DNA from: an uncultured Opitutales bacterium
Lineage (GTDB): Bacteria > Verrucomicrobiota > Verrucomicrobiia > Opitutales > CAZQIE01
Length of the DNA stretch: 64,000 bases
Reading direction: 5' to 3'
Assembly (NCBI GenBank): GCA_964593675.1
Contig: CAZQIE010000005.1
Location: 4,994 to 68,993 of the forward strand
How positions within the stretch are numbered: the stretch's first letter is position 1; the number at the start of each line of letters is the position of its first letter. The notes under the pieces were generated by a model. It was given only the letters and a program-made list of their open reading frames with translations. It ran no database searches and was not told where the DNA came from. This document shows positions 1-64,000 of this stretch, piece by piece. A program made the position numbers and the translations under genes.

Positions 1-816
1 GGCCTGCGCCCGCTCGTCTGCGGCAATATCAAGGGCTTCCAGGATGTACGCCGAAACCCTGCCACCCAGGCGGCCTTTGCGCAGAAGTGGAACCAAAAGC
101 CCCAGATGGTCGCCAGTTTTGCGGACGGCACGAAAATGTCGTTTGAGCAAGCGACGGTGGCCAACGGGGTGGGCTTCACGGTTTCGCGTCTGGGTATGTC
201 CGGGTGGGAGTTCTCACGCCATATCGACGAACTGACGTCGTGGTATGACGTGGACGAACTGAAGGCCCTCGGCGGCATCGTGGACTACGTCGTCGGCGCA
301 AAACCCACGCCCGCGGTGTACGTTTTCGCGTGCGCCGATGACCCCAAGCAGCGCGCCTACCTGCAATTCTATAAGCTCGGGCCGGGGCCCCTCTACAGCT
401 TCTATACACCTTACCATCTGTGTCATTTTGAGGTCCCCCTGTCCGTCGCGCGCGTCGTGCTGTTCCGGGACGTCATCCTCGCCCCACTGGGCGCACCGAA
501 GGTGGATGTCGTGGCCACCGCGAAAGTCGCGCTCAAAGCAGGCCAGATTCTCGACGGGATCGGTGGTTTCCTCACTTACGGGCAATGCGAAAAGGCGGAG
601 CTCGCCTTCCAGCAACGCCTGTTGCCGATGGGGCTATCCCACGGATGCCGCGTGCTCCGGGACATTCCGGCTGACCAGGTGCTCGCCTACGGGGACGTGG
701 AACTGCCAGCCCCAGGGGTCGCCGCGCTCCTCAGGCGGGAGCAGGATCGCCTTTTCGAGCCTGAGCTGGCAAAACCGGCGCCCGTGGCCTGGCAGGCACA
801 GAAGAAGATTGCGTGA
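1..816 (+). CDS. NAD(P)-dependent oxidoreductase with C-terminal SAF domain (homoserine dehydrogenase-like), 5'-truncated by window edge
   Basis: Frame is open from base 1 (GLRPLVCGNIKG...). Contains ADGTKMSFEQATVAN, GPGPLYSFYTPYHLCHFE and a SAF-like C-terminus (VATAKVALKAGQILDGIGG...LLPMGL...DQVLAYGDV). Confidence 0.75.
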   Translation, partial: GLRPLVCGNIKGFQDVRRNPATQAAFAQKWNQKPQMVASFADGTKMSFEQATVANGVGFTVSRLGMSGWEFSRHIDELTSWYDVDELKALGGIVDYVVGAKPTPAVYVFACADDPKQRAYLQFYKLGPGPLYSFYTPYHLCHFEVPLSVARVVLFRDVILAPLGAPKVDVVATAKVALKAGQILDGIGGFLTYGQCEKAELAFQQRLLPMGLSHGCRVLRDIPADQVLAYGDVELPAPGVAALLRREQDRLFEPELAKPAPVAWQAQKKIA

Positions 817-853
817 GCGGCTACGAAGGGGGGCATGCCGCGTACGCTGACCA

Positions 854-892
854 GAGGCCGGCGCATGGGGGAGCGCCGGCCTCCTTCTTTTT
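854..892 (+). terminator. Intrinsic terminator
   Basis: 11-bp stem gaggccggcgc/gcgccggcctc followed by cttcttttt, 38 nt after the stop at 816. Confidence 0.75.
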
Positions 893-909
893 GTTCGGGC
901 AAGGCCCGC

Positions 910-946
910 AAAAAAAAGGCGACCTGGCCAAAGCCGAGTCGCCTTT
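910..946 (-). terminator. Intrinsic terminator of the 968..2881 gene
   Basis: On the minus strand, stem aaaggcgac/gtcgccttt runs into a T8 tract just past the stop at 968. Confidence 0.7.
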
Positions 947-967
947 GAAAGCGCAAAACCTGCCGGA

Positions 968-2881
968 CTAATGAGGCAGACCGCCGGGGGGAGTTTCCTG
1001 GGTATCCGGGTTTTCGCCGATGCCTTCAGCACCGTCGGCCGGGATCGTGCCCAGATCCTTTTCCGGTCCGTCAATGGGCTTCGGCAGATCCTCACCGCCC
1101 ACTTCCTCTACGGAAACCTCGTCACCGGCATCTTCCTCCTCTGCCGCGGCCTGTGCCGCCTGCTTCTCAGGAAGCGGCGGCGGCGCGAACAGGCGGCCGT
1201 CGCCGTATTCCGTGACGTAACCTTCCGTCACGAGCCAGCGCAGGTCCAGCATGAGCTGGCGGCTGCGGGCATCCTGTTCCGGTGTAAGGGTAGGCCCGGC
1301 GGGCTCCGCCTTGGTTTCCACTTCAGGAGCAACCGGCGCCGTTTCGGCCTCTGCGGGCGCAGTTACCGCCCCCTCAGATTCCGGAGCAACGGGCAAGCCG
1401 GCCACCTCGACATCGCGCGGACGCGCGGGCGCGGCGACCTGATCCGCCGTGGGCTGCTCGACCGCCTCTGCGGGAGCGAGCGGCTGCTCGGTCGGAGCGG
1501 CGGCTACGGACTTCGGCAAACCGAGGAATTCCTGCGGCAGGTCCGCGACGTTGACCATCGCGTGCTGCTCGATAAACGTGAGCACCTGCTGGATCGAGTC
1601 GGCGAATACGGTGCCGGGCGTGCGGAACTTCCGCTTCACCGCGCACACGTAGGATACGCCCTTCGAGCCCTTCTTATAGATGCTGAACTTCATGCGGCGC
1701 AGACGGCCGCGAAGGTTGTTCGCCGTATCGAGCGGGAAGCGCCGCTGGTGATCGAGAACAGCCTCTACGGAGCGCCGGATGTTCGACTGCGGCAAAGTTT
1801 CGATGAGCTTACCGGCGAACCGCACCTGATCGACCGCGCGCACGAGCTGTTCCTTGCGCTTGTTCAGCAGGAAATGGCGGGCGGACTCAAGGGATTCAAA
1901 CGAGGTCTGCTCCCCTTCGAGCGGCAGTTTCAGCACGTACCGCGTCGACTTCGTCATCTTCTGCAACCACTGCTGTACGACTTCCGGGTCCTTGACCAGC
2001 TCAACGCGGGACAGGAAACGCTCGAACGACACGTGCGGGAGCCGCGTGGTGTGGTGCTCATGGAGCAGCGCCTGATAGCGGTGGTAATTTGGCGGTCCCA
2101 AGAGCTCACCCGTCATGCCACACTTGTTGATGCCGACGAAAGTGCCCTTCGGGGGCTCAACCGTCGTTTCCTCAATCGTGAAAAACTTGTCGAGGTGCTG
2201 CTTGAAAACGTGCGTAACGGCCTCGTCTTCGCGCTCGAACGGCAGACCATCGGGCGCAGAGAGGAAAAGGGTCTGCGCGGGTTCGCCCTGGCGGCCCTTC
2301 CGCGGCTTCACGACCACGAGGAACCCGTCATTCTTTTCGAGAATGACCTTCGCGATCTCAAAAAGCTCGTAGGTGCGGCAGGAAGCCCGCATCGCCTTGG
2401 TCAAGGCGCGGAACGGGGCGTCTTCCGGATAAAACAGGACGTCCACCGTCGGGCGGAACGGCAGCTCAGCGCCCGGGCGCGGGGCGCCGCGGCCTGCAAC
2501 CGGCGTACGGCCGCCGGGGCGACCTTCACCGCGAAAATCCCGGCGTTCCGGTGCGCCACCTTCACGGCCTTCAGGCCGATCCCCTCGAGGACGGTCGCCA
2601 AACGGACGGGAACCACCGCCCGCAGGGCCGCGCCAAGCGCCGCCTGCCGGCCTGTCGCCTCCACGACCGGGGGCATGGGGACGCCGATCCCGGGGAGGGC
2701 GTGCGCCGCTACCCGGAGGGCCCCGGCGTTCGCCGCGTTCGCGTTCGCGCTCTCGCCGCGCTCCGCCTTCGCCTCCTTCGCTCGTTGAGCTCCAATTGAT
2801 GCCGAAGCTCAAGTTCTTCAGGTCGGTGAGATCTGCGGGCTTCGCCTTTTCAGGCGCGTGTTCTGGATTATCGTCCGCCAT
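968..2881 (-). CDS. Hypothetical protein: Arg/Gly-rich disordered N-terminus, globular core, acidic tail
   Basis: 637-aa ORF followed by its own terminator. Natural-looking globular core (LFYPED...YELFEIAKVILEK...LLGPPNYHRYQ...RRFPLDTANNLRGRLRR). No family recognised. Confidence 0.8.
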   Translation of the reverse strand: MADDNPEHAPEKAKPADLTDLKNLSFGINWSSTSEGGEGGARRERERERGERRGPPGSGARPPRDRRPHAPGRGGDRPAGGAWRGPAGGGSRPFGDRPRGDRPEGREGGAPERRDFRGEGRPGGRTPVAGRGAPRPGAELPFRPTVDVLFYPEDAPFRALTKAMRASCRTYELFEIAKVILEKNDGFLVVVKPRKGRQGEPAQTLFLSAPDGLPFEREDEAVTHVFKQHLDKFFTIEETTVEPPKGTFVGINKCGMTGELLGPPNYHRYQALLHEHHTTRLPHVSFERFLSRVELVKDPEVVQQWLQKMTKSTRYVLKLPLEGEQTSFESLESARHFLLNKRKEQLVRAVDQVRFAGKLIETLPQSNIRRSVEAVLDHQRRFPLDTANNLRGRLRRMKFSIYKKGSKGVSYVCAVKRKFRTPGTVFADSIQQVLTFIEQHAMVNVADLPQEFLGLPKSVAAAPTEQPLAPAEAVEQPTADQVAAPARPRDVEVAGLPVAPESEGAVTAPAEAETAPVAPEVETKAEPAGPTLTPEQDARSRQLMLDLRWLVTEGYVTEYGDGRLFAPPPLPEKQAAQAAAEEEDAGDEVSVEEVGGEDLPKPIDGPEKDLGTIPADGAEGIGENPDTQETPPGGLPH

Positions 2882-2970
2882 GGGTGGTGGGCCTCGGAGA
2901 GAGAAACAAATACAATTTCAAGGCTTCAGCAAGAAGCAAAGCGCCGCGTCCGGCTAACCCCGGTGAAAAC

Positions 2971-4515
2971 CTAACGGGAGGAGTCTTCCGCAGAGGGGCT
3001 CTGTGAAACCTCGCACGGGATGCAGAAACCAAAGCACGAGCCTTTTCCCGGGTCGCTACTTACCCAGATATCGCCCTGCATCACCTCTACCAGCTTTTTG
3101 CAGATCGCGAGGCCCAGGCCAGTCCCGCCGAAGCGCCGCGCAATGGACGAGTCCGTCTGGACAAAGGGCTTGAAGAGGAGCGCCATGCGTTCCCGCTCAA
3201 TGCCCACGCCGGTATCGTGTATCTCAAACCCGACCGCAGGCTCGCCCTTGTGCAAGGCCGTTGTGACCGTCAGGGTGACGCGCCCTTCGTCCGTAAACTT
3301 CAACGCATTGTTTACGAGATTGAGCAGCACCTGCCGTATGCGCAGTTCGTCGCCCACAATCATCTTTGGGGAGTCCTTCGCGACCTCCACGACGAGCGGC
3401 AGGTTTTTTTTCTGCGCAAACGGGGTCGCCATCCGGACCGTCTGGTCCACGAGCTTCGCGACATCCACATTGCGCCTTTCGAGCTCAATTTTCCCGGATT
3501 CAATTTTCGAGTAATCGAGAATCTCGTTCAAAAGGTCCAGCAGGGTTTCTCCGCTACTCTCGATCGTCAGGACGTAATCGCTCTGTTCCTGATCGAGCTT
3601 CGTGTTGCGCAGGAGTGAAGCGTAGCCAATGACGCCATTCAGGGGGGTGCGGATCTCGTGGCTCACAATCGCGAGAAAATCGCTCTTTGCGCGATTGGCC
3701 GCTTCCGCAGCCTCCTTTGCTTGCCGCAACTCCACTTCGAGGCGTTTCTGGAAGGAAATGTCCGTCTGCGTTCCCACCATGCGGTAAGGGTGCCCCTGCT
3801 CGTCGCGCAGCGCCGTTCCACGGTTGAGGACCCATATGAAATGGCCGTCCTTGTGCAGGAACCGAGCCTCCACGTGGAAGCGCTCGCCCTTCCTAAGGTG
3901 GGCCGTCAGGCTTTCCTGAACATGCGCACGGTCCTCCGGGTGTATGAGCTGGACCCAGGTTTCATGCATGTCGCGCAGCTCAATCTCCTCGTAACCGAAC
4001 AGGCGCTTCAGGCTCGGGCTCAGGAATGTAACGCCCGTCTGCAGGTCCCAGTCCCACACGCCGTCGGTCGCGTGTTCGGCGATCAGCCTGAACCGTTCCT
4101 CACTGGCACGCAGCGCACTTTCGGCGCGCGCGAAATCCGTCACAAGCGTCGCAATGCAACACACGCCCACAATGCGCTTGCCGCCACCTTCAAGCGGGCG
4201 GAACTGTGTCTCGTAGTGCCGCACGCTGAAGTTCCCGCGATGCCGGCGCACGGTCGTGAAGCTTTCGCCATTCAGCGCGCGGCGGAAACAGGCAAGCAAT
4301 TCTTCGCGATCTACAGGCGAGCTGCGCGTTGCCTCGTCAAAAGACTGGCCGATACGGGGCGTGACGCCGTACATGCCTTTGAACTCCTCCCGAAAGGCTG
4401 CGTTGAACGCCGCAAAACGAAACTGCGGATCGAGCACGGCGACCATGTCACGCGAAACGCGGAGGATGTCGCCGATAAGTTGATCACTCCCTATGACTTT
4501 CCATAGTCCCGGCAC
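2971..4515 (-). CDS. Cytoplasmic PAS-PAS/PAC sensor histidine kinase
   Basis: Two PAS domains (DGVWDWD...WVQLIHPEDR...RMVGTQTDI), HisKA H-box SHEIRTPLNG, HATPase NLVNNALKFT, DTGVGI and GGTGLGL. No TM segment or REC domain. Confidence 0.92.
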   Translation of the reverse strand: MPGLWKVIGSDQLIGDILRVSRDMVAVLDPQFRFAAFNAAFREEFKGMYGVTPRIGQSFDEATRSSPVDREELLACFRRALNGESFTTVRRHRGNFSVRHYETQFRPLEGGGKRIVGVCCIATLVTDFARAESALRASEERFRLIAEHATDGVWDWDLQTGVTFLSPSLKRLFGYEEIELRDMHETWVQLIHPEDRAHVQESLTAHLRKGERFHVEARFLHKDGHFIWVLNRGTALRDEQGHPYRMVGTQTDISFQKRLEVELRQAKEAAEAANRAKSDFLAIVSHEIRTPLNGVIGYASLLRNTKLDQEQSDYVLTIESSGETLLDLLNEILDYSKIESGKIELERRNVDVAKLVDQTVRMATPFAQKKNLPLVVEVAKDSPKMIVGDELRIRQVLLNLVNNALKFTDEGRVTLTVTTALHKGEPAVGFEIHDTGVGIERERMALLFKPFVQTDSSIARRFGGTGLGLAICKKLVEVMQGDIWVSSDPGKGSCFGFCIPCEVSQSPSAEDSSR

Positions 4516-4664
4516 CGCTCTGTGATGTTAAGTTCGTATGTGTCAGCAGGTCAACCGTTCTCGCCGCTCACACGAATTTTGGGTGAGGCGTTCAGAACGG
4601 TTCCGTCACGCCACGGCTGCGTTTTTCGGCGCATCGTGTAAACTCCCGTTTCAAACATCCATCC

Positions 4665-6200
4665 ATGCGCATACACCAAAGCCGCACACCCCTGTCCCCC
4701 GAACTTGGTTCCACCTACTTTTACGAGACCTACGTAGAAAATCCGTTCTACAGCCAGAATTCGTTTATTAGGCTCGCCCCGCCGGCAACAACACCCCCCT
4801 GGCCGAAACTCGACGAGGTCCGCCACCTCCTCCCCCAGCCTCACTGGGCCGGCCATGAAGACACCATAGCCTGCTACTGGAAGGTCTGGGAGATCGCGTT
4901 CCGGAACTTCCGGCGCGCCACGGCAGAAAACGGCTTCGTGTCCGACTACAACGCGACCGCCTTTAACGACTCGGTGTTCATGTGGGACTCCGCGTTTATC
5001 ACCCTCTTCGGCCGCTACGGGCGCCACGCTTGGAACTTCCAGGGCACGCTCGACAATTTCTACGCGAAGCAGCACCCGGACGGTTTCATTTGTCGCGAGA
5101 TCTACGAGGTTAGCGGCTACGACAGGTTCCTGCGCTTTGACCCCAGCGGGACCGGCCCAAACGTCCTCCCGTGGGCGGAGTGGGAATACTACCAGACGAT
5201 GAGGGACCGCGCCCGCCTGGAAAAAGTGTTCGCTCCGCTCGCCGCCTATACGCGTTGGTTCCGCCTGAACCGCACCTGGCCCGACGGCAGCTATTGGGGC
5301 ACCGGCTGGTCAACGGGCATGGACAACCAGCCCCGCGTGCCCGCTGGCAGGCACGTCTGGTACGATCACGGCCACATGGCCTGGGTCGATACCTGCATGC
5401 AGGCCGTCCTCGCTGACAAGGTCCTGGTTGCAATGGCGAAGGAATTGGGGCGCGAAGAAGAGGCTGCGGAGTTCTCGCAGGAGGCCACCCGTCTGGCCGC
5501 GTGGATAAACGCACACCTGTGGTCCGACACAACCGGTTTCTACCACGACCGGCATGCCAACGGCTCCCTTCTTGAATCCGTAAAGACCATCGGCGCCTAT
5601 TGGGCTCTCCTCGCGGGCATTGTTCCGCCTGAACGGATGAGTCGTTTCGTTGCGCACCTCGACGACCCAAAAAGCTTTGCGCGTGCGCACCGCGTGGCCT
5701 CCCTCTCCGCAGACAGCCCTGGTTTTGATCCACGCGGCGGTTACTGGCTCGGCGGGGTTTGGGCACCCACAAATTACATGGTCTTGCGCGGGCTTACGAA
5801 GCTTGGCGGGAACGACAAGCTTGCGCATGAGATCGGCGTCAATCACGTCGCAAACGTGGTGCAAAGCTTCCTCAAGACCGGCACACTTTGGGAAAACTAC
5901 GCTCCGGATCTCGTTGGAGAAGGAAATAGCGGCAAAGACTTCGTCGGGTGGACGGGCGTGCCTCCCGTGGCCGTCCTCCTCGAATATGTTTTTGGTCTGC
6001 GCCCCGAAGCCGAACGCCTCGTCTGGGACGTGCGCCTTACCGAGGCACACGGCGTTGACCACTATCCCATTGGAGACGCCACGGTGTCCCTGCACTGCGC
6101 TGCCCGCAAGTCCACGACCGAAGCCCCCTCTGTCCGCGTGGACGGCAAGCTCCCCTGCCCTCTCGAGGTGAGGTGGGACGGTGGCAGCCGCATGCTTTAA
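4665..6200 (+). CDS. MGH1-like/GH63-related (alpha/alpha)6 glycoside hydrolase
   Basis: Motifs FMWDSAF, TGMDNQPR, YWLGGVWAPTNY and TLWENYAPD are typical of trehalase/MGH1-like hydrolases. No obvious signal peptide. Confidence 0.8.
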   Translation: MRIHQSRTPLSPELGSTYFYETYVENPFYSQNSFIRLAPPATTPPWPKLDEVRHLLPQPHWAGHEDTIACYWKVWEIAFRNFRRATAENGFVSDYNATAFNDSVFMWDSAFITLFGRYGRHAWNFQGTLDNFYAKQHPDGFICREIYEVSGYDRFLRFDPSGTGPNVLPWAEWEYYQTMRDRARLEKVFAPLAAYTRWFRLNRTWPDGSYWGTGWSTGMDNQPRVPAGRHVWYDHGHMAWVDTCMQAVLADKVLVAMAKELGREEEAAEFSQEATRLAAWINAHLWSDTTGFYHDRHANGSLLESVKTIGAYWALLAGIVPPERMSRFVAHLDDPKSFARAHRVASLSADSPGFDPRGGYWLGGVWAPTNYMVLRGLTKLGGNDKLAHEIGVNHVANVVQSFLKTGTLWENYAPDLVGEGNSGKDFVGWTGVPPVAVLLEYVFGLRPEAERLVWDVRLTEAHGVDHYPIGDATVSLHCAARKSTTEAPSVRVDGKLPCPLEVRWDGGSRML

Positions 6201-6376
6201 AACGGGCCAACGGCGCCCAAACCCCAGAGTTCCGGCCCGAAAGCGACCGGCGACAGCCTCGGCGCGGACGACTCTGCGTTGCGGCTTGCACCGACTCAAC
6301 GGCGAGCATGGGCGGCCCCGTCCTCGAGTCGGCGTGGGCGAAAAAGGCCCGGAAACAGATTCGGAAACTTAGACGT

Positions 6377-8050
6377 CTAGGCGACGTTGCGCCCGGCCAC
6401 GCGCAGCGCTGTGGCGAAATGGATGCGGAAGGCCTGAAGCGCCTTGTACACCTCTCCGGATAAATCCAGGGCCCGCCCACGGCTGCGCGACCCGGAGAGC
6501 ACGATAACGACCTCGCCCATGTCTTGCACGGGCAGGATTACCAGCGACCTCACCGTATACATTTTCATCCACTTTGGCACGTGCGGCTGGATCTTCGGCA
6601 GCGTGGCGTCGTGAATCAGGATGTCTTTGCGCTGGCTGATGCTGATCGAAAACAGTGTCCGCTCCTCGGGATCGACGACCGGCCGGTTCCGTATTCCGTC
6701 GATAATCGCCCCCTTGCCCGAGCGGGCAACAAAGATCCCAGAGTCCTCGTCCCGGATCAGCAGGACAAGGTCATCCAGGCGTAAAGCCTGGTGGATCGTC
6801 TGCACGGCGATCTCTACGATCTGCTGAAAGCTCGTGTGCGGAAACCCGATCTGGAAGGTCATCTGGGCGATGCCTTTTTGCAGGATATCCAACGCAAGCA
6901 GCTCTTCCCGCGAGGGCCCGTGGACTTCCTGATCGGGCGCTATGAGCAGGCGCTGATCTGCGGGCGGCGTGTAACCCTTCGTGGCTTGGTCTCCCGAGGC
7001 GGAAAGGATCGCTTGCGGGGCCGCGCGGCCGTGGGCTCCTGGGAACACCGGAGAGCCTTGCGTCTTCGGCGGCACGACGGGGGTGCGCACGGCCGGTTTG
7101 GGTGGCGACGCGCCGTTTACGCGGGCCTTGAATCCGCCAGAAATGGACGCCGGAAGCTGCGCAAAGCCATAGCGTTTGCAGAGGTTGCGCACCGTGTTGT
7201 CCACGGTCTTGAGAAGTTCCTGAATCAACTGCTCTTCCTGGGGAAGGCTGTTGCCGAAACGGGCAGCGAGGTCACCCGTTCTGCGCTCAAAGTCCGCTGG
7301 CGTGATGTCCGGGTCCACCGCAAGCTCACAGAGCTGGACCGAAAAGTCAGAACACAGTTGCAGTTCCTGTCCCGGCGTAGGCCGCTGTGTGCGCAACGTC
7401 TCGGCGGTGACGGGCTGGAGGGACTCCAGGACAACGGTCGGCAATTGGGAGTCCGACAGAATGCGGAAGCCGAGATTGATTGGCGTGAGGCCGAACACGC
7501 GCTCGAAGGCCTCGTCCGGCTGGCCCAACTGGCGCGCCAAGTCCTTCGCATACCTGAATTCCTCCACCAGGTACGTGCTCAGGAGAAGCTTGCCGTAATT
7601 GCGGAGCGACGCGCACACAAAGGCACGGTCGGGATCAGGAAACCCCTTGCGCTCAAGGATGTTCTGCGCCAGGACGCCGCTCGACAAGGCAAGCGCCGCA
7701 ACCTCGGTCTGCTCCAGCAGGTGCCCGGACTGGTCGGCCTTGTCCACAAGCAGCAACGATATGGCCAAGTTGCGAATCTTGCTGAAACCTACAATCTGGA
7801 TCGCCTGCGCGATCGTTGTGACGGGTACGCCGTGAGGGTTGTAGCCCAGCGTATTCGAGGCGCTGAGGACCTTCGCCATCAGCGTCACATCTTTGCAGAT
7901 AAGGTCCGCAAGCTCCTGGACGGAAATCGTGAACGCCCGTGACGCCAGCTCATGAAAAAGCTGGATTACCTCCGTCACAGTCGCCGACTCGTTCCGCTTG
8001 AGGCCTTCCTTTACCCGCTGGACCGTCTTTATCGCCAATTCCTGGCTCAT
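6377..8050 (-). CDS. HDOD-domain signalling protein with Pro-rich linker and C-terminal GAF-like domain
   Basis: HDOD signature (ELADLICKDVTLMAKVLSASN...TTIAQAIQIVGFSKIRNLA...LRNYGKLLL). C-terminal GAF-like stretch (ISQRKDILIHDA...SLVILPV). Confidence 0.8.
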   Translation of the reverse strand: MSQELAIKTVQRVKEGLKRNESATVTEVIQLFHELASRAFTISVQELADLICKDVTLMAKVLSASNTLGYNPHGVPVTTIAQAIQIVGFSKIRNLAISLLLVDKADQSGHLLEQTEVAALALSSGVLAQNILERKGFPDPDRAFVCASLRNYGKLLLSTYLVEEFRYAKDLARQLGQPDEAFERVFGLTPINLGFRILSDSQLPTVVLESLQPVTAETLRTQRPTPGQELQLCSDFSVQLCELAVDPDITPADFERRTGDLAARFGNSLPQEEQLIQELLKTVDNTVRNLCKRYGFAQLPASISGGFKARVNGASPPKPAVRTPVVPPKTQGSPVFPGAHGRAAPQAILSASGDQATKGYTPPADQRLLIAPDQEVHGPSREELLALDILQKGIAQMTFQIGFPHTSFQQIVEIAVQTIHQALRLDDLVLLIRDEDSGIFVARSGKGAIIDGIRNRPVVDPEERTLFSISISQRKDILIHDATLPKIQPHVPKWMKMYTVRSLVILPVQDMGEVVIVLSGSRSRGRALDLSGEVYKALQAFRIHFATALRVAGRNVA

Positions 8051-8147
8051 TACTCAAAAGACCCTTTAATGCCACCGGGATCTGTCCTTTTCAACCCCGT
8101 TTTCCTCATCCGGTTCAAAAAACCGTTTGTTCTGGCCCGGGCGGCAC

Positions 8148-8180
8148 AAAAAAGGGCACGCCGCGGCAACGGCGCGCCCT
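8148..8180 (-). terminator. Probable intrinsic terminator downstream of the DUF3347-like gene
   Basis: Minus strand reads agggcgcgccg-ttgccg-cggcgtgccc followed by T6. Confidence 0.55.
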
Positions 8181-8271
8181 GTGTAATCCACCGGCCCTAT
8201 CCCTGCCTGGAGACGCAGGCCTGAAGGCCCCTGATAATAAACCCGCGGGCCCAAACCGGCCCCGGGTCAGG

Positions 8272-8760
8272 CTACTTTCGCACGGACCCGCATTCGAGCA
8301 TCGCCTTGCCTGCATACGGGTTGGCGACCTTGCCTGCCGGCTGCAACCACTCCCCGTTCTTGATCATCGGGCAAGTCATGGCCTGGTAGCCGGGCGTCTT
8401 TCCCCAAGTAACGATCGCTTGCTGGGACAGAGCCTTGAACGCCTCACGGCCCTCGCCAATGTTCTTCCCTGCCGCGACCGCACGGGCTGCCTCAGCCACC
8501 GCCGTCTTCCCTTCGGCCTGCGCACGCACGGCAAGCTCGTCCGCTGCCGCCCGCGCCGCGTTCCAATCATCCGCCGCGAACGCCTTCCAGACCCGTTCGT
8601 ACGAGACGAGTGCCCCCTTTGCCTGCGCGGCCGCCGTCGTCTTGGGGCCATGTTCGCAGGTTGCCCCGTGCCCGCCTTCCGCGAAAACCGGGGTCGCCAC
8701 AGAAAACATCAGCGCAGCGGTGAGAAGACTGCCCGCCGTCTTGAAATTTCGAATACGCAT
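8272..8760 (-). CDS. Secreted DUF3347-like heavy-metal-binding protein
   Basis: Signal peptide (…ATPVFA). C-terminal motif CPM…WLQ…VANPY.GKAMLECG. Start chosen at ATG 8760. Confidence 0.75.
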   Translation of the reverse strand: MRIRNFKTAGSLLTAALMFSVATPVFAEGGHGATCEHGPKTTAAAQAKGALVSYERVWKAFAADDWNAARAAADELAVRAQAEGKTAVAEAARAVAAGKNIGEGREAFKALSQQAIVTWGKTPGYQAMTCPMIKNGEWLQPAGKVANPYAGKAMLECGSVRK

Positions 8761-8908
8761 AGTGAAATCCGCGGACCGGCGTACCAGCACGCCAAACCGT
8801 CCGCCTGGACCACTAAACGCGCCAGACGCGCAAATCCCTCACGCGACTTTTTCCGTGCGTTGCGGCAGCTCCTATCCAACAGAACTGAACTGAATGTGTT
8901 CTGGCCGT

Positions 8909-9739
8909 TCAGGGCAGCCACGGGTACTTCGAGAATTGCGGGCGCCGTTTTTGCAGGTACGCTTTGTGCCCCTCGCTGCCCTCCTCTGTCAGGTAATACA
9001 GCAGCGTCGCGTTGCCCGCGAGTTCCTGAATGCCTGCCTGACCGTCGCAGTCCGCATTGAACGCGCTCTTGAGGCACCGGATCGCCAGCGGGCTCTTTTC
9101 GAGCACCTCGTTGGCCCACTTCACGCCCTCTGCCTCCAATTGGTCCACCGGCACCACCGCGTTAACGAGCCCCATCTCCAGCGCCTGCTGAGCGTTGTAT
9201 TGACGGCACAAATACCAGATTTCCCGCGCCTTTTTCTGACCGACTATCCGCGCCAGGTAGCTCGACCCGAACCCGGCGTCAAAACTGCCCACCCGCGGCC
9301 CCGTCTGCCCAAAAACCGCGTTGTCCGCCGCGATCGTCAGATCGCAGACGACGTGTAGCACATGGCCGCCCCCGATCGCGTAACCGGCGACAAGCGCGAT
9401 CACCACCTTCGGCATCGTCCGGATCAGCCGTTGCAGGTCCAGCACGTTCAACCTCGGCAACCCGCCCTCGTCCACGTAGCCCGCCTGCCCACGCACGGTC
9501 TGATCCCCGCCGGAGCAGAAAGCGTATTTGCCGTCCGTCTGCGGGTTAGCCCCTGTCAGCAGCACGACCCCCACCTTGGGGTCCTCACGCGCGTCAAGGA
9601 ACGCCTCAATCATCTCCGTCACCGTTTTCGGGCGGAACGCGTTCCGCTTGTTCGTCCGGTTGATCGTCACCTTGGCGATTCCACCGCTCTTCTCGTAGGT
9701 GATGTCCTCGAACTCGCGCACCTTCTTCCAGGGTTCCAT
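8909..9739 (-). CDS. menB: 1,4-dihydroxy-2-naphthoyl-CoA synthase
   Basis: [59 protein letters not shown] and [15 protein letters not shown] are MenB hallmarks. Start at ATG 9739. Confidence 0.97.
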
Positions 9740-10067
9740 GGGGCCGAGGATGCCACCCCGCCCTCTCCTCGCAAGAAAGGAATTGCGCCCCCCCACCGGC
9801 GCACTCCAAACCGGCGGGTCCAGCTTGGGGGCAGGATGCCCCGGTCATGCGGCCCAAAGTTTTCCCACGTCTTCAGGTGAGGTATCCTGGGCCTGACGAA
9901 TCCGCGCGATGCCTGTCGCCATTACGATAACGCCCGGTACGTTTACACTTTTGCCCTTTTTCGTTTGCCAAATCGCAAAGCCTTCCCAAAGTGTCCCTCC
10001 GTCGGTCGCCAACAGCGTCGACAGCGCGAGCCGGTGCTCCCTGAACGAGCCGGCCTCGGCACCTCAA

Positions 10068-10141
10068 GCGGGCGTAGTATAGAGGTAATACGTGAGCTTC
10101 CCAAGCTTGAATCGAGGGTTCGATTCCCTCCGCCCGCACCA
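10068..10141 (+). tRNA. tRNA-Gly (CCC)
   Basis: gcgggcgtagtatagaggtaatacgtgagcttcccaagcttgaatcgagggttcgattccctccgcccgcacca: acceptor stem gcgggcg/cgcccgc, anticodon loop ttCCCaa, T-loop ggttcgatt, encoded CCA end. Confidence 0.97.
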
Positions 10142-10213
10142 GTTTTTTAATAGGCGCCGCTGACGCCCGCGCCCATATTTACGGGAGCCATGCCTGGACG
10201 CTCGCGCCCGGGC

Positions 10214-13200
10214 TTAAGGCGCGCTTACGCGAACCCGCAGGAAACGGCGTGGTGCGGCGGCCGAGATCGTCGCTGTATCAGACACCGTGACAGCTTGCCC
10301 GACTTGCCCCGGATTTGTGGCGATTTCGGTCCAAACGACCATATCCGTGGATGCCTCCACGACATAGGTGACGTCAGAGCGGGCTCGGACGAACGCAATC
10401 TGCAGTGCGGACGCAGACACCTGCACGGCTGGCCGTTGCGCGGACATCGACGACCCGGGATCCCCGTCGAGCGCATATTCCAGCAGGTTGGGGACACCGT
10501 CTCCATCGGGGTCTGCGGCGTCGGCCGCGTTTCCAGCGTTACTCGTAGTGCCGAAGTGGGTACGACGCCAATCTGCCTGGCCTGTCAGCGTCGTGGCAAA
10601 AACGGGACCGGCGTAGCCGGAACCTCCGGACGCGTTGACGGCGCAGACCCGGTAGAAGCGCGTGACTGCAGGACTGAGCGACGTGTCGCTGAAAGCCGTG
10701 CTGTTGGGCGCGAGCGTGGCCAACGTGGCCCAGCTTGAGCCTTCCGCGCTGTGCTCAACACGGTAGCCGGTTTCATTGGTGGCAAGGTCCGTCCAGGCGA
10801 GGTTTATCTGCGTGGACGAGGCGACGGTCGCAACGAGGTTGCCTGGCGCAATGTCCACCGGGTTCAGGGCGACCTGGGCGAACGTCGTGCCGACGCGGAC
10901 CTCGTCCATCATCAGCCCGCTGCCAGCACTGGAACCCTTCAACAGGAGGCCGTTGATGTAACGGGTGCCGGTACCGTCGCTCTGGGCCGCGTAGTTCGCT
11001 GTGCCAGAACCGGAGGGCTCGACTGTGGGAGGCGAAGCAAGCGGGTACACCCAGACGTCAGCCGCAATCGTGCCCGGCGTAGCGCCGCCCCACCCGTCAC
11101 TGGCAGTCCCGCTCGCGTTGGTGACGACAAAACGGGCGAGCACGTAGTAGTCAGTCCCCACGCTGATGGCGTTGGATGGGCTGAATGTGCCCGTGCCAGT
11201 AACCGCGCCGTTGCGGATCGCCACGAAGCGCCCGGAGGCGTCGGTGAGGCGCACGCCCGCAATGGGGGTACCGGAATCCCGGGCAAGATGGAGCCCGGGC
11301 TGGCCACCGATAGCCGGAACGCGGGCGGCGAAGGATAGCCAGATCGTCCGTGAGCCGTTGGCCGCCGGGTTGAGCGCCGCCTTAGCCGCGGAGGAAAGAG
11401 GAACGTAGAGGTCGGCTGTGGCTGAGGCCGTGGTCTGGAACTTCCCGCCAACCGCAGGAAGGCCACCCGCCTCCAGGTTGCCCGCCACTACGTTGGCGGC
11501 GAGCGAATTGGGGGTTGTCCAAGTGCCGTTCAGCCCCGTGCCCGTAGCCGTGCTGGAAACCAGGGACTGGCCCGTTGTGTAGTTGAAAGGCTCATACACG
11601 GTCGCGTTGCTCACACCGGGCGCCACCACAGCCAGCGTAAACGCACGCTGTACGCTCTGGGTGGAATCGTACCGCTCGATTACCAGCGAGGAAGTCTGAC
11701 TGGCCAAGCCGACAGGCGTGCCGGAAAGCAGACCTGTGGCGGTGTCGAGGGTCAATCCGGCAGGAAGAGGCCCACTCGTGGCTGCGAGGCGGTAGCGCAC
11801 CGCGGTGTCGCGCAGGCCAGCGATCCAGCGGGACTGTTCGAGCGTGTTCGGTTGCCCGGGTGTAACCTCCGCCGCGGAGGCCGTGGCCCGTCGCCAAGCG
11901 GCGGCGTTTTCCGCCACCGCCGAGGAGTCCCCGGTAAAAGCTAGGCTTTGGTTCGGAGCAAGGCCATCGGTCACATACACGTTCGGGCTGTCCGCGTTCA
12001 CCGTATTGCCAAAATAGCCCCACTGGATGCCGTCGAGCAGACCGCCGACCGAAGGGAAGTCGATGTCGTTGGCATTCCAGCGCGAGTCTGTAATGCGGAT
12101 GGCGTCGCTTTGGTAAAGGGAGCCCTGCCCCGGGTAGGCTTCGTAAAACCACGCGGTCGCGTTGCCAAGGTCCTGTCGGATATAGGCACCCGCATCGCTG
12201 GGTATGACGAGGCGTCCGTCACTCGCGTCGAAATCATCGGGCGGCAGCGCCGGGTCGCGGTGCGCCGCGTTGTAGAAAACGATCAGTGTGCCGGCGGGAA
12301 TATTTTGCCAGAGTGCGTCGCTGGTGAGGGCAATGGCGCCACCCGTGCTGGTTTGGAAGTAATAACGGCGCAGGTCCATCGGACGGAGCACCAGGAACTC
12401 AAACCATTCCGAAAGTCCGTCCGAACCCTGACTGATCTCCGTGATCATGACCTTGCGGTCTCCCGCAGATGCAGGAGCCGGCAATGAGAGGCCAGGCTGG
12501 TAACTGTATGCTTGACCGAGGACGGCGGTGGAGACGGGGCGCCGCCCCACCGCGATCGCGGGCGTGGCAACGGGCTCGCCGTCACCCGTGGCATCTTTGG
12601 GCGTGACGAGGCAGCGCCAATGTAGCCCCGCATAGGCATCGCCGGGCGTGATGCTCGCCGACGTCGCACCGGAACGGTCTGTCCATGAATTACCGCCGTC
12701 GCTGGAAGTCTGCCACTGGTAGGCGTAGGTAACGGGATCAGCCTCCGCGTCTGTCGCCGTCAGCCCCGTTACGGTCAGGCTCTCGTCGGCAAAAGATTCG
12801 CCGGTGGCGGAGAGACCTGCGGTGAGGATGCGGGGCGGCTGGTTCGTCACCGTCTGGTTGATGTGCAGCAGGATCGAGCCGAAATGGGTCCAGTCAAAGC
12901 CCATAACCATGATCTGATACCGGGTGCCCCGGGTGGCCGTGAAGGTCAATTGGGATTGACGGTAATAGGTGCTGTTCTCACTGCCGATGTCGTCGTTCCA
13001 GACGAGCGCAGTGAGGGCGTTGAGGGCGTTGCCGGAATATACGAAAAGGGCGGTGTCAAACGAGCTGTTGCGCGTATCAATGGTTACGGGACCATCAGCA
13101 GGTGCCGTCCATTGCCACCAAACGGTGCGGTTTTCGAGAATCGAAGGGTATGGCGTGAAAGCGCCGATCGTTTCGGTCGGGTATTCATGCTGGGCGCCGA

Positions 13201-16200
13201 TGTTGCTTCCCTCCGTGGAAATAGACGCACCGTAAAGTTTGATGCGGTCCGCGAAGTAGTCGTTTGTCATCGCCACAGGTGGCGGGAGGACACGCAGCTC
13301 GATATTGCCCGCCTGACCACTGAAGCCGTCCACGGCAATATAGTAGGTCTCGCCTGCAACAGCGGTGAAAGTGAGGAAGCTGAGGGGGCCAATGAAATCG
13401 TCGTTCGCACCGATCTTCGTCAGTGCGTTTACGGCAGAGCCCGTGTAAACGGCGAGAACCGAGTCAAAGTTCGAACCGTCGAGGGACAGCTGGTACGACT
13501 GCGATTGCGGCGCGGTCCACTTCCACCAGACCGAGTTGGAAGCTGGCACGTCCTCACGCGTGGTGTGGATGGGCTCACCGGGTTCGATTGTGGCACCGAA
13601 ATTGCGCCCGAAGACGACCGCAGGCAACGGGCCGGTAATTGTGACCGCGTCCGCGAAATTATCGTTGAGCGGCGGGCGGCCAATAGTCAGGCGAAGCGTG
13701 CCGCCCACAGCATCTTTCGCATCGACGGCGATAACATACGTCACCCCGGCGACGGCGCTAAAGGTCACACGGCTGGACGCAAAGGCGTTGTAATCGTCGT
13801 TCGCCGCAACGAGCGTGAGCGCATTAATTGACGAGCCCGTGTAAACCGCGAGAAGCGAATCGAAGTACGTGCCGCCGACCGTGGCAATGGAATAAACGGC
13901 GGATTGCGGGGCCGTCCAAGTGAACCAGATGGATGCGCCGCCAGGATGGCCCGCGTGGATGGGTTCACCGGACTCGCGGTTTGAGTTCAGGCTTGAGCCA
14001 TCCCAAGCCGCGGAGTCGCCGGAAAGCGCGATGGCGCTGGCGAAATCGTCGTTCGCGGGGGGGCGCGCGAAGCTCAGGAGGAGCCCGCCCAGGACCCCCG
14101 CCTTCGTGCCGACGGCGATGCGATAGGTCACGCCTTGGGTGACGTTGAAGCGCACGCGGCTGGTCAGCTTGCTTCCATCGTCATCGTTTGCGGCCACCGG
14201 CGTGAGCGCCTCCAGGGTGGTTCCCGTATACACGGCGAGGCTGGTATCGAGTGCGCCACCGCTTTCGAGTTCGCTGCCGTTGGTCGTGATGACAAACGCC
14301 CCGGTAAACGGAGCCGTGTAGGAAAACCAAAGCGTGCGGGCCGGTTCGACACCGGCGTGAGCAGGTTCTCCGGCTTCCACGGTCGAACCCTGGTTATAAG
14401 TAAAGAGCACCGCGCGCTCTCCGGTGATGCCAAGGGGTTCCGCAAAGTCGTCATTGGCGGGCGTGTTCTTGGTCGTCAGTAACGCCTTGCTGACATTTAC
14501 GCGACCGTTCGTCTGAACTTTGCCGAGATAGGCCGGCGCCACATCGACCGAGCGATGGATTCGGTTGATGATCTGGCGGTAGTTGTCGCTCGGAAAACGC
14601 TCGCGCAGCAGCGCTGCCAAGCCCGAAACATGCGGCGTAGCCATGCTCGTGCCATTTAGGAGCTGATAGGTCGAGTCTGTGTCCTTGTAACACGAAACGA
14701 TCCCACTGCCTGGAGCAGCCACATGGACGGACGCAAAGCCGTAGTTCGAGAAGCTTGACAGGCCTTCAAGACGGTTCATTGAGGCGACGGAAAGGACGTT
14801 TTCCGCGGCGTAGGAAGACGGATAAACCGGGCTGTCGTCGTTGTTGGAGGCCGAATTGCCCGCAGCGACAATGAAGAGAATATCAGCGTCACGCGCCGCG
14901 ATCAGGCTGTCGTAGAAAACCTCGGACGGATCACCGCCGCCCCAGGAGTTGCTGGTAATGCGAGCTCCCTGAAGCCGGGCGTAATCCAGGCACTCCAGAG
15001 CATCCGAGATGGCGCCCCCACCCTCTGCCGCAAGGAACTTCAGGCCCATCAGCCGCACCGTCCAGGCGACGCCCACACTGCCGAGGCCGTTGTCGCCGCG
15101 GGCACCGATCGTGCCTGCCACATGGGTGCCGTGGCCATTGTCGTCCATCGGATCTCCCGCGCCGCTTATGGCGTTGATGCCGTGCACGTCGTCCACGTAG
15201 CCGTTTCCATCGTCATCGACGCCATTCGTGCGTTTGTCGCGGCCAAGGGAGTCGAGGCCGGTCTCGCCGGGATTGGTCCACATGTTCCCGGCAAGGTCCT
15301 CGTGGGTGTGGCGTACGCCGGTGTCAATGATGCCTACCACGACGCTGTCTGCGGTGCGCTGGATGTCCCAGCCTTCGGGCGCGTCGATATCGGCATCCGC
15401 GGTTCCTCCGTCTTGACCGGTATTGTGCAGGCCCCACAAGGAGCCGTCGGCGTAAAGGGGGTCGTTGGGAACGGCAAAAGTATGCACCACGTAGTCGGGC
15501 TCGACGCGGCGAAGAAGCGACGGCGTTGCTTTCGCAAGGTTTGCGAGCTGTTCCACGGCCTCGGGCGCGGCGGAGAGGGTTGCCGCAGGGAGCCTGAGCC
15601 GGTACACCGCCAAGCGTGCTCACGCGTTTGTCGACGCTGCCACCCAGCCTCAGCGCGAGGTTGGCCGCATCCGCCGCGGTCGCTTCGGGACCAAGATTCA
15701 CGAGGATGCGGTCCGCCAGCATTTCGCGCGTGCGGACAACCTCATCGCCCGCCACGGCGCCTGCTGACGAGCCTTTTACGGGGCGCAGGGTCTCCTCTAT
15801 GCGGACGGGATAAGGAAGCGAGGCAGGCTGGATCAGGGTGACGCGACGAAATTCGCCTCCCGGGCCGCGACGGCTTTCACCGCGATCGATGACCGTCGCG
15901 CCGGGCCAGCGTGCCGGAGGCGTGACCTTGGCGAGCGCGGATGGTGCCAGCGGCACAAGCGACGGCTCAGGCGCCGGCTGCCCCGGGCTTTTCACCTGCG
16001 CAGGCTCGGCCGCGACGTACGCAGGCGGCGCAAGGTGTGACGGCAAACTTGCCAGAGCTGCATTCGCGGTCGAAGACCGTCTTGCATCAGGGGCCGCCTC
16101 CGCAGTGCGCGAGGCCGGAGTCTTGGACTTCCAGTCCTGCCCGAGCCAGAGGCTTACGGTAGCAAGGACGCCTAGAAGCAGAAACAGGGTAAAGAATCGG

Positions 16201-16211
16201 CTGTTCTTCAT
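10214..16211 (-). pseudogene. Large secreted S8 (subtilisin-like) peptidase, ~1,998 aa if joined; split by an apparent 1-bp frameshift at ~15611
   Basis: ORF 16211 supplies the N-terminal anchor/signal and propeptide up to …VDKRVSTL. ORF 15613..10214 continues AVYRLRLP… with the catalytic triad (IIDTG, HGTHVAG, GTSMATP). May be an intact gene with a sequencing error. Confidence 0.8.
12870..14460 (-). repeat. Four tandem ~130-aa PPC-like beta-domain repeats inside the S8 peptidase
   Basis: NDxFA starts at 14455, 14053, 13666 and 13264 (spacings 402, 387, 402 nt). Each repeat carries a W[FW]..TAP and a [LF]D....VY[TS]G motif. Confidence 0.8.
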
Positions 16212-16317
16212 GCAGGGTAGTTGCCGCGGTTAAACCGTCCAGGGGCGGACGGGAAGCAGGGCCGGGGCAACGGCTCCTATGAAATCCTGTTCGTGCGATC
16301 GGGACGAACGCCCACAC

Positions 16318-16333
16318 ATGTTACCGTGCACAT
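16318..16333. promoter_or_regulatory. Candidate LacI-family operator O1
   Basis: ATGTTACCGTGCACAT: imperfect palindrome with central CG, between the S8 gene and the divergent LacI gene. Confidence 0.5.
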
Positions 16334-16410
16334 CCAGTCCTACCCGCAGGCCAGACGGGAGAACGGCCCCAAACTCTCCCACAGATCAGGACCGAGTGAA
16401 GTGAGCCTCC

Positions 16411-16426
16411 ATGTTACCGCGCTCAT
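16411..16426. promoter_or_regulatory. Candidate LacI-family operator O2
   Basis: ATGTTACCGCGCTCAT: 14/16 identical to the site at 16318, 93 bp away. Confidence 0.5.
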
Positions 16427-16470
16427 TGGGCTCGCCAAACGTTGCTCGGATGTTTTAGCTAGGGCACCGG

Positions 16471-17538
16471 ATGCACCCCAATCCCCCCGACTCTGCCCCT
16501 ACCCTGGCGGAAGTTGCCGCCGAGGCGGGCGTATCGCGTATGACCGTTTCGCGCGTGCTGCGCAACTCCCCCAAGGTCCTGCCGGAGACTGCCGCCCGCG
16601 TGCGCGAAGCGATCGCCAAGGTTGGCTACCGGCCAGACGCCGAGATCAACCGGCTCATGTCATACCTTGGCCGCCATCAGGCACGGCGCGGCTATCGGCC
16701 TACGATCGCTTTCATCGACACCCTTGGCCGCCCTGGCGTCTCGAGCGCCCCCCTTACACTCGCCTCGGCAAGAGAGCGCGCCCATGAACTCGGCTACCAG
16801 ATTGAGGAATTCTGGGTTGGGCCGGATTACTTGAGTCCCGCCCGCCTCGCTACCATCCTCATCACCCGAAACATACAAGCCGTCATCGTCCCGCCCGTTC
16901 CCACAGGGGCACAGGATGGATTGTTGCCCTGGTCCCGCCTGGCCGCCGTAACTATCGGTTTTTCGCTGACGAGCCCCGTCCTGGACCGTGTGGACCAAAA
17001 CCACTATCACGCGGCCCTACTCGCCCTTCGACGCCTGGAGGCGCTCGGTTATCGGCGCATCGGCATGGTTGAAACGACGTTCACGGAAAGGTTTCTGGAG
17101 AACAACTATCTTGCCGGCTTGCTGGTTTACCAACACGCGCTCCCCTCACGCCGCAAGGTACCATCGTTGCTGGTAAACGAACTCGTTAAAGAGGACTTCC
17201 TTAGCTGGCTGAAACGACACAAGCCCGACGCCGTGCTCGGTTTGGATCCGCGGCTGCCGGAATGGATACGGGCGTCAGGCAGGCGCATCCCGCAAGACAT
17301 GGGCTACGCACGCCTGTTTGTGAAACCGGGCGAGACCGAACGCTCGGGCGTGCTCCTGAACGCCGCAGGCATTGGGCGCTCCGCCGTGGATCTGGTGGTG
17401 GGAAAGCTCCACCGGAACGAATTTGGACTTCCTGGCGAACCCCGCGTCACGCTGGTTGAGGGGACCTGGAACCCGGGATCCACCACACGGCAACAGGCTC
17501 CCGCTCCGCTCAAGCGAAAATCAGCCCGCCGATCCTGA
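16471..17538 (+). CDS. LacI-family transcriptional regulator
   Basis: HTH TLAEVAAEAGVSRMTVSRVLR, hinge VGYRPDA, periplasmic-binding-protein-like core. Confidence 0.93.
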   Translation: MHPNPPDSAPTLAEVAAEAGVSRMTVSRVLRNSPKVLPETAARVREAIAKVGYRPDAEINRLMSYLGRHQARRGYRPTIAFIDTLGRPGVSSAPLTLASARERAHELGYQIEEFWVGPDYLSPARLATILITRNIQAVIVPPVPTGAQDGLLPWSRLAAVTIGFSLTSPVLDRVDQNHYHAALLALRRLEALGYRRIGMVETTFTERFLENNYLAGLLVYQHALPSRRKVPSLLVNELVKEDFLSWLKRHKPDAVLGLDPRLPEWIRASGRRIPQDMGYARLFVKPGETERSGVLLNAAGIGRSAVDLVVGKLHRNEFGLPGEPRVTLVEGTWNPGSTTRQQAPAPLKRKSARRS

Positions 17539-18852
17539 AAACAACCTGCGGCGCAGGCCAAGGCACAGGAGCACGGAAGCGAGAGCGCAAGCTACGGGCG
17601 CACCAGCGGGCTCGGGAATCATCGCGAGCATAAGCTGCGCCGCGGCGAGTTCGATCCCGTTGTTCGCGTCGAACGTGTTCGCCATCAGGATGACCGCCTT
17701 CTTGTGCTGCGGCGAAAGCAGGAGGATCGACGCATAGCCCGACATCGCGCCGCTATGGCCGATAACGGAGCCGTCGCCAAGGGAATCGAAAAGGAACCAG
17801 AAGAAGCCGATATGCCCGACGTCCGACTCGGCGAGGGCAAGGCGCGACAATTCGATAGCCGCAAGCAGTTCCGGATCGACGGTTGTGAGCCCCACGTTCG
17901 CGGCCGCATACAGAAGCATGTCGTTCGTCGAGGAACGGATGGCTTCAGCCCCCGTGTAGATGCTTGAATCGTCGTCCGTACACTGGATCGCCGGGTTATA
18001 CGCGGGAATAAACGGCTTCGAGGGGCCAAACTGGTCATAGCCCTCCGCGTAGCGCGCCTGCATATCGGGCGTGTTTATGATGGCGGTACTGTCCATGCCC
18101 AGTTTGCCCGTGATGCGCGACGCCAGAAGGCTGCTGTATGTCTGGTTGTTCGCCTGCGTTGCAATCACCGCGGCGAGGCCGGCCCCGGTGTCGGAGTAAT
18201 GGAACGACTCTCCGGGCTTGTAGGGAAGCGGGTTTGCCGGGTTTGTCGGCGCGTAGTTGTTAAGAATGGTCGTGAGCTGGGGAATTCCCACCGTTGCGGG
18301 TGCCGTGTTCACGCCTACCCACTCGGCCAGCGTGGTTGCGGGCTCCTGCGGATAAGGCGGAGGCGGCCCATGGGGCAGTCCCGCGTGATGCGTGAGCAGG
18401 TTTTGCAGCGTGATCTGCGCCCCGTCGCGGCTCGGCATCGTGATCCCGGCCGGAACGTAGGGCTGGGCGAGCGTCCCGGGCGCACTCACCGGGCTCGGCA
18501 AGAGGCCCCGTGCCACGGAATCGGCGTACAAGATGCCCGTAAACGTCTTGGAGATGGACCCGATCTCGAACACCGTGTCCACCGTGGGCGCGGTTGTGCC
18601 CCCATACGTCGTCGAACCGTACCCACGGAACGTCCACCCGTTTGAATCGAGAAAGCCTGCGGAAATTCCCACATAACCTGTCGTGGCCTGCGGGCCAACA
18701 ACGGGGTAAACGATGGGCTGGATGATCGCGTCGATCTGCGCGGAGGTGAGGGAGGAGAACCCGCCCTCAACACCGGGAGGCCGGGTCACAGCCTCGGCGC
18801 ACGGAACTATGCCTGATAACAGCAGGAGCAGGATCGAAACAAACCGAAGCAT
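17521..18852 (-). CDS. Secreted serine hydrolase (beta-lactamase class C/PBP4-like) with C-terminal PEP-CTERM sorting signal
   Basis: Signal peptide MLRFVSILLLLLSGIVPCAEA. SxxK in FEIGSISKTF, LLTHHAGL, YSD, GHSG. C-terminus IPEPAGAPVACALASVLLCLGLRRR. Start chosen at ATG 18852. Confidence 0.85.
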   Translation of the reverse strand: MLRFVSILLLLLSGIVPCAEAVTRPPGVEGGFSSLTSAQIDAIIQPIVYPVVGPQATTGYVGISAGFLDSNGWTFRGYGSTTYGGTTAPTVDTVFEIGSISKTFTGILYADSVARGLLPSPVSAPGTLAQPYVPAGITMPSRDGAQITLQNLLTHHAGLPHGPPPPYPQEPATTLAEWVGVNTAPATVGIPQLTTILNNYAPTNPANPLPYKPGESFHYSDTGAGLAAVIATQANNQTYSSLLASRITGKLGMDSTAIINTPDMQARYAEGYDQFGPSKPFIPAYNPAIQCTDDDSSIYTGAEAIRSSTNDMLLYAAANVGLTTVDPELLAAIELSRLALAESDVGHIGFFWFLFDSLGDGSVIGHSGAMSGYASILLLSPQHKKAVILMANTFDANNGIELAAAQLMLAMIPEPAGAPVACALASVLLCLGLRRRLFSGSAG

Positions 18853-19034
18853 GACCCACCTTTCAAAGCCCATGCACCCGTTGGCAAGCGCCGTTTTCAG
18901 CCCCCACATGCGCACTGCAGCCATCCACCACGCGGAAACGTGAACAGACGACCGCGTAAACAGCCGCGACCCATTCAAGAGTTGAGCTGCGCACGCCAAA
19001 GCCTTACAAGTGGGACCATCCGAATCCTCCTGAA

Positions 19035-20084
19035 ATGAGCGCAGACAAACCCGCCCGGAAAGCCAAGGTGACATTGAAAGAGATCGCCAGGCAAGCGGGC
19101 GTCTCCCAGTCGAGCGTCAGCCTGGCCCTGCGAAACCGTCCCGGAATACCACCCGAAACACGCGATCGGGTGAAAGCCGTCGCCGAAACGCTCGGTTACC
19201 GACCCGACGCCCGCTTGGTGGAGCTGATGACGCAGATTCGGGCTGGGGCGAATACGCGCGCCCCCTGCAATATAGGCTGGATCGACACCTGGGGGCCCCA
19301 GGAATGGAAAAAGCCTTGGCACATCGGTTATTGGCAGGGCGCGAAGGACGCAGCCCAACGACTCGGCTATGAGCTCTCGCAAATCCCGTTGCGAGGCCCG
19401 GGGGCGCCTGACGCCCGTGTGCTTGCCCGGATGCTCAGGGCTAGGAATATCCGGGGTCTGATCGTCCCCCTGCACCTGGAGGGCACCGCCCTCGACGAGC
19501 TGAACCTCAGCGACTTCTCGGTCGTGCTCATCGGCAACGGCTGCAAAGCGCTCAGGTTCGACCGCGTCGTCCCCGACATGGTGGGAGGCATGCGTCTTGC
19601 GCTCGAAACCCTGGCTGACCTCGGGTACCGCAGACCCGGTATCTGGACCACGAGCTTTATTTCCCGGACGGCGGGGCGCACGGACCTCGCCGCATTCACG
19701 TGGTTTCAGCAGCGCCTGTTCCCTTCCCCCACCCCGCCTCCCCTGATCGAGGAGTCCGCGGAAGAACATTTGGTACCCTGGATTGAGAAGCACCAGCCCG
19801 ACGTGATTGTCGTCACCAGCAACCGCATCCCCGCTATCCTCAAAAAGGCCGGCATCCGCGTCCCGCAAGACATAGGGGTCGTGCACAGCAATTGGGCCGA
19901 GGACGTCGCGGACTGGGCCGGCATCCATTACTCTCATTCGCATATCGGCTGCTGCGCCGTAGAGCTCCTCGTCGCGCAGTTGCAGCAGGGCGTGACAGGC
20001 CCCCGCGAACTCGCACGCACAATAGCTATTGAAGGCAAATGGACGGACGGAAAGACCGTGCGCCGCCAGATGCCCAAGAAGTAA
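19035..20084 (+). CDS. LacI-family transcriptional regulator
   Basis: HTH TLKEIARQAGVSQSSVSLALR, LGYRPDA hinge. Confidence 0.93.
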   Translation: MSADKPARKAKVTLKEIARQAGVSQSSVSLALRNRPGIPPETRDRVKAVAETLGYRPDARLVELMTQIRAGANTRAPCNIGWIDTWGPQEWKKPWHIGYWQGAKDAAQRLGYELSQIPLRGPGAPDARVLARMLRARNIRGLIVPLHLEGTALDELNLSDFSVVLIGNGCKALRFDRVVPDMVGGMRLALETLADLGYRRPGIWTTSFISRTAGRTDLAAFTWFQQRLFPSPTPPPLIEESAEEHLVPWIEKHQPDVIVVTSNRIPAILKKAGIRVPQDIGVVHSNWAEDVADWAGIHYSHSHIGCCAVELLVAQLQQGVTGPRELARTIAIEGKWTDGKTVRRQMPKK

Positions 20085-20179
20085 GCACCCGCGCCCCAGT
20101 CAACTCCTGGGGCAGAAGCAAAAACACACCGGGAATCCGGTCAGGTGCCACGGCACACCGGCACAATAAGGGTTTCTCT

Positions 20180-20193
20180 TTGACCCGAATCAA
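20180..20193 (+). promoter_or_regulatory. FNR/DNR-type (CRP-FNR family) binding site upstream of hcp
   Basis: TTGAC-CCGA-ATCAA, one mismatch to TTGAT-N4-ATCAA. A second TTGAT half-site starts at 20214. Confidence 0.65.
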
Positions 20194-20319
20194 GAACTCC
20201 GGATTCGTAAATCTTGATTAAGCAGCGCCAACCCGCTTCTCTGGATGGCGCAGGGCGCAAAACCGGATGTCAGGCCGCCGCTCCGCCCACGGCTCCGTCA
20301 ACACCTACGATTCTAAAAA

Positions 20320-21978
20320 ATGAGTTCCATGTTCTGTTACCAGTGTGAGCAAACCGCCCAGCGCACGGGCTGCACCGCCATGGGCGTGTGCGGGAAAAAT
20401 CCCGAAACCGCAGCCTTGCAGGACTTGCTCCTCCACGTGTTGAAGGGCATCTCCGGGTATGCGCATGCGGCCTCGCAGGCGGGCGCACGGTCCCGGGAGC
20501 TGGAGCTCTTTGCGCTCGAAGCCCTGTTCACCACGGTTACCAACGTCAATTTCGATCCGGCCCGCCTGCATCACCAGATCCTCCAGGCAGCCCAACACCT
20601 CGATACGGCACGCCGCCTCTACCTCGGGCACCGCAAGCCAGGGACGCCCTCACCCGAAGATATTAATCACGCGACGCGGTGGACGCCCTCGGCGGATCTG
20701 GACGACCTTATCCGGCAGGGTGAGGCGGTGGGCATTGAAGGGCGTCTCGAGAAGGCGTCCCCGGACATTGTCGCGCTGCAAGAGCTCCTGACCTACGGGC
20801 TCAAAGGCATGGCAGCGTATGCGTGGCATGCAACCGATATGGACGAGGACATGGGCGACGCGGCCTTGTTCATCTTCGAGGCCCTTAACGCACTCGCGCC
20901 TGGCCAGGCACCTTCCGCGGACGCTCTTCTCGACCTGTGCCTGCGCTGTGGTGCGGCAAACTTCAAGGTCATCGAGCGCCTTGATGCCGGACACACCCGG
21001 GTGCTCGGCCATCCCGTTCCCACGCAAGTGCGCCTCGATCCCGTCCCCGGCCATTGCATCCTCGTTTCCGGCCACAACCTCGCGGACCTCGAGGCCCTGC
21101 TCCGTCAAACCGAAGGCACGGGCATAAACATTTACACCCACGGTGAAATGCTTCCCGCGCACGGCTACCCGGGCCTCAAAAAATACCCGCACCTCGTCGG
21201 CCATTACGGCGGCGCGTGGCAGGACCAGGCCCGCGACTTCGATCGGTTCCCCGGGGCGATCCTGATGACCACGAATTGCATCCAGCTCCCGAAGCACAGC
21301 TATTTCCAGCGCATCTTCACAAGCGGGCTCGTGGCGTGGCCCGGCGTGCGCCACCTGACCGGCAGGAACTTCGCTCCCGTAATCAAGACAGCACAGCGCA
21401 GCACCGGGTTTACGGAGACCGGCCCCGGCAAGACGCTTACGCTCGGCTTCGGTCACAACGCCGTCCTTAGCGTCGCGGACACGGTGATCAACGCGGTGAA
21501 ATCCGGTGCGATCCGGCACTTCTTCGTCGTCGGCGGATGCGATGGCGCAAAATCCGGACGCAACTATTACACCGATTTCACAAACCAAGTGCCGAAGGAC
21601 TGCGTCATCCTCACGCTCGGCTGCGGCAAGTTCCGCTTCAACCGGAACGAGTTCGGGACCATCGGCGGCATACCGCGGCTGCTCGACTGCGGCCAATGCA
21701 ACGACGCGTATTCCGCCATCAAGATCGCCATCGAACTCGCCAAGACCTTCAACTGCGGCGTAAACGATCTTCCGCTCTCACTTAATATTTCGTGGTATGA
21801 GCAAAAGGCCGTGGCCGTCCTCCTCACTCTGCTGCATCTGGGGGTGAAGAACATCCGGCTTGGGCCCACCCTGCCCGCCTTCGCCACCCCCGCGATCGCG
21901 CAAATCCTGAAGGACAAGTTTAACCTCCAACCGATCACCGACGTGGCAACGGACCTCCAGTCCTGCCTGTCGCGCTAG
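20320..21978 (+). CDS. hcp: Hybrid cluster protein (hydroxylamine/NO reductase)
   Basis: N-terminal MFCYQCEQ…GC…GVCGK cubane motif, plus YTHGEMLPAH, GGCDG, LTLGCGK, DCGQCNDAYSA and SWYEQKAV. Confidence 0.97.
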   Translation: MSSMFCYQCEQTAQRTGCTAMGVCGKNPETAALQDLLLHVLKGISGYAHAASQAGARSRELELFALEALFTTVTNVNFDPARLHHQILQAAQHLDTARRLYLGHRKPGTPSPEDINHATRWTPSADLDDLIRQGEAVGIEGRLEKASPDIVALQELLTYGLKGMAAYAWHATDMDEDMGDAALFIFEALNALAPGQAPSADALLDLCLRCGAANFKVIERLDAGHTRVLGHPVPTQVRLDPVPGHCILVSGHNLADLEALLRQTEGTGINIYTHGEMLPAHGYPGLKKYPHLVGHYGGAWQDQARDFDRFPGAILMTTNCIQLPKHSYFQRIFTSGLVAWPGVRHLTGRNFAPVIKTAQRSTGFTETGPGKTLTLGFGHNAVLSVADTVINAVKSGAIRHFFVVGGCDGAKSGRNYYTDFTNQVPKDCVILTLGCGKFRFNRNEFGTIGGIPRLLDCGQCNDAYSAIKIAIELAKTFNCGVNDLPLSLNISWYEQKAVAVLLTLLHLGVKNIRLGPTLPAFATPAIAQILKDKFNLQPITDVATDLQSCLSR

Positions 21979-22161
21979 CCCCACCAGAGCCTCGTTCTAC
22001 TGGGGCCCACGGCGGGGCGACACAGCTTCGCCGTGGGTCTCCGGTCTTCGAGCCGCTTCAAAGTAACCCTCGGTGCGCCCGCAGGCGTATAAAGCAGCAA
22101 AAAGGCCAAAAAAGGCCTTGATAAATTTTTGGGAGGCTTTTTAGTGAACCTCTTTTCCGAG

Positions 22162-22476
22162 ATGAAAGCGACGATCAAGACACAGGGCAGACAGTTTACC
22201 GTCCAGGAAGGCGATATCCTCATTGTCAACCGTTTCCCGAACAGCAACGAGGGCGACGTGTTGGACATCAAGGATGTGCTCATGGTCGGCGAAGGCGCGG
22301 CTGCCCGCATTGGTACCCCGACGGTTTCGGGTGCTTCCGTAAAGGCCAAAGTGCTCGAAAACAAGCGCGGCCAGAAGGTTGTCATCTTCAAGAAGAAGGT
22401 CCGCAAGGGCTACCAGCGTCGTCGCGGTCACCGGCAGGAACTGTCGGTCATCAAGATCGAGTCCATCAGCGCCTAA
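22162..22476 (+). CDS. rplU: 50S ribosomal protein L21
   Basis: [18 protein letters not shown]…[21 protein letters not shown]; directly upstream of rpmA. Confidence 0.97.
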
Positions 22477-22502
22477 GGCGAATCTAGAAATAAGCTTCGG
22501 TC

Positions 22503-22745
22503 ATGGCACACAAGAAAGGTCAGGGAACATCTCGCAACGGGCGTGACAGCCACGCACAGCGCCTCGGCGTGAAGCGCTATGGTGGGGAGTCTGTGCTCTC
22601 CGGCACGATCCTCCTGCGTCAGCGCGGCACCAAGATGCGCGCCGGCGACAATGTTGGCATGGGGCGTGACTTCACGCTCTTCGCGCTCAAGGACGGCATC
22701 GTCCGTTGGGACGCGGAACACCGCATGGTCTCCATCGAGGCGTAA
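22503..22745 (+). CDS. rpmA: 50S ribosomal protein L27
   Basis: [28 protein letters not shown]…ILLRQRGTK. Confidence 0.98.
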
Positions 22746-22768
22746 AGCCTTCGGAAACTCTGTTTCCC

Positions 22769-22802
22769 AAAAAAGCCCGGACGCTTGTCCGGGCTTTTTT
22801 TT
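22769..22802. terminator. Bidirectional intrinsic terminator
   Basis: aaaaaagcccggac-gctt-gtccgggctttttttt between convergent rpmA and the Gfo/Idh/MocA gene. Confidence 0.88.
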
Positions 22803-22855
22803 GCATACGAGCTCCGTATTGAGCCGCACACGGGGCACACGCCGGCACCTGAAGG

Positions 22856-23902
22856 TTACAAGGCTGCCGAATCCTCCGGTTGGGAAAGGGGATGGTGGGC
22901 GTTCCAAGAATCCCAGACCTGTTGCGTAAAGCGCATGTAGCGCACGCCCTCGCTAAAGGGCGTAAGGCGTACCGGAGCCCCGGTGCGTATGCTGTCGATA
23001 AAATCCGCCTCCACCCGCCAGCCACGCAGCTCCGCCGGCACCACTTCGCGTGTCATTCCGCTGGCGTTGTCGGAGATAAAGAGCTGGCCTTTCGCGACAT
23101 CGAAGCGCAGGCAGCCGCGCGAGCCATTTAGCCGTATCTCGCTACGCCCGCCGCCGGCCTCCAGTGCGCTGAAATGGTACACCACTCGGGCTCCCAACGG
23201 GAGGCGGGCCAACACCGTCAGAGTCTCCGGGATGTCAGGTGCCACGAGTTTCCCAAAACGGTCCGCACGTACAGGCGTGAACCGGGCGGCATCCGCGGCC
23301 ACGAGAAGGGGATCCTGATCGAGCCAGCGCAGGACGATCTCATGGAAAATGCCGAACGCGAGGGTGTTCACCCCGCTCTGCGCGCGCACGTGGCGGAAAG
23401 ACAACGGCGCGGCCGCATTGGCCCCGCTGCCCTCCGTGTGGACGACAAAGACCTCACGCAGGTCCCCCAGAGCGCCCGATGCCAAGACCTCCCGGACGCT
23501 CTCGTCAAAGTCCAGCGAGAACGGCGCCGGAACGATCTGGGCGACCAGGTGGGGGCGCCTCCGGGCCTCCTCAAGCATCGCCTCGGCCTCAACGAGGTTT
23601 GCCGCCATGCGGGCCTCCGTGAGCACATGCTTGCCTGCGCGCAGCGCCGCAATCGTAGCTTCGGCGTGCAGGAAGGGCGGCGTGCCGATGCACACAGCGT
23701 CCACCTCCGGGTCTTCCACGACAGCACACCAGTCCGGAGCCGTGCGCTTGATCCCAAATTCCCGCGCGACGCGCGCGGATGACTCCGCCGTGCTATTGCA
23801 GACAGTTTCGAGCCGGACGCCAGGGAGCCGCTGAAAACCCGGGAGGTGCCGGACACACGTGTTGTTGCCCGCTCCAATGAAGCCAATGCGAAGGTCGCGC
23901 AT
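22856..23902 (-). CDS. Gfo/Idh/MocA family oxidoreductase
   Basis: RIGFIGAG Rossmann motif, DAVCIGTPPFLH, GKHVLTEARMA. Start at ATG 23902. Confidence 0.9.
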   Translation of the reverse strand: MRDLRIGFIGAGNNTCVRHLPGFQRLPGVRLETVCNSTAESSARVAREFGIKRTAPDWCAVVEDPEVDAVCIGTPPFLHAEATIAALRAGKHVLTEARMAANLVEAEAMLEEARRRPHLVAQIVPAPFSLDFDESVREVLASGALGDLREVFVVHTEGSGANAAAPLSFRHVRAQSGVNTLAFGIFHEIVLRWLDQDPLLVAADAARFTPVRADRFGKLVAPDIPETLTVLARLPLGARVVYHFSALEAGGGRSEIRLNGSRGCLRFDVAKGQLFISDNASGMTREVVPAELRGWRVEADFIDSIRTGAPVRLTPFSEGVRYMRFTQQVWDSWNAHHPLSQPEDSAAL

Positions 23903-24002
23903 GAAACCACAGTGTGTCGCAAGGAAGCGCCCCGGCAAGCACCGCCCACGCCCGCTTCAGGTTCGACCCGTTTCAGCCCACGCTTTATTGGTCTTTCATC
24001 CT

Positions 24003-25556
24003 ATGCCTCAACCGCACGAGAACGTTATCCCGGAGGCGCCACTTGTCGCGCTGGAAGACGTGTGCGTACACCTTGCGGGAAGGCTCGTGCTGGAGCGCGT
24101 GTCCTGGAACGTCCGCCCTGGCGAACGCTGGAGCATAACGGGCGGCAATGGCGCCGGCAAAAGCACGTTGTTGAAGGTCGCGGCGGGCTTGCTTTGGCCT
24201 GACGCCGGTTGCGGCCTGCGCCAGTTCTGCCTGCCCGGAAGTTCCCCAACGGAAAGCCCACTCGAGCTTCGCCCCAACCTGACCTGGGTATCCCCCGAGG
24301 ACCACCAGCGGCGCGTGCGTTGCGCCCACGGCTTGCCGGCGGGTGACGTCATTCTCAGCGGTTGGGCAGGCGGGGATTTTCCGCCGCGACGCGTGACGTC
24401 CCAAATGCGGGCACGCGTCGCCGCCCTTGCTGAGGGGTTTGGACTGACAGGCGTCCTTGGACTCCGATTCGAAAGGCTTTCTCACGGCGAACAGCGGCGC
24501 GCCCTCCTGGCCCGCGCCTTTCTAAAGCCGCCCCTGCTGCTCGTCCTCGACGAGCCCCTTCAGGGCCTCGACGCCGCAAACCGCGGAGCCGCTCTGGGGG
24601 CACTGAGCGCGCTTCTGCGGGAAACACCATCCCTCGCCCTTTGCCTCGCCACTCACCGTCCCGAGGAGGAGTGCCCGGCTGGCATGACGCACCACTTACG
24701 TCTGGAAGCCGGTAAGACGTTCGAGCGCCACCCCGCCCAGCCACAGGCCCCAAATGGCGCATGCTTTAAACCGGACAGGGAGTGCCGGGAAACCGGGGCG
24801 CTGCGCACACGCTCGGACGCGGCATCCCAAGGCGCCTCAATCATCACCCTGCGCAACGTCTCGGTGTTTTCGCCGGACCTTGAAGGCTCCCCTCCCCTGC
24901 TGCGCGACATCAACTGGGATTTCCTCGAAGGTGAACACTGGGCGGTGTCCGGGCCCAGCGGCGCCGGTAAGTCCACGCTTCTCCGGCTGCTCTACGGCGA
25001 GCTGCACGCGGCGCGGGGCGGCAAAGTCCTGCGTTTCGGGAAGACGCTTCGCGAACTGCCAATGCCACGCCTGCGTAAGCTTGTGAGCATGGTTAGCCCG
25101 GACATCCAGATCCGATACCGCGCGAACGACCGCGTTGAAGCGGTCGTCGCCTCCGGGCTCTCCGCAAAGCTCAATGATCTCCCGATGCCTCGGGGCCAGG
25201 CACTCCTGCGCGCAAGGGCGCAGCTTGAAGCGCTCAGCCTGGGCGATCTCGAGGGACGCACCTTGCAGACGCTCTCCTACGGGCAGGCGAGACTCGTCCT
25301 CCTTGCACGCGCACTCATCGCCGAGCCCCGTCTCCTCCTGCTCGATGAGCCTTTTGACGGGCTGGCGCCCGCCGCTCGCCTGGCGTTCTCCCGGCACCTC
25401 GACGCTCTTGCCTCGCGCAAACACCTGCACCTTCTGGTCGTCACTCACCATCCGGAAGACCTGCCTCAGGCAATCAACCGCGTGCTAAGAATTGAGGCGG
25501 GCCGGATCGCGGGCTCAGGCGCGCCTGACCCTTGTAACCGTCGCCGGAGGGAATAA
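24003..25556 (+). CDS. Tandem-domain ABC ATPase, ModF-like
   Basis: Two Walker A motifs (GGNGAGKS, GPSGAGKS), LSHGEQ and LSYGQA signatures, two LDEP Walker B motifs, no TM segment. Start is approximate. Confidence 0.85.
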   Translation: MPQPHENVIPEAPLVALEDVCVHLAGRLVLERVSWNVRPGERWSITGGNGAGKSTLLKVAAGLLWPDAGCGLRQFCLPGSSPTESPLELRPNLTWVSPEDHQRRVRCAHGLPAGDVILSGWAGGDFPPRRVTSQMRARVAALAEGFGLTGVLGLRFERLSHGEQRRALLARAFLKPPLLLVLDEPLQGLDAANRGAALGALSALLRETPSLALCLATHRPEEECPAGMTHHLRLEAGKTFERHPAQPQAPNGACFKPDRECRETGALRTRSDAASQGASIITLRNVSVFSPDLEGSPPLLRDINWDFLEGEHWAVSGPSGAGKSTLLRLLYGELHAARGGKVLRFGKTLRELPMPRLRKLVSMVSPDIQIRYRANDRVEAVVASGLSAKLNDLPMPRGQALLRARAQLEALSLGDLEGRTLQTLSYGQARLVLLARALIAEPRLLLLDEPFDGLAPAARLAFSRHLDALASRKHLHLLVVTHHPEDLPQAINRVLRIEAGRIAGSGAPDPCNRRRRE

Positions 25557-25637
25557 ACCTTGACTCCCCTGCCTTTTGGGGCGACTTGTCTACTTTCCGT
25601 TAAAAGTCATAGAAAGGACGAGTTAGATATTTTTGGT

Positions 25638-25904
25638 ATGCCGGACGACGCGATAGAAGTAGAAGGTAAGATCGTAGCAGTGCTGCCGGGGACGATGTTC
25701 CGGGTGGAGCTGCCGAACAAGCATCAGGTGCTTGCCCATATTTCGGGCAAACTGCGCAAGAACTTCATCAAGATCACCGTGGGAGACATGGTGAAGATGG
25801 AGATGAGCCCTTACGACCTGAACAAGGCGCGCATTACGTACCGCCTGCGCAACGCCACCGTGGCCCGCAACGCGCCGATCCGTAGCTACGGCCCCCGCCG
25901 GTAA
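25638..25904 (+). CDS. infA: Translation initiation factor IF-1
   Basis: [64 protein letters not shown]. Confidence 0.96.
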
Positions 25905-25933
25905 AGCCCGGAGGTGAGGTTGTTTTCCTTACT

Positions 25934-25967
25934 CGCGTCGCTGGCTTTCTGTCGGTGACGCGTTTTT
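25934..25967 (+). terminator. Possible terminator after infA
   Basis: cgcgtcgc/gtgacgcg stem (one G-T pair) followed by ttttt; the loop is long. Confidence 0.4.
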
Positions 25968-25974
25968 GTTGCCC

Positions 25975-27069
25975 ATGCGTTTCTCTAGCCCCCCGTGGAA
26001 GCGCTGCGTCGTGGTGGCATTGGCCTTGTGCCTCATTGGCCTAGTCCTTGGCTCCGCCGGCATTGGTTCCGTGCGCATACCTCTCGATGAAGCCCTGCGC
26101 ATCCTGGGGAGCCGTGTGGGCATATTGGAAGCAGGAGGCGGGACGACCGTTGGAGCAAGCGGCAACCTCGCCTCTGGCATAGACCCGGCGCATGAAGTAA
26201 TCCTCGTGGACCTGCGCATGCCACGGGTGCTCATGGCTGCGCTGGCTGGCGCGGCACTTGCCCTCGCGGGAGCCGGCATGCAAGGCCTGTTTAGAAACCC
26301 GCTTGCCGACCCGAGCCTCATCGGCGTGTCCGCCGGGGCCGCAATGGGCGCCGTAACCGCCGCGGTTCTCCAGATCCCGTTGGCCGGCCTCGCCGCGTTC
26401 TTCGGCCCCTTCTGGTTGCCGGTTGCTGCCTTTACGGGAGGCTTGGCCACGACCGCGCTTGTCCACCGCATCTCAAAAGTCGAGGGGCGGACACCCGTCA
26501 CCACGCTGCTTCTAACGGGTATCGCCGTGAACGCGCTCGCGGGCGCCTTCATCGGCTTCATGACGTACCTTTCAACCAATGCCCAGTTGAGGGACTTCGC
26601 CTTCTGGTCGCTCGGAAGCCTGGCCGGGGCAACGTGGCAGCTCCTTGGCGCGGTCGCCCTGGTCGCGCTGGTTCCATCCGTCCTCTTCATGCGCCTGGCC
26701 CGGCCTCTCAACGCCCTGCTCCTCGGCGAAGCCGAGGCCCACCACCTCGGGGTGAACCTGGAGCGCACGCGCCTGCTCGTGGTCTTCCTCGGCGCCGCGC
26801 TGGTGGGCGCTTCCGTCGCGGCCTGTGGCATCATCAGCTTTGTGGGCCTCGTGGTGCCCCACCTCGTCCGCCTCGTTATCGGCCCCGATCACCGCTACCT
26901 GTTTCCCGCCTCAGCCTTGCTCGGCGGCATGCTGCTTGTCGTCGCCGACGTGTTTGCGCGGACGGTCGTCGCCCCTGCCGAGCTTCCCGTGGGCATCGTG
27001 ACCGCCCTCTTTGGCGCCCCGTTCTTCCTCGGTCTCCTTCACCTTTCGCGGAAAGGGGTGGCAGCGTGA
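25975..27069 (+). CDS. hmuU: FecCD/HmuU-family heme/iron-chelate ABC permease
   Basis: LRMPRVLMAAL.GAALALAGAGMQGLFRNPLADP, LLGEAEAHHLG, FVGLVVPH, ELPVGIVTALFGAPFF. Confidence 0.85.
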   Translation: MRFSSPPWKRCVVVALALCLIGLVLGSAGIGSVRIPLDEALRILGSRVGILEAGGGTTVGASGNLASGIDPAHEVILVDLRMPRVLMAALAGAALALAGAGMQGLFRNPLADPSLIGVSAGAAMGAVTAAVLQIPLAGLAAFFGPFWLPVAAFTGGLATTALVHRISKVEGRTPVTTLLLTGIAVNALAGAFIGFMTYLSTNAQLRDFAFWSLGSLAGATWQLLGAVALVALVPSVLFMRLARPLNALLLGEAEAHHLGVNLERTRLLVVFLGAALVGASVAACGIISFVGLVVPHLVRLVIGPDHRYLFPASALLGGMLLVVADVFARTVVAPAELPVGIVTALFGAPFFLGLLHLSRKGVAA

Positions 27070-27881
27070 AAGAGCCCTGCTCAAGCCCAACGGCCCTTCA
27101 GGCCCAGGAGCTCGTCTTCCGCTGGAAACGGGGTGACAAGCCGATCCTCGACGCGCTCTCCTTCGAGCTCCCCAAGGGGGCGCTCACCGTCCTCGTGGGT
27201 CCAAACGGCGCGGGCAAGTCCACGCTTCTGAAGATCCTGACGGGCGAAATTCGCCCTGAAAGCGGCTCGGTGCTCGTGGCCGGCAAGCCGCTTGGGGACT
27301 GGCCGCAAGCCGAGTTATCCCGCGTGCGCGGCGTACTCCCGCAGGAATCGACACTCCAGTTCGACTTCCGCGTGCACGAGGTAGTGATGCTGGGCCGTAT
27401 GCCGCACCTGCAAGGCGCGGAAACGGCGAGGGATGGCGAGATCGTGCGGGAAGCCTTGGCTGCGGTAGATATGACGGGGTTCTCGGACCGCCTCTACCCC
27501 ACCCTCTCGGGCGGCGAGAAGCAACGCGTGCAGCTCGCCCGCGTCCTCGCACAGATCTGGGAGCCCTGCGGCCCCGTGCGCTGCCTCTTTTTGGACGAAC
27601 CGACCTCGAGCCTCGACCTCGCACACCAGCACGCCACGCTCGCGCTCGCACGCACGCTTGCGGGGAAGGGCGCCGCCGTGTTCGCCATACTGCACGACCT
27701 CAATCTCGCTGCCGCCTACGCAGATCGCATCCTCATGCTGCACAGGGGCGTCGTCGCGGCAGCCGGGTCCCCTTGGGAAACATTGACCCCCGGAAATATC
27801 CAGTCCGTGTTCAACGTGGCTGCCCACGTGCAACCCCATCCCCTGCTCCCCTGCCCGCTCGTGAGCACCCTGCCCAAGTGA
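27066..27881 (+). CDS. hmuV: Heme ABC transporter ATP-binding protein
   Basis: GTG start overlaps the hmuU stop (GTGA). GPNGAGKST, LSGGEKQRVQLARVLAQIW, LFLDEPTSSLDLAHQH. Confidence 0.88.
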   Translation: MKEPCSSPTALQAQELVFRWKRGDKPILDALSFELPKGALTVLVGPNGAGKSTLLKILTGEIRPESGSVLVAGKPLGDWPQAELSRVRGVLPQESTLQFDFRVHEVVMLGRMPHLQGAETARDGEIVREALAAVDMTGFSDRLYPTLSGGEKQRVQLARVLAQIWEPCGPVRCLFLDEPTSSLDLAHQHATLALARTLAGKGAAVFAILHDLNLAAAYADRILMLHRGVVAAAGSPWETLTPGNIQSVFNVAAHVQPHPLLPCPLVSTLPK

Positions 27882-27975
27882 CCCCGTTACGCCGGTTGCC
27901 GCGCACGGACAGCCCCCTTCAGGCCGCTTGCTTCGGCCGGTAACCGGAACATTCTGACAGGTGCAAGCGCCGCCA

Positions 27976-28605
27976 ATGAATCCGCAGGAACTGGCCACCT
28001 TTCTCCAATACAGCGACCTCATGGGCGTGCTAGTGTTCGGCATGAGCGGCGCGCTCGCAGCCGCACGCAAGGGCATGGATCCCTTCGGCATGTTCGTCCT
28101 CGCCAGCGTAACGGCCGTCGGTGGCGGCACGACGCGCTCCGTTCTCATCGGCGACTTCCCTGTGCCGTTCCTGAGAGACCCGCGCTACGTCCTGATCTGC
28201 GTGGCCGCAACGGTCCTCACGATCGTCACGCGCCGATACTGGAAGAAGCTCGAACAACCCATTCGCGTGTTGGACGCCCTCGGCCTCGGTGTCGTCACAA
28301 TCATCGGCATTGCCGTGTCCCTCGGAAAAGGGCTGCCCGCGTGGCCAAGCCTGCTCATGGGCGTGACCACCGGCATATTCGGCGGCATACTCCGCGACGT
28401 CCTGCGCGCCGAAATCCCGTTTGTTTTCAGGGAAGAGATCTACGCCCTGGCCGCCTTCGCAGGCGGCGCACTCTACCTGTGTATCCGCGAGATCGGCGCC
28501 CCCGAAGGCACTGCCGTCGCGCTGGGCGTGACAACCGTCATCCTGATCCGCCTTCTGGCGATGCGCTTCAAGCTGTCGCTCCCAAAAATAGGCGATAACG
28601 CCTAA
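27976..28605 (+). CDS. Trimeric intracellular cation channel family (UPF0126) membrane protein
   Basis: Duplicated motifs SGALAA…D.FG…VTAVGGGTTR and LDALGLG…TGIFGGILRDVL…EIP. Confidence 0.9.
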   Translation: MNPQELATFLQYSDLMGVLVFGMSGALAAARKGMDPFGMFVLASVTAVGGGTTRSVLIGDFPVPFLRDPRYVLICVAATVLTIVTRRYWKKLEQPIRVLDALGLGVVTIIGIAVSLGKGLPAWPSLLMGVTTGIFGGILRDVLRAEIPFVFREEIYALAAFAGGALYLCIREIGAPEGTAVALGVTTVILIRLLAMRFKLSLPKIGDNA

Positions 28606-28617
28606 AATCCGAGGCGC

Positions 28618-29334
28618 TCAGGCCCCGCGCCGCCGTCGCCCGAGCAAAGCCGCGCCAAGGCTGAGAACGCCGAAAGCGGCGGCATAGGTGGAGGGTTCAG
28701 GCACCGGTGAGCCTTGAAGGTAGAGGGCGTCTACGCGAAGCGTGGAGCTGTAGGCCTCGAGAAAGGTGAGCTTCAGGCGCGTGTCCCCCGGAGCAAGGTT
28801 GATGCTGCCACGGTTCGACCACCACGAGGTCGTCGAGTCGCCCGACCCGTTCCAGGCATCGCCGAGGCTCGGGAGGCTGCCAGCGCCGTACGGGCCTTGC
28901 ACAACCTGAAGATTCGACGGAATACCCGTCTCTATCTGGTAGTTCATGAGCGCCGTCGTGCTCGGCGACGTGGTCGCCGAAACAGCCAGATAAACGGTAT
29001 AGGCGCCAGCTGAGAGCCCGAGGCTGCTGAGGTTCCACGTCAACGCGGCATTGGTAACATGCCCAGCGCCCGGATCCTGGAAATAGTGGAAATTCGCGAA
29101 GTCGCCGCTTGTGCCCGTGTACGTTGCCGTGGCAAAGGCGTATCCAACGCTTGAATACTGGTTCGCTGCGGATGAACTGGCCTCGGCCTCAAGAAACGCG
29201 CCCGCATACTGGGTGGGATCCAGGCCGGACGGCAGGTTTGCCCGGATGGCTGCATGCGCCAGTGTGGCGCTGAAAAGGAATCCAAAGGCGGTTGCTAGGG
29301 TTACAGAAATGCCATCGAGTTTGGGTATGCTCAT
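28618..29334 (-). CDS. PEP-CTERM surface protein with a beta-sandwich (golvesin/Xly-CTD-like) domain
   Basis: Signal peptide; C-terminal PVPEPSTYAAAFGVLSLGAALLGRRRR. Domain call is a low-confidence pattern match. Confidence 0.85.
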   Translation of the reverse strand: MSIPKLDGISVTLATAFGFLFSATLAHAAIRANLPSGLDPTQYAGAFLEAEASSSAANQYSSVGYAFATATYTGTSGDFANFHYFQDPGAGHVTNAALTWNLSSLGLSAGAYTVYLAVSATTSPSTTALMNYQIETGIPSNLQVVQGPYGAGSLPSLGDAWNGSGDSTTSWWSNRGSINLAPGDTRLKLTFLEAYSSTLRVDALYLQGSPVPEPSTYAAAFGVLSLGAALLGRRRRGA

Positions 29335-29428
29335 TCGGGTAAGAGGGTTTCCCGAAGCATACTTTTAGATTGCGCATTCCTCCATAGGGACGCCGGATGA
29401 CCGAAGCGAAGTGGAAACCACGAGGCTG

Positions 29429-30127
29429 CTATTGCAGCGGGTGCTCTTTTAAGAGCTCCGGAGCCGTCCACGGCGTGCTGCGGTTCGACGCCTTCCGCAA
29501 TGCCGCCACCTTTTCTTCGCCAACAGGCTCTCCACCGTTCCACGTTGCCCGAACATAGGACGCCACACCTGCGATATCCCTGTCCTTGAGGGCCGAGAAT
29601 GAAGGCATGCTCCCGTTATACTCACCGCCCTTTACCGTTATTGGGCCGGATAGGCCTGCCAGCAGAATCTTGATAAAGCGTTCTTCGGACCCCTTCACCC
29701 ACTCGGAATCCACGAGCGGCGGATATGTCCCGGGGAGCCCCTGGCCCGTAAGCTGATGGCATTGTGCGCAATTGTTTTTGAAAATGCGCTCCCCATGCTT
29801 CACGGGATCGAAAGCAACAGCCGTTGCCGCCCCGGCTTCTCCTTGGCCCGGCTTCCAACGCGGGTCTGTAATCGCCGGATTGAAGTCGCCGGAGTGGTTC
29901 GCGAAATAAATCCCGCCCCAGAACATCAGGCCCGCAAAAAGGAAAATGAGGAAGATGGGCGTAGGCGCAAACCCCTCCCGCGGCTCCTCCTTCTCGCGCA
30001 TGAGCTGCGTGTGCGTGGCCTGCATGGCGTCATCGGCAAACCCTGCGGGTTCAGCGGTCGGACGCAGCGGGGTGCGGCTCGTGTCAGACGGCCCGCCAGT
30101 GGCTGGTTGTTGAGGCTCTTCGCTCAT
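29429..30127 (-). CDS. Membrane-anchored monoheme cytochrome c (CcoP-like position)
   Basis: One TM helix (TPIFLIFLFAGLMFWGGIYF), single CAQCH, distal Met in GSMPSF; last gene of the operon. Confidence 0.88.
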   Translation of the reverse strand: MSEEPQQPATGGPSDTSRTPLRPTAEPAGFADDAMQATHTQLMREKEEPREGFAPTPIFLIFLFAGLMFWGGIYFANHSGDFNPAITDPRWKPGQGEAGAATAVAFDPVKHGERIFKNNCAQCHQLTGQGLPGTYPPLVDSEWVKGSEERFIKILLAGLSGPITVKGGEYNGSMPSFSALKDRDIAGVASYVRATWNGGEPVGEEKVAALRKASNRSTPWTAPELLKEHPLQ

Positions 30128-30163
30128 TTGCGCGCAACTCGGGGAAATTCGGAGGGGCTAAAT

Positions 30164-30793
30164 TTAGGGCTGGGCGAACTTCGACTCCGGCAGTTCGTAG
30201 TCCAGCCGCAGGCTCAGCAGGTAGGCAACGAGGGCGCGGGCCCGGTCCGTCGGCACCACCTCAAACCCAGCAGGCGGTCCCTTCTTGTAATCGGGGGGAA
30301 ATCGCAATGCTTCCGGAGACGAAATGTCGCGGACCTTCCGCGTTTCGAACAAATAGGCAAACGGCGGCATGATCGAGCCTTTGCTCGTGATCTGTGGATC
30401 GTAAAGGTGCAGGAGATGCCAGTCAGGCGTCGAGAGGCGCTGCCCCACGTTGGTGAGATCCGGTCCCGTGCGGGACGTGCCAAGCAGCACGCGGTCCTGC
30501 AGGATGTAATCACGCGGCACCGTGTTGCGGTCGCCCCACCCGCGCTCGAAATCCGCTCCGAACCCCTTCCGACGCACCTGCTGTGAATGACAGTAGACGC
30601 AACCTTCCGAGATATACACGGCCCGCCCCTGGGCGGCCACCCCGGGTATGGGCCTCGGATAGGCCTGTTCGCCCTCGGACAGCGCGGCGGGCTGTAAATT
30701 GCCGTATTGGATCTGACTGCTCAGCACCAGCCCCGTCCAGGACAGGGCGATCGTAAAGAAGATGCCGAAAAAGATGAGGGGCAGGTTCTTCAT
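30164..30793 (-). CDS. ccoO: cbb3-type cytochrome c oxidase subunit II
   Basis: [46 protein letters not shown] overlaps the ccoN stop (ATGA). Confidence 0.93.
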
Positions 30794-32262
30794 GCCGCAC
30801 CTCCTGAAAGGTTCGTTGAAAACAGCGTGGGCCCGGTCCGCCCTTCCACACTCTTCTTTGATAGGAGCATCCAGAAGAAATTGATCGCAAAGGCGAGATG
30901 GCCGATGCCCATCATCGCGCCGCCCACGGAGCGGCTCACCAGCCACGGGACGAGGTTCTGCACAATCGTCAGGAAAGGCACTTCAGGGTTATTCAGCTCC
31001 AGCCCCTGCTGCCAGCCTCCCGCATGGAGCCCGATCATATAGATCATGATGCCCACAGCTGTACCGTAAAAATGGATACGGATGAGCGCCGCGGACGGCC
31101 ATTCGCGCAAGAGCAGCCGGGGCATCATGAAGTAGATGCTGCCGAACATGATCATCGTGAAGAAGGCGTAGGCGCCATGGTGCGCATGCGCGACCGTGAA
31201 CTGCGTGAAGTGCGTGATCACGTTTACCTCAGGCAACGCCATCGCAGACCCGGCCAGGCTGACGACCGTGTAGTTCATCGCGCCAAAAACGATGAAACGC
31301 AGGGTCGGGCTTGCCCACACCGCCTTGAAACTCCCCACCACCGTCATGTGATGGTTGATCGCGGTGATTACCACCGGCACCACCATCATCACGCTGGCAA
31401 CCGTGCCCGCAGCCTGCAGCCAGATCGGTATGGGGCCGCCAATCAGGTGATGCACCCCCGCCCAATTGTAGAACAGCGCAAGCGTCCAGAACCCGAGAAG
31501 CGACAGGTAGTAGCTGTAGATCGGCCGCCCGAGCACCTTCGGGATGAAATAATACGCGGCGGCCAGCGCCATCGGCGTCAGCCACAGGCCCAGAACGTTG
31601 TGCGCAAACCACCAGTTCGTGATCGCCTGCACCGTACCGCGCGCAGGTTCCCACAGGATCATCATCTGCGCCACCGTGTAGAGCCACGGAAACCAGAACA
31701 CCGCGCCAAGGATATACCACTGGGAAACGTAGACGTGGCCGGCCTGACGATGCTGGAACGTGACCACCGCCCACGCCCCCACCAGGGCGTAAGACAGCGC
31801 AAGGACCGGCGCAACCTGGGGCGGCATTTCCAGCCACTCAACGGACGTCAGGCCGCCGTCGAGTATGCCCAGCACGCCCCACGTAAGACCCGCATTATAG
31901 AACAGGCCGGCAAAATACAGGATGCCACCATGCCTGACCGGGGCCCGGCACAGGCGCGCCATGATCCACAAACCGACGGCGAAAATCGCGTTGTTCCCCC
32001 AGCCATAGGCGACGGCATTGAGGTGCGCCGAGCGCACGCGCCCGAAAGTCAGCCACTCGTGTGCTCCGAGGAAATTGGGGTTGTGCAGCTTGATCGACGC
32101 GATCATCGCCAGCAGCGACCCCACCAGGAGCCACAGGATGCCCGACGCCAGAAACAGCAGGGCAGGCCCCCGCAAGCTGCGGTCGATTTGAAAGAGCTGC
32201 ACCCGTTCCCGAGAGACGGTTGCGGCTTGAGGGTCAATGGAGGCTGAGGCCTGGGCGCTCAT
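30790..32262 (-). CDS. ccoN: cbb3-type (family C) heme-copper oxidase subunit I
   Basis: [30 protein letters not shown] (CuB histidines and helix-7 Tyr), AHAHHG heme ligands; multiple TM helices. Confidence 0.93.
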
Positions 32263-32267
32263 GCAAA

Positions 32268-32495
32268 TTACGTTGTGCCGCCGGTTGGGTTCGCGGGCTT
32301 CTGTTTCTTACGGCCAGGAAAGAAATCAATCTGGCTCCCTGCGGGTTCGTCTTCAGAAAACACGCTCATCGCCCCGCGGTCGAGGTTTCTGAACTGCCCC
32401 GTGCGCTGCGCCCAAACGAAGGCGGCGACCACCGAGACGAAAAACAACACGCCCAGGCCAAAAATGATAATGAGATACAGGTTCCAGGTTTCCAT
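32268..32495 (-). CDS. ccoS: cbb3 oxidase assembly protein CcoS
   Basis: Single TM helix followed by WA…GQFRNLDRGAMSVF..DEP. Confidence 0.82.
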   Translation of the reverse strand: METWNLYLIIIFGLGVLFFVSVVAAFVWAQRTGQFRNLDRGAMSVFSEDEPAGSQIDFFPGRKKQKPANPTGGTT

Positions 32496-32507
32496 GGAGG
32501 AAGGCGC

Positions 32508-32852
32508 CTACGGCGCGGGCGCACGTTGCGGCTCGCTCGTGTCCGCTGCCATGCCTTGGCGGGCGACAATCAGGTTCATGGCCACCTCGACCGGTATGCG
32601 CACCGTGCCGGCCTTCTGGTCCACCCAAGCGTACGTCGTGGCCGCTTCGTCTTCCTTCGCACGCAACTCCTTCAGCACGTCCAGACGCTTCTGTATCGTG
32701 GCCCGATCCACCGGCGCAGGGCGGTTCGGGAGGTAAGCGATCACCAGGATCACCAGGAACAGGCCCATGCACGCGAGCGTGGCGAGGACGCTGATCGTAA
32801 GGTTCCGCGCCTTTGGTTCCGGCGCGTCATGGGCCTCATGCTCGTTACTCAT
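32508..32852 (-). CDS. actG: ActG-like alternative complex III subunit
   Basis: One TM helix plus YAWVDQKAGTVRIPVEVAM motif; start overlaps the actF stop by 8 nt. Confidence 0.65.
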   Translation of the reverse strand: MSNEHEAHDAPEPKARNLTISVLATLACMGLFLVILVIAYLPNRPAPVDRATIQKRLDVLKELRAKEDEAATTYAWVDQKAGTVRIPVEVAMNLIVARQGMAADTSEPQRAPAP

Positions 32853-34161
32853 GGTAATGGATGCTCTCCAGAATGCGGGGGTCGTGAATCGGTATGGGCT
32901 GGGCCTTGGGCACGCTGCGCAGGAACGCCCACACGCAGAGGCCTCCAAGCCCCACAATCGACGCAAGGTCCCAGACCGTGACGCTGAATTCCGTCACCCG
33001 GAACCCCATCGGCGCCATCGGGTCCGGCACACGCGAGGGCAGGATGTTGAAATAGAGGTCAACAATGTGGAAAACGAGAATCCAGGCGCTAATGAACAGG
33101 ATGCGGCCCGAGATGACCTTGTTCCGGTACCCAAGGAGGTACAGGAACGGGATGAGGAAGTAACCCAGGATCACCCCGTAGAGGCTTACCCACCACCATG
33201 AGTTCTTAGAGACGCCGTCGGCCCCGAATTCGCGGATGTTGTACCAGAACGTTTCCTCCGGGATGTTCGCGTTATAGATCAGGAAATACTGGGAGAAGCT
33301 GATATACGCCCAAAAGATCGTGAACGCCAGGCTCATGCACCCGAGCATATAGAGGTGCGGGCGGCCAAACAGCCCCCCTTTAAGGTGGCCGCGGGCAGCC
33401 AGGATCAGGCCCAGAATGACCGTCGCTGCAAGGCCCGCCCGGATAGACGTGGCGAAGAACCACACGCCATACATCGTCGAGAACCACTCGTAGGAGAGGC
33501 TCATGAACAGATCGAACGCGGCAAAGGTCGTCGCTAGGGCGCACAGGATGATCCCGGCAGCCGAAATCTTCCGCGCACGCAGGACCCAGCGGGTGTCGGG
33601 CTCCGTGTCCATGCGGAACGAGCAACGGCGCAACAGGGCCGACAGGCCGCAAAAGACCAGCGCGTAGAGCGCCACGCGGGCGGTGAAAAATTCCCGGTTC
33701 AGGTAGCTTTGCTTGTGCAGGTAGAGCGGGTCCTCCGCCACCGCGTGCCCCCCGGCCTTGACGGCATGGGGATCGAGCCACTTCCACAAAAGGCCTGCGT
33801 TTTCCTGCCCAAATACGCCCCAGCCCGTAAGCACCAGCGGCACGAGGGCGAGAAACAGCCACGGGAAGGCCGAAAGGGCGTGCTCAAGCTGACGGCGGAT
33901 CGTGATGGGCCAGCCGGCGTCGAAGATGTAGAACATCTGCACCAGGAAGATCATCCCGATGCCAATCGAGAACCAGAAACCAAAACCGAGCAACCAGCCG
34001 AAAAGCGGCCGGTTGTCGTGCTGCTGAAGCCCCAGGAAAAGCCCGAAGGTGCCGATCGCGAGCCCGATAAGCCCCACGACCAACGCGAGAATCCCGAGTT
34101 TTGAGCGCGTGTGGTTGCCCATCGCGTCAGAGGGGGCAGAAATGGCGGCGGATGAACTCAT
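32845..34161 (-). CDS. actF: Alternative complex III membrane subunit F
   Basis: About 10 TM helices; GW…RRQLE, DLFMSL…WFSTMYG, WAYISFSQYFLIYNANIPEET.WY. Confidence 0.9.
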   Translation of the reverse strand: MSSSAAISAPSDAMGNHTRSKLGILALVVGLIGLAIGTFGLFLGLQQHDNRPLFGWLLGFGFWFSIGIGMIFLVQMFYIFDAGWPITIRRQLEHALSAFPWLFLALVPLVLTGWGVFGQENAGLLWKWLDPHAVKAGGHAVAEDPLYLHKQSYLNREFFTARVALYALVFCGLSALLRRCSFRMDTEPDTRWVLRARKISAAGIILCALATTFAAFDLFMSLSYEWFSTMYGVWFFATSIRAGLAATVILGLILAARGHLKGGLFGRPHLYMLGCMSLAFTIFWAYISFSQYFLIYNANIPEETFWYNIREFGADGVSKNSWWWVSLYGVILGYFLIPFLYLLGYRNKVISGRILFISAWILVFHIVDLYFNILPSRVPDPMAPMGFRVTEFSVTVWDLASIVGLGGLCVWAFLRSVPKAQPIPIHDPRILESIHYHE

Positions 34162-34814
34162 AGCCCAAGCTTTGCACGTTGGTCGGCCGGCACGTCCGTT
34201 ACTTTCGCGTTCTGCGAAAGCTGGAGCGCGCGCAGGTAGGCGATCACAGCCCAGCGTTCCTCAGGCTGGAGCTTGTCGCCATACGGGTTCATGGTGTTGC
34301 GGCCGTTTGTGATGACGTTGAAAATCTCGCCTTCAGGCATCACGCGGAGGCGGTCCTGATGGTAGGTGGGCGTCGCCAACATCCCATACTGCTTGGTGAT
34401 CCCGTTGCCGTCCCCCACCGCACCGTGGCACACCGCGCAGTAGATGTTGAACTTCTCGCGTCCCAGCGCCATCAACCGGTTGTCCACGGGAACAGGGTAG
34501 CCGCGGTAAAAGGAGCCATCCGGAGCCTTGCCGGAAAACAGGGCCGGATTGCGCGAGGGCGCATGGACAAAGTCCGCCGAGAAGACCGGCTTCATGTCCC
34601 AGCCGTAACCACGCAGGACGGTGCCGCCGGGGACAGGCCGGTCGTTCATACCGTCCTGGAAAAAGTTGTTTGAAGCCTGCGGGTTGTACCGGGGCTGGTA
34701 GTCCATATCGGGGAACACCATCAGCGGCGGCTTTTCACTTTTTGCGCCACGGAAGCCGGCGATCGAAACGACCGTTACGATCAGGAGCGCAAGAAACAGC
34801 AGAAAGTAGCGCAT
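34158..34814 (-). CDS. actE: Alternative complex III monoheme cytochrome c subunit E
   Basis: DMDYQPRYNPQ, RPVPGGTVLRG, CAVCHG, GEIFNVITNG…MNPYG…ERWAVIAYLRALQ. Confidence 0.9.
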   Translation of the reverse strand: MRYFLLFLALLIVTVVSIAGFRGAKSEKPPLMVFPDMDYQPRYNPQASNNFFQDGMNDRPVPGGTVLRGYGWDMKPVFSADFVHAPSRNPALFSGKAPDGSFYRGYPVPVDNRLMALGREKFNIYCAVCHGAVGDGNGITKQYGMLATPTYHQDRLRVMPEGEIFNVITNGRNTMNPYGDKLQPEERWAVIAYLRALQLSQNAKVTDVPADQRAKLGL

Positions 34815-34815
34815 G

Positions 34816-35358
34816 TTACTTTTCCACAGGCGTTATGTCGCGGCCCCCGAGGGTCTCGAGGAAAGCGCGGGTTTTTTCGGGATCAAACTTCGGGTCCGCA
34901 GTCTCAATCACGATGAAGAACGTATCGTCCGACGCCCGCGAGAACCGCTCGTTGTTGAAGACGGGGTGGTAGTGCTGCGGCAGGAAGTTGGTGAGGAACT
35001 GGCCAAAGAAAGTGCCGAACGCGGCGAGGAGAATCGTGAGCTCATAGAAGACCGGGAACGGGAAGATCGGGCTCCAGTACGGCTTGCCACCGACGATGAG
35101 CGGGTAGTCGTAGGCGTTCATATACCAGGTGATCAGCAGGCCCGTGCAAAAGCCCGTCAGGCCACCGAGAAGCGTCAGGCGCGGCACTTTCGAGCGCGTC
35201 AGGCCCATGGCAGCGTCCATGCCGTGCACCGGGAAGGGCGTGAAGACATCCCAGCGTGTATAGCCGGCGTCACGCACCTTTTCCGCGGCCTGGTAGCACG
35301 CCGGTGTGGTGTCGAAGGCGACCATGAGGCCGAAGGTGGGAGGGGTCGTGTCAGGCAT
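34816..35358 (-). CDS. actD: Alternative complex III subunit D (DUF3341)
   Basis: [26 protein letters not shown]…[18 protein letters not shown]. Confidence 0.9.
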
Positions 35359-35370
35359 CGTTCGCGCGTC

Positions 35371-36843
35371 CTAGTGTGCGGGTTGATGGCCTTCGCGGCT
35401 GGGCCCATGGCCGGCTTCTGTTTGGGAACCGCCGTGCCCGTGGGCACTCGCCTGCGGCGTCACCGCCTTGAGTTCGGCAATGGGCATAAGGGGCAGGAAC
35501 TTCAGGAACAACAGGAACAGGACCGAGAAGAACCCGAACGTTCCGAAAAAGGTGAAGATGTCGACCACCGTGGGCGAATAGTAACCCCAAGCCGACGGCA
35601 AAAAGTCGTTCGCCAGCGACGTGACGGTGATCACGAAACGCTCAAACCACATGCCGATGTTCACGAAAATCGAGATGACCCACACAAGCGCCGGGTTCTC
35701 GCGCACACGCTTGAACCAGAAAAGCTGCGGGCTGATTACGTTGCAGCTAACCATGATCCAGTAAGCCCACGCGTACTGGCCGAAGGCGCGGTTGATGAAA
35801 GCGAAGCCCTCAAACGGGTTGGCACCATACCACGCGATGAAAAACTCCATCGCGTACGCGTAGCCCACCATCGAACCCGTCGCCAACGTGATCTTGCACA
35901 TGCAGTCGATGTGGTACTGCGTGATCAAGTCGTGCAGCCGGTACACCGCCCGCAGCGGCAGCATGAGCGTCAGCACCATCCCGAAGCCCGAGAAGATCGC
36001 GCCAGCAACGAAGTACGGCGGGAAAATCGTCGTGTGCCAGCCTGGCAGTTGTGACGCCGCGAAGTCGAACGACACGATCGTGTGCACCGAAAGCACCAGG
36101 GGGGTCGAAAGGCCCGCCAGGAGCAGGTAGGCCATTTCGTAGTTGCGCCAATGGCGGTTCGAGTTGCGCCACCCCATCGACAGGATGCCGTAGAAGTATT
36201 TCCGCCAGACCGCCTTCGCGCGATCACGCAGCGTGGCGAGATCCGGCACCATGCCCATGTACCAAAACAGGAGCGACACCGTGAAGTACGTGGACACCGC
36301 AAACACGTCCCACTCCAGCGGGCTGCGGAACTGCGGCCAGATGGTGTTCCAGTTCGGCAGCGGGAACAGCCACCACCCGAACCACACACGACCGATGTGG
36401 AAGAGCGGGAAGATACCCGCGCAGCACACGGCGAAAATCGTCATAGCCTCCGCCGTTCGATTGATCGACGTGCGCCACTTCTGCCGCAACAGGCACAAGA
36501 TCGCGGAAATCAGCGTGCCCGCGTGGCCTATACCGATCCAGAACACGAAGTTCACAATCGCCCAGCCCCAGAACACCGGCGTGTTCAGGCCCCAGACCCC
36601 CACGCCGGTGGACACCTGATAGGCCAGGCCGATGCCCGTGAACGACGCAATGCTGAGCGCCAGGAAGAACAGGATCCACCACCACCGCGGAGCCGGGTCT
36701 TCGACGATCCGGCACACCTTTTCCGTTATCCAGTGAAAGGACCGGTTGTTTGCGACGAGCACGCGCCGCGGCATCGACACAGGCTTCACCTTGTCGAGGA
36801 CTGCCGGGCGCGGCAGCGCCGATTCTTGCGAGGACATCGCCAT
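35371..36843 (-). CDS. actC: Alternative complex III subunit C (NrfD/polysulfide reductase family)
   Basis: [77 protein letters not shown]. Confidence 0.95.
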
Positions 36844-36857
36844 GTTTGCGCGTTAAG

Positions 36858-39800
36858 CTAGTGTTTTGTTCCGTTGGGCGCGTGAGCCGGACCGTGACCG
36901 CCTTCCGGCGTCGGTTGGCCCTGCGTGCCATGCGCGGCTCCGTGACCGGCCTTTCGGTCATACTCGGCGCGGCTGAGCGGTTGGGCCGTGTAGTCCGGCA
37001 TGGCCGGGTTCGGATTACGCAGACGGGCGAGGTACGTCACACGCGGGCGCGTGTTCAAATACCCGAGCACCGAGTAATCGCGGTCCGACTGCTTGATGCG
37101 GTAAACTTCGCTCGTCGTGTCCGTTATGTCCCCGAACACGATGGCCCCCGCAGGGCAGGACTGCTGGCACGCCGTCTTGATCGTCCCGTCCGGAACGTGG
37201 ACGTTGCCCGAGTCCTTCGCCTTGACGCGCTGGTTGATCCGGCCTTCCTCGACGCGCTGGACGCAGAACGTGCATTTCTCCATCACGCCGCGCATGCGGA
37301 CGGTGACGTCCGGATTGCGCTGCATCTTCGGTAGCTCGCCCGAGGGCAGCTTGTAGTTGTCCGGACCCAGCGGGCCTTCGTAGAAGTGGCCGGGCTGGCG
37401 CTTGTTCCAATCAAAGAAGTTAAAGCGACGGACCTTATAGGGGCAGTTGTTCGCGCAGTAGCGCGTGCCCACACACCGGTTATAGGCCATCGTGTTGATG
37501 CCCATCTCGTCGTGGACAGTCGCGTTCACCGGGCAGACATACTCGCACGGCGCGATCTCGCAGTGCTGGCACAGCATGGCCTGGAAGACGACTTGCGGGT
37601 CCTCCGGAATATCCCGCGTGTCTTCCGACGCGCTTGAAAAATAGCGGTCGATGCGGAGCCAGTGCATCTCGCGACCGCGCAGCACCTGGTCTTTGCCGAC
37701 GATCGGCACGTTGTTCTCGCTCTGGCAGGCGACGACGCACGCGTTGCAGCCGATGCACGTGTTGAGGTCGATGCTCATGCCCCACTGTTGGGGCGGCACC
37801 CATTGCTCCGCGGCGCCCGGCTGGTTCCACACGGCCACGTTCGGCGCCGGCGCACCGAAATCGGGCGTCTTGAAGGCGGAATTCCCGCGCGGGATGGTCA
37901 GCGCCTTCTGCTCCATGGACAAGCCCTGCTGCGCGCCGTAAATGGGCGGCGAATGGCTCTCCACACCCATCTTTTTCGCGAAATCCGGGTGCTTCTGGTA
38001 ATCGTCAACATTCGCCTCGCGCACGATATCCCGGCCTTCCATCGACCAGTGCATCTGCGTGTTCGCGAGCGCGAAGGTTCCGCCGGTAAGGCGCAACTTC
38101 GCTCCCGTGGCAAACGCGGTCGAAGCCGACGTGCGCAGGGGGTAAGCCGAGAAGCCAGCGCCCTCCCCTACCCGCCCCACGGTCGCCCGGCCATAGCCGA
38201 GTGCGATCACCACCGTGTAGTCCGGCAGCCCCGGCATCACGCTCAGCGGGCCACGGACGGTGCGGCCGTTGACGGAAAGCTCGCCCACCTTTGCAAGCTC
38301 ATGGTTCTTTTCGGACTGCGCCATCGGCGCGTGGAGCTGCTGCTTCTCCACAAGGAAACCCGGCTCCGGTATGATCCCAAGCTCGCGGCCCAGTTTCGGG
38401 CTCACGAGGATCGCGTTATCCCAGGAAAGGCGCGTCATCGGGTCCGGCACTTCCTGCATCCACCCGTTGTTCGCAAAGCGGCCATCCCACGTGTGCAGGC
38501 TCGGCACCAGCCGAACCTCCAGCGCCTGGGCTGACACCGCGGGAACTTCGGGCGCGACCGGCTGCTGGCTCAGCACAGCCAGGAGCGCAGGCGCGGCGAG
38601 GCGCGCTTCCGGGTATTCTGTATTCGGCCAGACGCCTTCTGCGAGCCAGGTCTCAAAGTCCGCCCCCGAACCCTTTGCCTGCGCCTGAAAGGTTTCGCGT
38701 ACGATCGCGTACGGGTCGGGGTTTGTCTCTCCCGCGAGCCGGGCCAGCACTTCCAGTTCGCTCTGACCGTCGAAGAGCGGCAGGATCATCGGCTGCACCG
38801 GCACGTACACGCCGTCAAAGGTGCGGCCGTCGCCCCAGCTCTCAAGGTAATGCGTAGCGGCAAGGAAGACGTGCGCCGCCGCGGAGGTCTCGTCCGCCCG
38901 GAACCCATAGTAGCCGTGACGGATGACTTGCGGCAACTTCTTCAGCACTTCCGCGAACGCGAGATCCGCGGGCGCGTCGTAAACGGGATTTCCGCCCAGA
39001 ACGACGAGCGTGCGCACAGTCCCCCGGTTTGCGGCGTCCACGAGGTCGCGCAGCGACGCCGGTTCCGGCTCGTCCGTTACGCGCACGTACGACACCGTCT
39101 GCCCCTGGCCGCCCAGCGCGACGTTCATCGCGTGGACGAGGATCTGGACTTCCTCCGGCAGGTGCGAGCCCGCCACCACGACCGAGGCGCCCCGGTTCGC
39201 CAGCAGGTCCCGCGCGCATTCCACCACCCACTTCGGGTTGCCGCCCGCGGCACGCGCACGGTCCCGCAGGTGGGAAATAAGCGTGGAATCGCCCCCCGTG
39301 CCAGCCAGGATCTCCGCGGCAAAGAAGCATGCAAGCGCCGGAAGGCGGCTCGCCGCGATGCGCAGGCGGTGGTCCGCGTTCGAGCCGGTGACCGAGAACG
39401 TGCTTTCCGCCACGTAGAGACGGCTCATCTGGTCCGCCTCCTTCGCGTTCAGGATGCGGCGGCTGTCGGCATACCCCCGTGCGTACGCAAGGGCGCCCGC
39501 CTCGGCGCTCAGGAAGTCGGCGTCGAGCGACAAAATGCGCTTCGCCTTCCCAAAATGGTAAATTGGGCGCAACCGGCCATTGCCAAGCTTTGCCAGCGCA
39601 CGCTCCGGCCCCGCCAGATCCACAGGCGTGTACTCGGCATACAAAAGCTCCGGAAACCGCCGCCGCAAGGCCTGGAGCAAACGGGCACGGGACGGCGACG
39701 AACTCGGCTCCACGAGGATGGCGAGCCCGCGGCCCCGTTCGCCCTCAAACGTGCGCCCGAGTGTCGCGAGGAGGTCCGCAACAGCCGCGCGGTTCAATGC

Positions 39801-40289
39801 GGCGCCCGTCCTGTCCGCGCTGCCAGCCGCACGGTCGGGATCGTAAAGGTCGAGGATGCTCGCCTGCGTAAACGCGTCCGTTGTGCCCGCAAAAGGCCGG
39901 TAACTCGGGTTGCCCTCAACCTTCGTGGGCCGGGCCTGATGCGTCTCAACGACGAGCGGGATATGCTCGTGTGGCCCCGGCCGCGACGTCGCGTAGTACA
40001 TCGGCACGCCCGGAACCACCCTCTCCGGCTGCTTCCCGTAAGGGAGGATCTTCGATTCCGGCTGGCGGCAACCGGCGAGGCCCAGGCCCGCGAGCCCGAA
40101 CGACGCCGCCATGATCTTCACGAACTGGCGACGGTTCACGCCTTCCAGTTCCGACGCTCCGGCGGGAAACTCCCGGTGCAGCCATTCCTTAAACTCGGGC
40201 GTCTCGGACAACTCATCCAGACTGCGCCAGTATTTCGGACCGGTTACGTGATCAGGACCGGGTTCGGGATGTTCAAACTTGCGCTTCAT
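36858..40289 (-). CDS. actB: Alternative complex III subunit B (Tat-exported molybdopterin-oxidoreductase-like domain plus Fe-S domain)
   Basis: YWRSLDEL…REFP extended leader, Tat motif NRRQFVK, lipobox LAGC, Fe-S motifs CIGCNACVVAC, CQHC..APC..VCP, CVGTRYCANNCP, CTFC…CQQSCP. Confidence 0.95.
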   Translation of the reverse strand: MKRKFEHPEPGPDHVTGPKYWRSLDELSETPEFKEWLHREFPAGASELEGVNRRQFVKIMAASFGLAGLGLAGCRQPESKILPYGKQPERVVPGVPMYYATSRPGPHEHIPLVVETHQARPTKVEGNPSYRPFAGTTDAFTQASILDLYDPDRAAGSADRTGAALNRAAVADLLATLGRTFEGERGRGLAILVEPSSSPSRARLLQALRRRFPELLYAEYTPVDLAGPERALAKLGNGRLRPIYHFGKAKRILSLDADFLSAEAGALAYARGYADSRRILNAKEADQMSRLYVAESTFSVTGSNADHRLRIAASRLPALACFFAAEILAGTGGDSTLISHLRDRARAAGGNPKWVVECARDLLANRGASVVVAGSHLPEEVQILVHAMNVALGGQGQTVSYVRVTDEPEPASLRDLVDAANRGTVRTLVVLGGNPVYDAPADLAFAEVLKKLPQVIRHGYYGFRADETSAAAHVFLAATHYLESWGDGRTFDGVYVPVQPMILPLFDGQSELEVLARLAGETNPDPYAIVRETFQAQAKGSGADFETWLAEGVWPNTEYPEARLAAPALLAVLSQQPVAPEVPAVSAQALEVRLVPSLHTWDGRFANNGWMQEVPDPMTRLSWDNAILVSPKLGRELGIIPEPGFLVEKQQLHAPMAQSEKNHELAKVGELSVNGRTVRGPLSVMPGLPDYTVVIALGYGRATVGRVGEGAGFSAYPLRTSASTAFATGAKLRLTGGTFALANTQMHWSMEGRDIVREANVDDYQKHPDFAKKMGVESHSPPIYGAQQGLSMEQKALTIPRGNSAFKTPDFGAPAPNVAVWNQPGAAEQWVPPQQWGMSIDLNTCIGCNACVVACQSENNVPIVGKDQVLRGREMHWLRIDRYFSSASEDTRDIPEDPQVVFQAMLCQHCEIAPCEYVCPVNATVHDEMGINTMAYNRCVGTRYCANNCPYKVRRFNFFDWNKRQPGHFYEGPLGPDNYKLPSGELPKMQRNPDVTVRMRGVMEKCTFCVQRVEEGRINQRVKAKDSGNVHVPDGTIKTACQQSCPAGAIVFGDITDTTSEVYRIKQSDRDYSVLGYLNTRPRVTYLARLRNPNPAMPDYTAQPLSRAEYDRKAGHGAAHGTQGQPTPEGGHGPAHAPNGTKH

Positions 40290-40292
40290 GGG

Positions 40293-40946
40293 CTAGCGGT
40301 GGCAACCGGAGCAGCTTTGCGGGGGCGTGATTTTCCAGTCGTGGACAAATTTTGTGCCCATCTCGATTTGCTTTTCGGGAGTCTCGGCTTTCCAGTTGAG
40401 GTTCGTGACCTGGTCGACAGGGCGCACAAATCGTTCCGGGCTGCGGTGGCAGTCCAGGCAAAAGGCCATCGTCAGCGGCTTTGACCGGAATACCACCGGC
40501 ATCTCGTTGACCTGACCGTGGCAGTCCACACAGCTTACCCCGCGGTTCACGTGCACGGCGTGATTGAAATACACAAAGTCTGGCATGCGGTGAACCCGCA
40601 CCCACGGAACCGCCTTCCCGGAAGCCGCGCTCTCCCGCACCACCGCGAGCAACGGGCTGTCCGGCCTCACGGCGTTGTGGCAGTTCATGCACGTCGTTGC
40701 CGACGGCACGTTCGCGTGCTCCGACCGCGTGACGTTGCTATGGCAGTAGCGGCAATCCAGCCCCAACTGGCCGACGTGGAGGCTGTGATCATACGGAACC
40801 GGCTGCACCGGCTGATACCCCACGTCCGCGTATTTCGGGGTCGCGTAATACCAGATGCCACATGTCACGGTTGTGACAAAAAGCGCAAGGGCTGCCGCGA
40901 GCTTCAACGGAACCGCGTTTGCCCATTTGGGAAAGATGTTTGCCAT
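40293..40946 (-). CDS. actA: Alternative complex III pentaheme cytochrome c subunit A
   Basis: N-terminal TM helix and five CxxCH motifs (CRYCH, CMNCH, CVDCH, CLDCH, CSGCH). Confidence 0.95.
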   Translation of the reverse strand: MANIFPKWANAVPLKLAAALALFVTTVTCGIWYYATPKYADVGYQPVQPVPYDHSLHVGQLGLDCRYCHSNVTRSEHANVPSATTCMNCHNAVRPDSPLLAVVRESAASGKAVPWVRVHRMPDFVYFNHAVHVNRGVSCVDCHGQVNEMPVVFRSKPLTMAFCLDCHRSPERFVRPVDQVTNLNWKAETPEKQIEMGTKFVHDWKITPPQSCSGCHR

Positions 40947-40996
40947 GCGTCGCTTGGTTTCCTGCTGCGCGTCCTGATTGTGGGCGCCCCGATGCC

Positions 40997-41191
40997 CTAG
41001 GCCTGGGGCCTGGCAACGGCGCGCGGCTCCTTTCGGGCCGCATAGGGCAGCGGTTCGGGCTCCGGATGGCCGGCTTCCGCCGCTTCCGCAGGCCTCGGGC
41101 GTATCCCGAAACGTGAAAGCAGCCCAGCCGCCAACGCAGCCAGCCCTAGGCTTTTCAGAAATGTCTTTCGGTCAGATGTACCGGCAGCCAT
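40997..41191 (-). CDS. Small Tat-signal-like protein upstream of actA
   Basis: 64 aa: SDRKTFLK, hydrophobic SLGLAALAAGLL, AEA-type cleavage site, 20-25-aa Pro/Arg-rich tail; 50 nt from the actA start. Confidence 0.5.
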   Translation of the reverse strand: MAAGTSDRKTFLKSLGLAALAAGLLSRFGIRPRPAEAAEAGHPEPEPLPYAARKEPRAVARPQA

Positions 41192-41306
41192 CGGTTCAGG
41201 ACAGGGTTAGGCGAAACTCATGACGGAAGAAACGCATCAACAAAGACCGCAATCGCCCCATCGCAAACGGAGTTTACCCGATGCAATGAGCCTAACAGTT
41301 CCGGTT

Positions 41307-41320
41307 ATGACCACCATCAA
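41307..41320 (-). promoter_or_regulatory. FNR-like box upstream of the ACIII-cbb3 operon
   Basis: Minus strand TTGAT-GGTG-GTCAT versus consensus TTGAT-N4-ATCAA (two mismatches in the right half). Confidence 0.45.
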
Positions 41321-41741
41321 TTCGCCTAATGGCACAACATCCAGGGCCGTTATCCGGCTAAGAAACGCTGTGCCTTGGGGCTAGGAAACGCTGGCCAGAA
41401 AAGAACCGAAACAGACGGGCGTTTGCTCACGCCCAGTAGAAACAAAAAGCCCCAGCTAAGCAAGCGCGCCGAAAGGAATCCCTGCGAATCCGTGGGAGCT
41501 CGTAACGTCTAGAGCACATGCAGTTCAAGTTGTCCCATCAATAGCCGGGCCTTTTTCGCCCGCGGCGACGCGAGGCTGCGGCGTCCACGCTCGCCAAAGG
41601 GCCGCATTCCGAGTCGTGCAGCCAAAAGATACGGACCAAGCCGTGCGTCGTCGCCGCAGCATCGGCGTAAGCGACGACTTGAAATGGAACTACGCCAAGC
41701 GGCCAACGCCACGAAACGACTCCACCTGAGCAACCGAGGGC

Positions 41742-42677
41742 TCAGGTCCCCTCGATCATCTTGAACGCAAGCGTGAGGCCCCGGTAGGGCGTGCCCTTCG
41801 GGTGCGGGCGTGCCGCCGCGTTCTTCAAGGCGTCCAGCACGGACTGGTCGAACGCGGGCATTCCGGAAGATTGCGTGATCCTGCCGTTCACGATCTTCCC
41901 GCTCGCAAGGACGTCAAACTCCGCAACCGCGACAAGCTGGCGCCCCATGAGCTCCTGCGGCTTTTCCCAAGCCACGTCGATCGCCTTCTTGAGCCCATTG
42001 AAAAAAGCAGCCTCCAGCGGGTCGCCCTGTTGGCCACCGCCGCCATTCCCTGTTCCGCCCTCGACACCACCACCCGCGGGCCCGTCGCCACCGCCACCGG
42101 GTGTCTTTCCAATGCCCGTCATGTTCGCGAAAGCCTCGCGTAGTGCCTTCGCATCGACTTTGGTTCCGGGAGGCGCCGTGCCCTGCGAGCCCGACGTTTG
42201 CGGCTTCGCCTTGCCTGACGTCGTCTTCCCCTGAGATTTCAGAAAATCCTCGTAGCTCATCTTCGAGGATTCCTTCGCGTCCTTGGCCGGCTTTGTGGCT
42301 GTCGGGGTCGGCGCGGCCTTGTCGTCCGCTTTAGGTTGGGTCTTGGACTTTGTCGGCGTCGCCTCAGGCTCGGGGTCGACGGGGAGGTCCGGAATGACCG
42401 GCTTCTTGATATCCGGCAGCGGCGGAAGCTTCTTCATGTCCAGCTTCACGTCACCACGCCCACCCTTCGGTCCTGGTCCCGCGCCACGCCCGGGCCCCGG
42501 AGGCGGCGGCTCGCCAGGCGGCATGTTCACGAGCGTCATTATCGTCTGCCCAGGCTCGGGCGGCGTGCGGAACTGTGCCAGATAAACGGACCCGACAAGC
42601 AGGCCAAAACCCAGGAAGTGGAGCCCCAGAGATATGAGGAATCCCTTCTTCTCAGATTGATCGACGACGGCACCCAT
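41742..42677 (-). CDS. TonB/TolA-like energy transducer
   Basis: N-terminal TM helix with SLGLH (S-H motif), Pro/Lys/Gly-rich spacer, TonB-C-like end (ITQSSGMPAFDQSVLDAL). Confidence 0.85.
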   Translation of the reverse strand: MGAVVDQSEKKGFLISLGLHFLGFGLLVGSVYLAQFRTPPEPGQTIMTLVNMPPGEPPPPGPGRGAGPGPKGGRGDVKLDMKKLPPLPDIKKPVIPDLPVDPEPEATPTKSKTQPKADDKAAPTPTATKPAKDAKESSKMSYEDFLKSQGKTTSGKAKPQTSGSQGTAPPGTKVDAKALREAFANMTGIGKTPGGGGDGPAGGGVEGGTGNGGGGQQGDPLEAAFFNGLKKAIDVAWEKPQELMGRQLVAVAEFDVLASGKIVNGRITQSSGMPAFDQSVLDALKNAAARPHPKGTPYRGLTLAFKMIEGT

Positions 42678-42680
42678 GAC

Positions 42681-43100
42681 CTACTTAACCTGCGTGTCAA
42701 AACTGATTTTGGTGAGGTTCGCGGCCTTCACCTTGTCCATCAGGTCTATGACCTTCTGGTAAGGAATGCCCGAGTCCGCGCGGATGCTCAAAACTGGCGG
42801 GTCGGTCTTGATCGAAAGGTCACGCAGTAGCTGCTCCAGCTTCGAAGCTGAAACCGGCTGGTCGCCCCAGAAATATTGGCCGGTCTTGTCGATCGAGACC
42901 GCCTGGAACTGCACCTTCTCGGGCCGGCGCGAACTTGTGTTCTGCCGCTGCTCAGGCAGGTCGATGGAAATCGTCTGCTCCAGCAACGGCGTGGTGATCA
43001 TGAAAATGATCAGCAGGCAGAACGTCAGGTCCAGCAGAGAGGTGACGTTGATCTCCGCGAGAGCCGTCGTTTCGCGCTTGCGGTGAAAGCTTCGTGCCAT
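42681..43100 (-). CDS. ExbD/TolR biopolymer transporter
   Basis: AEINVTSLLDLTFCLLIIFMIT; SIRADSGIPYQKVIDLMD. Confidence 0.92.
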   Translation of the reverse strand: MARSFHRKRETTALAEINVTSLLDLTFCLLIIFMITTPLLEQTISIDLPEQRQNTSSRRPEKVQFQAVSIDKTGQYFWGDQPVSASKLEQLLRDLSIKTDPPVLSIRADSGIPYQKVIDLMDKVKAANLTKISFDTQVK

Positions 43101-43124
43101 GACGGGCGGGGCCGCTCGGACCCT

Positions 43125-43853
43125 TTAAACCTGCTCTTCCTGTTGCGCGGCCGTGAGCTCAAGCTCCACACGGTCCGCAAGGGCACTGGCAAAGTTCTCC
43201 AGCTCAAGGATCATGACCTTCGCCTGCGTGAGAAGGAAGTTGTAGCCGAAGACCGACGGGATCGCCACAAGGAGGCCGCAGACCGTCGTCAGCAACGCGC
43301 CGGAAACACCGGGTGCCAGCGCCTGAAGCGTGGCGTTTGCGCGCAGGGCCATGCCGCCAAAGGCGTCCATGACGCCCCAGACCGTGCCGAGCAGCCCCAT
43401 GAATGGCGCGCCCGACACCATCGAGCCCAGCAGTACCATCTTCGACTCATACCGCGCCGTCACCTGGGCGACTTCGCGTTGCAGGGCGTTTTCCACGTGG
43501 CCCATCTGAAGCTCAATAGACAGCCGCGTGCCCTCGGGCGTCACCGCCCCGTAGCGCTGGAGCGCCCGCTGCGCCTCGTCCATCAGGCGCGCGTACGGGC
43601 CGGTCAGCCCGCTCGTCTTCATCGTAATCGCCGAATCCGCCTGCCGCATCTTGTTCTCGAATGCGCGGTTCAAATCCCGCATGCGGGAAAGGTCCAGGTA
43701 CTTGCCGATCATCACCGTCCAGGCGAGAAGGCTGAAGAAAACGAGGACGATGGCGATAACCTTGCCGGCAAGGTCTGCCTGCGCGAAATACGTAAAGACG
43801 CCCGGGTGGCTGGTAGCGGCCTCGGCAAGCGTGATGGGAAACGGAAAGCTCAT
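43125..43853 (-). CDS. MotA/TolQ/ExbB proton channel family protein
   Basis: APFMGLLGTVWGVMDAFG, APGVSGALLTT..GL.VAIP. Confidence 0.93.
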   Translation of the reverse strand: MSFPFPITLAEAATSHPGVFTYFAQADLAGKVIAIVLVFFSLLAWTVMIGKYLDLSRMRDLNRAFENKMRQADSAITMKTSGLTGPYARLMDEAQRALQRYGAVTPEGTRLSIELQMGHVENALQREVAQVTARYESKMVLLGSMVSGAPFMGLLGTVWGVMDAFGGMALRANATLQALAPGVSGALLTTVCGLLVAIPSVFGYNFLLTQAKVMILELENFASALADRVELELTAAQQEEQV

Positions 43854-44082
43854 TGCCCTGTGTCAAAAGGAGAAAGAAAAACCGGCGGCCCGTGGGAAGA
43901 TCCGGGCGAATCAAGCGCGCATTGTGGTGACCGCCCGAGGACAGACGCAAACACAAATTGGGCCGAACTCGGGTTCCTCCGCATCTATGACCGGAGGCTC
44001 TCCCGGAAGTTCGTCACCTCCAGACAGTCTTGACGCCGCAGCCCTTTCGCGCCGATACCTTTCGCCTCCACACCTGTCCACC

Positions 44083-44760
44083 ATGCTTGAGTCGCTTAAG
44101 GAGCTTTTCCATTACCTTTACTCGCCCGAGGGGATCACCGAGATCATCAAAACCGGCGGTCTCGTCGCCCTCATCGCCATCGTCTTTGCGGAAACCGGCC
44201 TGCTCGTGGGCTTCTTCCTCCCCGGAGACTCCCTGCTCGTGACGGCTGGCTTGCTCGCGGCGCAGGTGGACAAGGCTACGGGCGAACCCATCCTGAATGT
44301 GTGGTGGGTCACGGTCTCGCTCATCCTCGCCGCCATCATTGGCGACCAGGTCGGTTACTGGTTGGGAACCAAGACGGGGCACGCCATCTTCCAACGCGAA
44401 GACTCCCGGTTCTTCAAAAAGAAATACGCCCTCGAGGCCCACGAGTTCTACCTGCGCCACGGCGGCAAGGCGATCGTGCTGGCCCGCTTCATTCCCATTT
44501 TCCGCACCTTCGTCCCGTTCATGGCAGGTGTCGCCGACATGCCTTACCGGAACTTCGTCGGCTTTAACATCTTTGGCGGCGTGCTGTGGGTGGTTTCGAT
44601 GGTCTGGATCGGCTACGGACTCGGGCAAACCCCGCTCGCGAACCAGCTTCACAAGATCATCATCGTCGTCGTGCTCGTGTCCGTGCTCCCCATCGTGATC
44701 GGCTCCTACAAACGCTGGCGGACAGGGCGAACCAAGAAAGCCACCGCCTCGGTGACGTAA
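44083..44760 (+). CDS. DedA family (VTT-domain) membrane protein
   Basis: IVFAETGLLVGFFLPGDSLL, AAIIGDQVGYWLG, LARFIPIFRTFVPFMAG. Start at ATG 44083. Confidence 0.93.
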   Translation: MLESLKELFHYLYSPEGITEIIKTGGLVALIAIVFAETGLLVGFFLPGDSLLVTAGLLAAQVDKATGEPILNVWWVTVSLILAAIIGDQVGYWLGTKTGHAIFQREDSRFFKKKYALEAHEFYLRHGGKAIVLARFIPIFRTFVPFMAGVADMPYRNFVGFNIFGGVLWVVSMVWIGYGLGQTPLANQLHKIIIVVVLVSVLPIVIGSYKRWRTGRTKKATASVT

Positions 44761-44780
44761 CCCGCGGACCGGCGTCCTCT

Positions 44781-45857
44781 TTACGACGAGCACCGGCACG
44801 CCGCACGCGCTTCCGAGGCCGACGGCCTGCGCTGGATCCCCTCCCAGGCGCGCGTCGCTTTCTCGCAAAGCTCAGCCTTGCACCGGGCGACCTCCGCCTC
44901 CCGCGCCCGCAGGTTTTCATTGGCTATCTTGGCCAGATCGGCGAGGTCGTACACAAAAACATTGGGGAGACCGTCCACTCCCGGCTCGACATCCCGCGGC
45001 ACCGCCAGATCCACCAGGAAAAGCGGCTGCGCCGGGCGATCGTGCATCGCGCCTGAAACCGCTGCCGCCTGGATCACCGGCTCCGGTGCGGCAGTCGACG
45101 AGACCACGATATCGAAATCCCGCAAGTGGCGGGGAAACCGGGCGAACTCGAGAGCCGAACCATCCACCGCGCGGGCAAGGGCCTCCGCCTTTTCCAGCGT
45201 ACGCGTGGTGACCGTGATGTTTTCCGCCCCACGGCTCTTCATGGCCTGCAACGTCTTTTCGCCGACCTCCCCTGCCCCGACCACCAGCACACGGCACGTG
45301 GAAAGATCCCCAAAAATGCGGCCTGCGAGCTCCGCGGCGACGTTGCCGATACTCACCTGACCCCGCCCAACCCCCGTGTGCGTTCTCGCCCACTTGGCCG
45401 CCTGAAGGCACTTCTGCAACACGCGGTTGAGCGCCGGCCCTGCGGCGCCGGTTTCCTGTGCGTGCGCGTAGGCTTCCTTCACCTGACCCAAAATCTCGGT
45501 CTCGCCCACGAGCTGGGAATCCAGCCCGGCGGCGACACCAAACAGGTGCGCAACCGCCTCCGTATCCTTCAGCGCAAACGTGTTCGGGCCCAGCACGTCC
45601 GCAGGCATATTGAAGAAATGGGCGACCAGATGCGCGAGGCTCCTGCTCGGTGGCGCACCAACTTCCGCGCTGAGCACGGCATAAAGCTCAAGCCGGTTGC
45701 ATGTGGAAAGGATGAGGGCCTCGCTTACGCCAGGAAGCGCCCGCAACTCCGCGTACAGCCTGTCGAGCGTCCCGGGGGTGAGCGCGAGCTTTTCCCGGAA
45801 TTCCAAAGGCGCCGTCCGGTGCGAACAGCCGATGACGTGGAGTTCAACGGGATGCAT
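44781..45857 (-). CDS. hemA: Glutamyl-tRNA reductase (short form)
   Basis: HRTAPLEFRE, LSTCNRLE (catalytic Cys), HLFGVAAGLDSQLVGETEILGQ, VVGAGE, DLAVPRDV. Start at ATG 45857. Confidence 0.95.
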   Translation of the reverse strand: MHPVELHVIGCSHRTAPLEFREKLALTPGTLDRLYAELRALPGVSEALILSTCNRLELYAVLSAEVGAPPSRSLAHLVAHFFNMPADVLGPNTFALKDTEAVAHLFGVAAGLDSQLVGETEILGQVKEAYAHAQETGAAGPALNRVLQKCLQAAKWARTHTGVGRGQVSIGNVAAELAGRIFGDLSTCRVLVVGAGEVGEKTLQAMKSRGAENITVTTRTLEKAEALARAVDGSALEFARFPRHLRDFDIVVSSTAAPEPVIQAAAVSGAMHDRPAQPLFLVDLAVPRDVEPGVDGLPNVFVYDLADLAKIANENLRAREAEVARCKAELCEKATRAWEGIQRRPSASEARAACRCSS

Positions 45858-46695
45858 GGTCCGGCATGAAGGCGTGCTGGCGACGTTCCCGCGCCCGGTC
45901 GACCGGCCACAGGGAGAACAGCGCCACAACGAAGAGAACAAGGCACGCGATGGCGAAGCGGCGCCCCACCAGTTTCCCGCGTGACCGCAACACCACGACT
46001 CCGAGAGCCCACGCCCACAACGCGGCGGCAACAATCAGCTTCAACGCCCCCACGCCCCGCGGATCGCCGATCCAGTTGAACAGGCCCAGCGCCACCGCGA
46101 GCGTGAGCACCCAAAAGCCCACGTGCAGAAGCCGCTGGTTCATCGCATCCAGCTCCCGCAGCGGCGGCAGCAGCGCAAAGATTCCCGCAAAACGCTTTTG
46201 GTGGAGACCGTAGTCCTGCAGCGAATACATGAGGCTCGTAACCGCGAGCAGGCCGAAAACCCCGTAGCTGAAGATTGCCAGCGCCACGTGGAACTCCACC
46301 CACGGATTCGCTGAAAACGTCACGGTCGCCCGCGTGTCCCATTCCGGGAAACTCAACGACACCGCGCATAGCACCGTTGCGAGCAGGGACGCGAAGAAGC
46401 CCAGCAGCCGCAACTGGAACGACGTCCGCAGGATCAATTTCAAAAGCACCGTCACCCACGCGATCACCTGAAGCGTCTCAAACGTGTTACCCAACGGGAA
46501 CAAGCCCGTCTGCAACCCACGCAGGTAAAGCCCAAGCGTCTGGAAACCGAACCCACCGGCCACAAGCGTGTAAAACAGCGGGCGGACGTGACTGCGCCCG
46601 AGGACGACGTATGCGAGCGAATACAGGAAACCGGCCAGGTAGAGGCCAGTCCCCACCCAGAGCAGCGTGCGGGTATCCGCAGGAAAGAAATTCAT
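45844..46695 (-). CDS. CcsA/YpjD-family membrane protein, HemX-like
   Basis: About 8 TM helices; PLGNTFE, WVEFHVALAIFSYG, LYSLQD..L…LPPLRELD. Lacks the Trp-rich WxWD motif. Overlaps the hemA start. Confidence 0.8.
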   Translation of the reverse strand: MNFFPADTRTLLWVGTGLYLAGFLYSLAYVVLGRSHVRPLFYTLVAGGFGFQTLGLYLRGLQTGLFPLGNTFETLQVIAWVTVLLKLILRTSFQLRLLGFFASLLATVLCAVSLSFPEWDTRATVTFSANPWVEFHVALAIFSYGVFGLLAVTSLMYSLQDYGLHQKRFAGIFALLPPLRELDAMNQRLLHVGFWVLTLAVALGLFNWIGDPRGVGALKLIVAAALWAWALGVVVLRSRGKLVGRRFAIACLVLFVVALFSLWPVDRARERRQHAFMPDHASR

Positions 46696-46708
46696 GACAA
46701 AGCGCCCG

Positions 46709-47734
46709 TTAACCCTGCGCACCACCGCGCCACGCGTCAATGCGCGTCCGGAGGAACGAGATCCAGCGCGGGTGCTCGTTCAGGCACGGGATCTGGGCAA
46801 ATTCCTTCCCGCCAGCCGCTATGAACGTCTCGCGTCCCGTGATGGAAAGCTCCTCCAGGGTCTCGAGACAATCCGAGACAAACGCCGGGCTTATCACGAG
46901 AAGCCGCTTCACGCCTTCTCTGGGCAAGTCCGCGAGCCGGAAATCCGTATACGGCTTCAGCCAGGGGTCCCGGCCCAGCCGCGACTGGAACGAGACTTCG
47001 TACTGCCCGGGCTTCAGGCCCGCGCGCTCCGCAAACAGCTCAACCGTCCGGTAACACTGGTGCCGGTAGCACGTGGCGTGGGCCGGGTTGGCGACGCTGC
47101 AACAGTCGGCGGAGCACAGGCAGTGCGCATGCGAAGGATCGCCCTTGCGCAAATGGCGCTCCGGCAGCCCATGGAACGAGAATAGGAGCTTGTCGAACCC
47201 GCGCTCCAGGTGCGGACGGGCGCTCTCAACAAGAGCGTCGATGTAGTCCGGCTCGCCGTAAAAGGGCTGGAGGATGTGCATCTTTACCTGCGGGATCTGC
47301 CGCCGCAGCTCATTGCTCGCGCACACGAGCGCGGACTCGTAGCTGGACATCGCGTAGTGCGGGTACAGCGGCATCACGAAAACCTCAGTCACCCCGGCTT
47401 TCCGCAATTCCTCCACAGCCGCAGCCGTGGACGGATTGCCGTAGCGCATCCCGAGCGCCACCGGAATACCCAGCCCCCGCGCGACGAGGTCACGCACGCG
47501 GCGACTGATCACCAGCAAGGGCGCGCCCTCGGGCGTCCATACCCGCGAATAAGCCTCCGCCGACTTCTTCGGCCTGAAGGGCAGGATGAAGCAGTTCAGC
47601 ACGAACCACCGGATCGGTGCAGGGGCGTCCAACACCCGCGCATCCCCGAGAAATTCCCGCAGGTAGCGCCGGACCGGTTCGGGTTCCGGGGCGTCCGGAG
47701 AGCCCAGGTTAAGAAGTAAGACGCCTTTGCTCAT
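46709..47734 (-). CDS. hemH: Ferrochelatase
   Basis: GVLLLNLGSP, MRYGNP, PLYPHYA, LLFSFHGLP, FQSRLG..PWLKP, FVSDCLETLEE. Confidence 0.96.
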   Translation of the reverse strand: MSKGVLLLNLGSPDAPEPEPVRRYLREFLGDARVLDAPAPIRWFVLNCFILPFRPKKSAEAYSRVWTPEGAPLLVISRRVRDLVARGLGIPVALGMRYGNPSTAAAVEELRKAGVTEVFVMPLYPHYAMSSYESALVCASNELRRQIPQVKMHILQPFYGEPDYIDALVESARPHLERGFDKLLFSFHGLPERHLRKGDPSHAHCLCSADCCSVANPAHATCYRHQCYRTVELFAERAGLKPGQYEVSFQSRLGRDPWLKPYTDFRLADLPREGVKRLLVISPAFVSDCLETLEELSITGRETFIAAGGKEFAQIPCLNEHPRWISFLRTRIDAWRGGAQG

Positions 47735-47761
47735 GTAAAACGAATCGGTCGTTAGCTCCCA

Positions 47762-49114
47762 CTACTTAGCGAGTCGCTCCCCCAGCGCCAGCCCGTTTTG
47801 CAGGCACTGCACCGCCGAGATGCCCCCACGGAAGTTGCCTGCCACATGCAGGCCCGGCCACTGCCGCTCTGCGTCCTCCAGGCACGTCAAATACCGCCCG
47901 TAACCGCACGTGTACTGCGGGATGGAACGCGGCCACAGTATGTGCCTGATGAAACACGGGGCGCCCTGCACCCCAAGCAGCCGCCGCAGGTCGCCCAGGG
48001 CCACTTCCACAAGCCTCCCCGTTTCCAGGCCCGCAAGCTCAGGCTGGCGCGTGCCGCCTATAAACGTCGTCAGGCAGACCTTGCCGTCCGGCGCCCGGTG
48101 CCCATACAGGCTTGATGAGAACAGAGTCCCAAGAATCGAAAGGCGCTCAATTTCCGGAACCAAGGCGCCAAACCCGTCCAGCGGGTGCGCCACCTGTGCA
48201 CGGTCGAACCCGAGCGCCAGAACCGAAATCGGAGGATGCGGTATGGCCCCCAACGGCTGCAACTGGGCCAGAAGCGGCCGCGGCAACGGAAGCCCACTGA
48301 GCGCATAGGCCGGCACAGCCAGCACCACCGCGTCGAAAACTTCCGTCCGCTCGCCGCCCCGTGCGGACCACGAAAGCGACCAGCCCTGCTCCGTCCGGCC
48401 CACGCTTCTCACCACGGCGGACGTCTCCACCGCGCTGCCCAGCGACGCCGCGAGCGCCAAGGGAAGCTCATGCAGACCGTTCGCGAATGAGACCAGCCGC
48501 GCCTTTATGCGGTCCGTCCCCTTCCACTCGCGCTTCTTGGCGATCGCGCCCCGTATGAGCGAGCCATGGTCGCGCTCCAGCGCATACAGGCGTGGGAAAC
48601 CGTGCCGCACAGACAGTTGCTCGGGGCTGCCCGCATATACCCCGGCCACAAAAGCGTTGATCGCGCGCGTCAGAAATTCCTCGCCAAGCCTGCGCCTCAC
48701 GAAGCTTGCAAGAGACTCGTCGTCCTCCGTCGCCTTCGGAGCCCGGATGAACGGCTCCGCGAAAAGGCGCAGCTTTGCCCGTGCGCTGAACAACGGCGAC
48801 GCAATGAACCCGAGGGGCGACAGCGGGGCTGCAACGGGCCTGCCCCCCCGCACGATATAGCGGTTCCGCGCCTCCGCGCTCGATTCCAGCGGCTTTAGCC
48901 CGAGCTTCTCGAGGAACGAAAGCACGCCGGCGCTCGTCACCTGCAGCGTGTTTGGCCCCAGTTCGATCTGGAAGCCCGCCTCGCGCACCGTCCGCATCGC
49001 CCCACCCACTTCGGCCGCAGACTCCAGCACGCGGACCTCCGCGCCCGCCTGCTTCGCTGACCACGCGGTCGTTAACCCGGTAATGCCGGCCCCGATAATT
49101 GCGACGCGCTTCAT
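47762..49114 (-). CDS. hemY: FAD-dependent protoporphyrinogen oxidase (HemY type)
   Basis: IIGAGITGL, ELGPN, GVYAG.PEQLS, GFGALVP, FIGG, W.RSIPQY. Confidence 0.9.
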   Translation of the reverse strand: MKRVAIIGAGITGLTTAWSAKQAGAEVRVLESAAEVGGAMRTVREAGFQIELGPNTLQVTSAGVLSFLEKLGLKPLESSAEARNRYIVRGGRPVAAPLSPLGFIASPLFSARAKLRLFAEPFIRAPKATEDDESLASFVRRRLGEEFLTRAINAFVAGVYAGSPEQLSVRHGFPRLYALERDHGSLIRGAIAKKREWKGTDRIKARLVSFANGLHELPLALAASLGSAVETSAVVRSVGRTEQGWSLSWSARGGERTEVFDAVVLAVPAYALSGLPLPRPLLAQLQPLGAIPHPPISVLALGFDRAQVAHPLDGFGALVPEIERLSILGTLFSSSLYGHRAPDGKVCLTTFIGGTRQPELAGLETGRLVEVALGDLRRLLGVQGAPCFIRHILWPRSIPQYTCGYGRYLTCLEDAERQWPGLHVAGNFRGGISAVQCLQNGLALGERLAK

Positions 49115-50472
49115 ACGGTCTTGGAAAAACGGCCATCGGCGCGGTTAAGGTAGGCGTCAAAGGCCATGGCTATGTTGCGCACAAACAGCCGTCCCAGCGT
49201 GGTGACGCGGAGTCCTCGCCCGTCAATCTGGAGAAGCCCATCCCCCGCCATGTCCGCGAGCGAAGCCAGCTCCCGGGCGTACGTGCCGGCGAAGTCGAAC
49301 CCGAAGTGCCCGGACAGCTCGTGGAAATCCAGCTCCATGTGGCACATGATGCGCATAATGATCTCCCGGCGTCGCCGGTCATCGTCGGTCAAGATGTAGC
49401 CGCGGTCGACCGAGAACTCGCCCTTCTGGACCGCAGCCGCATACGCGGGCAGGTTCTTCAGGTTCTGCCGGTAGCTGCCGGAAGTCTGGGATATCGCGGA
49501 AACGCCGAAGGCGAGAATTTGCGCACCCGCCCGCGTGCTGTAGCCCTGGAAATTGCGCTGCAACGTCCTTGCCCGCTGGGCCCGCACGAGTTCGTCCGTC
49601 TCCTTCGCAAAATGGTCCATCCCGATGTACACGTACCCGCTGCCCGTCAGGACGCGGATCGTCTCCTGCAACATCGCCAGCTTCGTTTCCGGCCCCGGCA
49701 GCCCCGAACGTTCCACAATCTTCTGGGCAGGCTTCATCCACGGCACGTGCGCGTAGTTGAAAATCGCATACCGTTCGGGCGCCAGCCCAAGCACCGCGCC
49801 AAGCGTCTCCCGGAACGTCTCGGGCGTCTGGTGCGGTAGCCCGTAGATGAGGTCGATATTGAGGGACCCGAAGCCGAGTTCACGCAGCCAGCTCGCCGCC
49901 TGGATATTCAGTTCGTGCGGTTGAATGCGGTGAACCGCCTCCTGCACCTGCGGGTGGATGTCCTGCACCCCAAAGGACGCCCGGTTCGCTCCAATCTCCC
50001 GAAATGCCTCCAAATGTTCGCGGGTCAGGCGCCGCGGATCAATCTCGACGCCAAACTCCACGTCCGCCGCGACATCAAAGCGCGCGCGCAGGATCGAGCC
50101 AAGGCGCCGGATCTGGCCCGGACTCAGAAAATTTGGCGTCCCGCCGCCAAGATGCACCTGAATCGCCGTGCGCCGGTCCCCAAGGCGGTCCGCCGTCAGC
50201 CGCACTTCCTTCTCAATCAGGTCAAGATAGCCATCGGCCTTGCTGTGGTCCGCGGTAATAATGGTATTGCACCCGCAAAACCAGCAAAGGGTCTCGCAGA
50301 ACGGCAAATGCACATAAAGTGAAACAGGACCCTGTTCCTCGGAGGCATGTCTTACGAGCGCCCCGTGATCCGCGCTGTCGCCGAATTGGAGGGCGGTCGG
50401 GTACGAGGTGTACCTCGGGCCGGGCCGCGCATATTTGCGAATCAGGTCCTTCTCGGCTTCTCCGATATTCAT
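49111..50472 (-). CDS. hemN: Oxygen-independent coproporphyrinogen III oxidase
   Basis: PGPRYTSYPTA, radical-SAM HLPFCETLCWFCGC, GGGTP, YIGMDHFA, RNFQGYST. Confidence 0.96.
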   Translation of the reverse strand: MNIGEAEKDLIRKYARPGPRYTSYPTALQFGDSADHGALVRHASEEQGPVSLYVHLPFCETLCWFCGCNTIITADHSKADGYLDLIEKEVRLTADRLGDRRTAIQVHLGGGTPNFLSPGQIRRLGSILRARFDVAADVEFGVEIDPRRLTREHLEAFREIGANRASFGVQDIHPQVQEAVHRIQPHELNIQAASWLRELGFGSLNIDLIYGLPHQTPETFRETLGAVLGLAPERYAIFNYAHVPWMKPAQKIVERSGLPGPETKLAMLQETIRVLTGSGYVYIGMDHFAKETDELVRAQRARTLQRNFQGYSTRAGAQILAFGVSAISQTSGSYRQNLKNLPAYAAAVQKGEFSVDRGYILTDDDRRRREIIMRIMCHMELDFHELSGHFGFDFAGTYARELASLADMAGDGLLQIDGRGLRVTTLGRLFVRNIAMAFDAYLNRADGRFSKTV

Positions 50473-51500
50473 GAAAAACGTGCGACAGTATCGATGATCG
50501 CGCCCACCGTTTCGACGCGGGCTCCCGGCGTCAGCCCGTGCCCGAAGTTGAAGATATAACCCGGATCGTTCCGCATCTGCTCCAGCACCGACCGCGTGGC
50601 CGCACGGGCAATGTCAGGAGTTGCGAGCGCAATCTCAGGATGCAGGTTCCCCTGAAGCGCACAGCGTGCGCCCACAGCCCCACGCACAACCGGGAGCGGA
50701 AGCTGCCAGTCCAGCCCGAGCACGGACACTCCCGTGTCGGCGAGGTCTGAAGCCTGCGACGCCTTGCCCCGCGCAAACAGGATGGTCGGGACCTGCCGGG
50801 GCAGCCGGCCTACAACCTGCCGGATCCACCGCAGCGACAACGCCTCGTATTCCTCCGGACCACACAAGCTCGCCCAACTGTCGAAGATCTGTACGGCGTC
50901 CGCCCCCGCCTCAATCTGCATCGCCAGCGACGCCCCGACGGCCTCGGAAACAAGACTCATAAGGTCCTCGAAAAACGCCGGCTCCGCCTTGGCCAGACGC
51001 ACGATCTCAGCCGTCCCGGCTTCGCCCGGTCCACGGCCTTCGGTCATATAGACGGCCAGCGTCCAAGGGGAACCCGCAAAGCCCAGCAACGCACGCGCGC
51101 CTATCTCCGTCCGCAACCTCCGGAGCGTCTCCGCCAGATATTCCAGCCTCCCGGCAACGCCCTTTCCGTTCAGCGCCCCCAGACCCTTCCCCGGCCCTAT
51201 TGAAAACTCCATCTCAATGCCGCCGCCGTTCGGAAAACGGTACGGCTGCCCGAGCGCTTCCGGAACCACGAGGATATCGCTGAACACGATCGCGGCGTCG
51301 AGGTCCGGAAAACGTCGGAGCGGCTGGAGCGTGAGTTCGGTCGCCAAAGCCGGCGTGCGCACCATTTCCGTAAACGCGTGCTTTTCCTTAAGGGCCCGGT
51401 ACTCCGGCAGGTAGCGCCCAGCCTGGCGCATCAGCCAGACCGGCGGGCGGTCCACGGGCTGGCACGTTGCAGCAGCGAGAAAGCGTTCACGGGAAGTCAT
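50469..51500 (-). CDS. hemE: Uroporphyrinogen decarboxylase
   Basis: PVWLMRQAGRYLPEYR, AAIVFSDIL, GFAGSPWTLA.Y, VQIFDSWA, LQGNLHP, IFNFGHG. Confidence 0.96.
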   Translation of the reverse strand: MTSRERFLAAATCQPVDRPPVWLMRQAGRYLPEYRALKEKHAFTEMVRTPALATELTLQPLRRFPDLDAAIVFSDILVVPEALGQPYRFPNGGGIEMEFSIGPGKGLGALNGKGVAGRLEYLAETLRRLRTEIGARALLGFAGSPWTLAVYMTEGRGPGEAGTAEIVRLAKAEPAFFEDLMSLVSEAVGASLAMQIEAGADAVQIFDSWASLCGPEEYEALSLRWIRQVVGRLPRQVPTILFARGKASQASDLADTGVSVLGLDWQLPLPVVRGAVGARCALQGNLHPEIALATPDIARAATRSVLEQMRNDPGYIFNFGHGLTPGARVETVGAIIDTVARFS

Positions 51501-51653
51501 TGTTGCCTCGTTACATTCCGAGACCGATGCCAGGCCCGGCGTTCGCCCGCACACTCTCCCGGTTTGACTTGCCACTTTCGCGACTTATCTAGGGCGGGAG
51601 GCGCACGCCGCGATTCACGCGGTCCGGGCCTAAGGGGATCGGCGGAAGATATT

Positions 51654-52508
51654 ATGAATAAAGCGGGTACGATAGTGGCGGCCACACGCAAGAGCAAGCT
51701 GGCGCTCGCCCAGACGGAACGCGTGCGCGAACTCTTCGCCACCCACCGCCCTGCCCTGCTCTGGCAAGCCCTGCCCATGTCCACCTCCGGCGACCAGCGC
51801 CAGGACTGGTCCCTCATCCAGCACGGAGGAAAGGGCCTCTTCGTGAAGGAACTCGAAGCCGCGATGCTCGAAGGCCGCGCGGACATCGCCGTCCACAGCG
51901 CGAAGGACATGCCGACGACCTTGCCGGAGGGCCTCGTGCTCGCCGGCTATCTGCCGCGCGAAGACGCCCGCGACATGCTCCTTCTCAGGGAGGGCGTCGA
52001 ACGCCCCGCTTCTATTGCGACAAGCAGCCCGCGCCGCCGGCTTCAAGCCGCCCGCCTGTTCCCCGACGCGCAATTTCGCGAGATCCGGGGCAACGTCGAA
52101 ACCCGCCTCCGCAAAGTCGTCGAAGGCGAGGCCGACGCGCTCATCCTCGCCGTTGCGGGCCTCAAGCGCCTCGGCATCCATGCCTGGCCCGGCCTCACCT
52201 TCCAGCCGCTCTCGCTCGACGAAATGGTTCCCGCACCGGGACAGGCCGCGATCGCCGTCGAGTGCCGCGCCGCGGATCTTGACGACCTTCGCCCCCTCTT
52301 TCACTCACCCACCGGCGTCGCGGTGGAGGTCGAGCGCGCGCTGCTCCACCGCTGGGGCGGCGGCTGTCAGAGCGCATTCGCCGCGCACTTTGACGGCACC
52401 GTACTGCGTCTCTTCGACGAAAAACACGGCCTCCGGAAACTCGATCTTTCGGGCCTGACCGCCGCCGGGCTCATGGCTGCCGTTGAGTCCATTCCATTGG
52501 GCACGTAG
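51654..52508 (+). CDS. hemC: Porphobilinogen deaminase (hydroxymethylbilane synthase)
   Basis: TRKSKLALAQ, GKGLFVKELE, AVHSAKDMP, RGNVETRL, PAPGQAAIA, GGGCQ cofactor Cys. Start at ATG 51654. Confidence 0.95.
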   Translation: MNKAGTIVAATRKSKLALAQTERVRELFATHRPALLWQALPMSTSGDQRQDWSLIQHGGKGLFVKELEAAMLEGRADIAVHSAKDMPTTLPEGLVLAGYLPREDARDMLLLREGVERPASIATSSPRRRLQAARLFPDAQFREIRGNVETRLRKVVEGEADALILAVAGLKRLGIHAWPGLTFQPLSLDEMVPAPGQAAIAVECRAADLDDLRPLFHSPTGVAVEVERALLHRWGGGCQSAFAAHFDGTVLRLFDEKHGLRKLDLSGLTAAGLMAAVESIPLGT

Positions 52509-52615
52509 CCGGGCCTTTGCAGGCGCCCCCTAAAGGCCGGGCGATTCGAGCCGTAAGAGTGAAGCGAAACCCGGGTTCGCCAAATTGCGAGCGGCCGGGT
52601 ATTTTCCGTTAGACC

Positions 52616-53983
52616 ATGGCCGCCGCCACACCCGCCACACCCGAAGACGCCCGCCGGAAGCGCGTGCTTGTCGTCGTCTTCCTGACCATCTTCATCGACC
52701 TCGTCGGGTTCTCCATCGTCTTCCCCCTGTTCCCGTCGATGATGGCCTACTACCTCCCGCGGGAACAGGCGGGCGGCGTCTTTTCGACCCTCCTGGGCGT
52801 ATTGCAGGACTGGAGCCGCGTCGGCGGCAACGAGTCCGGCGCCTTTTACGTGCAAGTGCTCTTTGGCGGCGTGCTCGGCTCCCTCTACTCCGTCCTGCAA
52901 TTCCTGTTTGCGCCAATCTGGGGGCGCCTCTCGGACAGGCATGGGCGCCGCGCGATCCTCCTGATCACGACGACGGGCACAGCCTTGTCTTACCTGCTCT
53001 GGGTTTTCAGCGGCTCCTTTCTCATGCTTCTCGCGGCCCGCATTGTGGGCGGGATCATGTCCGGGAACCTTTCCGTCGCCACTGCCGCAGTCGCGGACGT
53101 CACGAGCGCGCGAAAGCGGGCGGGCGGCATGGCCATCGTCGGCGTAGCCTTCGGCCTCGGCTTCATTTTCGGCCCCGCAATCGGCGGGCTCTCAGCACAG
53201 GTGGACCTCTCCAGCCTCGCGCCGTCGCTCGCCTCCTTCGGGATCAACCCGTTTTCCGGCCCGGCACTGATCGCGCTCGCCCTTGCCGCGCTCAACGTCT
53301 TCTGGGTGGCGCGCCGGTTCGAGGAGACAAAGCCTGGCGAAGCGGGGGCCCCCGCACCCGCACCACGCCCCAGCCGACTGAGGGATGTTTTCGTCACCGC
53401 AAACGCGCCCCTGCGCCGCGCCATCCTGGTGTATCTGCTCTTCATGCTCTCCTTCAGCGGTGCAGAATTCACCCTCACCTTTCTTGCAGCCGAGCGCCTG
53501 CATTACACCGCCGAACAAAACGTCTTCATCTTCCTGTTTGTCGGGTTCGTCCTCATTGGCGTGCAAGGCGGACTCGTCCGGCGCCTAGCGCCCGTGCTCG
53601 GCGAAAAACCGCTCGCGGTCGTTGGCCTGCTGGCGGGCTTCCTCGCGCTCGGACTCCTCGGCATGAGCCAGGGCGTCTCCACCTTCTATGGTGGCCTGGC
53701 GTTGCTCGGGCTTGGCATCGGCCTCGTCTCCCCCACCCTGTCCGCGCTCGCCTCCCTGTATTCCGGCGCGGACGTCCAGGGCGGAGCGCTGGGCACCTTC
53801 CGGTCCGCAGGCTCGCTCGCCCGCGCAATTGGCCCGCTCGCGGCCGCCTCGGTCTTCTGGCGCTTTGGCTCCCAGTTTGCCTACCTGTCGGCAATGCTGC
53901 TCATGACGCTGCCGCTCCTGCTGGCCTTGACGCTGCCGGAACCACCCGCCACCGAAAAGGCCCCCGAGTCCGCCCATCCCTAA
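52616..53983 (+). CDS. MFS transporter, TetA/DHA1-like
   Basis: IFIDLVGFSIVFPLFP, WGRLSDRHGRR (motif A), GLGFIFGPAIGG; 12-TM pattern. Confidence 0.9.
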   Translation: MAAATPATPEDARRKRVLVVVFLTIFIDLVGFSIVFPLFPSMMAYYLPREQAGGVFSTLLGVLQDWSRVGGNESGAFYVQVLFGGVLGSLYSVLQFLFAPIWGRLSDRHGRRAILLITTTGTALSYLLWVFSGSFLMLLAARIVGGIMSGNLSVATAAVADVTSARKRAGGMAIVGVAFGLGFIFGPAIGGLSAQVDLSSLAPSLASFGINPFSGPALIALALAALNVFWVARRFEETKPGEAGAPAPAPRPSRLRDVFVTANAPLRRAILVYLLFMLSFSGAEFTLTFLAAERLHYTAEQNVFIFLFVGFVLIGVQGGLVRRLAPVLGEKPLAVVGLLAGFLALGLLGMSQGVSTFYGGLALLGLGIGLVSPTLSALASLYSGADVQGGALGTFRSAGSLARAIGPLAAASVFWRFGSQFAYLSAMLLMTLPLLLALTLPEPPATEKAPESAHP

Positions 53984-54020
53984 AATCGCGCTTCGAGACG
54001 GGTTCGGGACGCTGAACCTG

Positions 54021-54872
54021 CTACTGCTGCGCCTTGACCACAGCCTCCGCGCGAACCTTCAGGCGCTCGGCGTCCTCAGGACGCCGCTCCTGACGGGCGA
54101 CTTGCTCCAGCGCCCGCAAGCACCAGAGCACACCTTCGCTGTTGCCGAGCGACTTGTTAAGCGCCAAAGCGTCCTCCAGATTCTTGCGCGCGAGGGCAAA
54201 ATCCCCCTGCTCGCGCTGCGCCACGCCAACCCAATACAACGAACGCGCGATCTCAGGCCTGTCGCCAAGAGCCTTGTTCAGCGCCAGCGCCTTTTGCCCC
54301 AACTCCAGCCCGAGCGCCGGGTTCGGCGGGTTCCCTTGCACAGCCAGGCATGCCTCCATGTTCACAAGCCTGCCCTCAAGCGCTTTCGCGTCGCTCGCCC
54401 ATTCGCGTGAGCGTTCCAGCCACGTCTTAACGAGCGCCTCCTTGCCCCCCTGCAACGCCGTCAGCGCCGCCACCCAGCACCCTTCCGCAAGAGCCTGACG
54501 CAGCTTCACGGACTCCGGGCCCCGCTCAAAAGCTCCCGGCGCGACCTCAGCCAGCCTCAACGCAGCCTCCACATGCGCCGTGGCATCGTCGTACCGGCCT
54601 TGCCGGTAAGCCACCGACGCCAGGTTCACCAGGGTCGGCACAAGCCCAGGAATGTATTCACAAGCCTGATACCGCTTGAGCGCCTCAGTCAGCTCAAGTT
54701 GCGCCCGCCCGTCCCTGCCCCGCTCCATGGCGGACCGCCCGAGCTGCGCATAATAATCCGCCCGCCGAAGCTCTTCCGAGGCCGCGGGAGCAGGCCCGGT
54801 CGTGCAGCCCGCCAGCAGGAGCGTGCCCGTCGCCACGACGAGCGTGAGATTACGGAAAGACTTAAGGTGCAT
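54021..54872 (-). CDS. Tetratricopeptide-repeat lipoprotein
   Basis: Lipobox LLLAGC; TPR-like helical repeats (TLVNLASVAYRQGRYDDA…, ARSLYWVG..Q..QGDF..AR..LE.AL.LNK). Confidence 0.85.
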   Translation of the reverse strand: MHLKSFRNLTLVVATGTLLLAGCTTGPAPAASEELRRADYYAQLGRSAMERGRDGRAQLELTEALKRYQACEYIPGLVPTLVNLASVAYRQGRYDDATAHVEAALRLAEVAPGAFERGPESVKLRQALAEGCWVAALTALQGGKEALVKTWLERSREWASDAKALEGRLVNMEACLAVQGNPPNPALGLELGQKALALNKALGDRPEIARSLYWVGVAQREQGDFALARKNLEDALALNKSLGNSEGVLWCLRALEQVARQERRPEDAERLKVRAEAVVKAQQ

Positions 54873-55884
54873 GGTCAGGGCTGGGTTGGGGGACAACGCC
54901 GGCGGGCGGCTCTGCAGGCAAGTTCCCGCTGATCGGCCAAAGCTTCTTCACCGCGTGCACAACCTCATTCGCGCCACGGGCGGCATCCGCCCCTTCCTCC
55001 ACAAGCAGCGGAATGCGCGGGGCGGCCTCATTCACAGCCTTGCGCAACGTCCCCGTCATGGATTCCACATGGGCCAGGCTGGAATCCACACGCGTCAGTA
55101 TCCCCGGCACCTCGGAGTTCAGCGTGTGTGTGATGCCCTGCACGTTAGACAGGATGCGCCGGAAATCAGCCTGCGGATCGTTGAAATACGCAAAAAGCTT
55201 GTTCGCCTCCGCCGAGGAATCCTGGACGACCTTCGGCATCATGGACGACACCTGTTCCACGTTCGCCAGCGTCGTATTCACCTTCGCAAGCAACCCGGGC
55301 AGGGCTTCCTGGAGCGTCCGTGTCGTCTCCTGCACATTGCGCAGGTTCTTCCGGAAATCCCCCTCCGGGTCGTTGAACGACTGCAACAGTTTCAGGACCT
55401 CCTGATTGATCGGCGTGATCTGGTCCTTCAGCTCCTGCGACAGTTCCGCGATGCTCTTTTCCGACCGGAACAAAAGCTCGTCGTCCTCTTTTGCCGCCGG
55501 GGTGGACGCGCTTCCCGGCAGCAGGTCGATCACGTTCTGACCAATGAACCCTGTGGCCCGCAGCATCGCCACCGAGTCTTTCTTCACGAACTTGAGATAC
55601 GGATTGTAGACGACGATCTCCACCTTCACACGTCGGTCATCCTGCAGGGAAACGGAGGTCACCTCGCCCACCTTGAAACCGCTGATCTGCACGAACTGAC
55701 CGCGGGCGATGGCGTTCGAGTTGTCCGCGTGGAACGAGAAGCGCGTGCCAGGCGTGAAAACGTCGCGACGCCACGCCGAATAAATGGCCAGACCGGCCAG
55801 AAGGAGGAATGTGAGACCGAGGACCACCTGCACACGGCGGTCCATGCGCTGCAGGTGGGTATCTGAAAACCGTAGGTATTTCAT
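54862..55884 (-). CDS. MlaD/MCE-domain protein with long helical C-terminus
   Basis: N-terminal TM helix; MCE motif G..V..SGFKVGEV..V.L; GFIGQNVIDLLPG. Confidence 0.9.
   Translation of the reverse strand: MKYLRFSDTHLQRMDRRVQVVLGLTFLLLAGLAIYSAWRRDVFTPGTRFSFHADNSNAIARGQFVQISGFKVGEVTSVSLQDDRRVKVEIVVYNPYLKFVKKDSVAMLRATGFIGQNVIDLLPGSASTPAAKEDDELLFRSEKSIAELSQELKDQITPINQEVLKLLQSFNDPEGDFRKNLRNVQETTRTLQEALPGLLAKVNTTLANVEQVSSMMPKVVQDSSAEANKLFAYFNDPQADFRRILSNVQGITHTLNSEVPGILTRVDSSLAHVESMTGTLRKAVNEAAPRIPLLVEEGADAARGANEVVHAVKKLWPISGNLPAEPPAGVVPQPSPDHAP
54990..55385 (-). repeat. Internal 64-aa tandem duplication in the MlaD helical region
   Basis: FNDPEGDFRKNLRNVQETTRTLQEALPGLLAKVNTTLANVE versus FNDPQADFRRILSNVQGITHTLNSEVPGILTRVDSSLAHVE; offset 192 nt. 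Confidence 0.85.
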
Positions 55885-56576
55885 CGGGGGGAAATGGCTT
55901 CGGGCACCGTGTCTTCTGAAGAAAGATTGAGGACCTGGTCGGCCTTGAGCGCCGCCAGCGACGCCTTGTCGACCGCCGTGAACACCGCACAGGCACCAGG
56001 CCGCGACGCCACGCTGTCCATTGCGAGCGCCAGCAACTTTTGCCGGGCCGACCGCTCCTGTTCATCAAGAATGCCGTCGAAAACAAAAACCTCGGGCACA
56101 AGCAGCCGCGCCCGGAGGATGCCGCACAGGTTCCGCGCAAACACGCTCAGCGCCGCTGGGCTTTGGCCCATCCACACCGACAGCTCCTCTTGCGAAAGAC
56201 GCGTCAGCGTCTGGACGCGATCCAGCACCCGGTCCAGCTCCAGGTATAATGCGTTCGCAGTACCACCCCGGTGGAACAACGCCGGAAGCACGATGTTCTC
56301 GCGCACCGTCAGGTTGTGGATCGGGTTCCCCAGTCGCCCGCAATAACCGACACGCCCAAGCAGCTGCAGGCGCCGGTGCTCAGGTTGCGCGTACAAATCC
56401 TCGCAATCGAGAATCCCCACCTTGCCTTCCACGGGAGGCCGGATACCCAGCACCATCTCGCAAAACGCGTCAGTCTGGACACCCGTCTCCCCGAAGACGG
56501 CACCCGTTTCCCCTGCCTTCATGCGCCAGGCCGGGATGTTAAGCGCCCCTCCCTTGATGGCAGTAAGTGCGATCAC
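55881..56576 (-). CDS. Degenerate ABC-ATPase-fold protein (MlaF position)
   Basis: Retains NLTVRENIVLP, but Walker A reads GETGVQTD, signature LSVF and Walker B VFVFDG. GTG start overlaps the mlaE stop (an alternative TTG lies at 56585). Confidence 0.75.
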   Translation of the reverse strand: MIALTAIKGGALNIPAWRMKAGETGAVFGETGVQTDAFCEMVLGIRPPVEGKVGILDCEDLYAQPEHRRLQLLGRVGYCGRLGNPIHNLTVRENIVLPALFHRGGTANALYLELDRVLDRVQTLTRLSQEELSVWMGQSPAALSVFARNLCGILRARLLVPEVFVFDGILDEQERSARQKLLALAMDSVASRPGACAVFTAVDKASLAALKADQVLNLSSEDTVPEAISPR

Positions 56577-57328
56577 AGGACCCAAAAAATTGCGTTGATC
56601 CCCATGACGAGCATGAGGCCGTGGACGACTGCGGCCCGCGTCGCGCGAGGCAGGTCCGACGGGTTATGGCTGACCCTGAGCCCATAGTGGCAAAGCAACG
56701 CCGCGGCCGCGCCGCCAACCGCGAACCCCTTGGCTGCCCGCGTGAGCGCCGAAAAAGGCGTCACTTCCGCCGCCACCGCGTGCGCGAAAGCCGCGAAATT
56801 CACGTCCTCCACCAGCGAGGCAACACTCAGGCCCACAAAAAGGGAGACCGTACGGAAGAACACACCCAGGACGATCATCGCCGTACCCACGCCCAGGATA
56901 CGCGGGACCACGAGGTAGTCCGTGGCGTCAATCCCCATGATATACAGCGCGCGGACTTCACCGCGCTGGCTCATTCCGGCCAGTTCCGAGCCTATGGCCG
57001 GCCCCGACCGCACAAGCACCAGCACGATGCACAGCAGGTTCGAAAGCTCCCCCATCACCAGCTTGTCCACCACCGGCGCCGCAGCGGCCACATTCCCCTT
57101 CAGCAACGCCGTAATCTGCACAATGAAGAGGAACCCCACCGCAGCCCCGACCAGGCAGACGACAGCCAGCGGTTCCACCGCGGTGAAATACAGCTGACGG
57201 AAAAAAACGGACCGGATCACGGGGTTGCGCAAGAGCCTCACCCGCACCAGCGACGACAGAAACAACTCCACCACGTGGGCGACGGTGATCGCCCCTCGAT
57301 GCAGCCGCTTTGCCTGCAGGTTTTCCAT
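56573..57328 (-). CDS. MlaE-family ABC permease
   Basis: RQLYFTAV, ELS.L…VLVRSG.AI.SELA.M…E..AL..MGID…YLVVPR. Confidence 0.9.
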   Translation of the reverse strand: MENLQAKRLHRGAITVAHVVELFLSSLVRVRLLRNPVIRSVFFRQLYFTAVEPLAVVCLVGAAVGFLFIVQITALLKGNVAAAAPVVDKLVMGELSNLLCIVLVLVRSGPAIGSELAGMSQRGEVRALYIMGIDATDYLVVPRILGVGTAMIVLGVFFRTVSLFVGLSVASLVEDVNFAAFAHAVAAEVTPFSALTRAAKGFAVGGAAAALLCHYGLRVSHNPSDLPRATRAAVVHGLMLVMGINAIFWVL

Positions 57329-57450
57329 GCGAGCCGCTTTCTAACGAACAGACAGGGAGCTTTGCCAACCCATTTCACGCAACCTCGCGCAAGACCTTCC
57401 CGGTAGCGGGCTCACCCGCGCGCTCCCGCCCCCAATCTGTAGTCTCGTTC

Positions 57451-57678
57451 CTATATTTGCACCTGCACCCGCGTCGTCTTGCCGCTCGCCGTTATCGACA
57501 GCAACTCCTTCTTCCACTGGCTGCACCAGGTGCGCACGTCGGACTCGAACCCGTCGCAGTCCGCCGTCACCTCGAGCACGTCGCCAACAGTCACGTCGTG
57601 GCGCATGATGCAGTTAGTCATCTTCAGGGTCGGCACATGGCACCGCAACCCACAGAAATCTCGAACAACAGTCGCCAT
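57451..57678 (-). CDS. TusA/SirA-family small sulfur-carrier-like protein
   Basis: D..GLRC.VP.LK…GDVLEVTAD…F..DV..WC pattern; motif reads CHVP. Start at ATG 57678. Confidence 0.75.
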   Translation of the reverse strand: MATVVRDFCGLRCHVPTLKMTNCIMRHDVTVGDVLEVTADCDGFESDVRTWCSQWKKELLSITASGKTTRVQVQI

Positions 57679-57767
57679 TGGGACAGGAAACCAGGATTCA
57701 GGATAGCAGCCCGCGTAGCTGTGCGGGCCGGCCAAACGTAGAGGTAACGGGAAATGCGGTCAACTGG

Positions 57768-59024
57768 TTAAACCCACCCGGCCCCTGGCCGGACATCGCT
57801 CTTGTGCCCGATGGCAAAGCGCACAGCTTCGGCCAGACGCGCCGCATTTCGGTGCGCATTGAACTCCCGCTGCACCCACGCCCGCGCCTGCACCCGCAGC
57901 CCCTCGCGCAGCGCATGGTCATCACGCACACGCACGATCGCCTTCACCCAGCCCGCAAGATCGTCCAACCGGACCACGAGCCCCGTCTCCCCGTGATGTA
58001 TGGCTTCCGTCGTCCCGGACACCGGAGCCGTAATCACCGGAACGCCCGCCGCCATCGCCTCCGGGATAACATTGGGAAGGCCATCCCGGTCCCCGTCCGG
58101 AGCCACCATGCCCGTGAAAAGGAACGTGTCCGCCCAATTGTAGAGTTCGACAATCTCGCTGTACCGCCGCGCCCCGAGAAGCGTCACCCTGTCCTCAAGC
58201 CCAAGATCATGGATCCGGGCCTGAAGCTGCCGCATAAGCGGACCCTTGCCCACAATGCGCGCCTCAAACGCGACGCCGGCATCATTAAGGGCGCGGTAAA
58301 TCTCAAGCTGACGGAAATAGCCCTTCTTCGGCACAAGCCGCCCCACGCTCAACAACCGCAGCGGTGTGTGCAGTTGCGGACGCGCACGGCACTCCGGAAG
58401 CGTGTCCAGCCCGCGCCGGATCAGCGCCACCTTGTCCGGCCGCGCCCCCATCGAGAGCAGGCGCCGACGCGTCACCTCGGTCGTCGTGTGGATCAGCCGT
58501 GCGTCACGCAGCTTCTCGGGAAGAAGCCAGTCCCCGCCGCAACTGAAAACGTCGAACGCGTGGGCCCCCATCGTGTACGGCACGCCGAGCAACTTGCGCA
58601 GCAGCCAGGCCGCAGACCCCGGGGCTGTCGCCCAGACGGCATGGCAAATGTCGTAGTGCTTCCGCCGCAGTTCGCGACCAAACACCAGCGCAAACCCGAA
58701 CCCCAGGAAGTTCTCCGCCAGGTTCAGCGGACTCGGCATAGGCCGGGACCACAGCGCCTCCAGCGCCTCGCACAGCGCCCGCGGGTTCACCCAGGCCCAA
58801 TACGGAAGCGCCCAGAAAAGCTCAAGCAACCTCAACTTCCGGAAGCGCCGGATTGGGATACCCTCCCATTCCTTGTGCCCCGCCCATAGCGAGAACACCT
58901 CAAAATCGACCGGCAGTTGACGCATCGCCCGCACCTCACGCTGCAGGAACGTTTCCGAGTGCACCGGAAACGTCGTGCAAAGGTAAGCGATCTTCAGGCG
59001 CGGCGCGTCTGTTGGGTCTGCCAT
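57768..59024 (-). CDS. Glycosyltransferase family 4 (GT-B)
   Basis: P.HSETFLQREV, LLSVGRLVPKKG, RDGLPNVIPEAMAAGVPVI. Start at ATG 59024. Confidence 0.92.
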   Translation of the reverse strand: MADPTDAPRLKIAYLCTTFPVHSETFLQREVRAMRQLPVDFEVFSLWAGHKEWEGIPIRRFRKLRLLELFWALPYWAWVNPRALCEALEALWSRPMPSPLNLAENFLGFGFALVFGRELRRKHYDICHAVWATAPGSAAWLLRKLLGVPYTMGAHAFDVFSCGGDWLLPEKLRDARLIHTTTEVTRRRLLSMGARPDKVALIRRGLDTLPECRARPQLHTPLRLLSVGRLVPKKGYFRQLEIYRALNDAGVAFEARIVGKGPLMRQLQARIHDLGLEDRVTLLGARRYSEIVELYNWADTFLFTGMVAPDGDRDGLPNVIPEAMAAGVPVITAPVSGTTEAIHHGETGLVVRLDDLAGWVKAIVRVRDDHALREGLRVQARAWVQREFNAHRNAARLAEAVRFAIGHKSDVRPGAGWV

Positions 59025-59055
59025 TTCGGGAAAACCGGGGTGAAGGAGACGCGGG

Positions 59056-60318
59056 TTAGCTGTTCCAGCGGCCAAAGGCCAGCGCCACGTTTGCGCCGCC
59101 AAAACCGCTGCTGTTGCTCAAGGCGATCCGTGGCCCGTGCGGCAGGTTTTCGCGGATCACGTTCACGCCCTCCGCTTCCGGATCGAGCGTCGTGATGTGC
59201 GCAGACCCCGGCGTAAAGTTCTCCGAAATCGCAAGCACCGTAAGGGCGGCCTCCAGCGCGCCAGCCAACGACAGCCCATGGCCCGTGAGCGCCTTCGTGC
59301 TGCTCACCGCCGGCCGGGCGTCACCATTAAACACCTTCTTGATCGCACGGAGCTCCGAGCGGTCGCCTATCGGCGTGGACGTGGCATGCGCGTTGATGTA
59401 GTCCACGTCCTTGGGCTGGAGCTTGCACGCCTTCAGCGCGTTTTCCATCGCCCGGCACAGCCCCGCACCGTCCGGGTGCGAGATCGCTACATTGTGCCCG
59501 TCCGACGACTGCCCCCACCCCAGCATTTCCGCGTACACCTTCGCGCCACGCTCCACCGCCGCGTCCGCGTCCTCCAACACCATCACCGTCGCCCCGCCGC
59601 TCCCTACGAACCCGTCACGGTCCTTGTCGAACGGACGAGAGGCCTTCTTCGGGTCGGCGTTGAGCGTGAGTGCCCGCATGCCCGCAAACGGCAGGATCGT
59701 CTCAAAATTCCCATCCTCGCCACCCACGACAATCATGCGCTTCTGCCGGCCAAGCCGGATTTCATCAAACGCAAACCCGAGCGCATGACTCGACGACGCA
59801 CAGGCCGACACAAACCCGCACGACGCACCCTGGATCTTGAAATTGGCGACTAGGTTGAACGTCAGCGTCCCGGCGATTGCCGAAACCACACCCATCGGCG
59901 AGCACCGCATGATGCCCTGATTGCGCATCCGGTCCACGTGGTGGTGCAGTAAAAAAGCCGACCCCGCCGAGGCCGTGTAAAGACCCGTTTCCGGCGAAGC
60001 CACCTGCTCCGGCGTCAGCTTCGCATCCTCAATACCCTGGACCATCGCGCAATGCGCGTACAACCCGTGCGGCGCAAACCCGCGCAGCAGCTCCCTCCGG
60101 ATCTTATACTCCGGTGGGCACGTCCAGTCTTCCGGGTCACTCGAGTCCGTCTTGAAACCCTTTACCGTCCCCGCCACCTTCACCGGCACATCCGCCCTGT
60201 CGAACGGCGGATACAGCTCCAGACCCGTGCGCATCTCACGCAGGCTCTTCATGACTTCCGCCTGCGTATTGCCAATACTGCTGATAAAACCGAGACCGGT
60301 GACGACGACTCTGGGCAT
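59056..60318 (-). CDS. Beta-ketoacyl-ACP synthase (FabB/FabF family, FabB-like N-terminus)
   Basis: RVVVTGLGFISSIGN; catalytic Cys in SACASS; His residues in YINAHATST and KALTGH; SNSSGFGGANV. Start at ATG 60318. Confidence 0.93.
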   Translation of the reverse strand: MPRVVVTGLGFISSIGNTQAEVMKSLREMRTGLELYPPFDRADVPVKVAGTVKGFKTDSSDPEDWTCPPEYKIRRELLRGFAPHGLYAHCAMVQGIEDAKLTPEQVASPETGLYTASAGSAFLLHHHVDRMRNQGIMRCSPMGVVSAIAGTLTFNLVANFKIQGASCGFVSACASSSHALGFAFDEIRLGRQKRMIVVGGEDGNFETILPFAGMRALTLNADPKKASRPFDKDRDGFVGSGGATVMVLEDADAAVERGAKVYAEMLGWGQSSDGHNVAISHPDGAGLCRAMENALKACKLQPKDVDYINAHATSTPIGDRSELRAIKKVFNGDARPAVSSTKALTGHGLSLAGALEAALTVLAISENFTPGSAHITTLDPEAEGVNVIRENLPHGPRIALSNSSGFGGANVALAFGRWNS

Positions 60319-60632
60319 TTTGCTGGAAAGAGTGGATTTGCGTCGTGCCTCTTGGCAACGGGACAAATCCGGTCCGCCATCGGGACTCGACGTCAAAAGA
60401 CCTTACTCCCGGGGACTTCCCGCGGCAGCAGGGACTATCGGCATCCCGCACCCAACGGCGTTAATTTTTGAAAGGCGACACTATGGGAACCCACATTCTC
60501 CTTGTCCAGTTCCCTTTTCCAGCCTCCGTTACCGCGAAAGCTCCGCCCCTTAGGCCAAAAACAGGGCCAATCCCAAACCTTCGCGAACGCCCCCAACGGC
60601 GCCCGACCTAAAAAACAGCCCTCTTGGGACAC

Positions 60633-61523
60633 TTAGGCCTGCGCGCTTGCAGGCTGCGCCGTCGAAGCAGCGTCCGTCACGCCCTCGGCCTTGAAGTCGA
60701 ACGTCAGCGCAATCTCTTCCGCAAACGCCACCTTCTCCGACCCACACGTGATGTGCCCCTCGAACACCGCCAGGGGATGCTTGATCCGCTTCGGCTTCAC
60801 CGTGAGCGTCAGCACGTCTTGCGGACGGCACACGCGCTGACACCTCACCCCGTCACACGAGGTAAAATAGATCTTGGTGGCATCCACCGCGCCCGTCAGT
60901 TCCGGACGCTTTGCGGTCAGCAGGAACAGGACCCCAAGCTGCCCCAGCGCTTCCAGCATGATGGAAGCCGGGAATACCGGGTTGTCCTTGAAGTGCCCCT
61001 GCAGGAAAAACTCGTCCCCAGCAATGCGGTAGGTGCCCCGCGCCTCGTCCGAGCGCACCGAGCCATCCTGGATGAACAGGAACGGCTGCTGGTGCGGCAT
61101 CGTCGCCAAAATCTGCTCCACGCTCACGTGCCGGGGCTTCTCCGGGAGCGGCACCCCCTTCGCCTTGCACTCGATAAACGTACGGATGTCACCAATCGAA
61201 CGCAAATCACGCAACTCGTTGTTATCAATCGTCATCCCGAGCGTCGTCTCCACCATCATGACGATTTCGACCATCGTGAGCGAGTCGATGCCCAGATCCT
61301 CCGACAGCCGCAGGTCGTCCGACGCCCCCTTCAGCCGTGGGCGGACTTCCGGGTCAACAAAACGGTCCAAAATGCCCAAAATGATGACAGGCAAGTGCCT
61401 CGTGTCACCTGAGCTACGATACGCGATGGCGGCCTCGACCGTCTCCGGGGTGCAGCGTTTCAAATCGTCCCTCAGTGCACTTTCCTGCTCCGGGGTGAGG
61501 GTCTTCTGCGAGGACACATCCAT
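60633..61523 (-). CDS. Acyl carrier protein-FabZ-type 3-hydroxyacyl-ACP dehydratase fusion
   Basis: ACP motif EDLGIDSLTMVEI (phosphopantetheine Ser), then a FabZ hotdog domain: MPHQQPFLFI…FFLQGHFKDNPVFPASIMLEALGQ. Confidence 0.88.
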   Translation of the reverse strand: MDVSSQKTLTPEQESALRDDLKRCTPETVEAAIAYRSSGDTRHLPVIILGILDRFVDPEVRPRLKGASDDLRLSEDLGIDSLTMVEIVMMVETTLGMTIDNNELRDLRSIGDIRTFIECKAKGVPLPEKPRHVSVEQILATMPHQQPFLFIQDGSVRSDEARGTYRIAGDEFFLQGHFKDNPVFPASIMLEALGQLGVLFLLTAKRPELTGAVDATKIYFTSCDGVRCQRVCRPQDVLTLTVKPKRIKHPLAVFEGHITCGSEKVAFAEEIALTFDFKAEGVTDAASTAQPASAQA

Positions 61524-61920
61524 ACAAAAAGGCATTCGTTTAGGCGTCAGTTAATGGCACGGCCGTAAAGTTTTTAAACTCCTTTTTTGGTTACCCGTCC
61601 CACCTCGTTTCCTCGAAAAACGCCACCCCGGAAGGCCTGAAAGCGTGGAAGCGAAGGCGTTCCTGAAAGTCAGCCCCCCCTGCCAACGGGAAGGTATTTT
61701 AGGCGAGTTACCCCTGCTGTGGAGCAGGTCCCATCAAGTTGTCGCATAAGAAGTGCCGTAGAAGCATCCAGCAGGCAGACGCCGGAACGCAGAGGAGAGA
61801 CGTGGCCGGAATGTCAACCTTACCTCATGCACGTTTGATAACTCCGGGCGTTCACGAACGCCGTACCCTGAGGGGTTCCCCGCGTTGACAGGCAGGGGGC
61901 CAACCGCGAACATCCCCGCC

Positions 61921-62997
61921 GTGCCACTGAAACGCGACCCATTCTTCATCCTGTTTGGTTTGCCCACCGAGCGCCGTTCCTGGCGTGGATTGGGGCTGCT
62001 CGCCTTTGTTTACCTTGGCGCGCTCGTCTTTGCTGCCCTCCTCACACCTCCCGTGTTTTGGCTCGTCGAGCTTTGGCATAAAGCGGCCCCCTCCGACACG
62101 ACCGCCTGGCTTCTGCGCAAAGGCGCCGACGTCTATTTCGATCGCCTGCGGTACGTACCGGTCCTGCTCGGGTTACCTTGGCTCCTGCGCGCATGCGGGC
62201 TCTGGTCCTGGCGTGCGCTTGGGCTGCGTTTCGACGCCCGCGGGTTCAAGTCGCTTGCGCGCTGGTTTGGCGCAGGCTGCTGTGTTGTCCTCGCTGTTGC
62301 CCTCCCCCAGGTGTTCTATACCGACGTCTCCTTCAAACCCGAAATCGTCGGAATGTACCAGGATGGCGCCCTCCTCGCGCTCGCCGGCAAAATCCTGGGA
62401 CTCGCCATAAACGCGCTTCTTGCGGGCCTCATTTTGGGCCTCCTCGAAGAACTCGTGTTTCGCGGCCTCATTTTCCGCATCTTTTATACCGGTGCCGCCC
62501 CCGTCCTCGCCATCGTCCTGGCGTCCGCCTTTTTCGCCTATACCCACTTCAAAATACCCGGCGCCGTTTGGGACAAGGTGCCACCGGGCGTGTCGTGGGA
62601 CACCGGTTTCTTCGTCGCCTTCTGGACGCTGTTCGGCATCACGCACGATTTCCACCCCCTGCAATTCCTCGTGCTCATGGCCTTGGGGTCCGCCCTCACC
62701 ATCCTGACCCTCCGTACGCGGTCCCTCATGCCCGCCATCGGCCTTCACGCCGGCCTCGTCTTTGCCATGATGTTAAACCGGGGCGTCAGCAAGTTCGGGG
62801 AACACCCCTTGCGCCAGCTTTGGGGCGGCGGCGGCCTTACGGACGGCTGGTTCCCCCTCCTGATGATCCTCGCCATCGTTGCCGTCCTGATAGCCACCCC
62901 AAAAGCCTCCACGCACCAGCCCAAGCCGCTCAAGCTCAGCCGCGGAACGCTCAAAACCCGCGGAAAGAAGGACCGCACGCCCCTGGCCTCGCGCTAG
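61921..62997 (+). CDS. CPBP (Abi/CAAX-like) intramembrane glutamic endopeptidase
   Basis: LLEELVFRG, FFAYTH, AIGLHAG motifs; multiple TM helices. Start uncertain (61885 or 61921). Confidence 0.88.
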   Translation: MPLKRDPFFILFGLPTERRSWRGLGLLAFVYLGALVFAALLTPPVFWLVELWHKAAPSDTTAWLLRKGADVYFDRLRYVPVLLGLPWLLRACGLWSWRALGLRFDARGFKSLARWFGAGCCVVLAVALPQVFYTDVSFKPEIVGMYQDGALLALAGKILGLAINALLAGLILGLLEELVFRGLIFRIFYTGAAPVLAIVLASAFFAYTHFKIPGAVWDKVPPGVSWDTGFFVAFWTLFGITHDFHPLQFLVLMALGSALTILTLRTRSLMPAIGLHAGLVFAMMLNRGVSKFGEHPLRQLWGGGGLTDGWFPLLMILAIVAVLIATPKASTHQPKPLKLSRGTLKTRGKKDRTPLASR

Positions 62998-62999
62998 CC

Positions 63000-63782
63000 G
63001 TGACGACGCCCGCCCCAGCCCCGGGCGTCCTCGCCCGCTCCTACTGCACCGCCGCGCACGTCGGCGAACGGCTCCTCGACCTCGTCTTCCCCAGGGACTG
63101 CCTCGCCTGCGGGAAGGCCGCAACCGAGCTTCGCGGGCCCGACACCCTGCGCTACTTCTGCGAAGCCTGTGCTGCCGCACTCCCCCGCATCCACGACCCG
63201 CGCTGCCCCTGTTGCGGCCAGCCCTATTTCGGCGCCGTCGAGCAACCCCGCGTCTGCCCAAACTGCGATGACCTGAACCCCGCGTTCCGGTTCGGCCGGG
63301 CCCTGGTCAGGCTCACCGGCGGAGGCCGCGCACTCGTCCACGAACTCAAGTACCATACCGGCCGCCCTGTCCTCGGCGACATCCGCCGCCTCGTTCGCGC
63401 GGACGAAGGCATGGTCCGCCACCTCTCCGGCGCCTTCCTCGTGCCCGTCCCCCTCCACCCCAAGCGCCAGAAAGGCCGGGGCTATAACCAAAGTTTATAC
63501 CTTGCAGAAGCGTTTGTACGAGAGGCCCACGGATCGGTTGTTATGGAACTGCTTCAAAGAACGCGAGATACCGACACGCAGACGCATTTGGATCGGACCG
63601 CCCGGCGCAAGAATATGAAAAATGCCTTTGCGTTGACCCCCAAAGCCTGTATTGATCCGGACGCGCGTTATATCGTGGTCGACGACGTCCTGACCACGGG
63701 GGCCACGCTTCATGCGTGCTGCCAACCGTTGAGGCAGGCCGGCGCCAAGCGTGTGGATGTTGCCACCTTGGCGCACGGGTAG
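63000..63782 (+). CDS. comF: ComF-family double zinc ribbon/phosphoribosyltransferase protein
   Basis: LDLVFPRDCLACG, CEAC, CPCCG, CPNC, PVPLHPKRQKGRGYNQS, VVDDVLTTGAT. GTG start at 63000. Confidence 0.88.
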   Translation: MTTPAPAPGVLARSYCTAAHVGERLLDLVFPRDCLACGKAATELRGPDTLRYFCEACAAALPRIHDPRCPCCGQPYFGAVEQPRVCPNCDDLNPAFRFGRALVRLTGGGRALVHELKYHTGRPVLGDIRRLVRADEGMVRHLSGAFLVPVPLHPKRQKGRGYNQSLYLAEAFVREAHGSVVMELLQRTRDTDTQTHLDRTARRKNMKNAFALTPKACIDPDARYIVVDDVLTTGATLHACCQPLRQAGAKRVDVATLAHG

Positions 63783-63854
63783 GTTCACCCCTCCCCGCTC
63801 GTTACGCAACCCCGGCAGCCCTTGCCGCCCGCCACTGCGGCGCGCGCTCGCGTT

Positions 63855-64000
63855 ATGGCTCTCTTCAGCAAGCCCAAGTATTCGACGGTCCCGGTTAAGA
63901 AGAAAGATATCCCGGCCGGCCTTTGGACAAAGTGTCCCAAGACCGGGGAGATCATTTACAACAAGGACCTTGAGCAAAACTGGATGGTCGTTCCCAAGAG
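63855..64000 (+). CDS. accD: Acetyl-CoA carboxylase carboxyltransferase beta subunit, 3'-truncated by window edge
   Basis: [48 protein letters not shown] matches the AccD N-terminus. Confidence 0.85.

What the first reader, a model, noticed from the sequence alone, without database searches (positions are those of the whole stretch)
29429..41191. Alternative complex III and a cbb3 oxidase encoded as one tightly coupled superoperon
actA-B-C-D-E-F-G-ccoS-ccoN-ccoO-cyt c run on one strand with gaps of at most 36 nt and several overlaps. Structurally characterised ACIII supercomplexes pair with aa3/caa3-type (family A) oxidases. Coupling to a high-affinity family C oxidase implies a quinol:O2 supercomplex for microaerobic life. 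Similar clusters may already be noted in Opitutaceae genomes, but I know of no biochemical characterisation of this pairing.
Basis: partly seen in the sequence, partly recalled or inferred. Interest (0 to 1): 0.72.

Follow-up and report, generated by a model that had tools for sequence, protein, structure and literature searches.

The report
ACIII plus cbb3 oxidase respiratory operon
This is a real, tightly packed operon encoding a quinol-oxidising complex (alternative complex III) followed directly by a high-affinity cbb3-type oxygen reductase; this gene arrangement is already published for Opitutaceae and verrucomicrobial methanotrophs, but no one has studied the pairing biochemically.

Summary
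On the minus strand, 29429-40946 encodes ActA-B-C-D-E-F-G, CcoS, CcoN, CcoO and a membrane-anchored monohaem cytochrome c. Gaps range from -8 to +36 nt. A conserved 64-aa Tat-signal-like ORF (40997-41191) lies just upstream.

CcoN is a family-C oxidase, not an NO reductase. All haem and CuB ligands and the helix-VII Tyr are present, and it matches only cbb3 chains in the PDB.

The same gene order occurs in 80 of 80 Opitutia genomes sampled, in two Gemmatales planctomycetes, and in 42 of 44 metagenome loci with enough upstream DNA.

The adjacency is not new. Schmitz 2021, citing Refojo 2010, reports it for Opitutaceae and verrucomicrobial methanotrophs. I found no structure or biochemical study of the pairing.

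Unexpected support for physical coupling came from relatives outside the window. Many ACIII operons carry a CcoN that has lost its metal ligands and has no CcoS. These operons keep CcoO and the cytochrome c, and the ligand-less CcoN is under purifying selection (dN/dS 0.04-0.30).

Verdict: this is an ordinary new member of a known cluster type. The supercomplex idea is plausible but untested.

The parts
40997..41191 (-). Small 64-aa ORF with a Tat-signal-like N-terminus (SDRKTFLKSLGLAALAAG) and a conserved C-terminal ARKEPRAV motif. It is a probable first gene of the operon. Function unknown.
   Evidence: An HMM built from orthologues hits 47 related loci. Every hit is on the operon strand directly upstream of ActA, with none elsewhere in six-frame ORFs of all loci. 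Only weak family hits: TIGR02811 E=0.04 for the window protein, NF038009 E=4.5e-4 for an orthologue. GC3 is only 0.65.
40293..40946 (-). ActA, pentahaem cytochrome c with an N-terminal membrane anchor (217 aa).
   Evidence: Five CxxCH motifs. Pfam Cytochrome_C7 and related families. Orthologues at 53-67% identity in the same position in the Opitutia loci.
36858..40289 (-). ActB, fused B1 (molybdopterin-oxidoreductase-like) and B2 (Fe-S) subunit, 1143 aa, with a Tat-variant signal.
   Evidence: TIGR04519 Tat-variant region at residues 18-58, Fer4 domains at residues 836-1089, QrcB/QrcC-like matches.
35371..36843 (-). ActC, NrfD-type membrane subunit carrying the quinol site (490 aa).
   Evidence: 622 bits to R. 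marinus ActC chain 6f0k_C. The residues aligned to its Asp169 and Ser245 are conserved as D179 and S252 (with for their role).
34816..35358 (-). ActD (180 aa).
   Evidence: Pfam PF11821 ActD, 215 bits, E=4.9e-64.
34158..34814 (-). ActE, membrane-anchored monohaem cytochrome c (218 aa).
   Evidence: One CxxCH motif. Pfam Cytochrome_CBB3 and Cytochrom_C.
32845..34161 (-). ActF, second NrfD-like membrane subunit (438 aa).
   Evidence: 149.5 bits, E=1.4e-42, to R. marinus ActF chain 6f0k_F. It also hits the ActF chains of 8k9e, 6lod and 6btm. No Pfam model matches.
32508..32852 (-). ActG homologue, a single-pass membrane protein (114 aa). Its start overlaps the ActF stop by 8 nt.
   Evidence: The single sequence matches ActG chain 8k9e_G at E=0.17. 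A 30-sequence family profile matches it at E=9.7e-6, through the shared motif Y..(V)..G.V.IP..RAM.L.V. Present in 76 of 80 Opitutia loci by tblastn.
32268..32495 (-). CcoS (FixS), cbb3 maturation factor (75 aa).
   Evidence: Pfam PF03597, 29.2 bits, above its cut-off of 23.1. TIGR00847 scores 24.2, just below its cut-off of 28.35. In related metagenome loci its presence tracks an intact CcoN ligand set: 24/28 against 1/16, Fisher p=2e-7.
30790..32262 (-). CcoN, catalytic subunit of a family-C (cbb3-type) haem-copper oxidase (490 aa).
   Evidence: Pfam COX1, 262 bits. The best NCBIfam model is ccoN TIGR00780 at 234 bits, below its equivalog cut-off of 583. It matches only cbb3 CcoN chains in the PDB, E=1e-57 to 3e-46, with no NorB chain even at E<=10. 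H80, H221, Y265, H271, H272, H359 and H361 are all present.
30164..30793 (-). CcoO, monohaem subunit II (209 aa). Its start overlaps the CcoN stop by 4 nt.
   Evidence: Pfam FixO, 86 bits. E=2e-18 to CcoO chain 8smr_F. One CxxCH motif.
29429..30127 (-). Membrane-anchored monohaem cytochrome c (232 aa) that takes the place of the dihaem CcoP.
   Evidence: The best NCBIfam model is ccoP TIGR00782, E=2e-12, aligned only to profile positions 109-202 of 285. The haem domain scores higher with the cytochrome domain of Cu nitrite reductases and with T. thermophilus c552 than with the solved CcoP chains. The N-terminal anchor has an invariant R-E-x-x-E-P motif with no detectable CcoP counterpart. Present after CcoO in every locus long enough to show it.
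41416..41435 (-). Terminator-like hairpin after the upstream TonB gene. It probably marks the 5' limit of the operon's transcription unit.
   Evidence: Consensus scan only. The total number of such sites in the region is no more than chance.

Best explanation
This stretch is one respiratory operon that takes electrons from menaquinol to O2. Shown from sequence: it encodes a complete alternative complex III (ActABCDEFG) with the quinol-site residues intact. It also encodes the cbb3 maturation factor CcoS, and a three-subunit family-C oxidase made of CcoN with all haem b, haem b3 and CuB ligands, monohaem CcoO, and a membrane-anchored monohaem cytochrome c in place of dihaem CcoP. Inferred path: ACIII oxidises menaquinol at ActC. 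Electrons pass through the ActB Fe-S clusters to the ActA pentahaem and the ActE monohaem. They then reach the anchored cytochrome c and/or CcoO, then haem b and the haem b3-CuB site of CcoN, where O2 is reduced. Also inferred: the 11 or 12 genes are co-transcribed. The two modules probably sit together in the membrane as a quinol:O2 supercomplex (my estimate about 0.55). This would give an organism without a soluble-carrier step a high-affinity route to oxygen.
For: CcoN keeps every ligand and the family-C Tyr. Gaps are -8 to +36 nt, and there is no excess of promoter-like or terminator-like sites inside the cluster. The same order and strand occurs in 80/80 Opitutia loci, with CcoN identity down to 58%, and 53 of these loci have all 11 genes modelled. 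It also occurs in Telmatocola and Gemmata of the Planctomycetota. In metagenome loci, ActF lies upstream of an intact CcoN in 26/28 cases and upstream of a ligand-less CcoN in 16/16 cases. The evidence for physical coupling comes from the operons whose CcoN has lost its metal ligands. They have also lost CcoS (present in 1/16). They keep a full-length CcoN under purifying selection (dN/dS 0.04-0.30) and keep the haem motifs of CcoO (26/26) and the cytochrome c (22/22). A dead catalytic subunit kept inside the ACIII operon is easiest to explain as a structural part of one assembly. ACIII supercomplexes with caa3 and aa3 oxidases, likewise encoded downstream of the act genes, set a precedent.
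Against: There are no transcript data, and nothing here tests protein-protein contact. No Act-Cco gene fusion was found among long relatives. The CcoS-CcoN gap reaches 512 nt in the Opitutia loci and is 317 nt in Gemmata, so a second promoter is possible. Two metagenome loci with enough upstream DNA (L148, L095) show no ActF hit upstream of an intact CcoN; only L148, with about 10 kb of upstream sequence, clearly lacks the act genes. The CcoN score is below NCBIfam's ccoN equivalog cut-off (234 against 583 bits), so its kinetic properties, including O2 affinity, cannot be assumed from the proteobacterial enzymes. The ligand-less operons are in other organisms, not in this window.
Confidence: 0.75

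Rival explanations
1. The two complexes are co-expressed but separate. ACIII and the cbb3 oxidase share an operon only for co-regulation. Electrons pass between them by collision of the tethered cytochrome domains (ActE, the 232-aa cytochrome c) without a stable supercomplex.
For: Operon sharing alone does not prove contact. cbb3 oxidases elsewhere accept electrons from mobile or tethered cytochromes such as cyt cy. No Act-Cco fusion protein was found. In F. johnsoniae ActE is dispensable for electron transfer to aa3, so ACIII electron exit routes are flexible.
Against: This view does not explain why ligand-less CcoN proteins stay full-length, under purifying selection, in the ACIII operon in 16/16 loci while CcoS is lost. 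This CcoN clade sits next to the act genes in nearly every locus examined.
Confidence: 0.3
2. The oxidase module mainly scavenges O2 or detoxifies NO to protect an otherwise anaerobic or fermentative metabolism, rather than supporting microaerobic growth.
For: From my own knowledge, not tested here: some Opitutaceae are described as anaerobes yet carry this cluster, and cbb3 oxidases have a side NO-reductase activity. The window also holds a hybrid-cluster protein gene with an FNR-like box upstream, and an O2-independent HemN-type gene. The TAV5 genome note interprets its cbb3 oxidase as serving oxygen removal.
Against: A complete, quinol-coupled, probably proton-translocating ACIII upstream fits energy conservation. 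CcoN has CuB ligands and the cross-link Tyr typical of O2 reductases, and no match to NorB.
Confidence: 0.12
3. The CcoN-like protein is an NO reductase or another non-oxidase member of the haem-copper superfamily.
For: The ccoN equivalog score is well below its cut-off. The nearest 50%-identity representatives are mostly ligand-less proteins.
Against: No NorB or other NOR chain is matched even at E<=10, while five sets of cbb3 CcoN chains match at E<=3e-46. All six His ligands and the helix-VII Tyr are present. The neighbours are CcoO (FixO) and CcoS, not NorC.
Confidence: 0.03

Closest known systems
ACIII-cbb3 gene clusters of verrucomicrobial methanotrophs (Methylacidiphilum) and Opitutaceae, as noted by Schmitz et al. 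2021 (PMC8498564, citing Refojo et al. 2010) and Kruse et al. 2019 (PMC6688271)
   Same: The act genes lie directly next to genes for a cbb3-type oxidase in Verrucomicrobia. The published text already links this to the supercomplex idea.
   Different: This window comes from an organism whose CcoN is at most 72% identical to any protein found. Those papers give no subunit-level description (ActG, CcoS inside the cluster, monohaem CcoP replacement, upstream small ORF) and no biochemistry. They state the arrangement is limited to those two groups, whereas I also find it in Gemmatales.
ACIII-aa3 supercomplex of Flavobacterium johnsoniae (6BTM, EMD-7447) and ACIII-caa3 supercomplex of Rhodothermus marinus (6F0K)
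   Same: Same ACIII core, ActA to ActF. ActC scores 540-622 bits and ActF 68-150 bits against those chains. The oxidase genes lie downstream of the act genes, and electrons pass directly without a soluble carrier.
   Different: The partner there is a family-A oxidase with CuA or a fused cytochrome c subunit II. Here it is a family-C oxidase whose entry point is c-type haems (CcoO and a monohaem cytochrome).
Canonical proteobacterial cbb3 oxidase CcoNOQP with ccoGHIS (P. stutzeri 3MK7) and the bc1-cbb3 supercomplex of Rhodobacter capsulatus (6XKW)
   Same: CcoN and CcoO are homologous (E=1e-57 to 3e-46 for CcoN, down to 2e-18 for CcoO), with all cofactor ligands. CcoS is present.
   Different: There is no CcoQ and no dihaem CcoP. 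Instead there is a monohaem protein with an unrelated N-terminal anchor. No ccoG, ccoH or ccoI lies in the window. The quinol oxidase upstream is ACIII, not bc1. CcoN is only about 30% identical to the solved enzymes by my estimate from the alignment.
ActG of the ACIII structures 8K9E, 8K9F, 8X2J and 9ILT (source organism not checked here)
   Same: Similar length (112 against 114 aa), one transmembrane helix, and a shared C-terminal motif. Profile E=9.7e-6.
   Different: Similarity is low and detectable only with a family profile. The single sequence gives E=0.17.

Membership tests
Alternative complex III (Act) | ActA pentahaem cytochrome c | tested here: met
   Five CxxCH motifs in 217 aa, with multihaem Pfam families.
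Alternative complex III (Act) | ActB with a molybdopterin-oxidoreductase-like B1 domain fused to an Fe-S B2 domain, carrying a Tat-type signal | tested here: met
   TIGR04519 at residues 18-58, a QrcB-like region at 110-566, and Fer4/QrcC-like domains at 836-1089. Individual cluster-binding cysteines were not counted.
Alternative complex III (Act) | Two NrfD-like membrane subunits (ActC and ActF), with the quinol-site Asp in ActC | tested here: met
   ActC scores 622 bits to 6f0k_C, and D179 and S252 align with R. marinus D169 and S245. ActF scores 149.5 bits to 6f0k_F.
Alternative complex III (Act) | ActD and monohaem ActE | tested here: met
   PF11821 at 215 bits. ActE has one CxxCH motif and a cytochrome c domain.
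Alternative complex III (Act) | Quinol:cytochrome c oxidoreductase activity | not testable with these tools
   Needs an enzyme assay.
ActG (accessory ACIII subunit) | Sequence homology to ActG of a solved ACIII, and a position after actF | tested here: met
   Profile A3 against 8k9e_G gives E=9.7e-6. The gene follows actF with an 8-nt overlap.
Family-C haem-copper oxidase (cbb3), subunit CcoN | His ligands of haem b, haem b3 and CuB, plus the helix-VII Tyr that cross-links to a CuB His | tested here: met
   H80, H221, Y265, H271, H272, H359 and H361 align with the P. stutzeri motifs. The cross-link itself cannot be seen from sequence.
Family-C haem-copper oxidase (cbb3), subunit CcoN | Score above NCBIfam's ccoN equivalog cut-off (TIGR00780, 583 bits) | tested here: not met
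   234 bits. It is a divergent clade of CcoN. Pfam COX1 is well above its cut-off at 262 against 34.8 bits.
Family-C haem-copper oxidase (cbb3) | Monohaem CcoO encoded next to CcoN | tested here: met
   FixO at 86 bits, one CxxCH motif, 4-nt overlap with ccoN.
Family-C haem-copper oxidase (cbb3) | Dihaem CcoP third subunit | tested here: not met
   The third gene has one CxxCH motif. It matches only positions 109-202 of the 285-position ccoP profile. Its N-terminal anchor has no detectable CcoP counterpart. From my own recollection of Ducluzeau et al. 2008, which I could not read here, CcoP is not universal among cbb3 oxidases.
Family-C haem-copper oxidase (cbb3) | High O2 affinity and O2-reductase activity | not testable with these tools
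   Needs kinetic measurements. It should not be assumed for so divergent a CcoN.
Nitric oxide reductase (cNOR/qNOR NorB) | Closer sequence relationship to NorB than to CcoN, with a NorC partner | tested here: not met
   No NorB chain appears at E<=10 in the PDB search. No NOR model appears in NCBIfam at E<=0.01. The partner is FixO/CcoO.
CcoS/FixS maturation factor | Match to the family model | tested here: met
   PF03597 at 29.2 bits, above its cut-off of 23.1. TIGR00847 at 24.2 is just under its cut-off of 28.35.
ACIII-oxidase supercomplex | Stable physical association of ACIII with the oxidase | not testable with these tools
   Only indirect evidence: near-obligate synteny, and retention of ligand-less CcoN in act operons.

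The most novel reading that the evidence does not exclude
ACIII and this clade of CcoN-CcoO-cytochrome c form one obligate membrane assembly across PVC bacteria. In many lineages CcoN has become a cofactor-free scaffold. In those lineages ACIII has two extra c-type haem subunits but no oxygen chemistry. Public annotation calls these proteins 'cbb3-type cytochrome c oxidase subunit I', so they are misread as high-affinity oxidases. The window's operon would be the catalytically intact form of this assembly.
Probability: 0.45. Interest if true: 0.7.

Novelty: new member of a known kind. Interest (0 to 1): 0.42.

Why it matters
All solved ACIII supercomplexes involve family-A oxidases. An ACIII-cbb3 assembly would be a third way, besides bc1-cbb3 and ACIII-aa3, to wire quinol oxidation to O2, and the first for a CcoP-less family-C enzyme. 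It would bear on how abundant soil, freshwater, marine and gut Verrucomicrobia and Planctomycetes respire at low oxygen. There is also a practical point. Many close relatives of this CcoN lack every metal ligand yet are labelled cbb3 oxidase subunit I (K00404/COG3278). Marker-gene surveys that read ccoN as evidence of microaerobic respiration may therefore overcount in these phyla. For this window itself, the cluster is an expected housekeeping respiratory operon of an Opitutia-like bacterium.

Tried and rejected
1. NO reductase identity for CcoN is rejected.
2. Internal terminators or promoters that would split the operon: the consensus scan found no more sites than shuffled sequence gives, 16 against 14.4 terminator-like and 1 against 2.6 promoter-like.
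3. A terminator between the cytochrome c gene and the downstream PEP-CTERM gene: none was found, and the RNA fold is no better than shuffles, z=-0.62. The 3' end of the transcript is therefore undefined.
4. FNR/CRP-type boxes: 13 matches against 10 expected. One 2-mismatch site at 41307-41320 lies upstream of the operon, which is not significant.
5. Rfam: no RNA family occurs in or next to the cluster.
6. Homology of the cytochrome c N-terminal anchor to the CcoP anchor: a profile search found nothing.
7. Rosetta-stone fusions between Act and Cco proteins: the long relatives are CcoN-CcoO or CcoN-CcoO-cytochrome c fusions, or have unassigned extensions. The long stop-to-stop ORFs in metagenome loci are only upstream read-through.
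8. The first metagenome query, with 22 diverse ligand-less sequences, had no usable conserved stretch, so a 7-sequence alignment was used instead.
9. Literature on an ACIII-cbb3 complex or a ligand-less CcoN: nothing in the searchable library. The TAV2 ecophysiology paper (PMC3749508) is not held. Refojo 2010 and Ducluzeau 2008 could not be read.
10. Taxonomy of the ligand-less representatives: the cluster look-up gave almost no organism names.


Full report
**Observation.**
- ActA 40293-40946
- ActB 36858-40289
- ActC 35371-36843
- ActD 34816-35358
- ActE 34158-34814
- ActF 32845-34161
- a 114-aa gene 32508-32852
- CcoS 32268-32495
- CcoN 30790-32262
- CcoO 30164-30793
- a 232-aa cytochrome c 29429-30127

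The successive gaps are 3, 14, 12, 1, -4, -8, 12, 5, -4 and 36 nt. GC3 is 0.69-0.85 in each frame.

**ACIII gene identities.**
- ActA has five CxxCH motifs.
- ActB (1143 aa) has a Tat-variant N-terminal region (TIGR04519) and C-terminal Fe-S domains.
- ActC scores 622 bits against R. marinus ActC chain 6f0k_C. It keeps the residues aligned with Asp169 and Ser245, which Sousa et al. place at or near the quinol site.
- ActD matches PF11821 at 215 bits.
- ActE is a monohaem cytochrome.
- ActF scores 149.5 bits against 6f0k_F.
- The 114-aa gene has no Pfam or NCBIfam match. A profile of 30 orthologues matches the ActG chain of 8k9e at E=9.7e-6, through a shared C-terminal motif.

**Oxidase gene identities.** CcoS matches PF03597 above its cut-off. 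CcoN matches COX1 at 262 bits, and its best NCBIfam model is ccoN. That score, 234 bits, is far below the equivalog cut-off of 583, so this is a divergent CcoN.
- In the PDB copy CcoN matches only cbb3 CcoN chains (E=1e-57 to 3e-46). It matches no NorB chain even at E<=10.
- The ligands of haem b, haem b3 and CuB, and the helix-VII Tyr typical of family C, are all present: H80, H221, Y265, H271, H272, H359, H361.
- CcoO is a normal monohaem FixO protein.
- The third subunit is not a canonical CcoP. It has one haem, and it matches only positions 109-202 of the 285-position ccoP profile.
- Its haem domain scores higher with the cytochrome domain of Cu nitrite reductases and with c552 than with the solved CcoP chains.
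- Its N-terminal anchor has an invariant R-E-x-x-E-P motif with no detectable CcoP counterpart.
- No ccoQ, ccoG, ccoH or ccoI lies in the window.

**Transcription unit.** This is inferred only. Promoter-like and terminator-like sites inside the cluster are no more frequent than in shuffled sequence. A terminator-like hairpin at 41435-41416 follows the upstream TonB gene. No terminator is visible between the cytochrome c gene and the next gene, a PEP-CTERM protein at 28618-29334. The next terminator-like site is at 28604-28589. The PEP-CTERM gene is not conserved downstream in any relative.

**Synteny survey.** A scan of GTDB species genomes with a CcoN alignment found 584 relatives, of which the tool returned the 80 best. 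All 80 are Opitutia, at 58-70% identity.
- In every one of them the genes found by tblastn lie in the window's order on one strand, as far as the contig reaches. In 53 loci all eleven genes could be modelled, and ActG is detected in 76.
- Median gaps are -4 to 25 nt.
- All 80 CcoN proteins keep the full ligand set.
- The nearest CcoN outside Opitutia (54% identity) is from the planctomycete Telmatocola sphagniphila. There and in Gemmata obscuriglobus the same operon occurs, with ActC and ActD fused and a P-type ATPase after the cytochrome c.
- The remaining roughly 500 genomic relatives were not seen. The samples are the best-scoring hits, not random draws.

**An unexpected relative.** Among the 137 nearest full-length 50%-identity representatives of the window's CcoN, only 8 keep the complete ligand set (one more lacks only an unaligned first position). 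The rest have lost most or all of the His ligands and the Tyr.
- Four such proteins were looked up in their contigs. All four sit in the same place, ActA-F, ActG, ligand-less CcoN, CcoO, cytochrome c, and none has a CcoS gene.
- A metagenome scan seeded with ligand-less sequences returned 80 loci, 44 with an intact CcoN and 36 ligand-less.
- Among loci with at least 1.6 kb upstream, ActF is present in 26/28 intact and 16/16 ligand-less loci.
- CcoS is present in 24/28 intact loci but only 1/16 ligand-less loci (Fisher p=2e-7).
- In the ligand-less operons CcoO keeps its CxxCH in 26/26 loci, the cytochrome c in 22/22, and ActA keeps five haems in 10/10.
- Ligand-less CcoN genes remain full-length, with dN/dS of 0.04-0.30 between pairs.
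- The data sources annotate them as cbb3 oxidase subunit I.

A catalytic subunit that has lost its cofactors, and has lost its maturation factor with them, yet is kept under selection inside the ACIII operon, is most simply a structural component of a joint assembly. This is indirect evidence from other organisms.

**Literature.** Schmitz et al. 2021 state that in verrucomicrobial methanotrophs the ACIII genes lie directly adjacent to the cbb3 genes. Citing Refojo et al. [quoted passage not shown] They raise the point in the context of the F. johnsoniae supercomplex. Kruse et al. 2019 note the same co-location in Methylacidiphilum.
- Reviews and structure papers describe ACIII supercomplexes only with aa3 or caa3 oxidases.
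- The PDB entries with ACIII chains are 6f0k, 6lod, 6loe, 6btm, 8k9e, 8k9f, 8x2j and 9ilt. The entries with cbb3 chains are 3mk7, 5djq, 6xkw, 6xkx, 6xkz, 8smr, 8snh, 9g6b and 9g83. The two lists do not overlap.
- Full-text searches found no paper on an ACIII-cbb3 complex or on ligand-less CcoN proteins. The library lacks most subscription journals.

**Mechanism.**
- Shown: the parts list of a complete ACIII and of an intact, CcoP-less family-C oxidase with its maturation factor, in one tightly spaced and deeply conserved gene string.
- Inferred: co-transcription, and electron flow from menaquinol through ActC, the ActB Fe-S clusters, ActA and ActE, the tethered cytochrome c and/or CcoO, to haem b and then haem b3-CuB, where O2 is reduced.
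- Inferred with less confidence (about 0.55): a stable supercomplex.
- Not supported by anything here: the actual O2 affinity, and the claim of a microaerobic lifestyle. The neighbouring O2-independent HemN-type gene and the hcp gene with an FNR-like box are compatible with life at low oxygen.

**Verdict.** The cluster is another member of a gene arrangement already noted in print for this very family, so its novelty is modest. The ligand-less CcoN operons found in relatives make that question more interesting and give a concrete way to test it.

Noticed in passing
L084 10001-11482, L085 10001-11482, L086 10001-11440, L087 10001-11494, and 36 of the metagenome loci L088-L167; proteins P0122-P0270: A large, diverse family of CcoN-like proteins has lost the haem and CuB ligands. 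They sit in ACIII operons in place of CcoN, have no CcoS, keep CcoO and the cytochrome c intact, and are under purifying selection. Data sources annotate them as cbb3 oxidase subunit I. I found no description of them in the searchable literature.
   Followed up: partly
window 40997-41191 (-): A conserved 64-aa ORF directly upstream of ActA has a Tat-signal-like RKxFLK motif and a basic C-terminal motif. A family HMM finds it only at this position, in 47 related loci. It resembles in concept the small 'formate dehydrogenase region TAT target' proteins (weak hit, E=0.04). Function unknown.
   Followed up: partly
L081 5088-7091 and 13027-15828; L082 4451-6541 and 13414-16335: In the Gemmatales planctomycetes Telmatocola and Gemmata the same ACIII-cbb3 operon has ActC fused to ActD, and a P-type (CcoI-like) ATPase follows the cytochrome c. 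This extends the arrangement beyond the two verrucomicrobial groups named in the 2021 review.
   Followed up: partly
window 44781-52508: Haem biosynthesis genes cluster just upstream of the operon region: glutamyl-tRNA reductase 44781-46034, ferrochelatase 46709-47734, protoporphyrinogen-oxidase-like 47762-49114, radical-SAM HemN-type 49111-50472, and porphobilinogen deaminase 51378-52508 (+). This suggests a neighbourhood devoted to haem proteins.
   Followed up: no
window 41742-43853 (-): ExbB, ExbD and a TonB-like protein lie immediately upstream on the same strand. They are separated from the operon by about 550 nt that contain a terminator-like hairpin. They are not conserved next to the operon in relatives.
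   Followed up: partly
window 20180-20193 and 20320-21978 (+): A hybrid-cluster protein (Prismane family) gene has a near-perfect FNR/CRP-type palindrome, TTGACCCGAATCAA, 127 nt upstream. This hints at oxygen- or NO-responsive regulation in this organism.
   Followed up: no
window 28618-29334 (-): A PEP-CTERM-anchored protein gene lies 94 nt downstream of the cytochrome c gene with no recognisable terminator between them. It may be co-transcribed here but is absent from this position in all relatives.
   Followed up: partly
L148 (CcoN at about 9986): This is one metagenome locus with a ligand-complete CcoN, CcoO and cytochrome c of this clade but no act genes in the 10 kb upstream. It is a rare exception to the linkage.
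   Followed up: no
P0249, P0265, P0253, P0123: Natural fusions occur in this CcoN clade: CcoN-CcoO (706 and 667 aa) and CcoN-CcoO-cytochrome c (947 aa). P0123 has an unassigned 170-aa N-terminal extension. No fusion to an Act subunit was seen.
   Followed up: partly
window 10068-10138 (+) and 10214-15613 (-): A tRNA gene lies next to a 1799-aa secreted subtilase-like protein with PPC and Ig-like domains. It is unrelated to the finding.
   Followed up: no

Follow-up and report, generated by a model that had tools for sequence, protein, structure and literature searches.

Rhizobia carry an AcpXL cluster in which a dedicated carrier, a FabZ paralogue, and ketosynthase genes supply the chain of a special envelope lipid (PMC5613085). 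In alpha-, beta-, and gamma-Proteobacteria, a private carrier gene likewise lies beside a gene of the serine palmitoyltransferase (SPT) family: AcpR is a specialized acyl carrier protein (ACP) that serves the bacterial SPT, and a synthetase loads it from free fatty acid (PMC9386255). SgaAB of Pseudomonas fluorescens MYb115, i.e., an iterative type I polyketide synthase (PKS) and a KBL-like oxoamine synthase, produces sphinganines (bioRxiv 10.1101/2024.02.06.579051), where ketosynthase (KS), dehydratase (DH), and ACP functions make a carrier-bound chain that the oxoamine synthase joins to serine. Lastly, the supplementary gene tables of a 2021 study list an “ACP + FabZ” protein in two ~160-kb endosymbiont genomes, those of Candidatus Organicella extenuata and Ca. 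Pinguicoccus supinus; its authors took the fusion for a generic dehydratase of the type II pathway that makes fatty acids (FASII) and described the oxoamine synthase as a “BioF homolog” of unknown function (PMC8204192).

Here, we analyzed a stretch of 64,000 nucleotides (the window) from a hot-spring Opitutales bacterium, in which a gene for an ACP fused to a FabZ-like dehydratase (ACP-DH) is followed by a FabB-like KS gene and a glycosyltransferase (GT) gene. The locus shares with the rhizobial cluster the dedicated carrier, FabZ paralogue, and KS, as well as the gene order (acpXL-fabZXL-fabF1XL/fabF2XL; PMC5613085), but its ACP and DH are fused, whereas the rhizobial cluster has a separate carrier and dehydratase, two KS genes, and an LpxXL acyltransferase. 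No acyltransferase was seen among the annotated conserved neighbors of the pair, and model scores do not indicate that the proteins of the window and of the rhizobial cluster are orthologous. In contrast to the AcpR system, no synthetase was seen here either, and the carrier would instead be loaded by elongation through the KS and the fused dehydratase. SgaA combines all its domains, with AT, KR, and ER among them, in one PKS protein, whereas the Opitutae set is dissociated (type II–like), with the ACP and DH alone fused. The endosymbiont orthologues (39% identity for the fusion, about 47% for the KS) share the order ACP-DH, KS, GT; they differ in a shorter fusion (266 amino acids), in genomes that read UGA as Trp, and, unlike the window, in an SPT-like gene directly upstream and a GT28 gene directly downstream.

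The fusion protein and its ketosynthase

According to the open reading frame (ORF) list, both the fusion gene and the KS gene lie on the minus strand, at the location where the original prediction had placed them (Table 1). The longest ORF of the fusion gene begins at 61535, while position 61523, at which the original prediction had ended its interval, is the second in-frame ATG (Met5). The GT4 gene probably starts at Met27 (59024), 31 nt past the KS stop. The spacer between the fusion and KS genes is far shorter or missing in relatives, and the overlap of both genes in one of these (L090) suggests that they are translationally coupled. No Rfam match to a regulatory RNA was obtained in the spacer or in the leader. 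A promoter scan returned three sites where 1.1 were expected by chance; a weak promoter-like match also lies inside the spacer, at 60480-60508.

Table 1. Features of the ACP-dehydratase locus, in window coordinates.
Feature	Position	Strand	Detail or basis
ACP-dehydratase fusion gene	60633..61535	(-)	300 aa from ATG 61535; 296 aa if Met5, 61523; ORF, Pfam, and homologues
N-terminal helical extension, aa 1-44	61404..61535	(-)	Alignment and model helices
ACP domain, aa 45-126	61158..61403	(-)	Pfam and NCBIfam ACP matches
Phosphopantetheine-attachment Ser85 codon (motif DLGIDSL)	61281-61283	(-)	Invariant Ser85
FabZ-fold hotdog dehydratase domain, aa 135-278	60702..61133	(-)	Sequence matches and fold
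Hotdog sites: His181; Glu195; PAS motif	60993-60995; 60951-60953; 60963-60971	(-)	Invariant in alignment
Spacer between fusion gene and KS gene	60319..60632	(-)	314 nt; 236 nt if KS starts at TTG 60396
FabB-like elongating beta-ketoacyl synthase	59056..60318	(-)	420 aa; Pfam, NCBIfam, PDB relatives
KS sites: Cys173; His311; His347	59800-59802; 59386-59388; 59278-59280	(-)	
GT4-family glycosyltransferase	57768..59102	(-)	Relatives have its orthologue after the pair (41-60% identity)
Sigma-70-like promoter match upstream of fusion gene	61696..61723	(-)	Weak evidence

Pfam, alignment, and an AlphaFold model all agree with the predicted architecture, namely, an ACP and a FabZ-type hotdog domain in one polypeptide, preceded by a helical N-terminal extension. 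Pfam places a PP-binding domain at residues 74-119 (E 2.5e-6) and a FabA-like hotdog at 164-271 (E 7e-17), and in the AlphaFold model (mean pLDDT 83) two extra helices (residues 15-24 and 30-42) precede a four-helix ACP and then the hotdog domain. An alignment of 20 homologues confirmed the catalytic residues that had been claimed, as Ser85 of the DSL motif, His181, Glu195, and P189-A190-S191 (“PAS”) are all invariant in it. Also invariant are R27 and C28 of the N-terminal extension, which carries the conserved motif L-K/R-R-C-x-P-x-T-x-x-A-A...R-x-T-G. This extension is also found in front of stand-alone ACPs of 128-190 amino acids, whose contexts are mixed: some lie in TonB/FecR loci and one near FabV, and one tandem pair of such ACPs has a PhyH dioxygenase and an ACP-KS-GT set alongside.

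The hotdog domain superimposes on FabZ structures with a TM score of 0.86-0.88 (Foldseek) and runs in register with the FabZ sequences of P. aeruginosa and E. coli. It shares the fold, the His/Glu dyad, and the motif register of these canonical enzymes and differs from them in its fusion to an N-extended ACP, in a PAS motif where they have PGV, and in scores below the family cut-offs. The best NCBIfam match of the fusion is FabZ NF000582 (70.7 bits, cut-off 113), TIGR01750, also FabZ, gives 61.2 bits (cut-off 155), and the ten nearest stand-alone hotdog relatives likewise all fall below the curated FabZ cut-off, with 35-85 bits. By these sequence scores, the domain is a member of a FabZ-like clade in which neither the fusion nor any of the ten stand-alone proteins nearest to it attains the FabZ cut-off. 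FabA models match far more poorly (NF003509, 24.1 bits vs. a cut-off of 124; TIGR01749, 21.6 vs. 238). The FabA active site is a His/Asp pair, and the second catalytic residue here is Glu, not Asp.

The claim of a FabB-like KS with an intact Cys-His-His triad held up as well: both KS Pfam domains were found, with a likely start (MPRVVVTG) at 60318, and Cys173, His311, and His347, together with Lys342, align with FabB. The N-terminus also resembles that of FabB. Among solved structures, the KS is nearest to FabB (279 bits, vs. about 230 bits for FabF), whereas the NCBIfam scores do not separate the two, since the protein stays under the FabB equivalog cut-off (345.3 bits vs. 630) and scores nearly the same with FabF (343.6 vs. 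493.75). On PRK09116 and PRK06519, which we take to be models of FabF2XL- and FabF1XL-type KS, respectively, it obtained 230 bits (cut-off 470) and 46 bits (cut-off 320).

The original prediction had envisaged a tethered, oxygen-independent desaturation unit of the FabA/FabB or FabN/FabO kind, in which the hotdog domain would isomerize the trans-2 to the cis-3 enoyl intermediate and the KS would elongate the cis product. A dehydratase gene followed by a KAS I-like condensing enzyme gene is indeed the order of the proteobacterial fabA-fabB pair, the KS is structurally nearer to FabB, and the His/Glu dyad is compatible with such a route, since FabZ-type enzymes with isomerase activity exist (FabN and FabQ). 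We nevertheless found no direct support for desaturation and regard it as very unlikely. The dehydratase is FabZ-type and not FabA-type, the KS misses the FabB cut-off and scores equally on FabF, and a product that stays attached to a private carrier would have difficulty returning to bulk synthesis. The gene context also argues against it: the genes conserved nearby encode glycosyltransferases together with an SDR, a thioesterase, and an SPT-like enzyme, i.e., they are glycolipid-type genes rather than phospholipid or fatty-acid genes, and the module is kept by endosymbionts that make no phospholipids.

Distribution and gene neighborhoods of the pair

Homologues of the fusion reach E values down to 1e-130, and the best 120 all have the same architecture. 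Relatives are encoded by 564 genome stretches, the best 80 of which are near full length and carry the labels of Opitutae lineages (Opitutales, Puniceicoccales) or, more broadly, Verrucomicrobiota. A KS gene follows the fusion directly in 78 of 81 sequences (these 80 loci and the window), and at least two of the three exceptions are cut by a contig end. This search for ACP-FabZ fusions and for a co-occurring KS, which had been suggested along with the original prediction, hence revealed a class-wide pair in Opitutae. Judged from the sequence comparisons, the conservation of the fusion and of the pair is far beyond chance. Much of the synteny comes from common ancestors, and the locus counts given here are therefore not independent events.

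Glycosyltransferases are common around the pair. A full 10-kb downstream flank was available for 45 loci, and in 43 of these the pair is accompanied by a GT4, GT28, or oxoamine-synthase gene; a GT28/UgtP-like gene was found in 40, an SDR in 35, and an oxoamine synthase in 20 of the 45. Upstream sequence of at least 3 kb was available for 68 loci, 57 of which contain a YbgC-type thioesterase. None of the glycolipid-type neighbors was found in Cerasicoccus (L039) and at L009. In the window’s closest relatives (L001-L003 and L081) and in L090, only ACP-DH, KS, and GT4 are present within 10 kb, and in the window itself, neither an SPT-like gene nor an SDR, GT28, or thioesterase gene was found over the 60 kb downstream and 2.4 kb upstream of the pair. 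The pair forms an operon-like unit with glycosyltransferases, and the idea of a dedicated special-lipid module is supported. As to novelty, the fusion is widespread in the class and was already tabulated as “ACP + FabZ” (PMC8204192), whereas the recurrent context of GT (GT4, GT28, GT9), SDR, thioesterase, and oxoamine-synthase genes appears new. We found no characterization of the ACP-dehydratase fusion family in the literature.

The oxoamine synthase adjoins the pair in several arrangements. L082 displays the order ACP-DH, KS, GT28, GT4, followed by convergent oxoamine-synthase, GT4, and SDR genes; L072 has ACP-DH, KS, GT4, followed by convergent GT9 and oxoamine-synthase genes; and L089 has split ACP and hotdog genes, GT4, and a convergent oxoamine-synthase gene. 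In Ca. Organicella, oxoamine synthase, ACP-DH, KS, and GT28 are contiguous on one strand, and its oxoamine synthase is 57% identical to the Opitutaceae copies. Compared with PDB entries, the relatives’ enzyme is closest to Sphingobacterium SPT (303 bits, vs. 215 for KBL and about 185 for BioF), and its best NCBIfam match is serine palmitoyltransferase (375 bits, under the cut-off of 640), although it misses every curated SPT cut-off. The cluster SDR matches KdsR weakly (91 bits vs. a cut-off of 400), and none of the neighbors was identified as a ceramide synthase homologue.

LPS-type genes recur as well: the neighbors include GT9 heptosyltransferase, O-antigen-ligase-like, and exosortase genes, and a Kdo-transferase-like gene adjoins a stand-alone hotdog and KS. 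Together with the rhizobial gene order, and with a core of ACP-DH, KS, and GT4 that is conserved everywhere without the oxoamine synthase, these neighbors would fit an AcpXL-like module that places an unusual (very long, hydroxy, or enoyl) fatty acid onto LPS, lipid A, or another glycan, with no sphingolipid chemistry involved. We consider this unlikely, given that no LpxXL-type or other acyltransferase occurs among the annotated conserved neighbors, that the KS scores lower on PRK09116 and PRK06519 than on FabB or FabF, and that the endosymbionts that keep the cluster are devoid of a Kdo2-lipid A pathway.

A number of other candidates were rejected or gained no support. A functional connection with the Mla-like transporter that the window encodes downstream of the pair was not supported, as MlaE, MlaF, and MlaD are absent within 10 kb of the pair at the 80 other loci, where the TPR gene, the TusA-like ORF, and the CPBP gene were not found within that distance either. 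An aryl-polyene type II PKS cluster would not fit, as no locus contains a chain-length factor or second KS; PF22818 (ApeI-like) is a weak precomputed match only, and a local scan against Pfam did not return it at E<=0.01. A biotin precursor route made of KS, DH, ACP, and BioF was set aside because SPT outscores BioF and no bioA, bioD, or bioB neighbors were seen. A malonyl-ACP decarboxylase was excluded on the grounds that the fusion has the FabZ His/Glu dyad, while the MadA/MadB hotdog family corresponds to Pfam PF09500 with an Asn loop (PMC8666670).

Endosymbiont orthologues and a possible housekeeping role

The fusion could, alternatively, simply be the FabZ of Opitutae equipped with an extra carrier, with the FabB-like KS acting as a second general condensing enzyme, for example, in place of FabH. 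Its His/Glu dyad and FabZ fold are intact, and neither a second FabZ-like gene nor a canonical FabZ or AcpP besides the fusion was found in the window or at the 80 loci. Even the envelope-type surroundings can be counted in favor, as the classical place of a housekeeping fabZ is among genes for the envelope (lipid A). In the two ~160-kb endosymbiont genomes, FASII was counted as complete with “ACP + FabZ” as the only FabZ listed, and FabB or FabF was suggested to stand in for the missing FabH (PMC8204192). The original prediction, which had set the module apart from a housekeeping FabZ, does not hold in this respect for these two genomes, where the fusion must at least manage general elongation.

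Several observations nonetheless render a purely housekeeping role doubtful. Identity between the fusion and E. coli FabZ is just 27-32%, the fusion falls short of the FabZ equivalog cut-off together with its nearest stand-alone relatives, and its invariant PAS stands where canonical FabZ has PGV. In one Lacunisphaera MAG record, the fusion is labeled “fabZ 1,” a hint that this genome has another fabZ, and the operon partners are glycosyltransferases. Moreover, the tiny endosymbiont genomes hold a separate AcpP and FabF, which argues that the extra carrier and second KS were retained for another reason. In support of the reading that we favor below, Ca. Organicella has a full FASII and this cluster, while it lacks genes for glycerol-3-phosphate acyltransferases, phospholipid head groups, and Kdo2-lipid A (PMC8204192), such that the cluster would be the only visible sink for its fatty acids. 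If the fusion were, after all, the only FabZ of the lineage, it would represent a rare instance of a type II fatty-acid synthase with a covalently tethered carrier.

A proposed route to an envelope glycolipid

The reading that we favor, tentatively and with a probability of roughly 45%, is that the fusion, KS, and GT4 form a dedicated lipid unit of the class Opitutae that makes the chain of an envelope glycolipid, and not a pathway for unsaturated fatty acids. This glycolipid is probably sphingolipid-like, and the role of the unit in building a chain and handing it over would resemble that of rhizobial AcpXL-FabZXL-FabFXL, AcpR/Spt, and SgaAB. The ACP domain would be phosphopantetheinylated at Ser85 and loaded with malonate by the cell’s FabD, upon which the FabB-like KS would condense a fatty acyl chain from the general pool onto this private carrier. 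A ketoreductase, i.e., the cluster SDR where present and otherwise FabG, would reduce the 3-oxo group, and the fused FabZ-type domain would dehydrate the 3-hydroxyacyl intermediate. The carrier, which is distinct from AcpP, would then bear the chain as an enoyl thioester or, if an enoyl reduction follows, as a saturated acyl thioester, and the chain would be passed to a specialized lipid enzyme. In many relatives, this enzyme would be the alpha-oxoamine synthase that is closest to SPT, yielding a sphingoid-like long-chain base, and the clustered GT4, GT28, and GT9 would glycosylate the product to an envelope glycolipid. We infer these biochemical steps and the identity of the product, as well as their extension to the window’s organism, whose window contains no SPT-like gene.

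In a more specific version, the Opitutae, with the ciliate endosymbionts Ca. Organicella and Ca. Pinguicoccus among them, would produce a glycosylated sphingoid-type envelope lipid whose base arises from a dissociated “sphingoid synthase.” In such a scheme, the KS would extend the chain on the dehydratase-fused ACP, the SPT-like enzyme would condense it with an amino acid, and the resulting lipid might be heptosylated and LPS-like; direct use of the 2-enoyl thioester could give a 4,5-unsaturated base without any desaturase. Taken as a whole, this combination is improbable, but if true, it would explain why the symbionts kept fatty-acid synthesis and glycosyltransferases despite having no phospholipid or lipid A pathways. 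In the literature searched on ACP-dehydratase fusions and on sphingolipids in Opitutae or Verrucomicrobia, we found no report of sphingolipids in Opitutae; apart from the Organicella paper, it yielded only a survey of Black Sea MAGs that counted Spt-like genes in 22 MAGs of Verrucomicrobiota (PMC11334938).

The fused family joins two known ideas, the ACP/DH/KS sets that serve special lipids and the dedicated carriers that serve SPT. If the link to SPT is true, elongation onto a private carrier would constitute a third feed for bacterial sphingolipid synthesis, next to loading by an acyl-ACP synthetase and synthesis by an iterative PKS, and sphingolipid-like chemistry would reach the Opitutae. 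It would also offer a concrete and testable answer to the question of how two of the smallest bacterial genomes known use the fatty-acid synthesis that they have retained.

A carrier-dehydratase fusion and its ketosynthase

The original prediction described a polypeptide that joins an ACP to a dehydratase and lies beside a FabB-like ketosynthase (KS), and every detail of that observation was borne out by the ORFs, Pfam and NCBIfam searches, the alignment and the structural model. The fusion, the KS and a family 4 glycosyltransferase (GT4) are encoded by three co-directional genes. Position 61523, where the prediction had the fusion gene end, is Met5 of the protein, and the public gene call of 296 aa starts there. 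According to Pfam, aa 74-119 match a phosphopantetheine-binding domain and aa 164-271 a FabA/FabZ-like hotdog domain. For the C-terminal half, the nearest NCBIfam model is FabZ (70.7 bits versus a cut-off of 113), with FabA models scoring no more than 22-24 bits. Across 20 aligned homologues, Ser85 of the DSL motif, His181, Glu195 and a P-A-S motif, which stands where the canonical motif is P-G-V, are invariant, as are Arg27 and Cys28 of the N-terminal extension. The AlphaFold model (mean pLDDT 83) begins with two extra helices, after which come an ACP of four helices and, past a short linker, the hotdog domain, which matches FabZ crystal structures at TM 0.86-0.88.

Coordinates of the features discussed, by sequence of origin
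Feature	Sequence	Position	Strand	Size or content
Fusion, KS and GT4 genes	window	57768-61535	minus	three genes
ACP-dehydratase fusion gene	window	60633-61535	minus	300 aa
Fusion-KS spacer	window	60319-60632		314 nt
KS, best start (MPRVVVTG)	window	60318	minus	420 aa
TusA-like sulfur-carrier ORF	window	57451-57735	minus	94 aa
MlaE-like gene	window	56573-57328		
Mla-like ATPase-position gene	window	55881-56585	minus	
MlaD-like gene	window	54862-55884		
Haem-biosynthesis cluster	window	49111-52508; 47762-49114		
Hybrid-cluster (prismane) protein	window	20320-21978		
Secreted-type subtilase (Peptidase_S8)	window	10214-15613	minus	1799 aa
Stand-alone hotdog, KS, Kdo-transferase-like gene	L088	8001-11032		hotdog 158 aa
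Second ACP-KS-glycosyltransferase set; tandem N-extended ACP genes and PhyH-family dioxygenase	L087	1721-4330; 8001-9967		
Protein inside cluster	L084 (Ca. Organicella)	7385-8743		~450 aa
Protein inside cluster	L020 (free-living Opitutaceae)	17200-18549		~450 aa

The KS carries Cys173, His311, Lys342 and His347. Against solved structures it scores higher with FabB (279 bits) than with FabF (about 230 bits), and on NCBIfam the two models tie (345 and 344 bits), with both scores below cut-off. The GT4 begins 31 nt past the KS stop if Met27 is taken as its start. The spacer between fusion and KS is unusually long; the two genes overlap in L090, a related locus, and gaps elsewhere are mostly far shorter. 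Because this long spacer contains a single weak promoter-like site and has no Rfam match, the KS in the window may be driven by its own promoter.

Distribution and stand-alone relatives

The pairing of the fusion with the KS is real and conserved. A protein search returned 1775 relatives of the fusion; the 120 best range from 279 to 358 aa and share its architecture. When one genome per species was scanned, 564 stretches encoded relatives. The top 80 of these are nearly complete in length, and each bears the label of an Opitutae lineage (Opitutales or Puniceicoccales) or the broader one of Verrucomicrobiota. The carriers include the cultured species Oleiharenicola lentus and Cerasicoccus arenae, and the window DNA is present in hot-spring metagenome runs. 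The KS lies directly downstream of the fusion in 78 of 81 sequences, and of the three exceptions at least two are truncated by the end of a contig.

Both halves of the fusion also have stand-alone relatives. The N-terminal extension with its ACP occurs as proteins of 128-190 aa, 38-49% identical to that of the window, in varied contexts, and FabZ-like hotdogs of the same clade stand alone as well. At least two of these have the same partners beside them, namely a KS (L088) and an ACP, a GT4 and an oxoamine synthase (L089). Because each half is found alone, the fusion seems to combine two genes that remain separate in other lineages. In L088, the hotdog and KS are followed by a Kdo-transferase-like gene (Glycos_transf_N), an arrangement that may connect the dehydratase/KS module to the assembly of the LPS core. 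The metagenome contig L087 has a second ACP-KS-glycosyltransferase set and, about 4 kb from it, two tandem genes for N-extended ACPs beside a PhyH-family dioxygenase; given these gene sets, the N-extended carrier family may act in several lipid-tailoring systems.

The architecture was already on record: "ACP + FabZ" is listed for Ca. Organicella extenuata and Ca. Pinguicoccus supinus, ciliate endosymbionts with ~160-kb genomes, in the gene tables that Williams et al. supply as a supplement (PMC8204192). The Organicella protein is 39% identical to that of the window. Williams et al. treat the fusion as a generic FASII dehydratase, and in the endosymbiont gene lists it is the sole FabZ, beside separate AcpP, FabF, FabG, FabD and FabV (PMC8204192), which favors a housekeeping FabZ, a reading compatible with a dual role. 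We nevertheless consider this improbable: The fusion is only 27-32% identical to E. coli FabZ, scores below the model cut-off and replaces PGV by PAS, its nearest stand-alone hotdog relatives also fail the FabZ model, and one Lacunisphaera record carries the name "fabZ 1", a hint that a second copy exists.

Neighboring genes and the endosymbiont case

ORFs from the 81 sequences were clustered, and families that recurred were annotated. In the usual Opitutaceae order, a divergently transcribed YbgC-type thioesterase and GT4 come first, followed by the fusion, the KS, an SDR, a GT28/UgtP-like lipid glycosyltransferase and a GT4 orthologous to that of the window; a convergent alpha-oxoamine synthase and another GT4 follow some 7-10 kb downstream. 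A complete 10-kb flank on the downstream side is available for 45 loci, and 43 of them have a neighboring GT4, GT28 or oxoamine synthase (GT28 in 40, SDR in 35, oxoamine synthase in 20), counts that are not independent events because synteny is mostly inherited. The oxoamine synthase (AOS) stays close to the pair across differing arrangements: in L082 (GT9, fusion, KS, GT28, GT4, then convergent AOS, GT4, SDR), in the complete chromosome OY829953.1 (fusion, KS, GT4, then convergent GT9, AOS), in L089, an Opitutales MAG with separate genes for ACP and hotdog (ACP, dehydratase, GT4, then convergent AOS), and in Organicella, where AOS, fusion, KS and GT28 are contiguous on one strand.

This oxoamine synthase is nearest to serine palmitoyltransferase (SPT), with 303 bits against the Sphingobacterium enzyme, compared to 215 for KBL and about 185 for BioF. 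It falls below every curated SPT cut-off, the NCBIfam SPT model giving 375 bits against a cut-off of 640. The Organicella copy, annotated as "BioF homolog, unknown" (PMC8204192), is 57% identical to the Opitutaceae copies and is the best-conserved protein of the cluster. For the window's organism, the SPT link is an extrapolation, since an SPT-like gene, like the SDR, GT28 and thioesterase, is absent from 60 kb downstream and 2.4 kb upstream of the pair, and the closest loci (L001-L003, L081), as well as L090, contain only the fusion, KS and GT4 within 10 kb. L009 and the Cerasicoccus locus L039 have none of these neighbors, a ceramide synthase was not identified, and a literature search found no report of sphingolipids in Opitutae.

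The ~450-aa proteins within the clusters of Organicella and L020 have no Pfam or NCBIfam match, and the Organicella protein had no match at E 1e-5 among the ORFs called in 80 loci, a set from which the L020 copy may be missing; either could be the missing N-acyltransferase or a flippase. Downstream of the GT4 in the window, a TusA-like ORF on the same strand precedes the MlaE-like gene; it adjoins the pair in none of 80 related loci, and the Mla-like transporter genes are likewise not linked to the pair in the 80 other loci. The gene in the Mla ATPase position has a weak ABC_tran match (18.6 bits, E 0.003) and, by eye, no normal Walker A lysine (GETGVQTD) and VFVFDG at the expected Walker B, so its product may be a degenerate, non-hydrolysing subunit.

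Organicella lacks phosphatidic-acid-making acyltransferases, genes for phospholipid head groups and the pathway to Kdo2-lipid A, and retains complete FASII, heptose-activation genes and glycosyltransferases (PMC8204192). In its gene list, the SPT-like protein, encoded directly upstream of the fusion, is the sole enzyme that might consume a fatty acyl thioester; we infer this ourselves, and it is not a conclusion of those authors. It would tie the fusion, KS, oxoamine synthase and glycosyltransferases into one pathway, and thereby explain why all four are retained.

The same genomes bear on two alternatives. A tethered, O2-independent desaturation of the FabA/FabB type, as originally proposed, draws its only support from the gene order and the similarity of the KS to FabB, and is unlikely: the dehydratase does not resemble FabA, the surrounding genes are not those of phospholipid synthesis, and the module has been kept in endosymbionts that make no phospholipids (PMC8204192). 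An AcpXL-like role in LPS acylation would fit the recurrent GT9, Kdo-transferase-like and O-antigen-ligase-like neighbors; the module has no acyltransferase partner among its annotated conserved neighbors, however, and the endosymbionts lack the lipid A pathway (PMC8204192), making this role distinctly improbable.

Elsewhere in the window, an MFS transporter is preceded by a haem-biosynthesis cluster made up of a HemN resembling oxygen-independent coproporphyrinogen oxidase, HemE, HemC (labels assigned by eye from translations) and a flavin amine-oxidase-family (HemY/HemG-like) gene, which was scanned. Together with the prismane protein, this cluster fits the "microaerobic" impression of the original prediction and is unrelated to the fusion/KS finding. 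The large subtilase carries PPC and Ig-like domains.

A candidate route to an envelope glycolipid

We favor, at a probability of roughly 45%, a dedicated unit of fusion, KS and GT4 that builds the chain of an envelope glycolipid, probably sphingolipid-like, and not unsaturated fatty acids. The "special-lipid module" was thus the better half of the earlier interpretation, with desaturation the unlikely one. In such a unit, the private carrier would receive malonate in trans, the FabB-like KS would draw a chain from the general pool and condense it onto this carrier, the 3-oxo group would be reduced by FabG or the cluster SDR, and the tethered dehydratase would act on the 3-hydroxyacyl intermediate. 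The carrier-bound chain would then be used by the SPT-like enzyme, and glycosyltransferases would decorate the product.

By analogy, each of these putative elements has a precedent. The rhizobial acpXL-fabZXL-fabF1XL/fabF2XL-lpxXL cluster, which makes a special envelope lipid chain, shares the order ACP, dehydratase, KS (PMC5613085). Proteobacterial SPT uses a specialized ACP encoded by an adjoining gene (PMC9386255), and in Pseudomonas fluorescens sphinganines are made when a KBL-like oxoamine synthase takes over the ACP-bound chain of an iterative PKS (bioRxiv 10.1101/2024.02.06.579051). Among Verrucomicrobiota, 22 MAGs have been counted as carrying Spt-like genes (PMC11334938). Of the new leads, the most informative is that the module is associated with glycosyltransferases and an SPT-like enzyme and has been retained in ~160-kb genomes.
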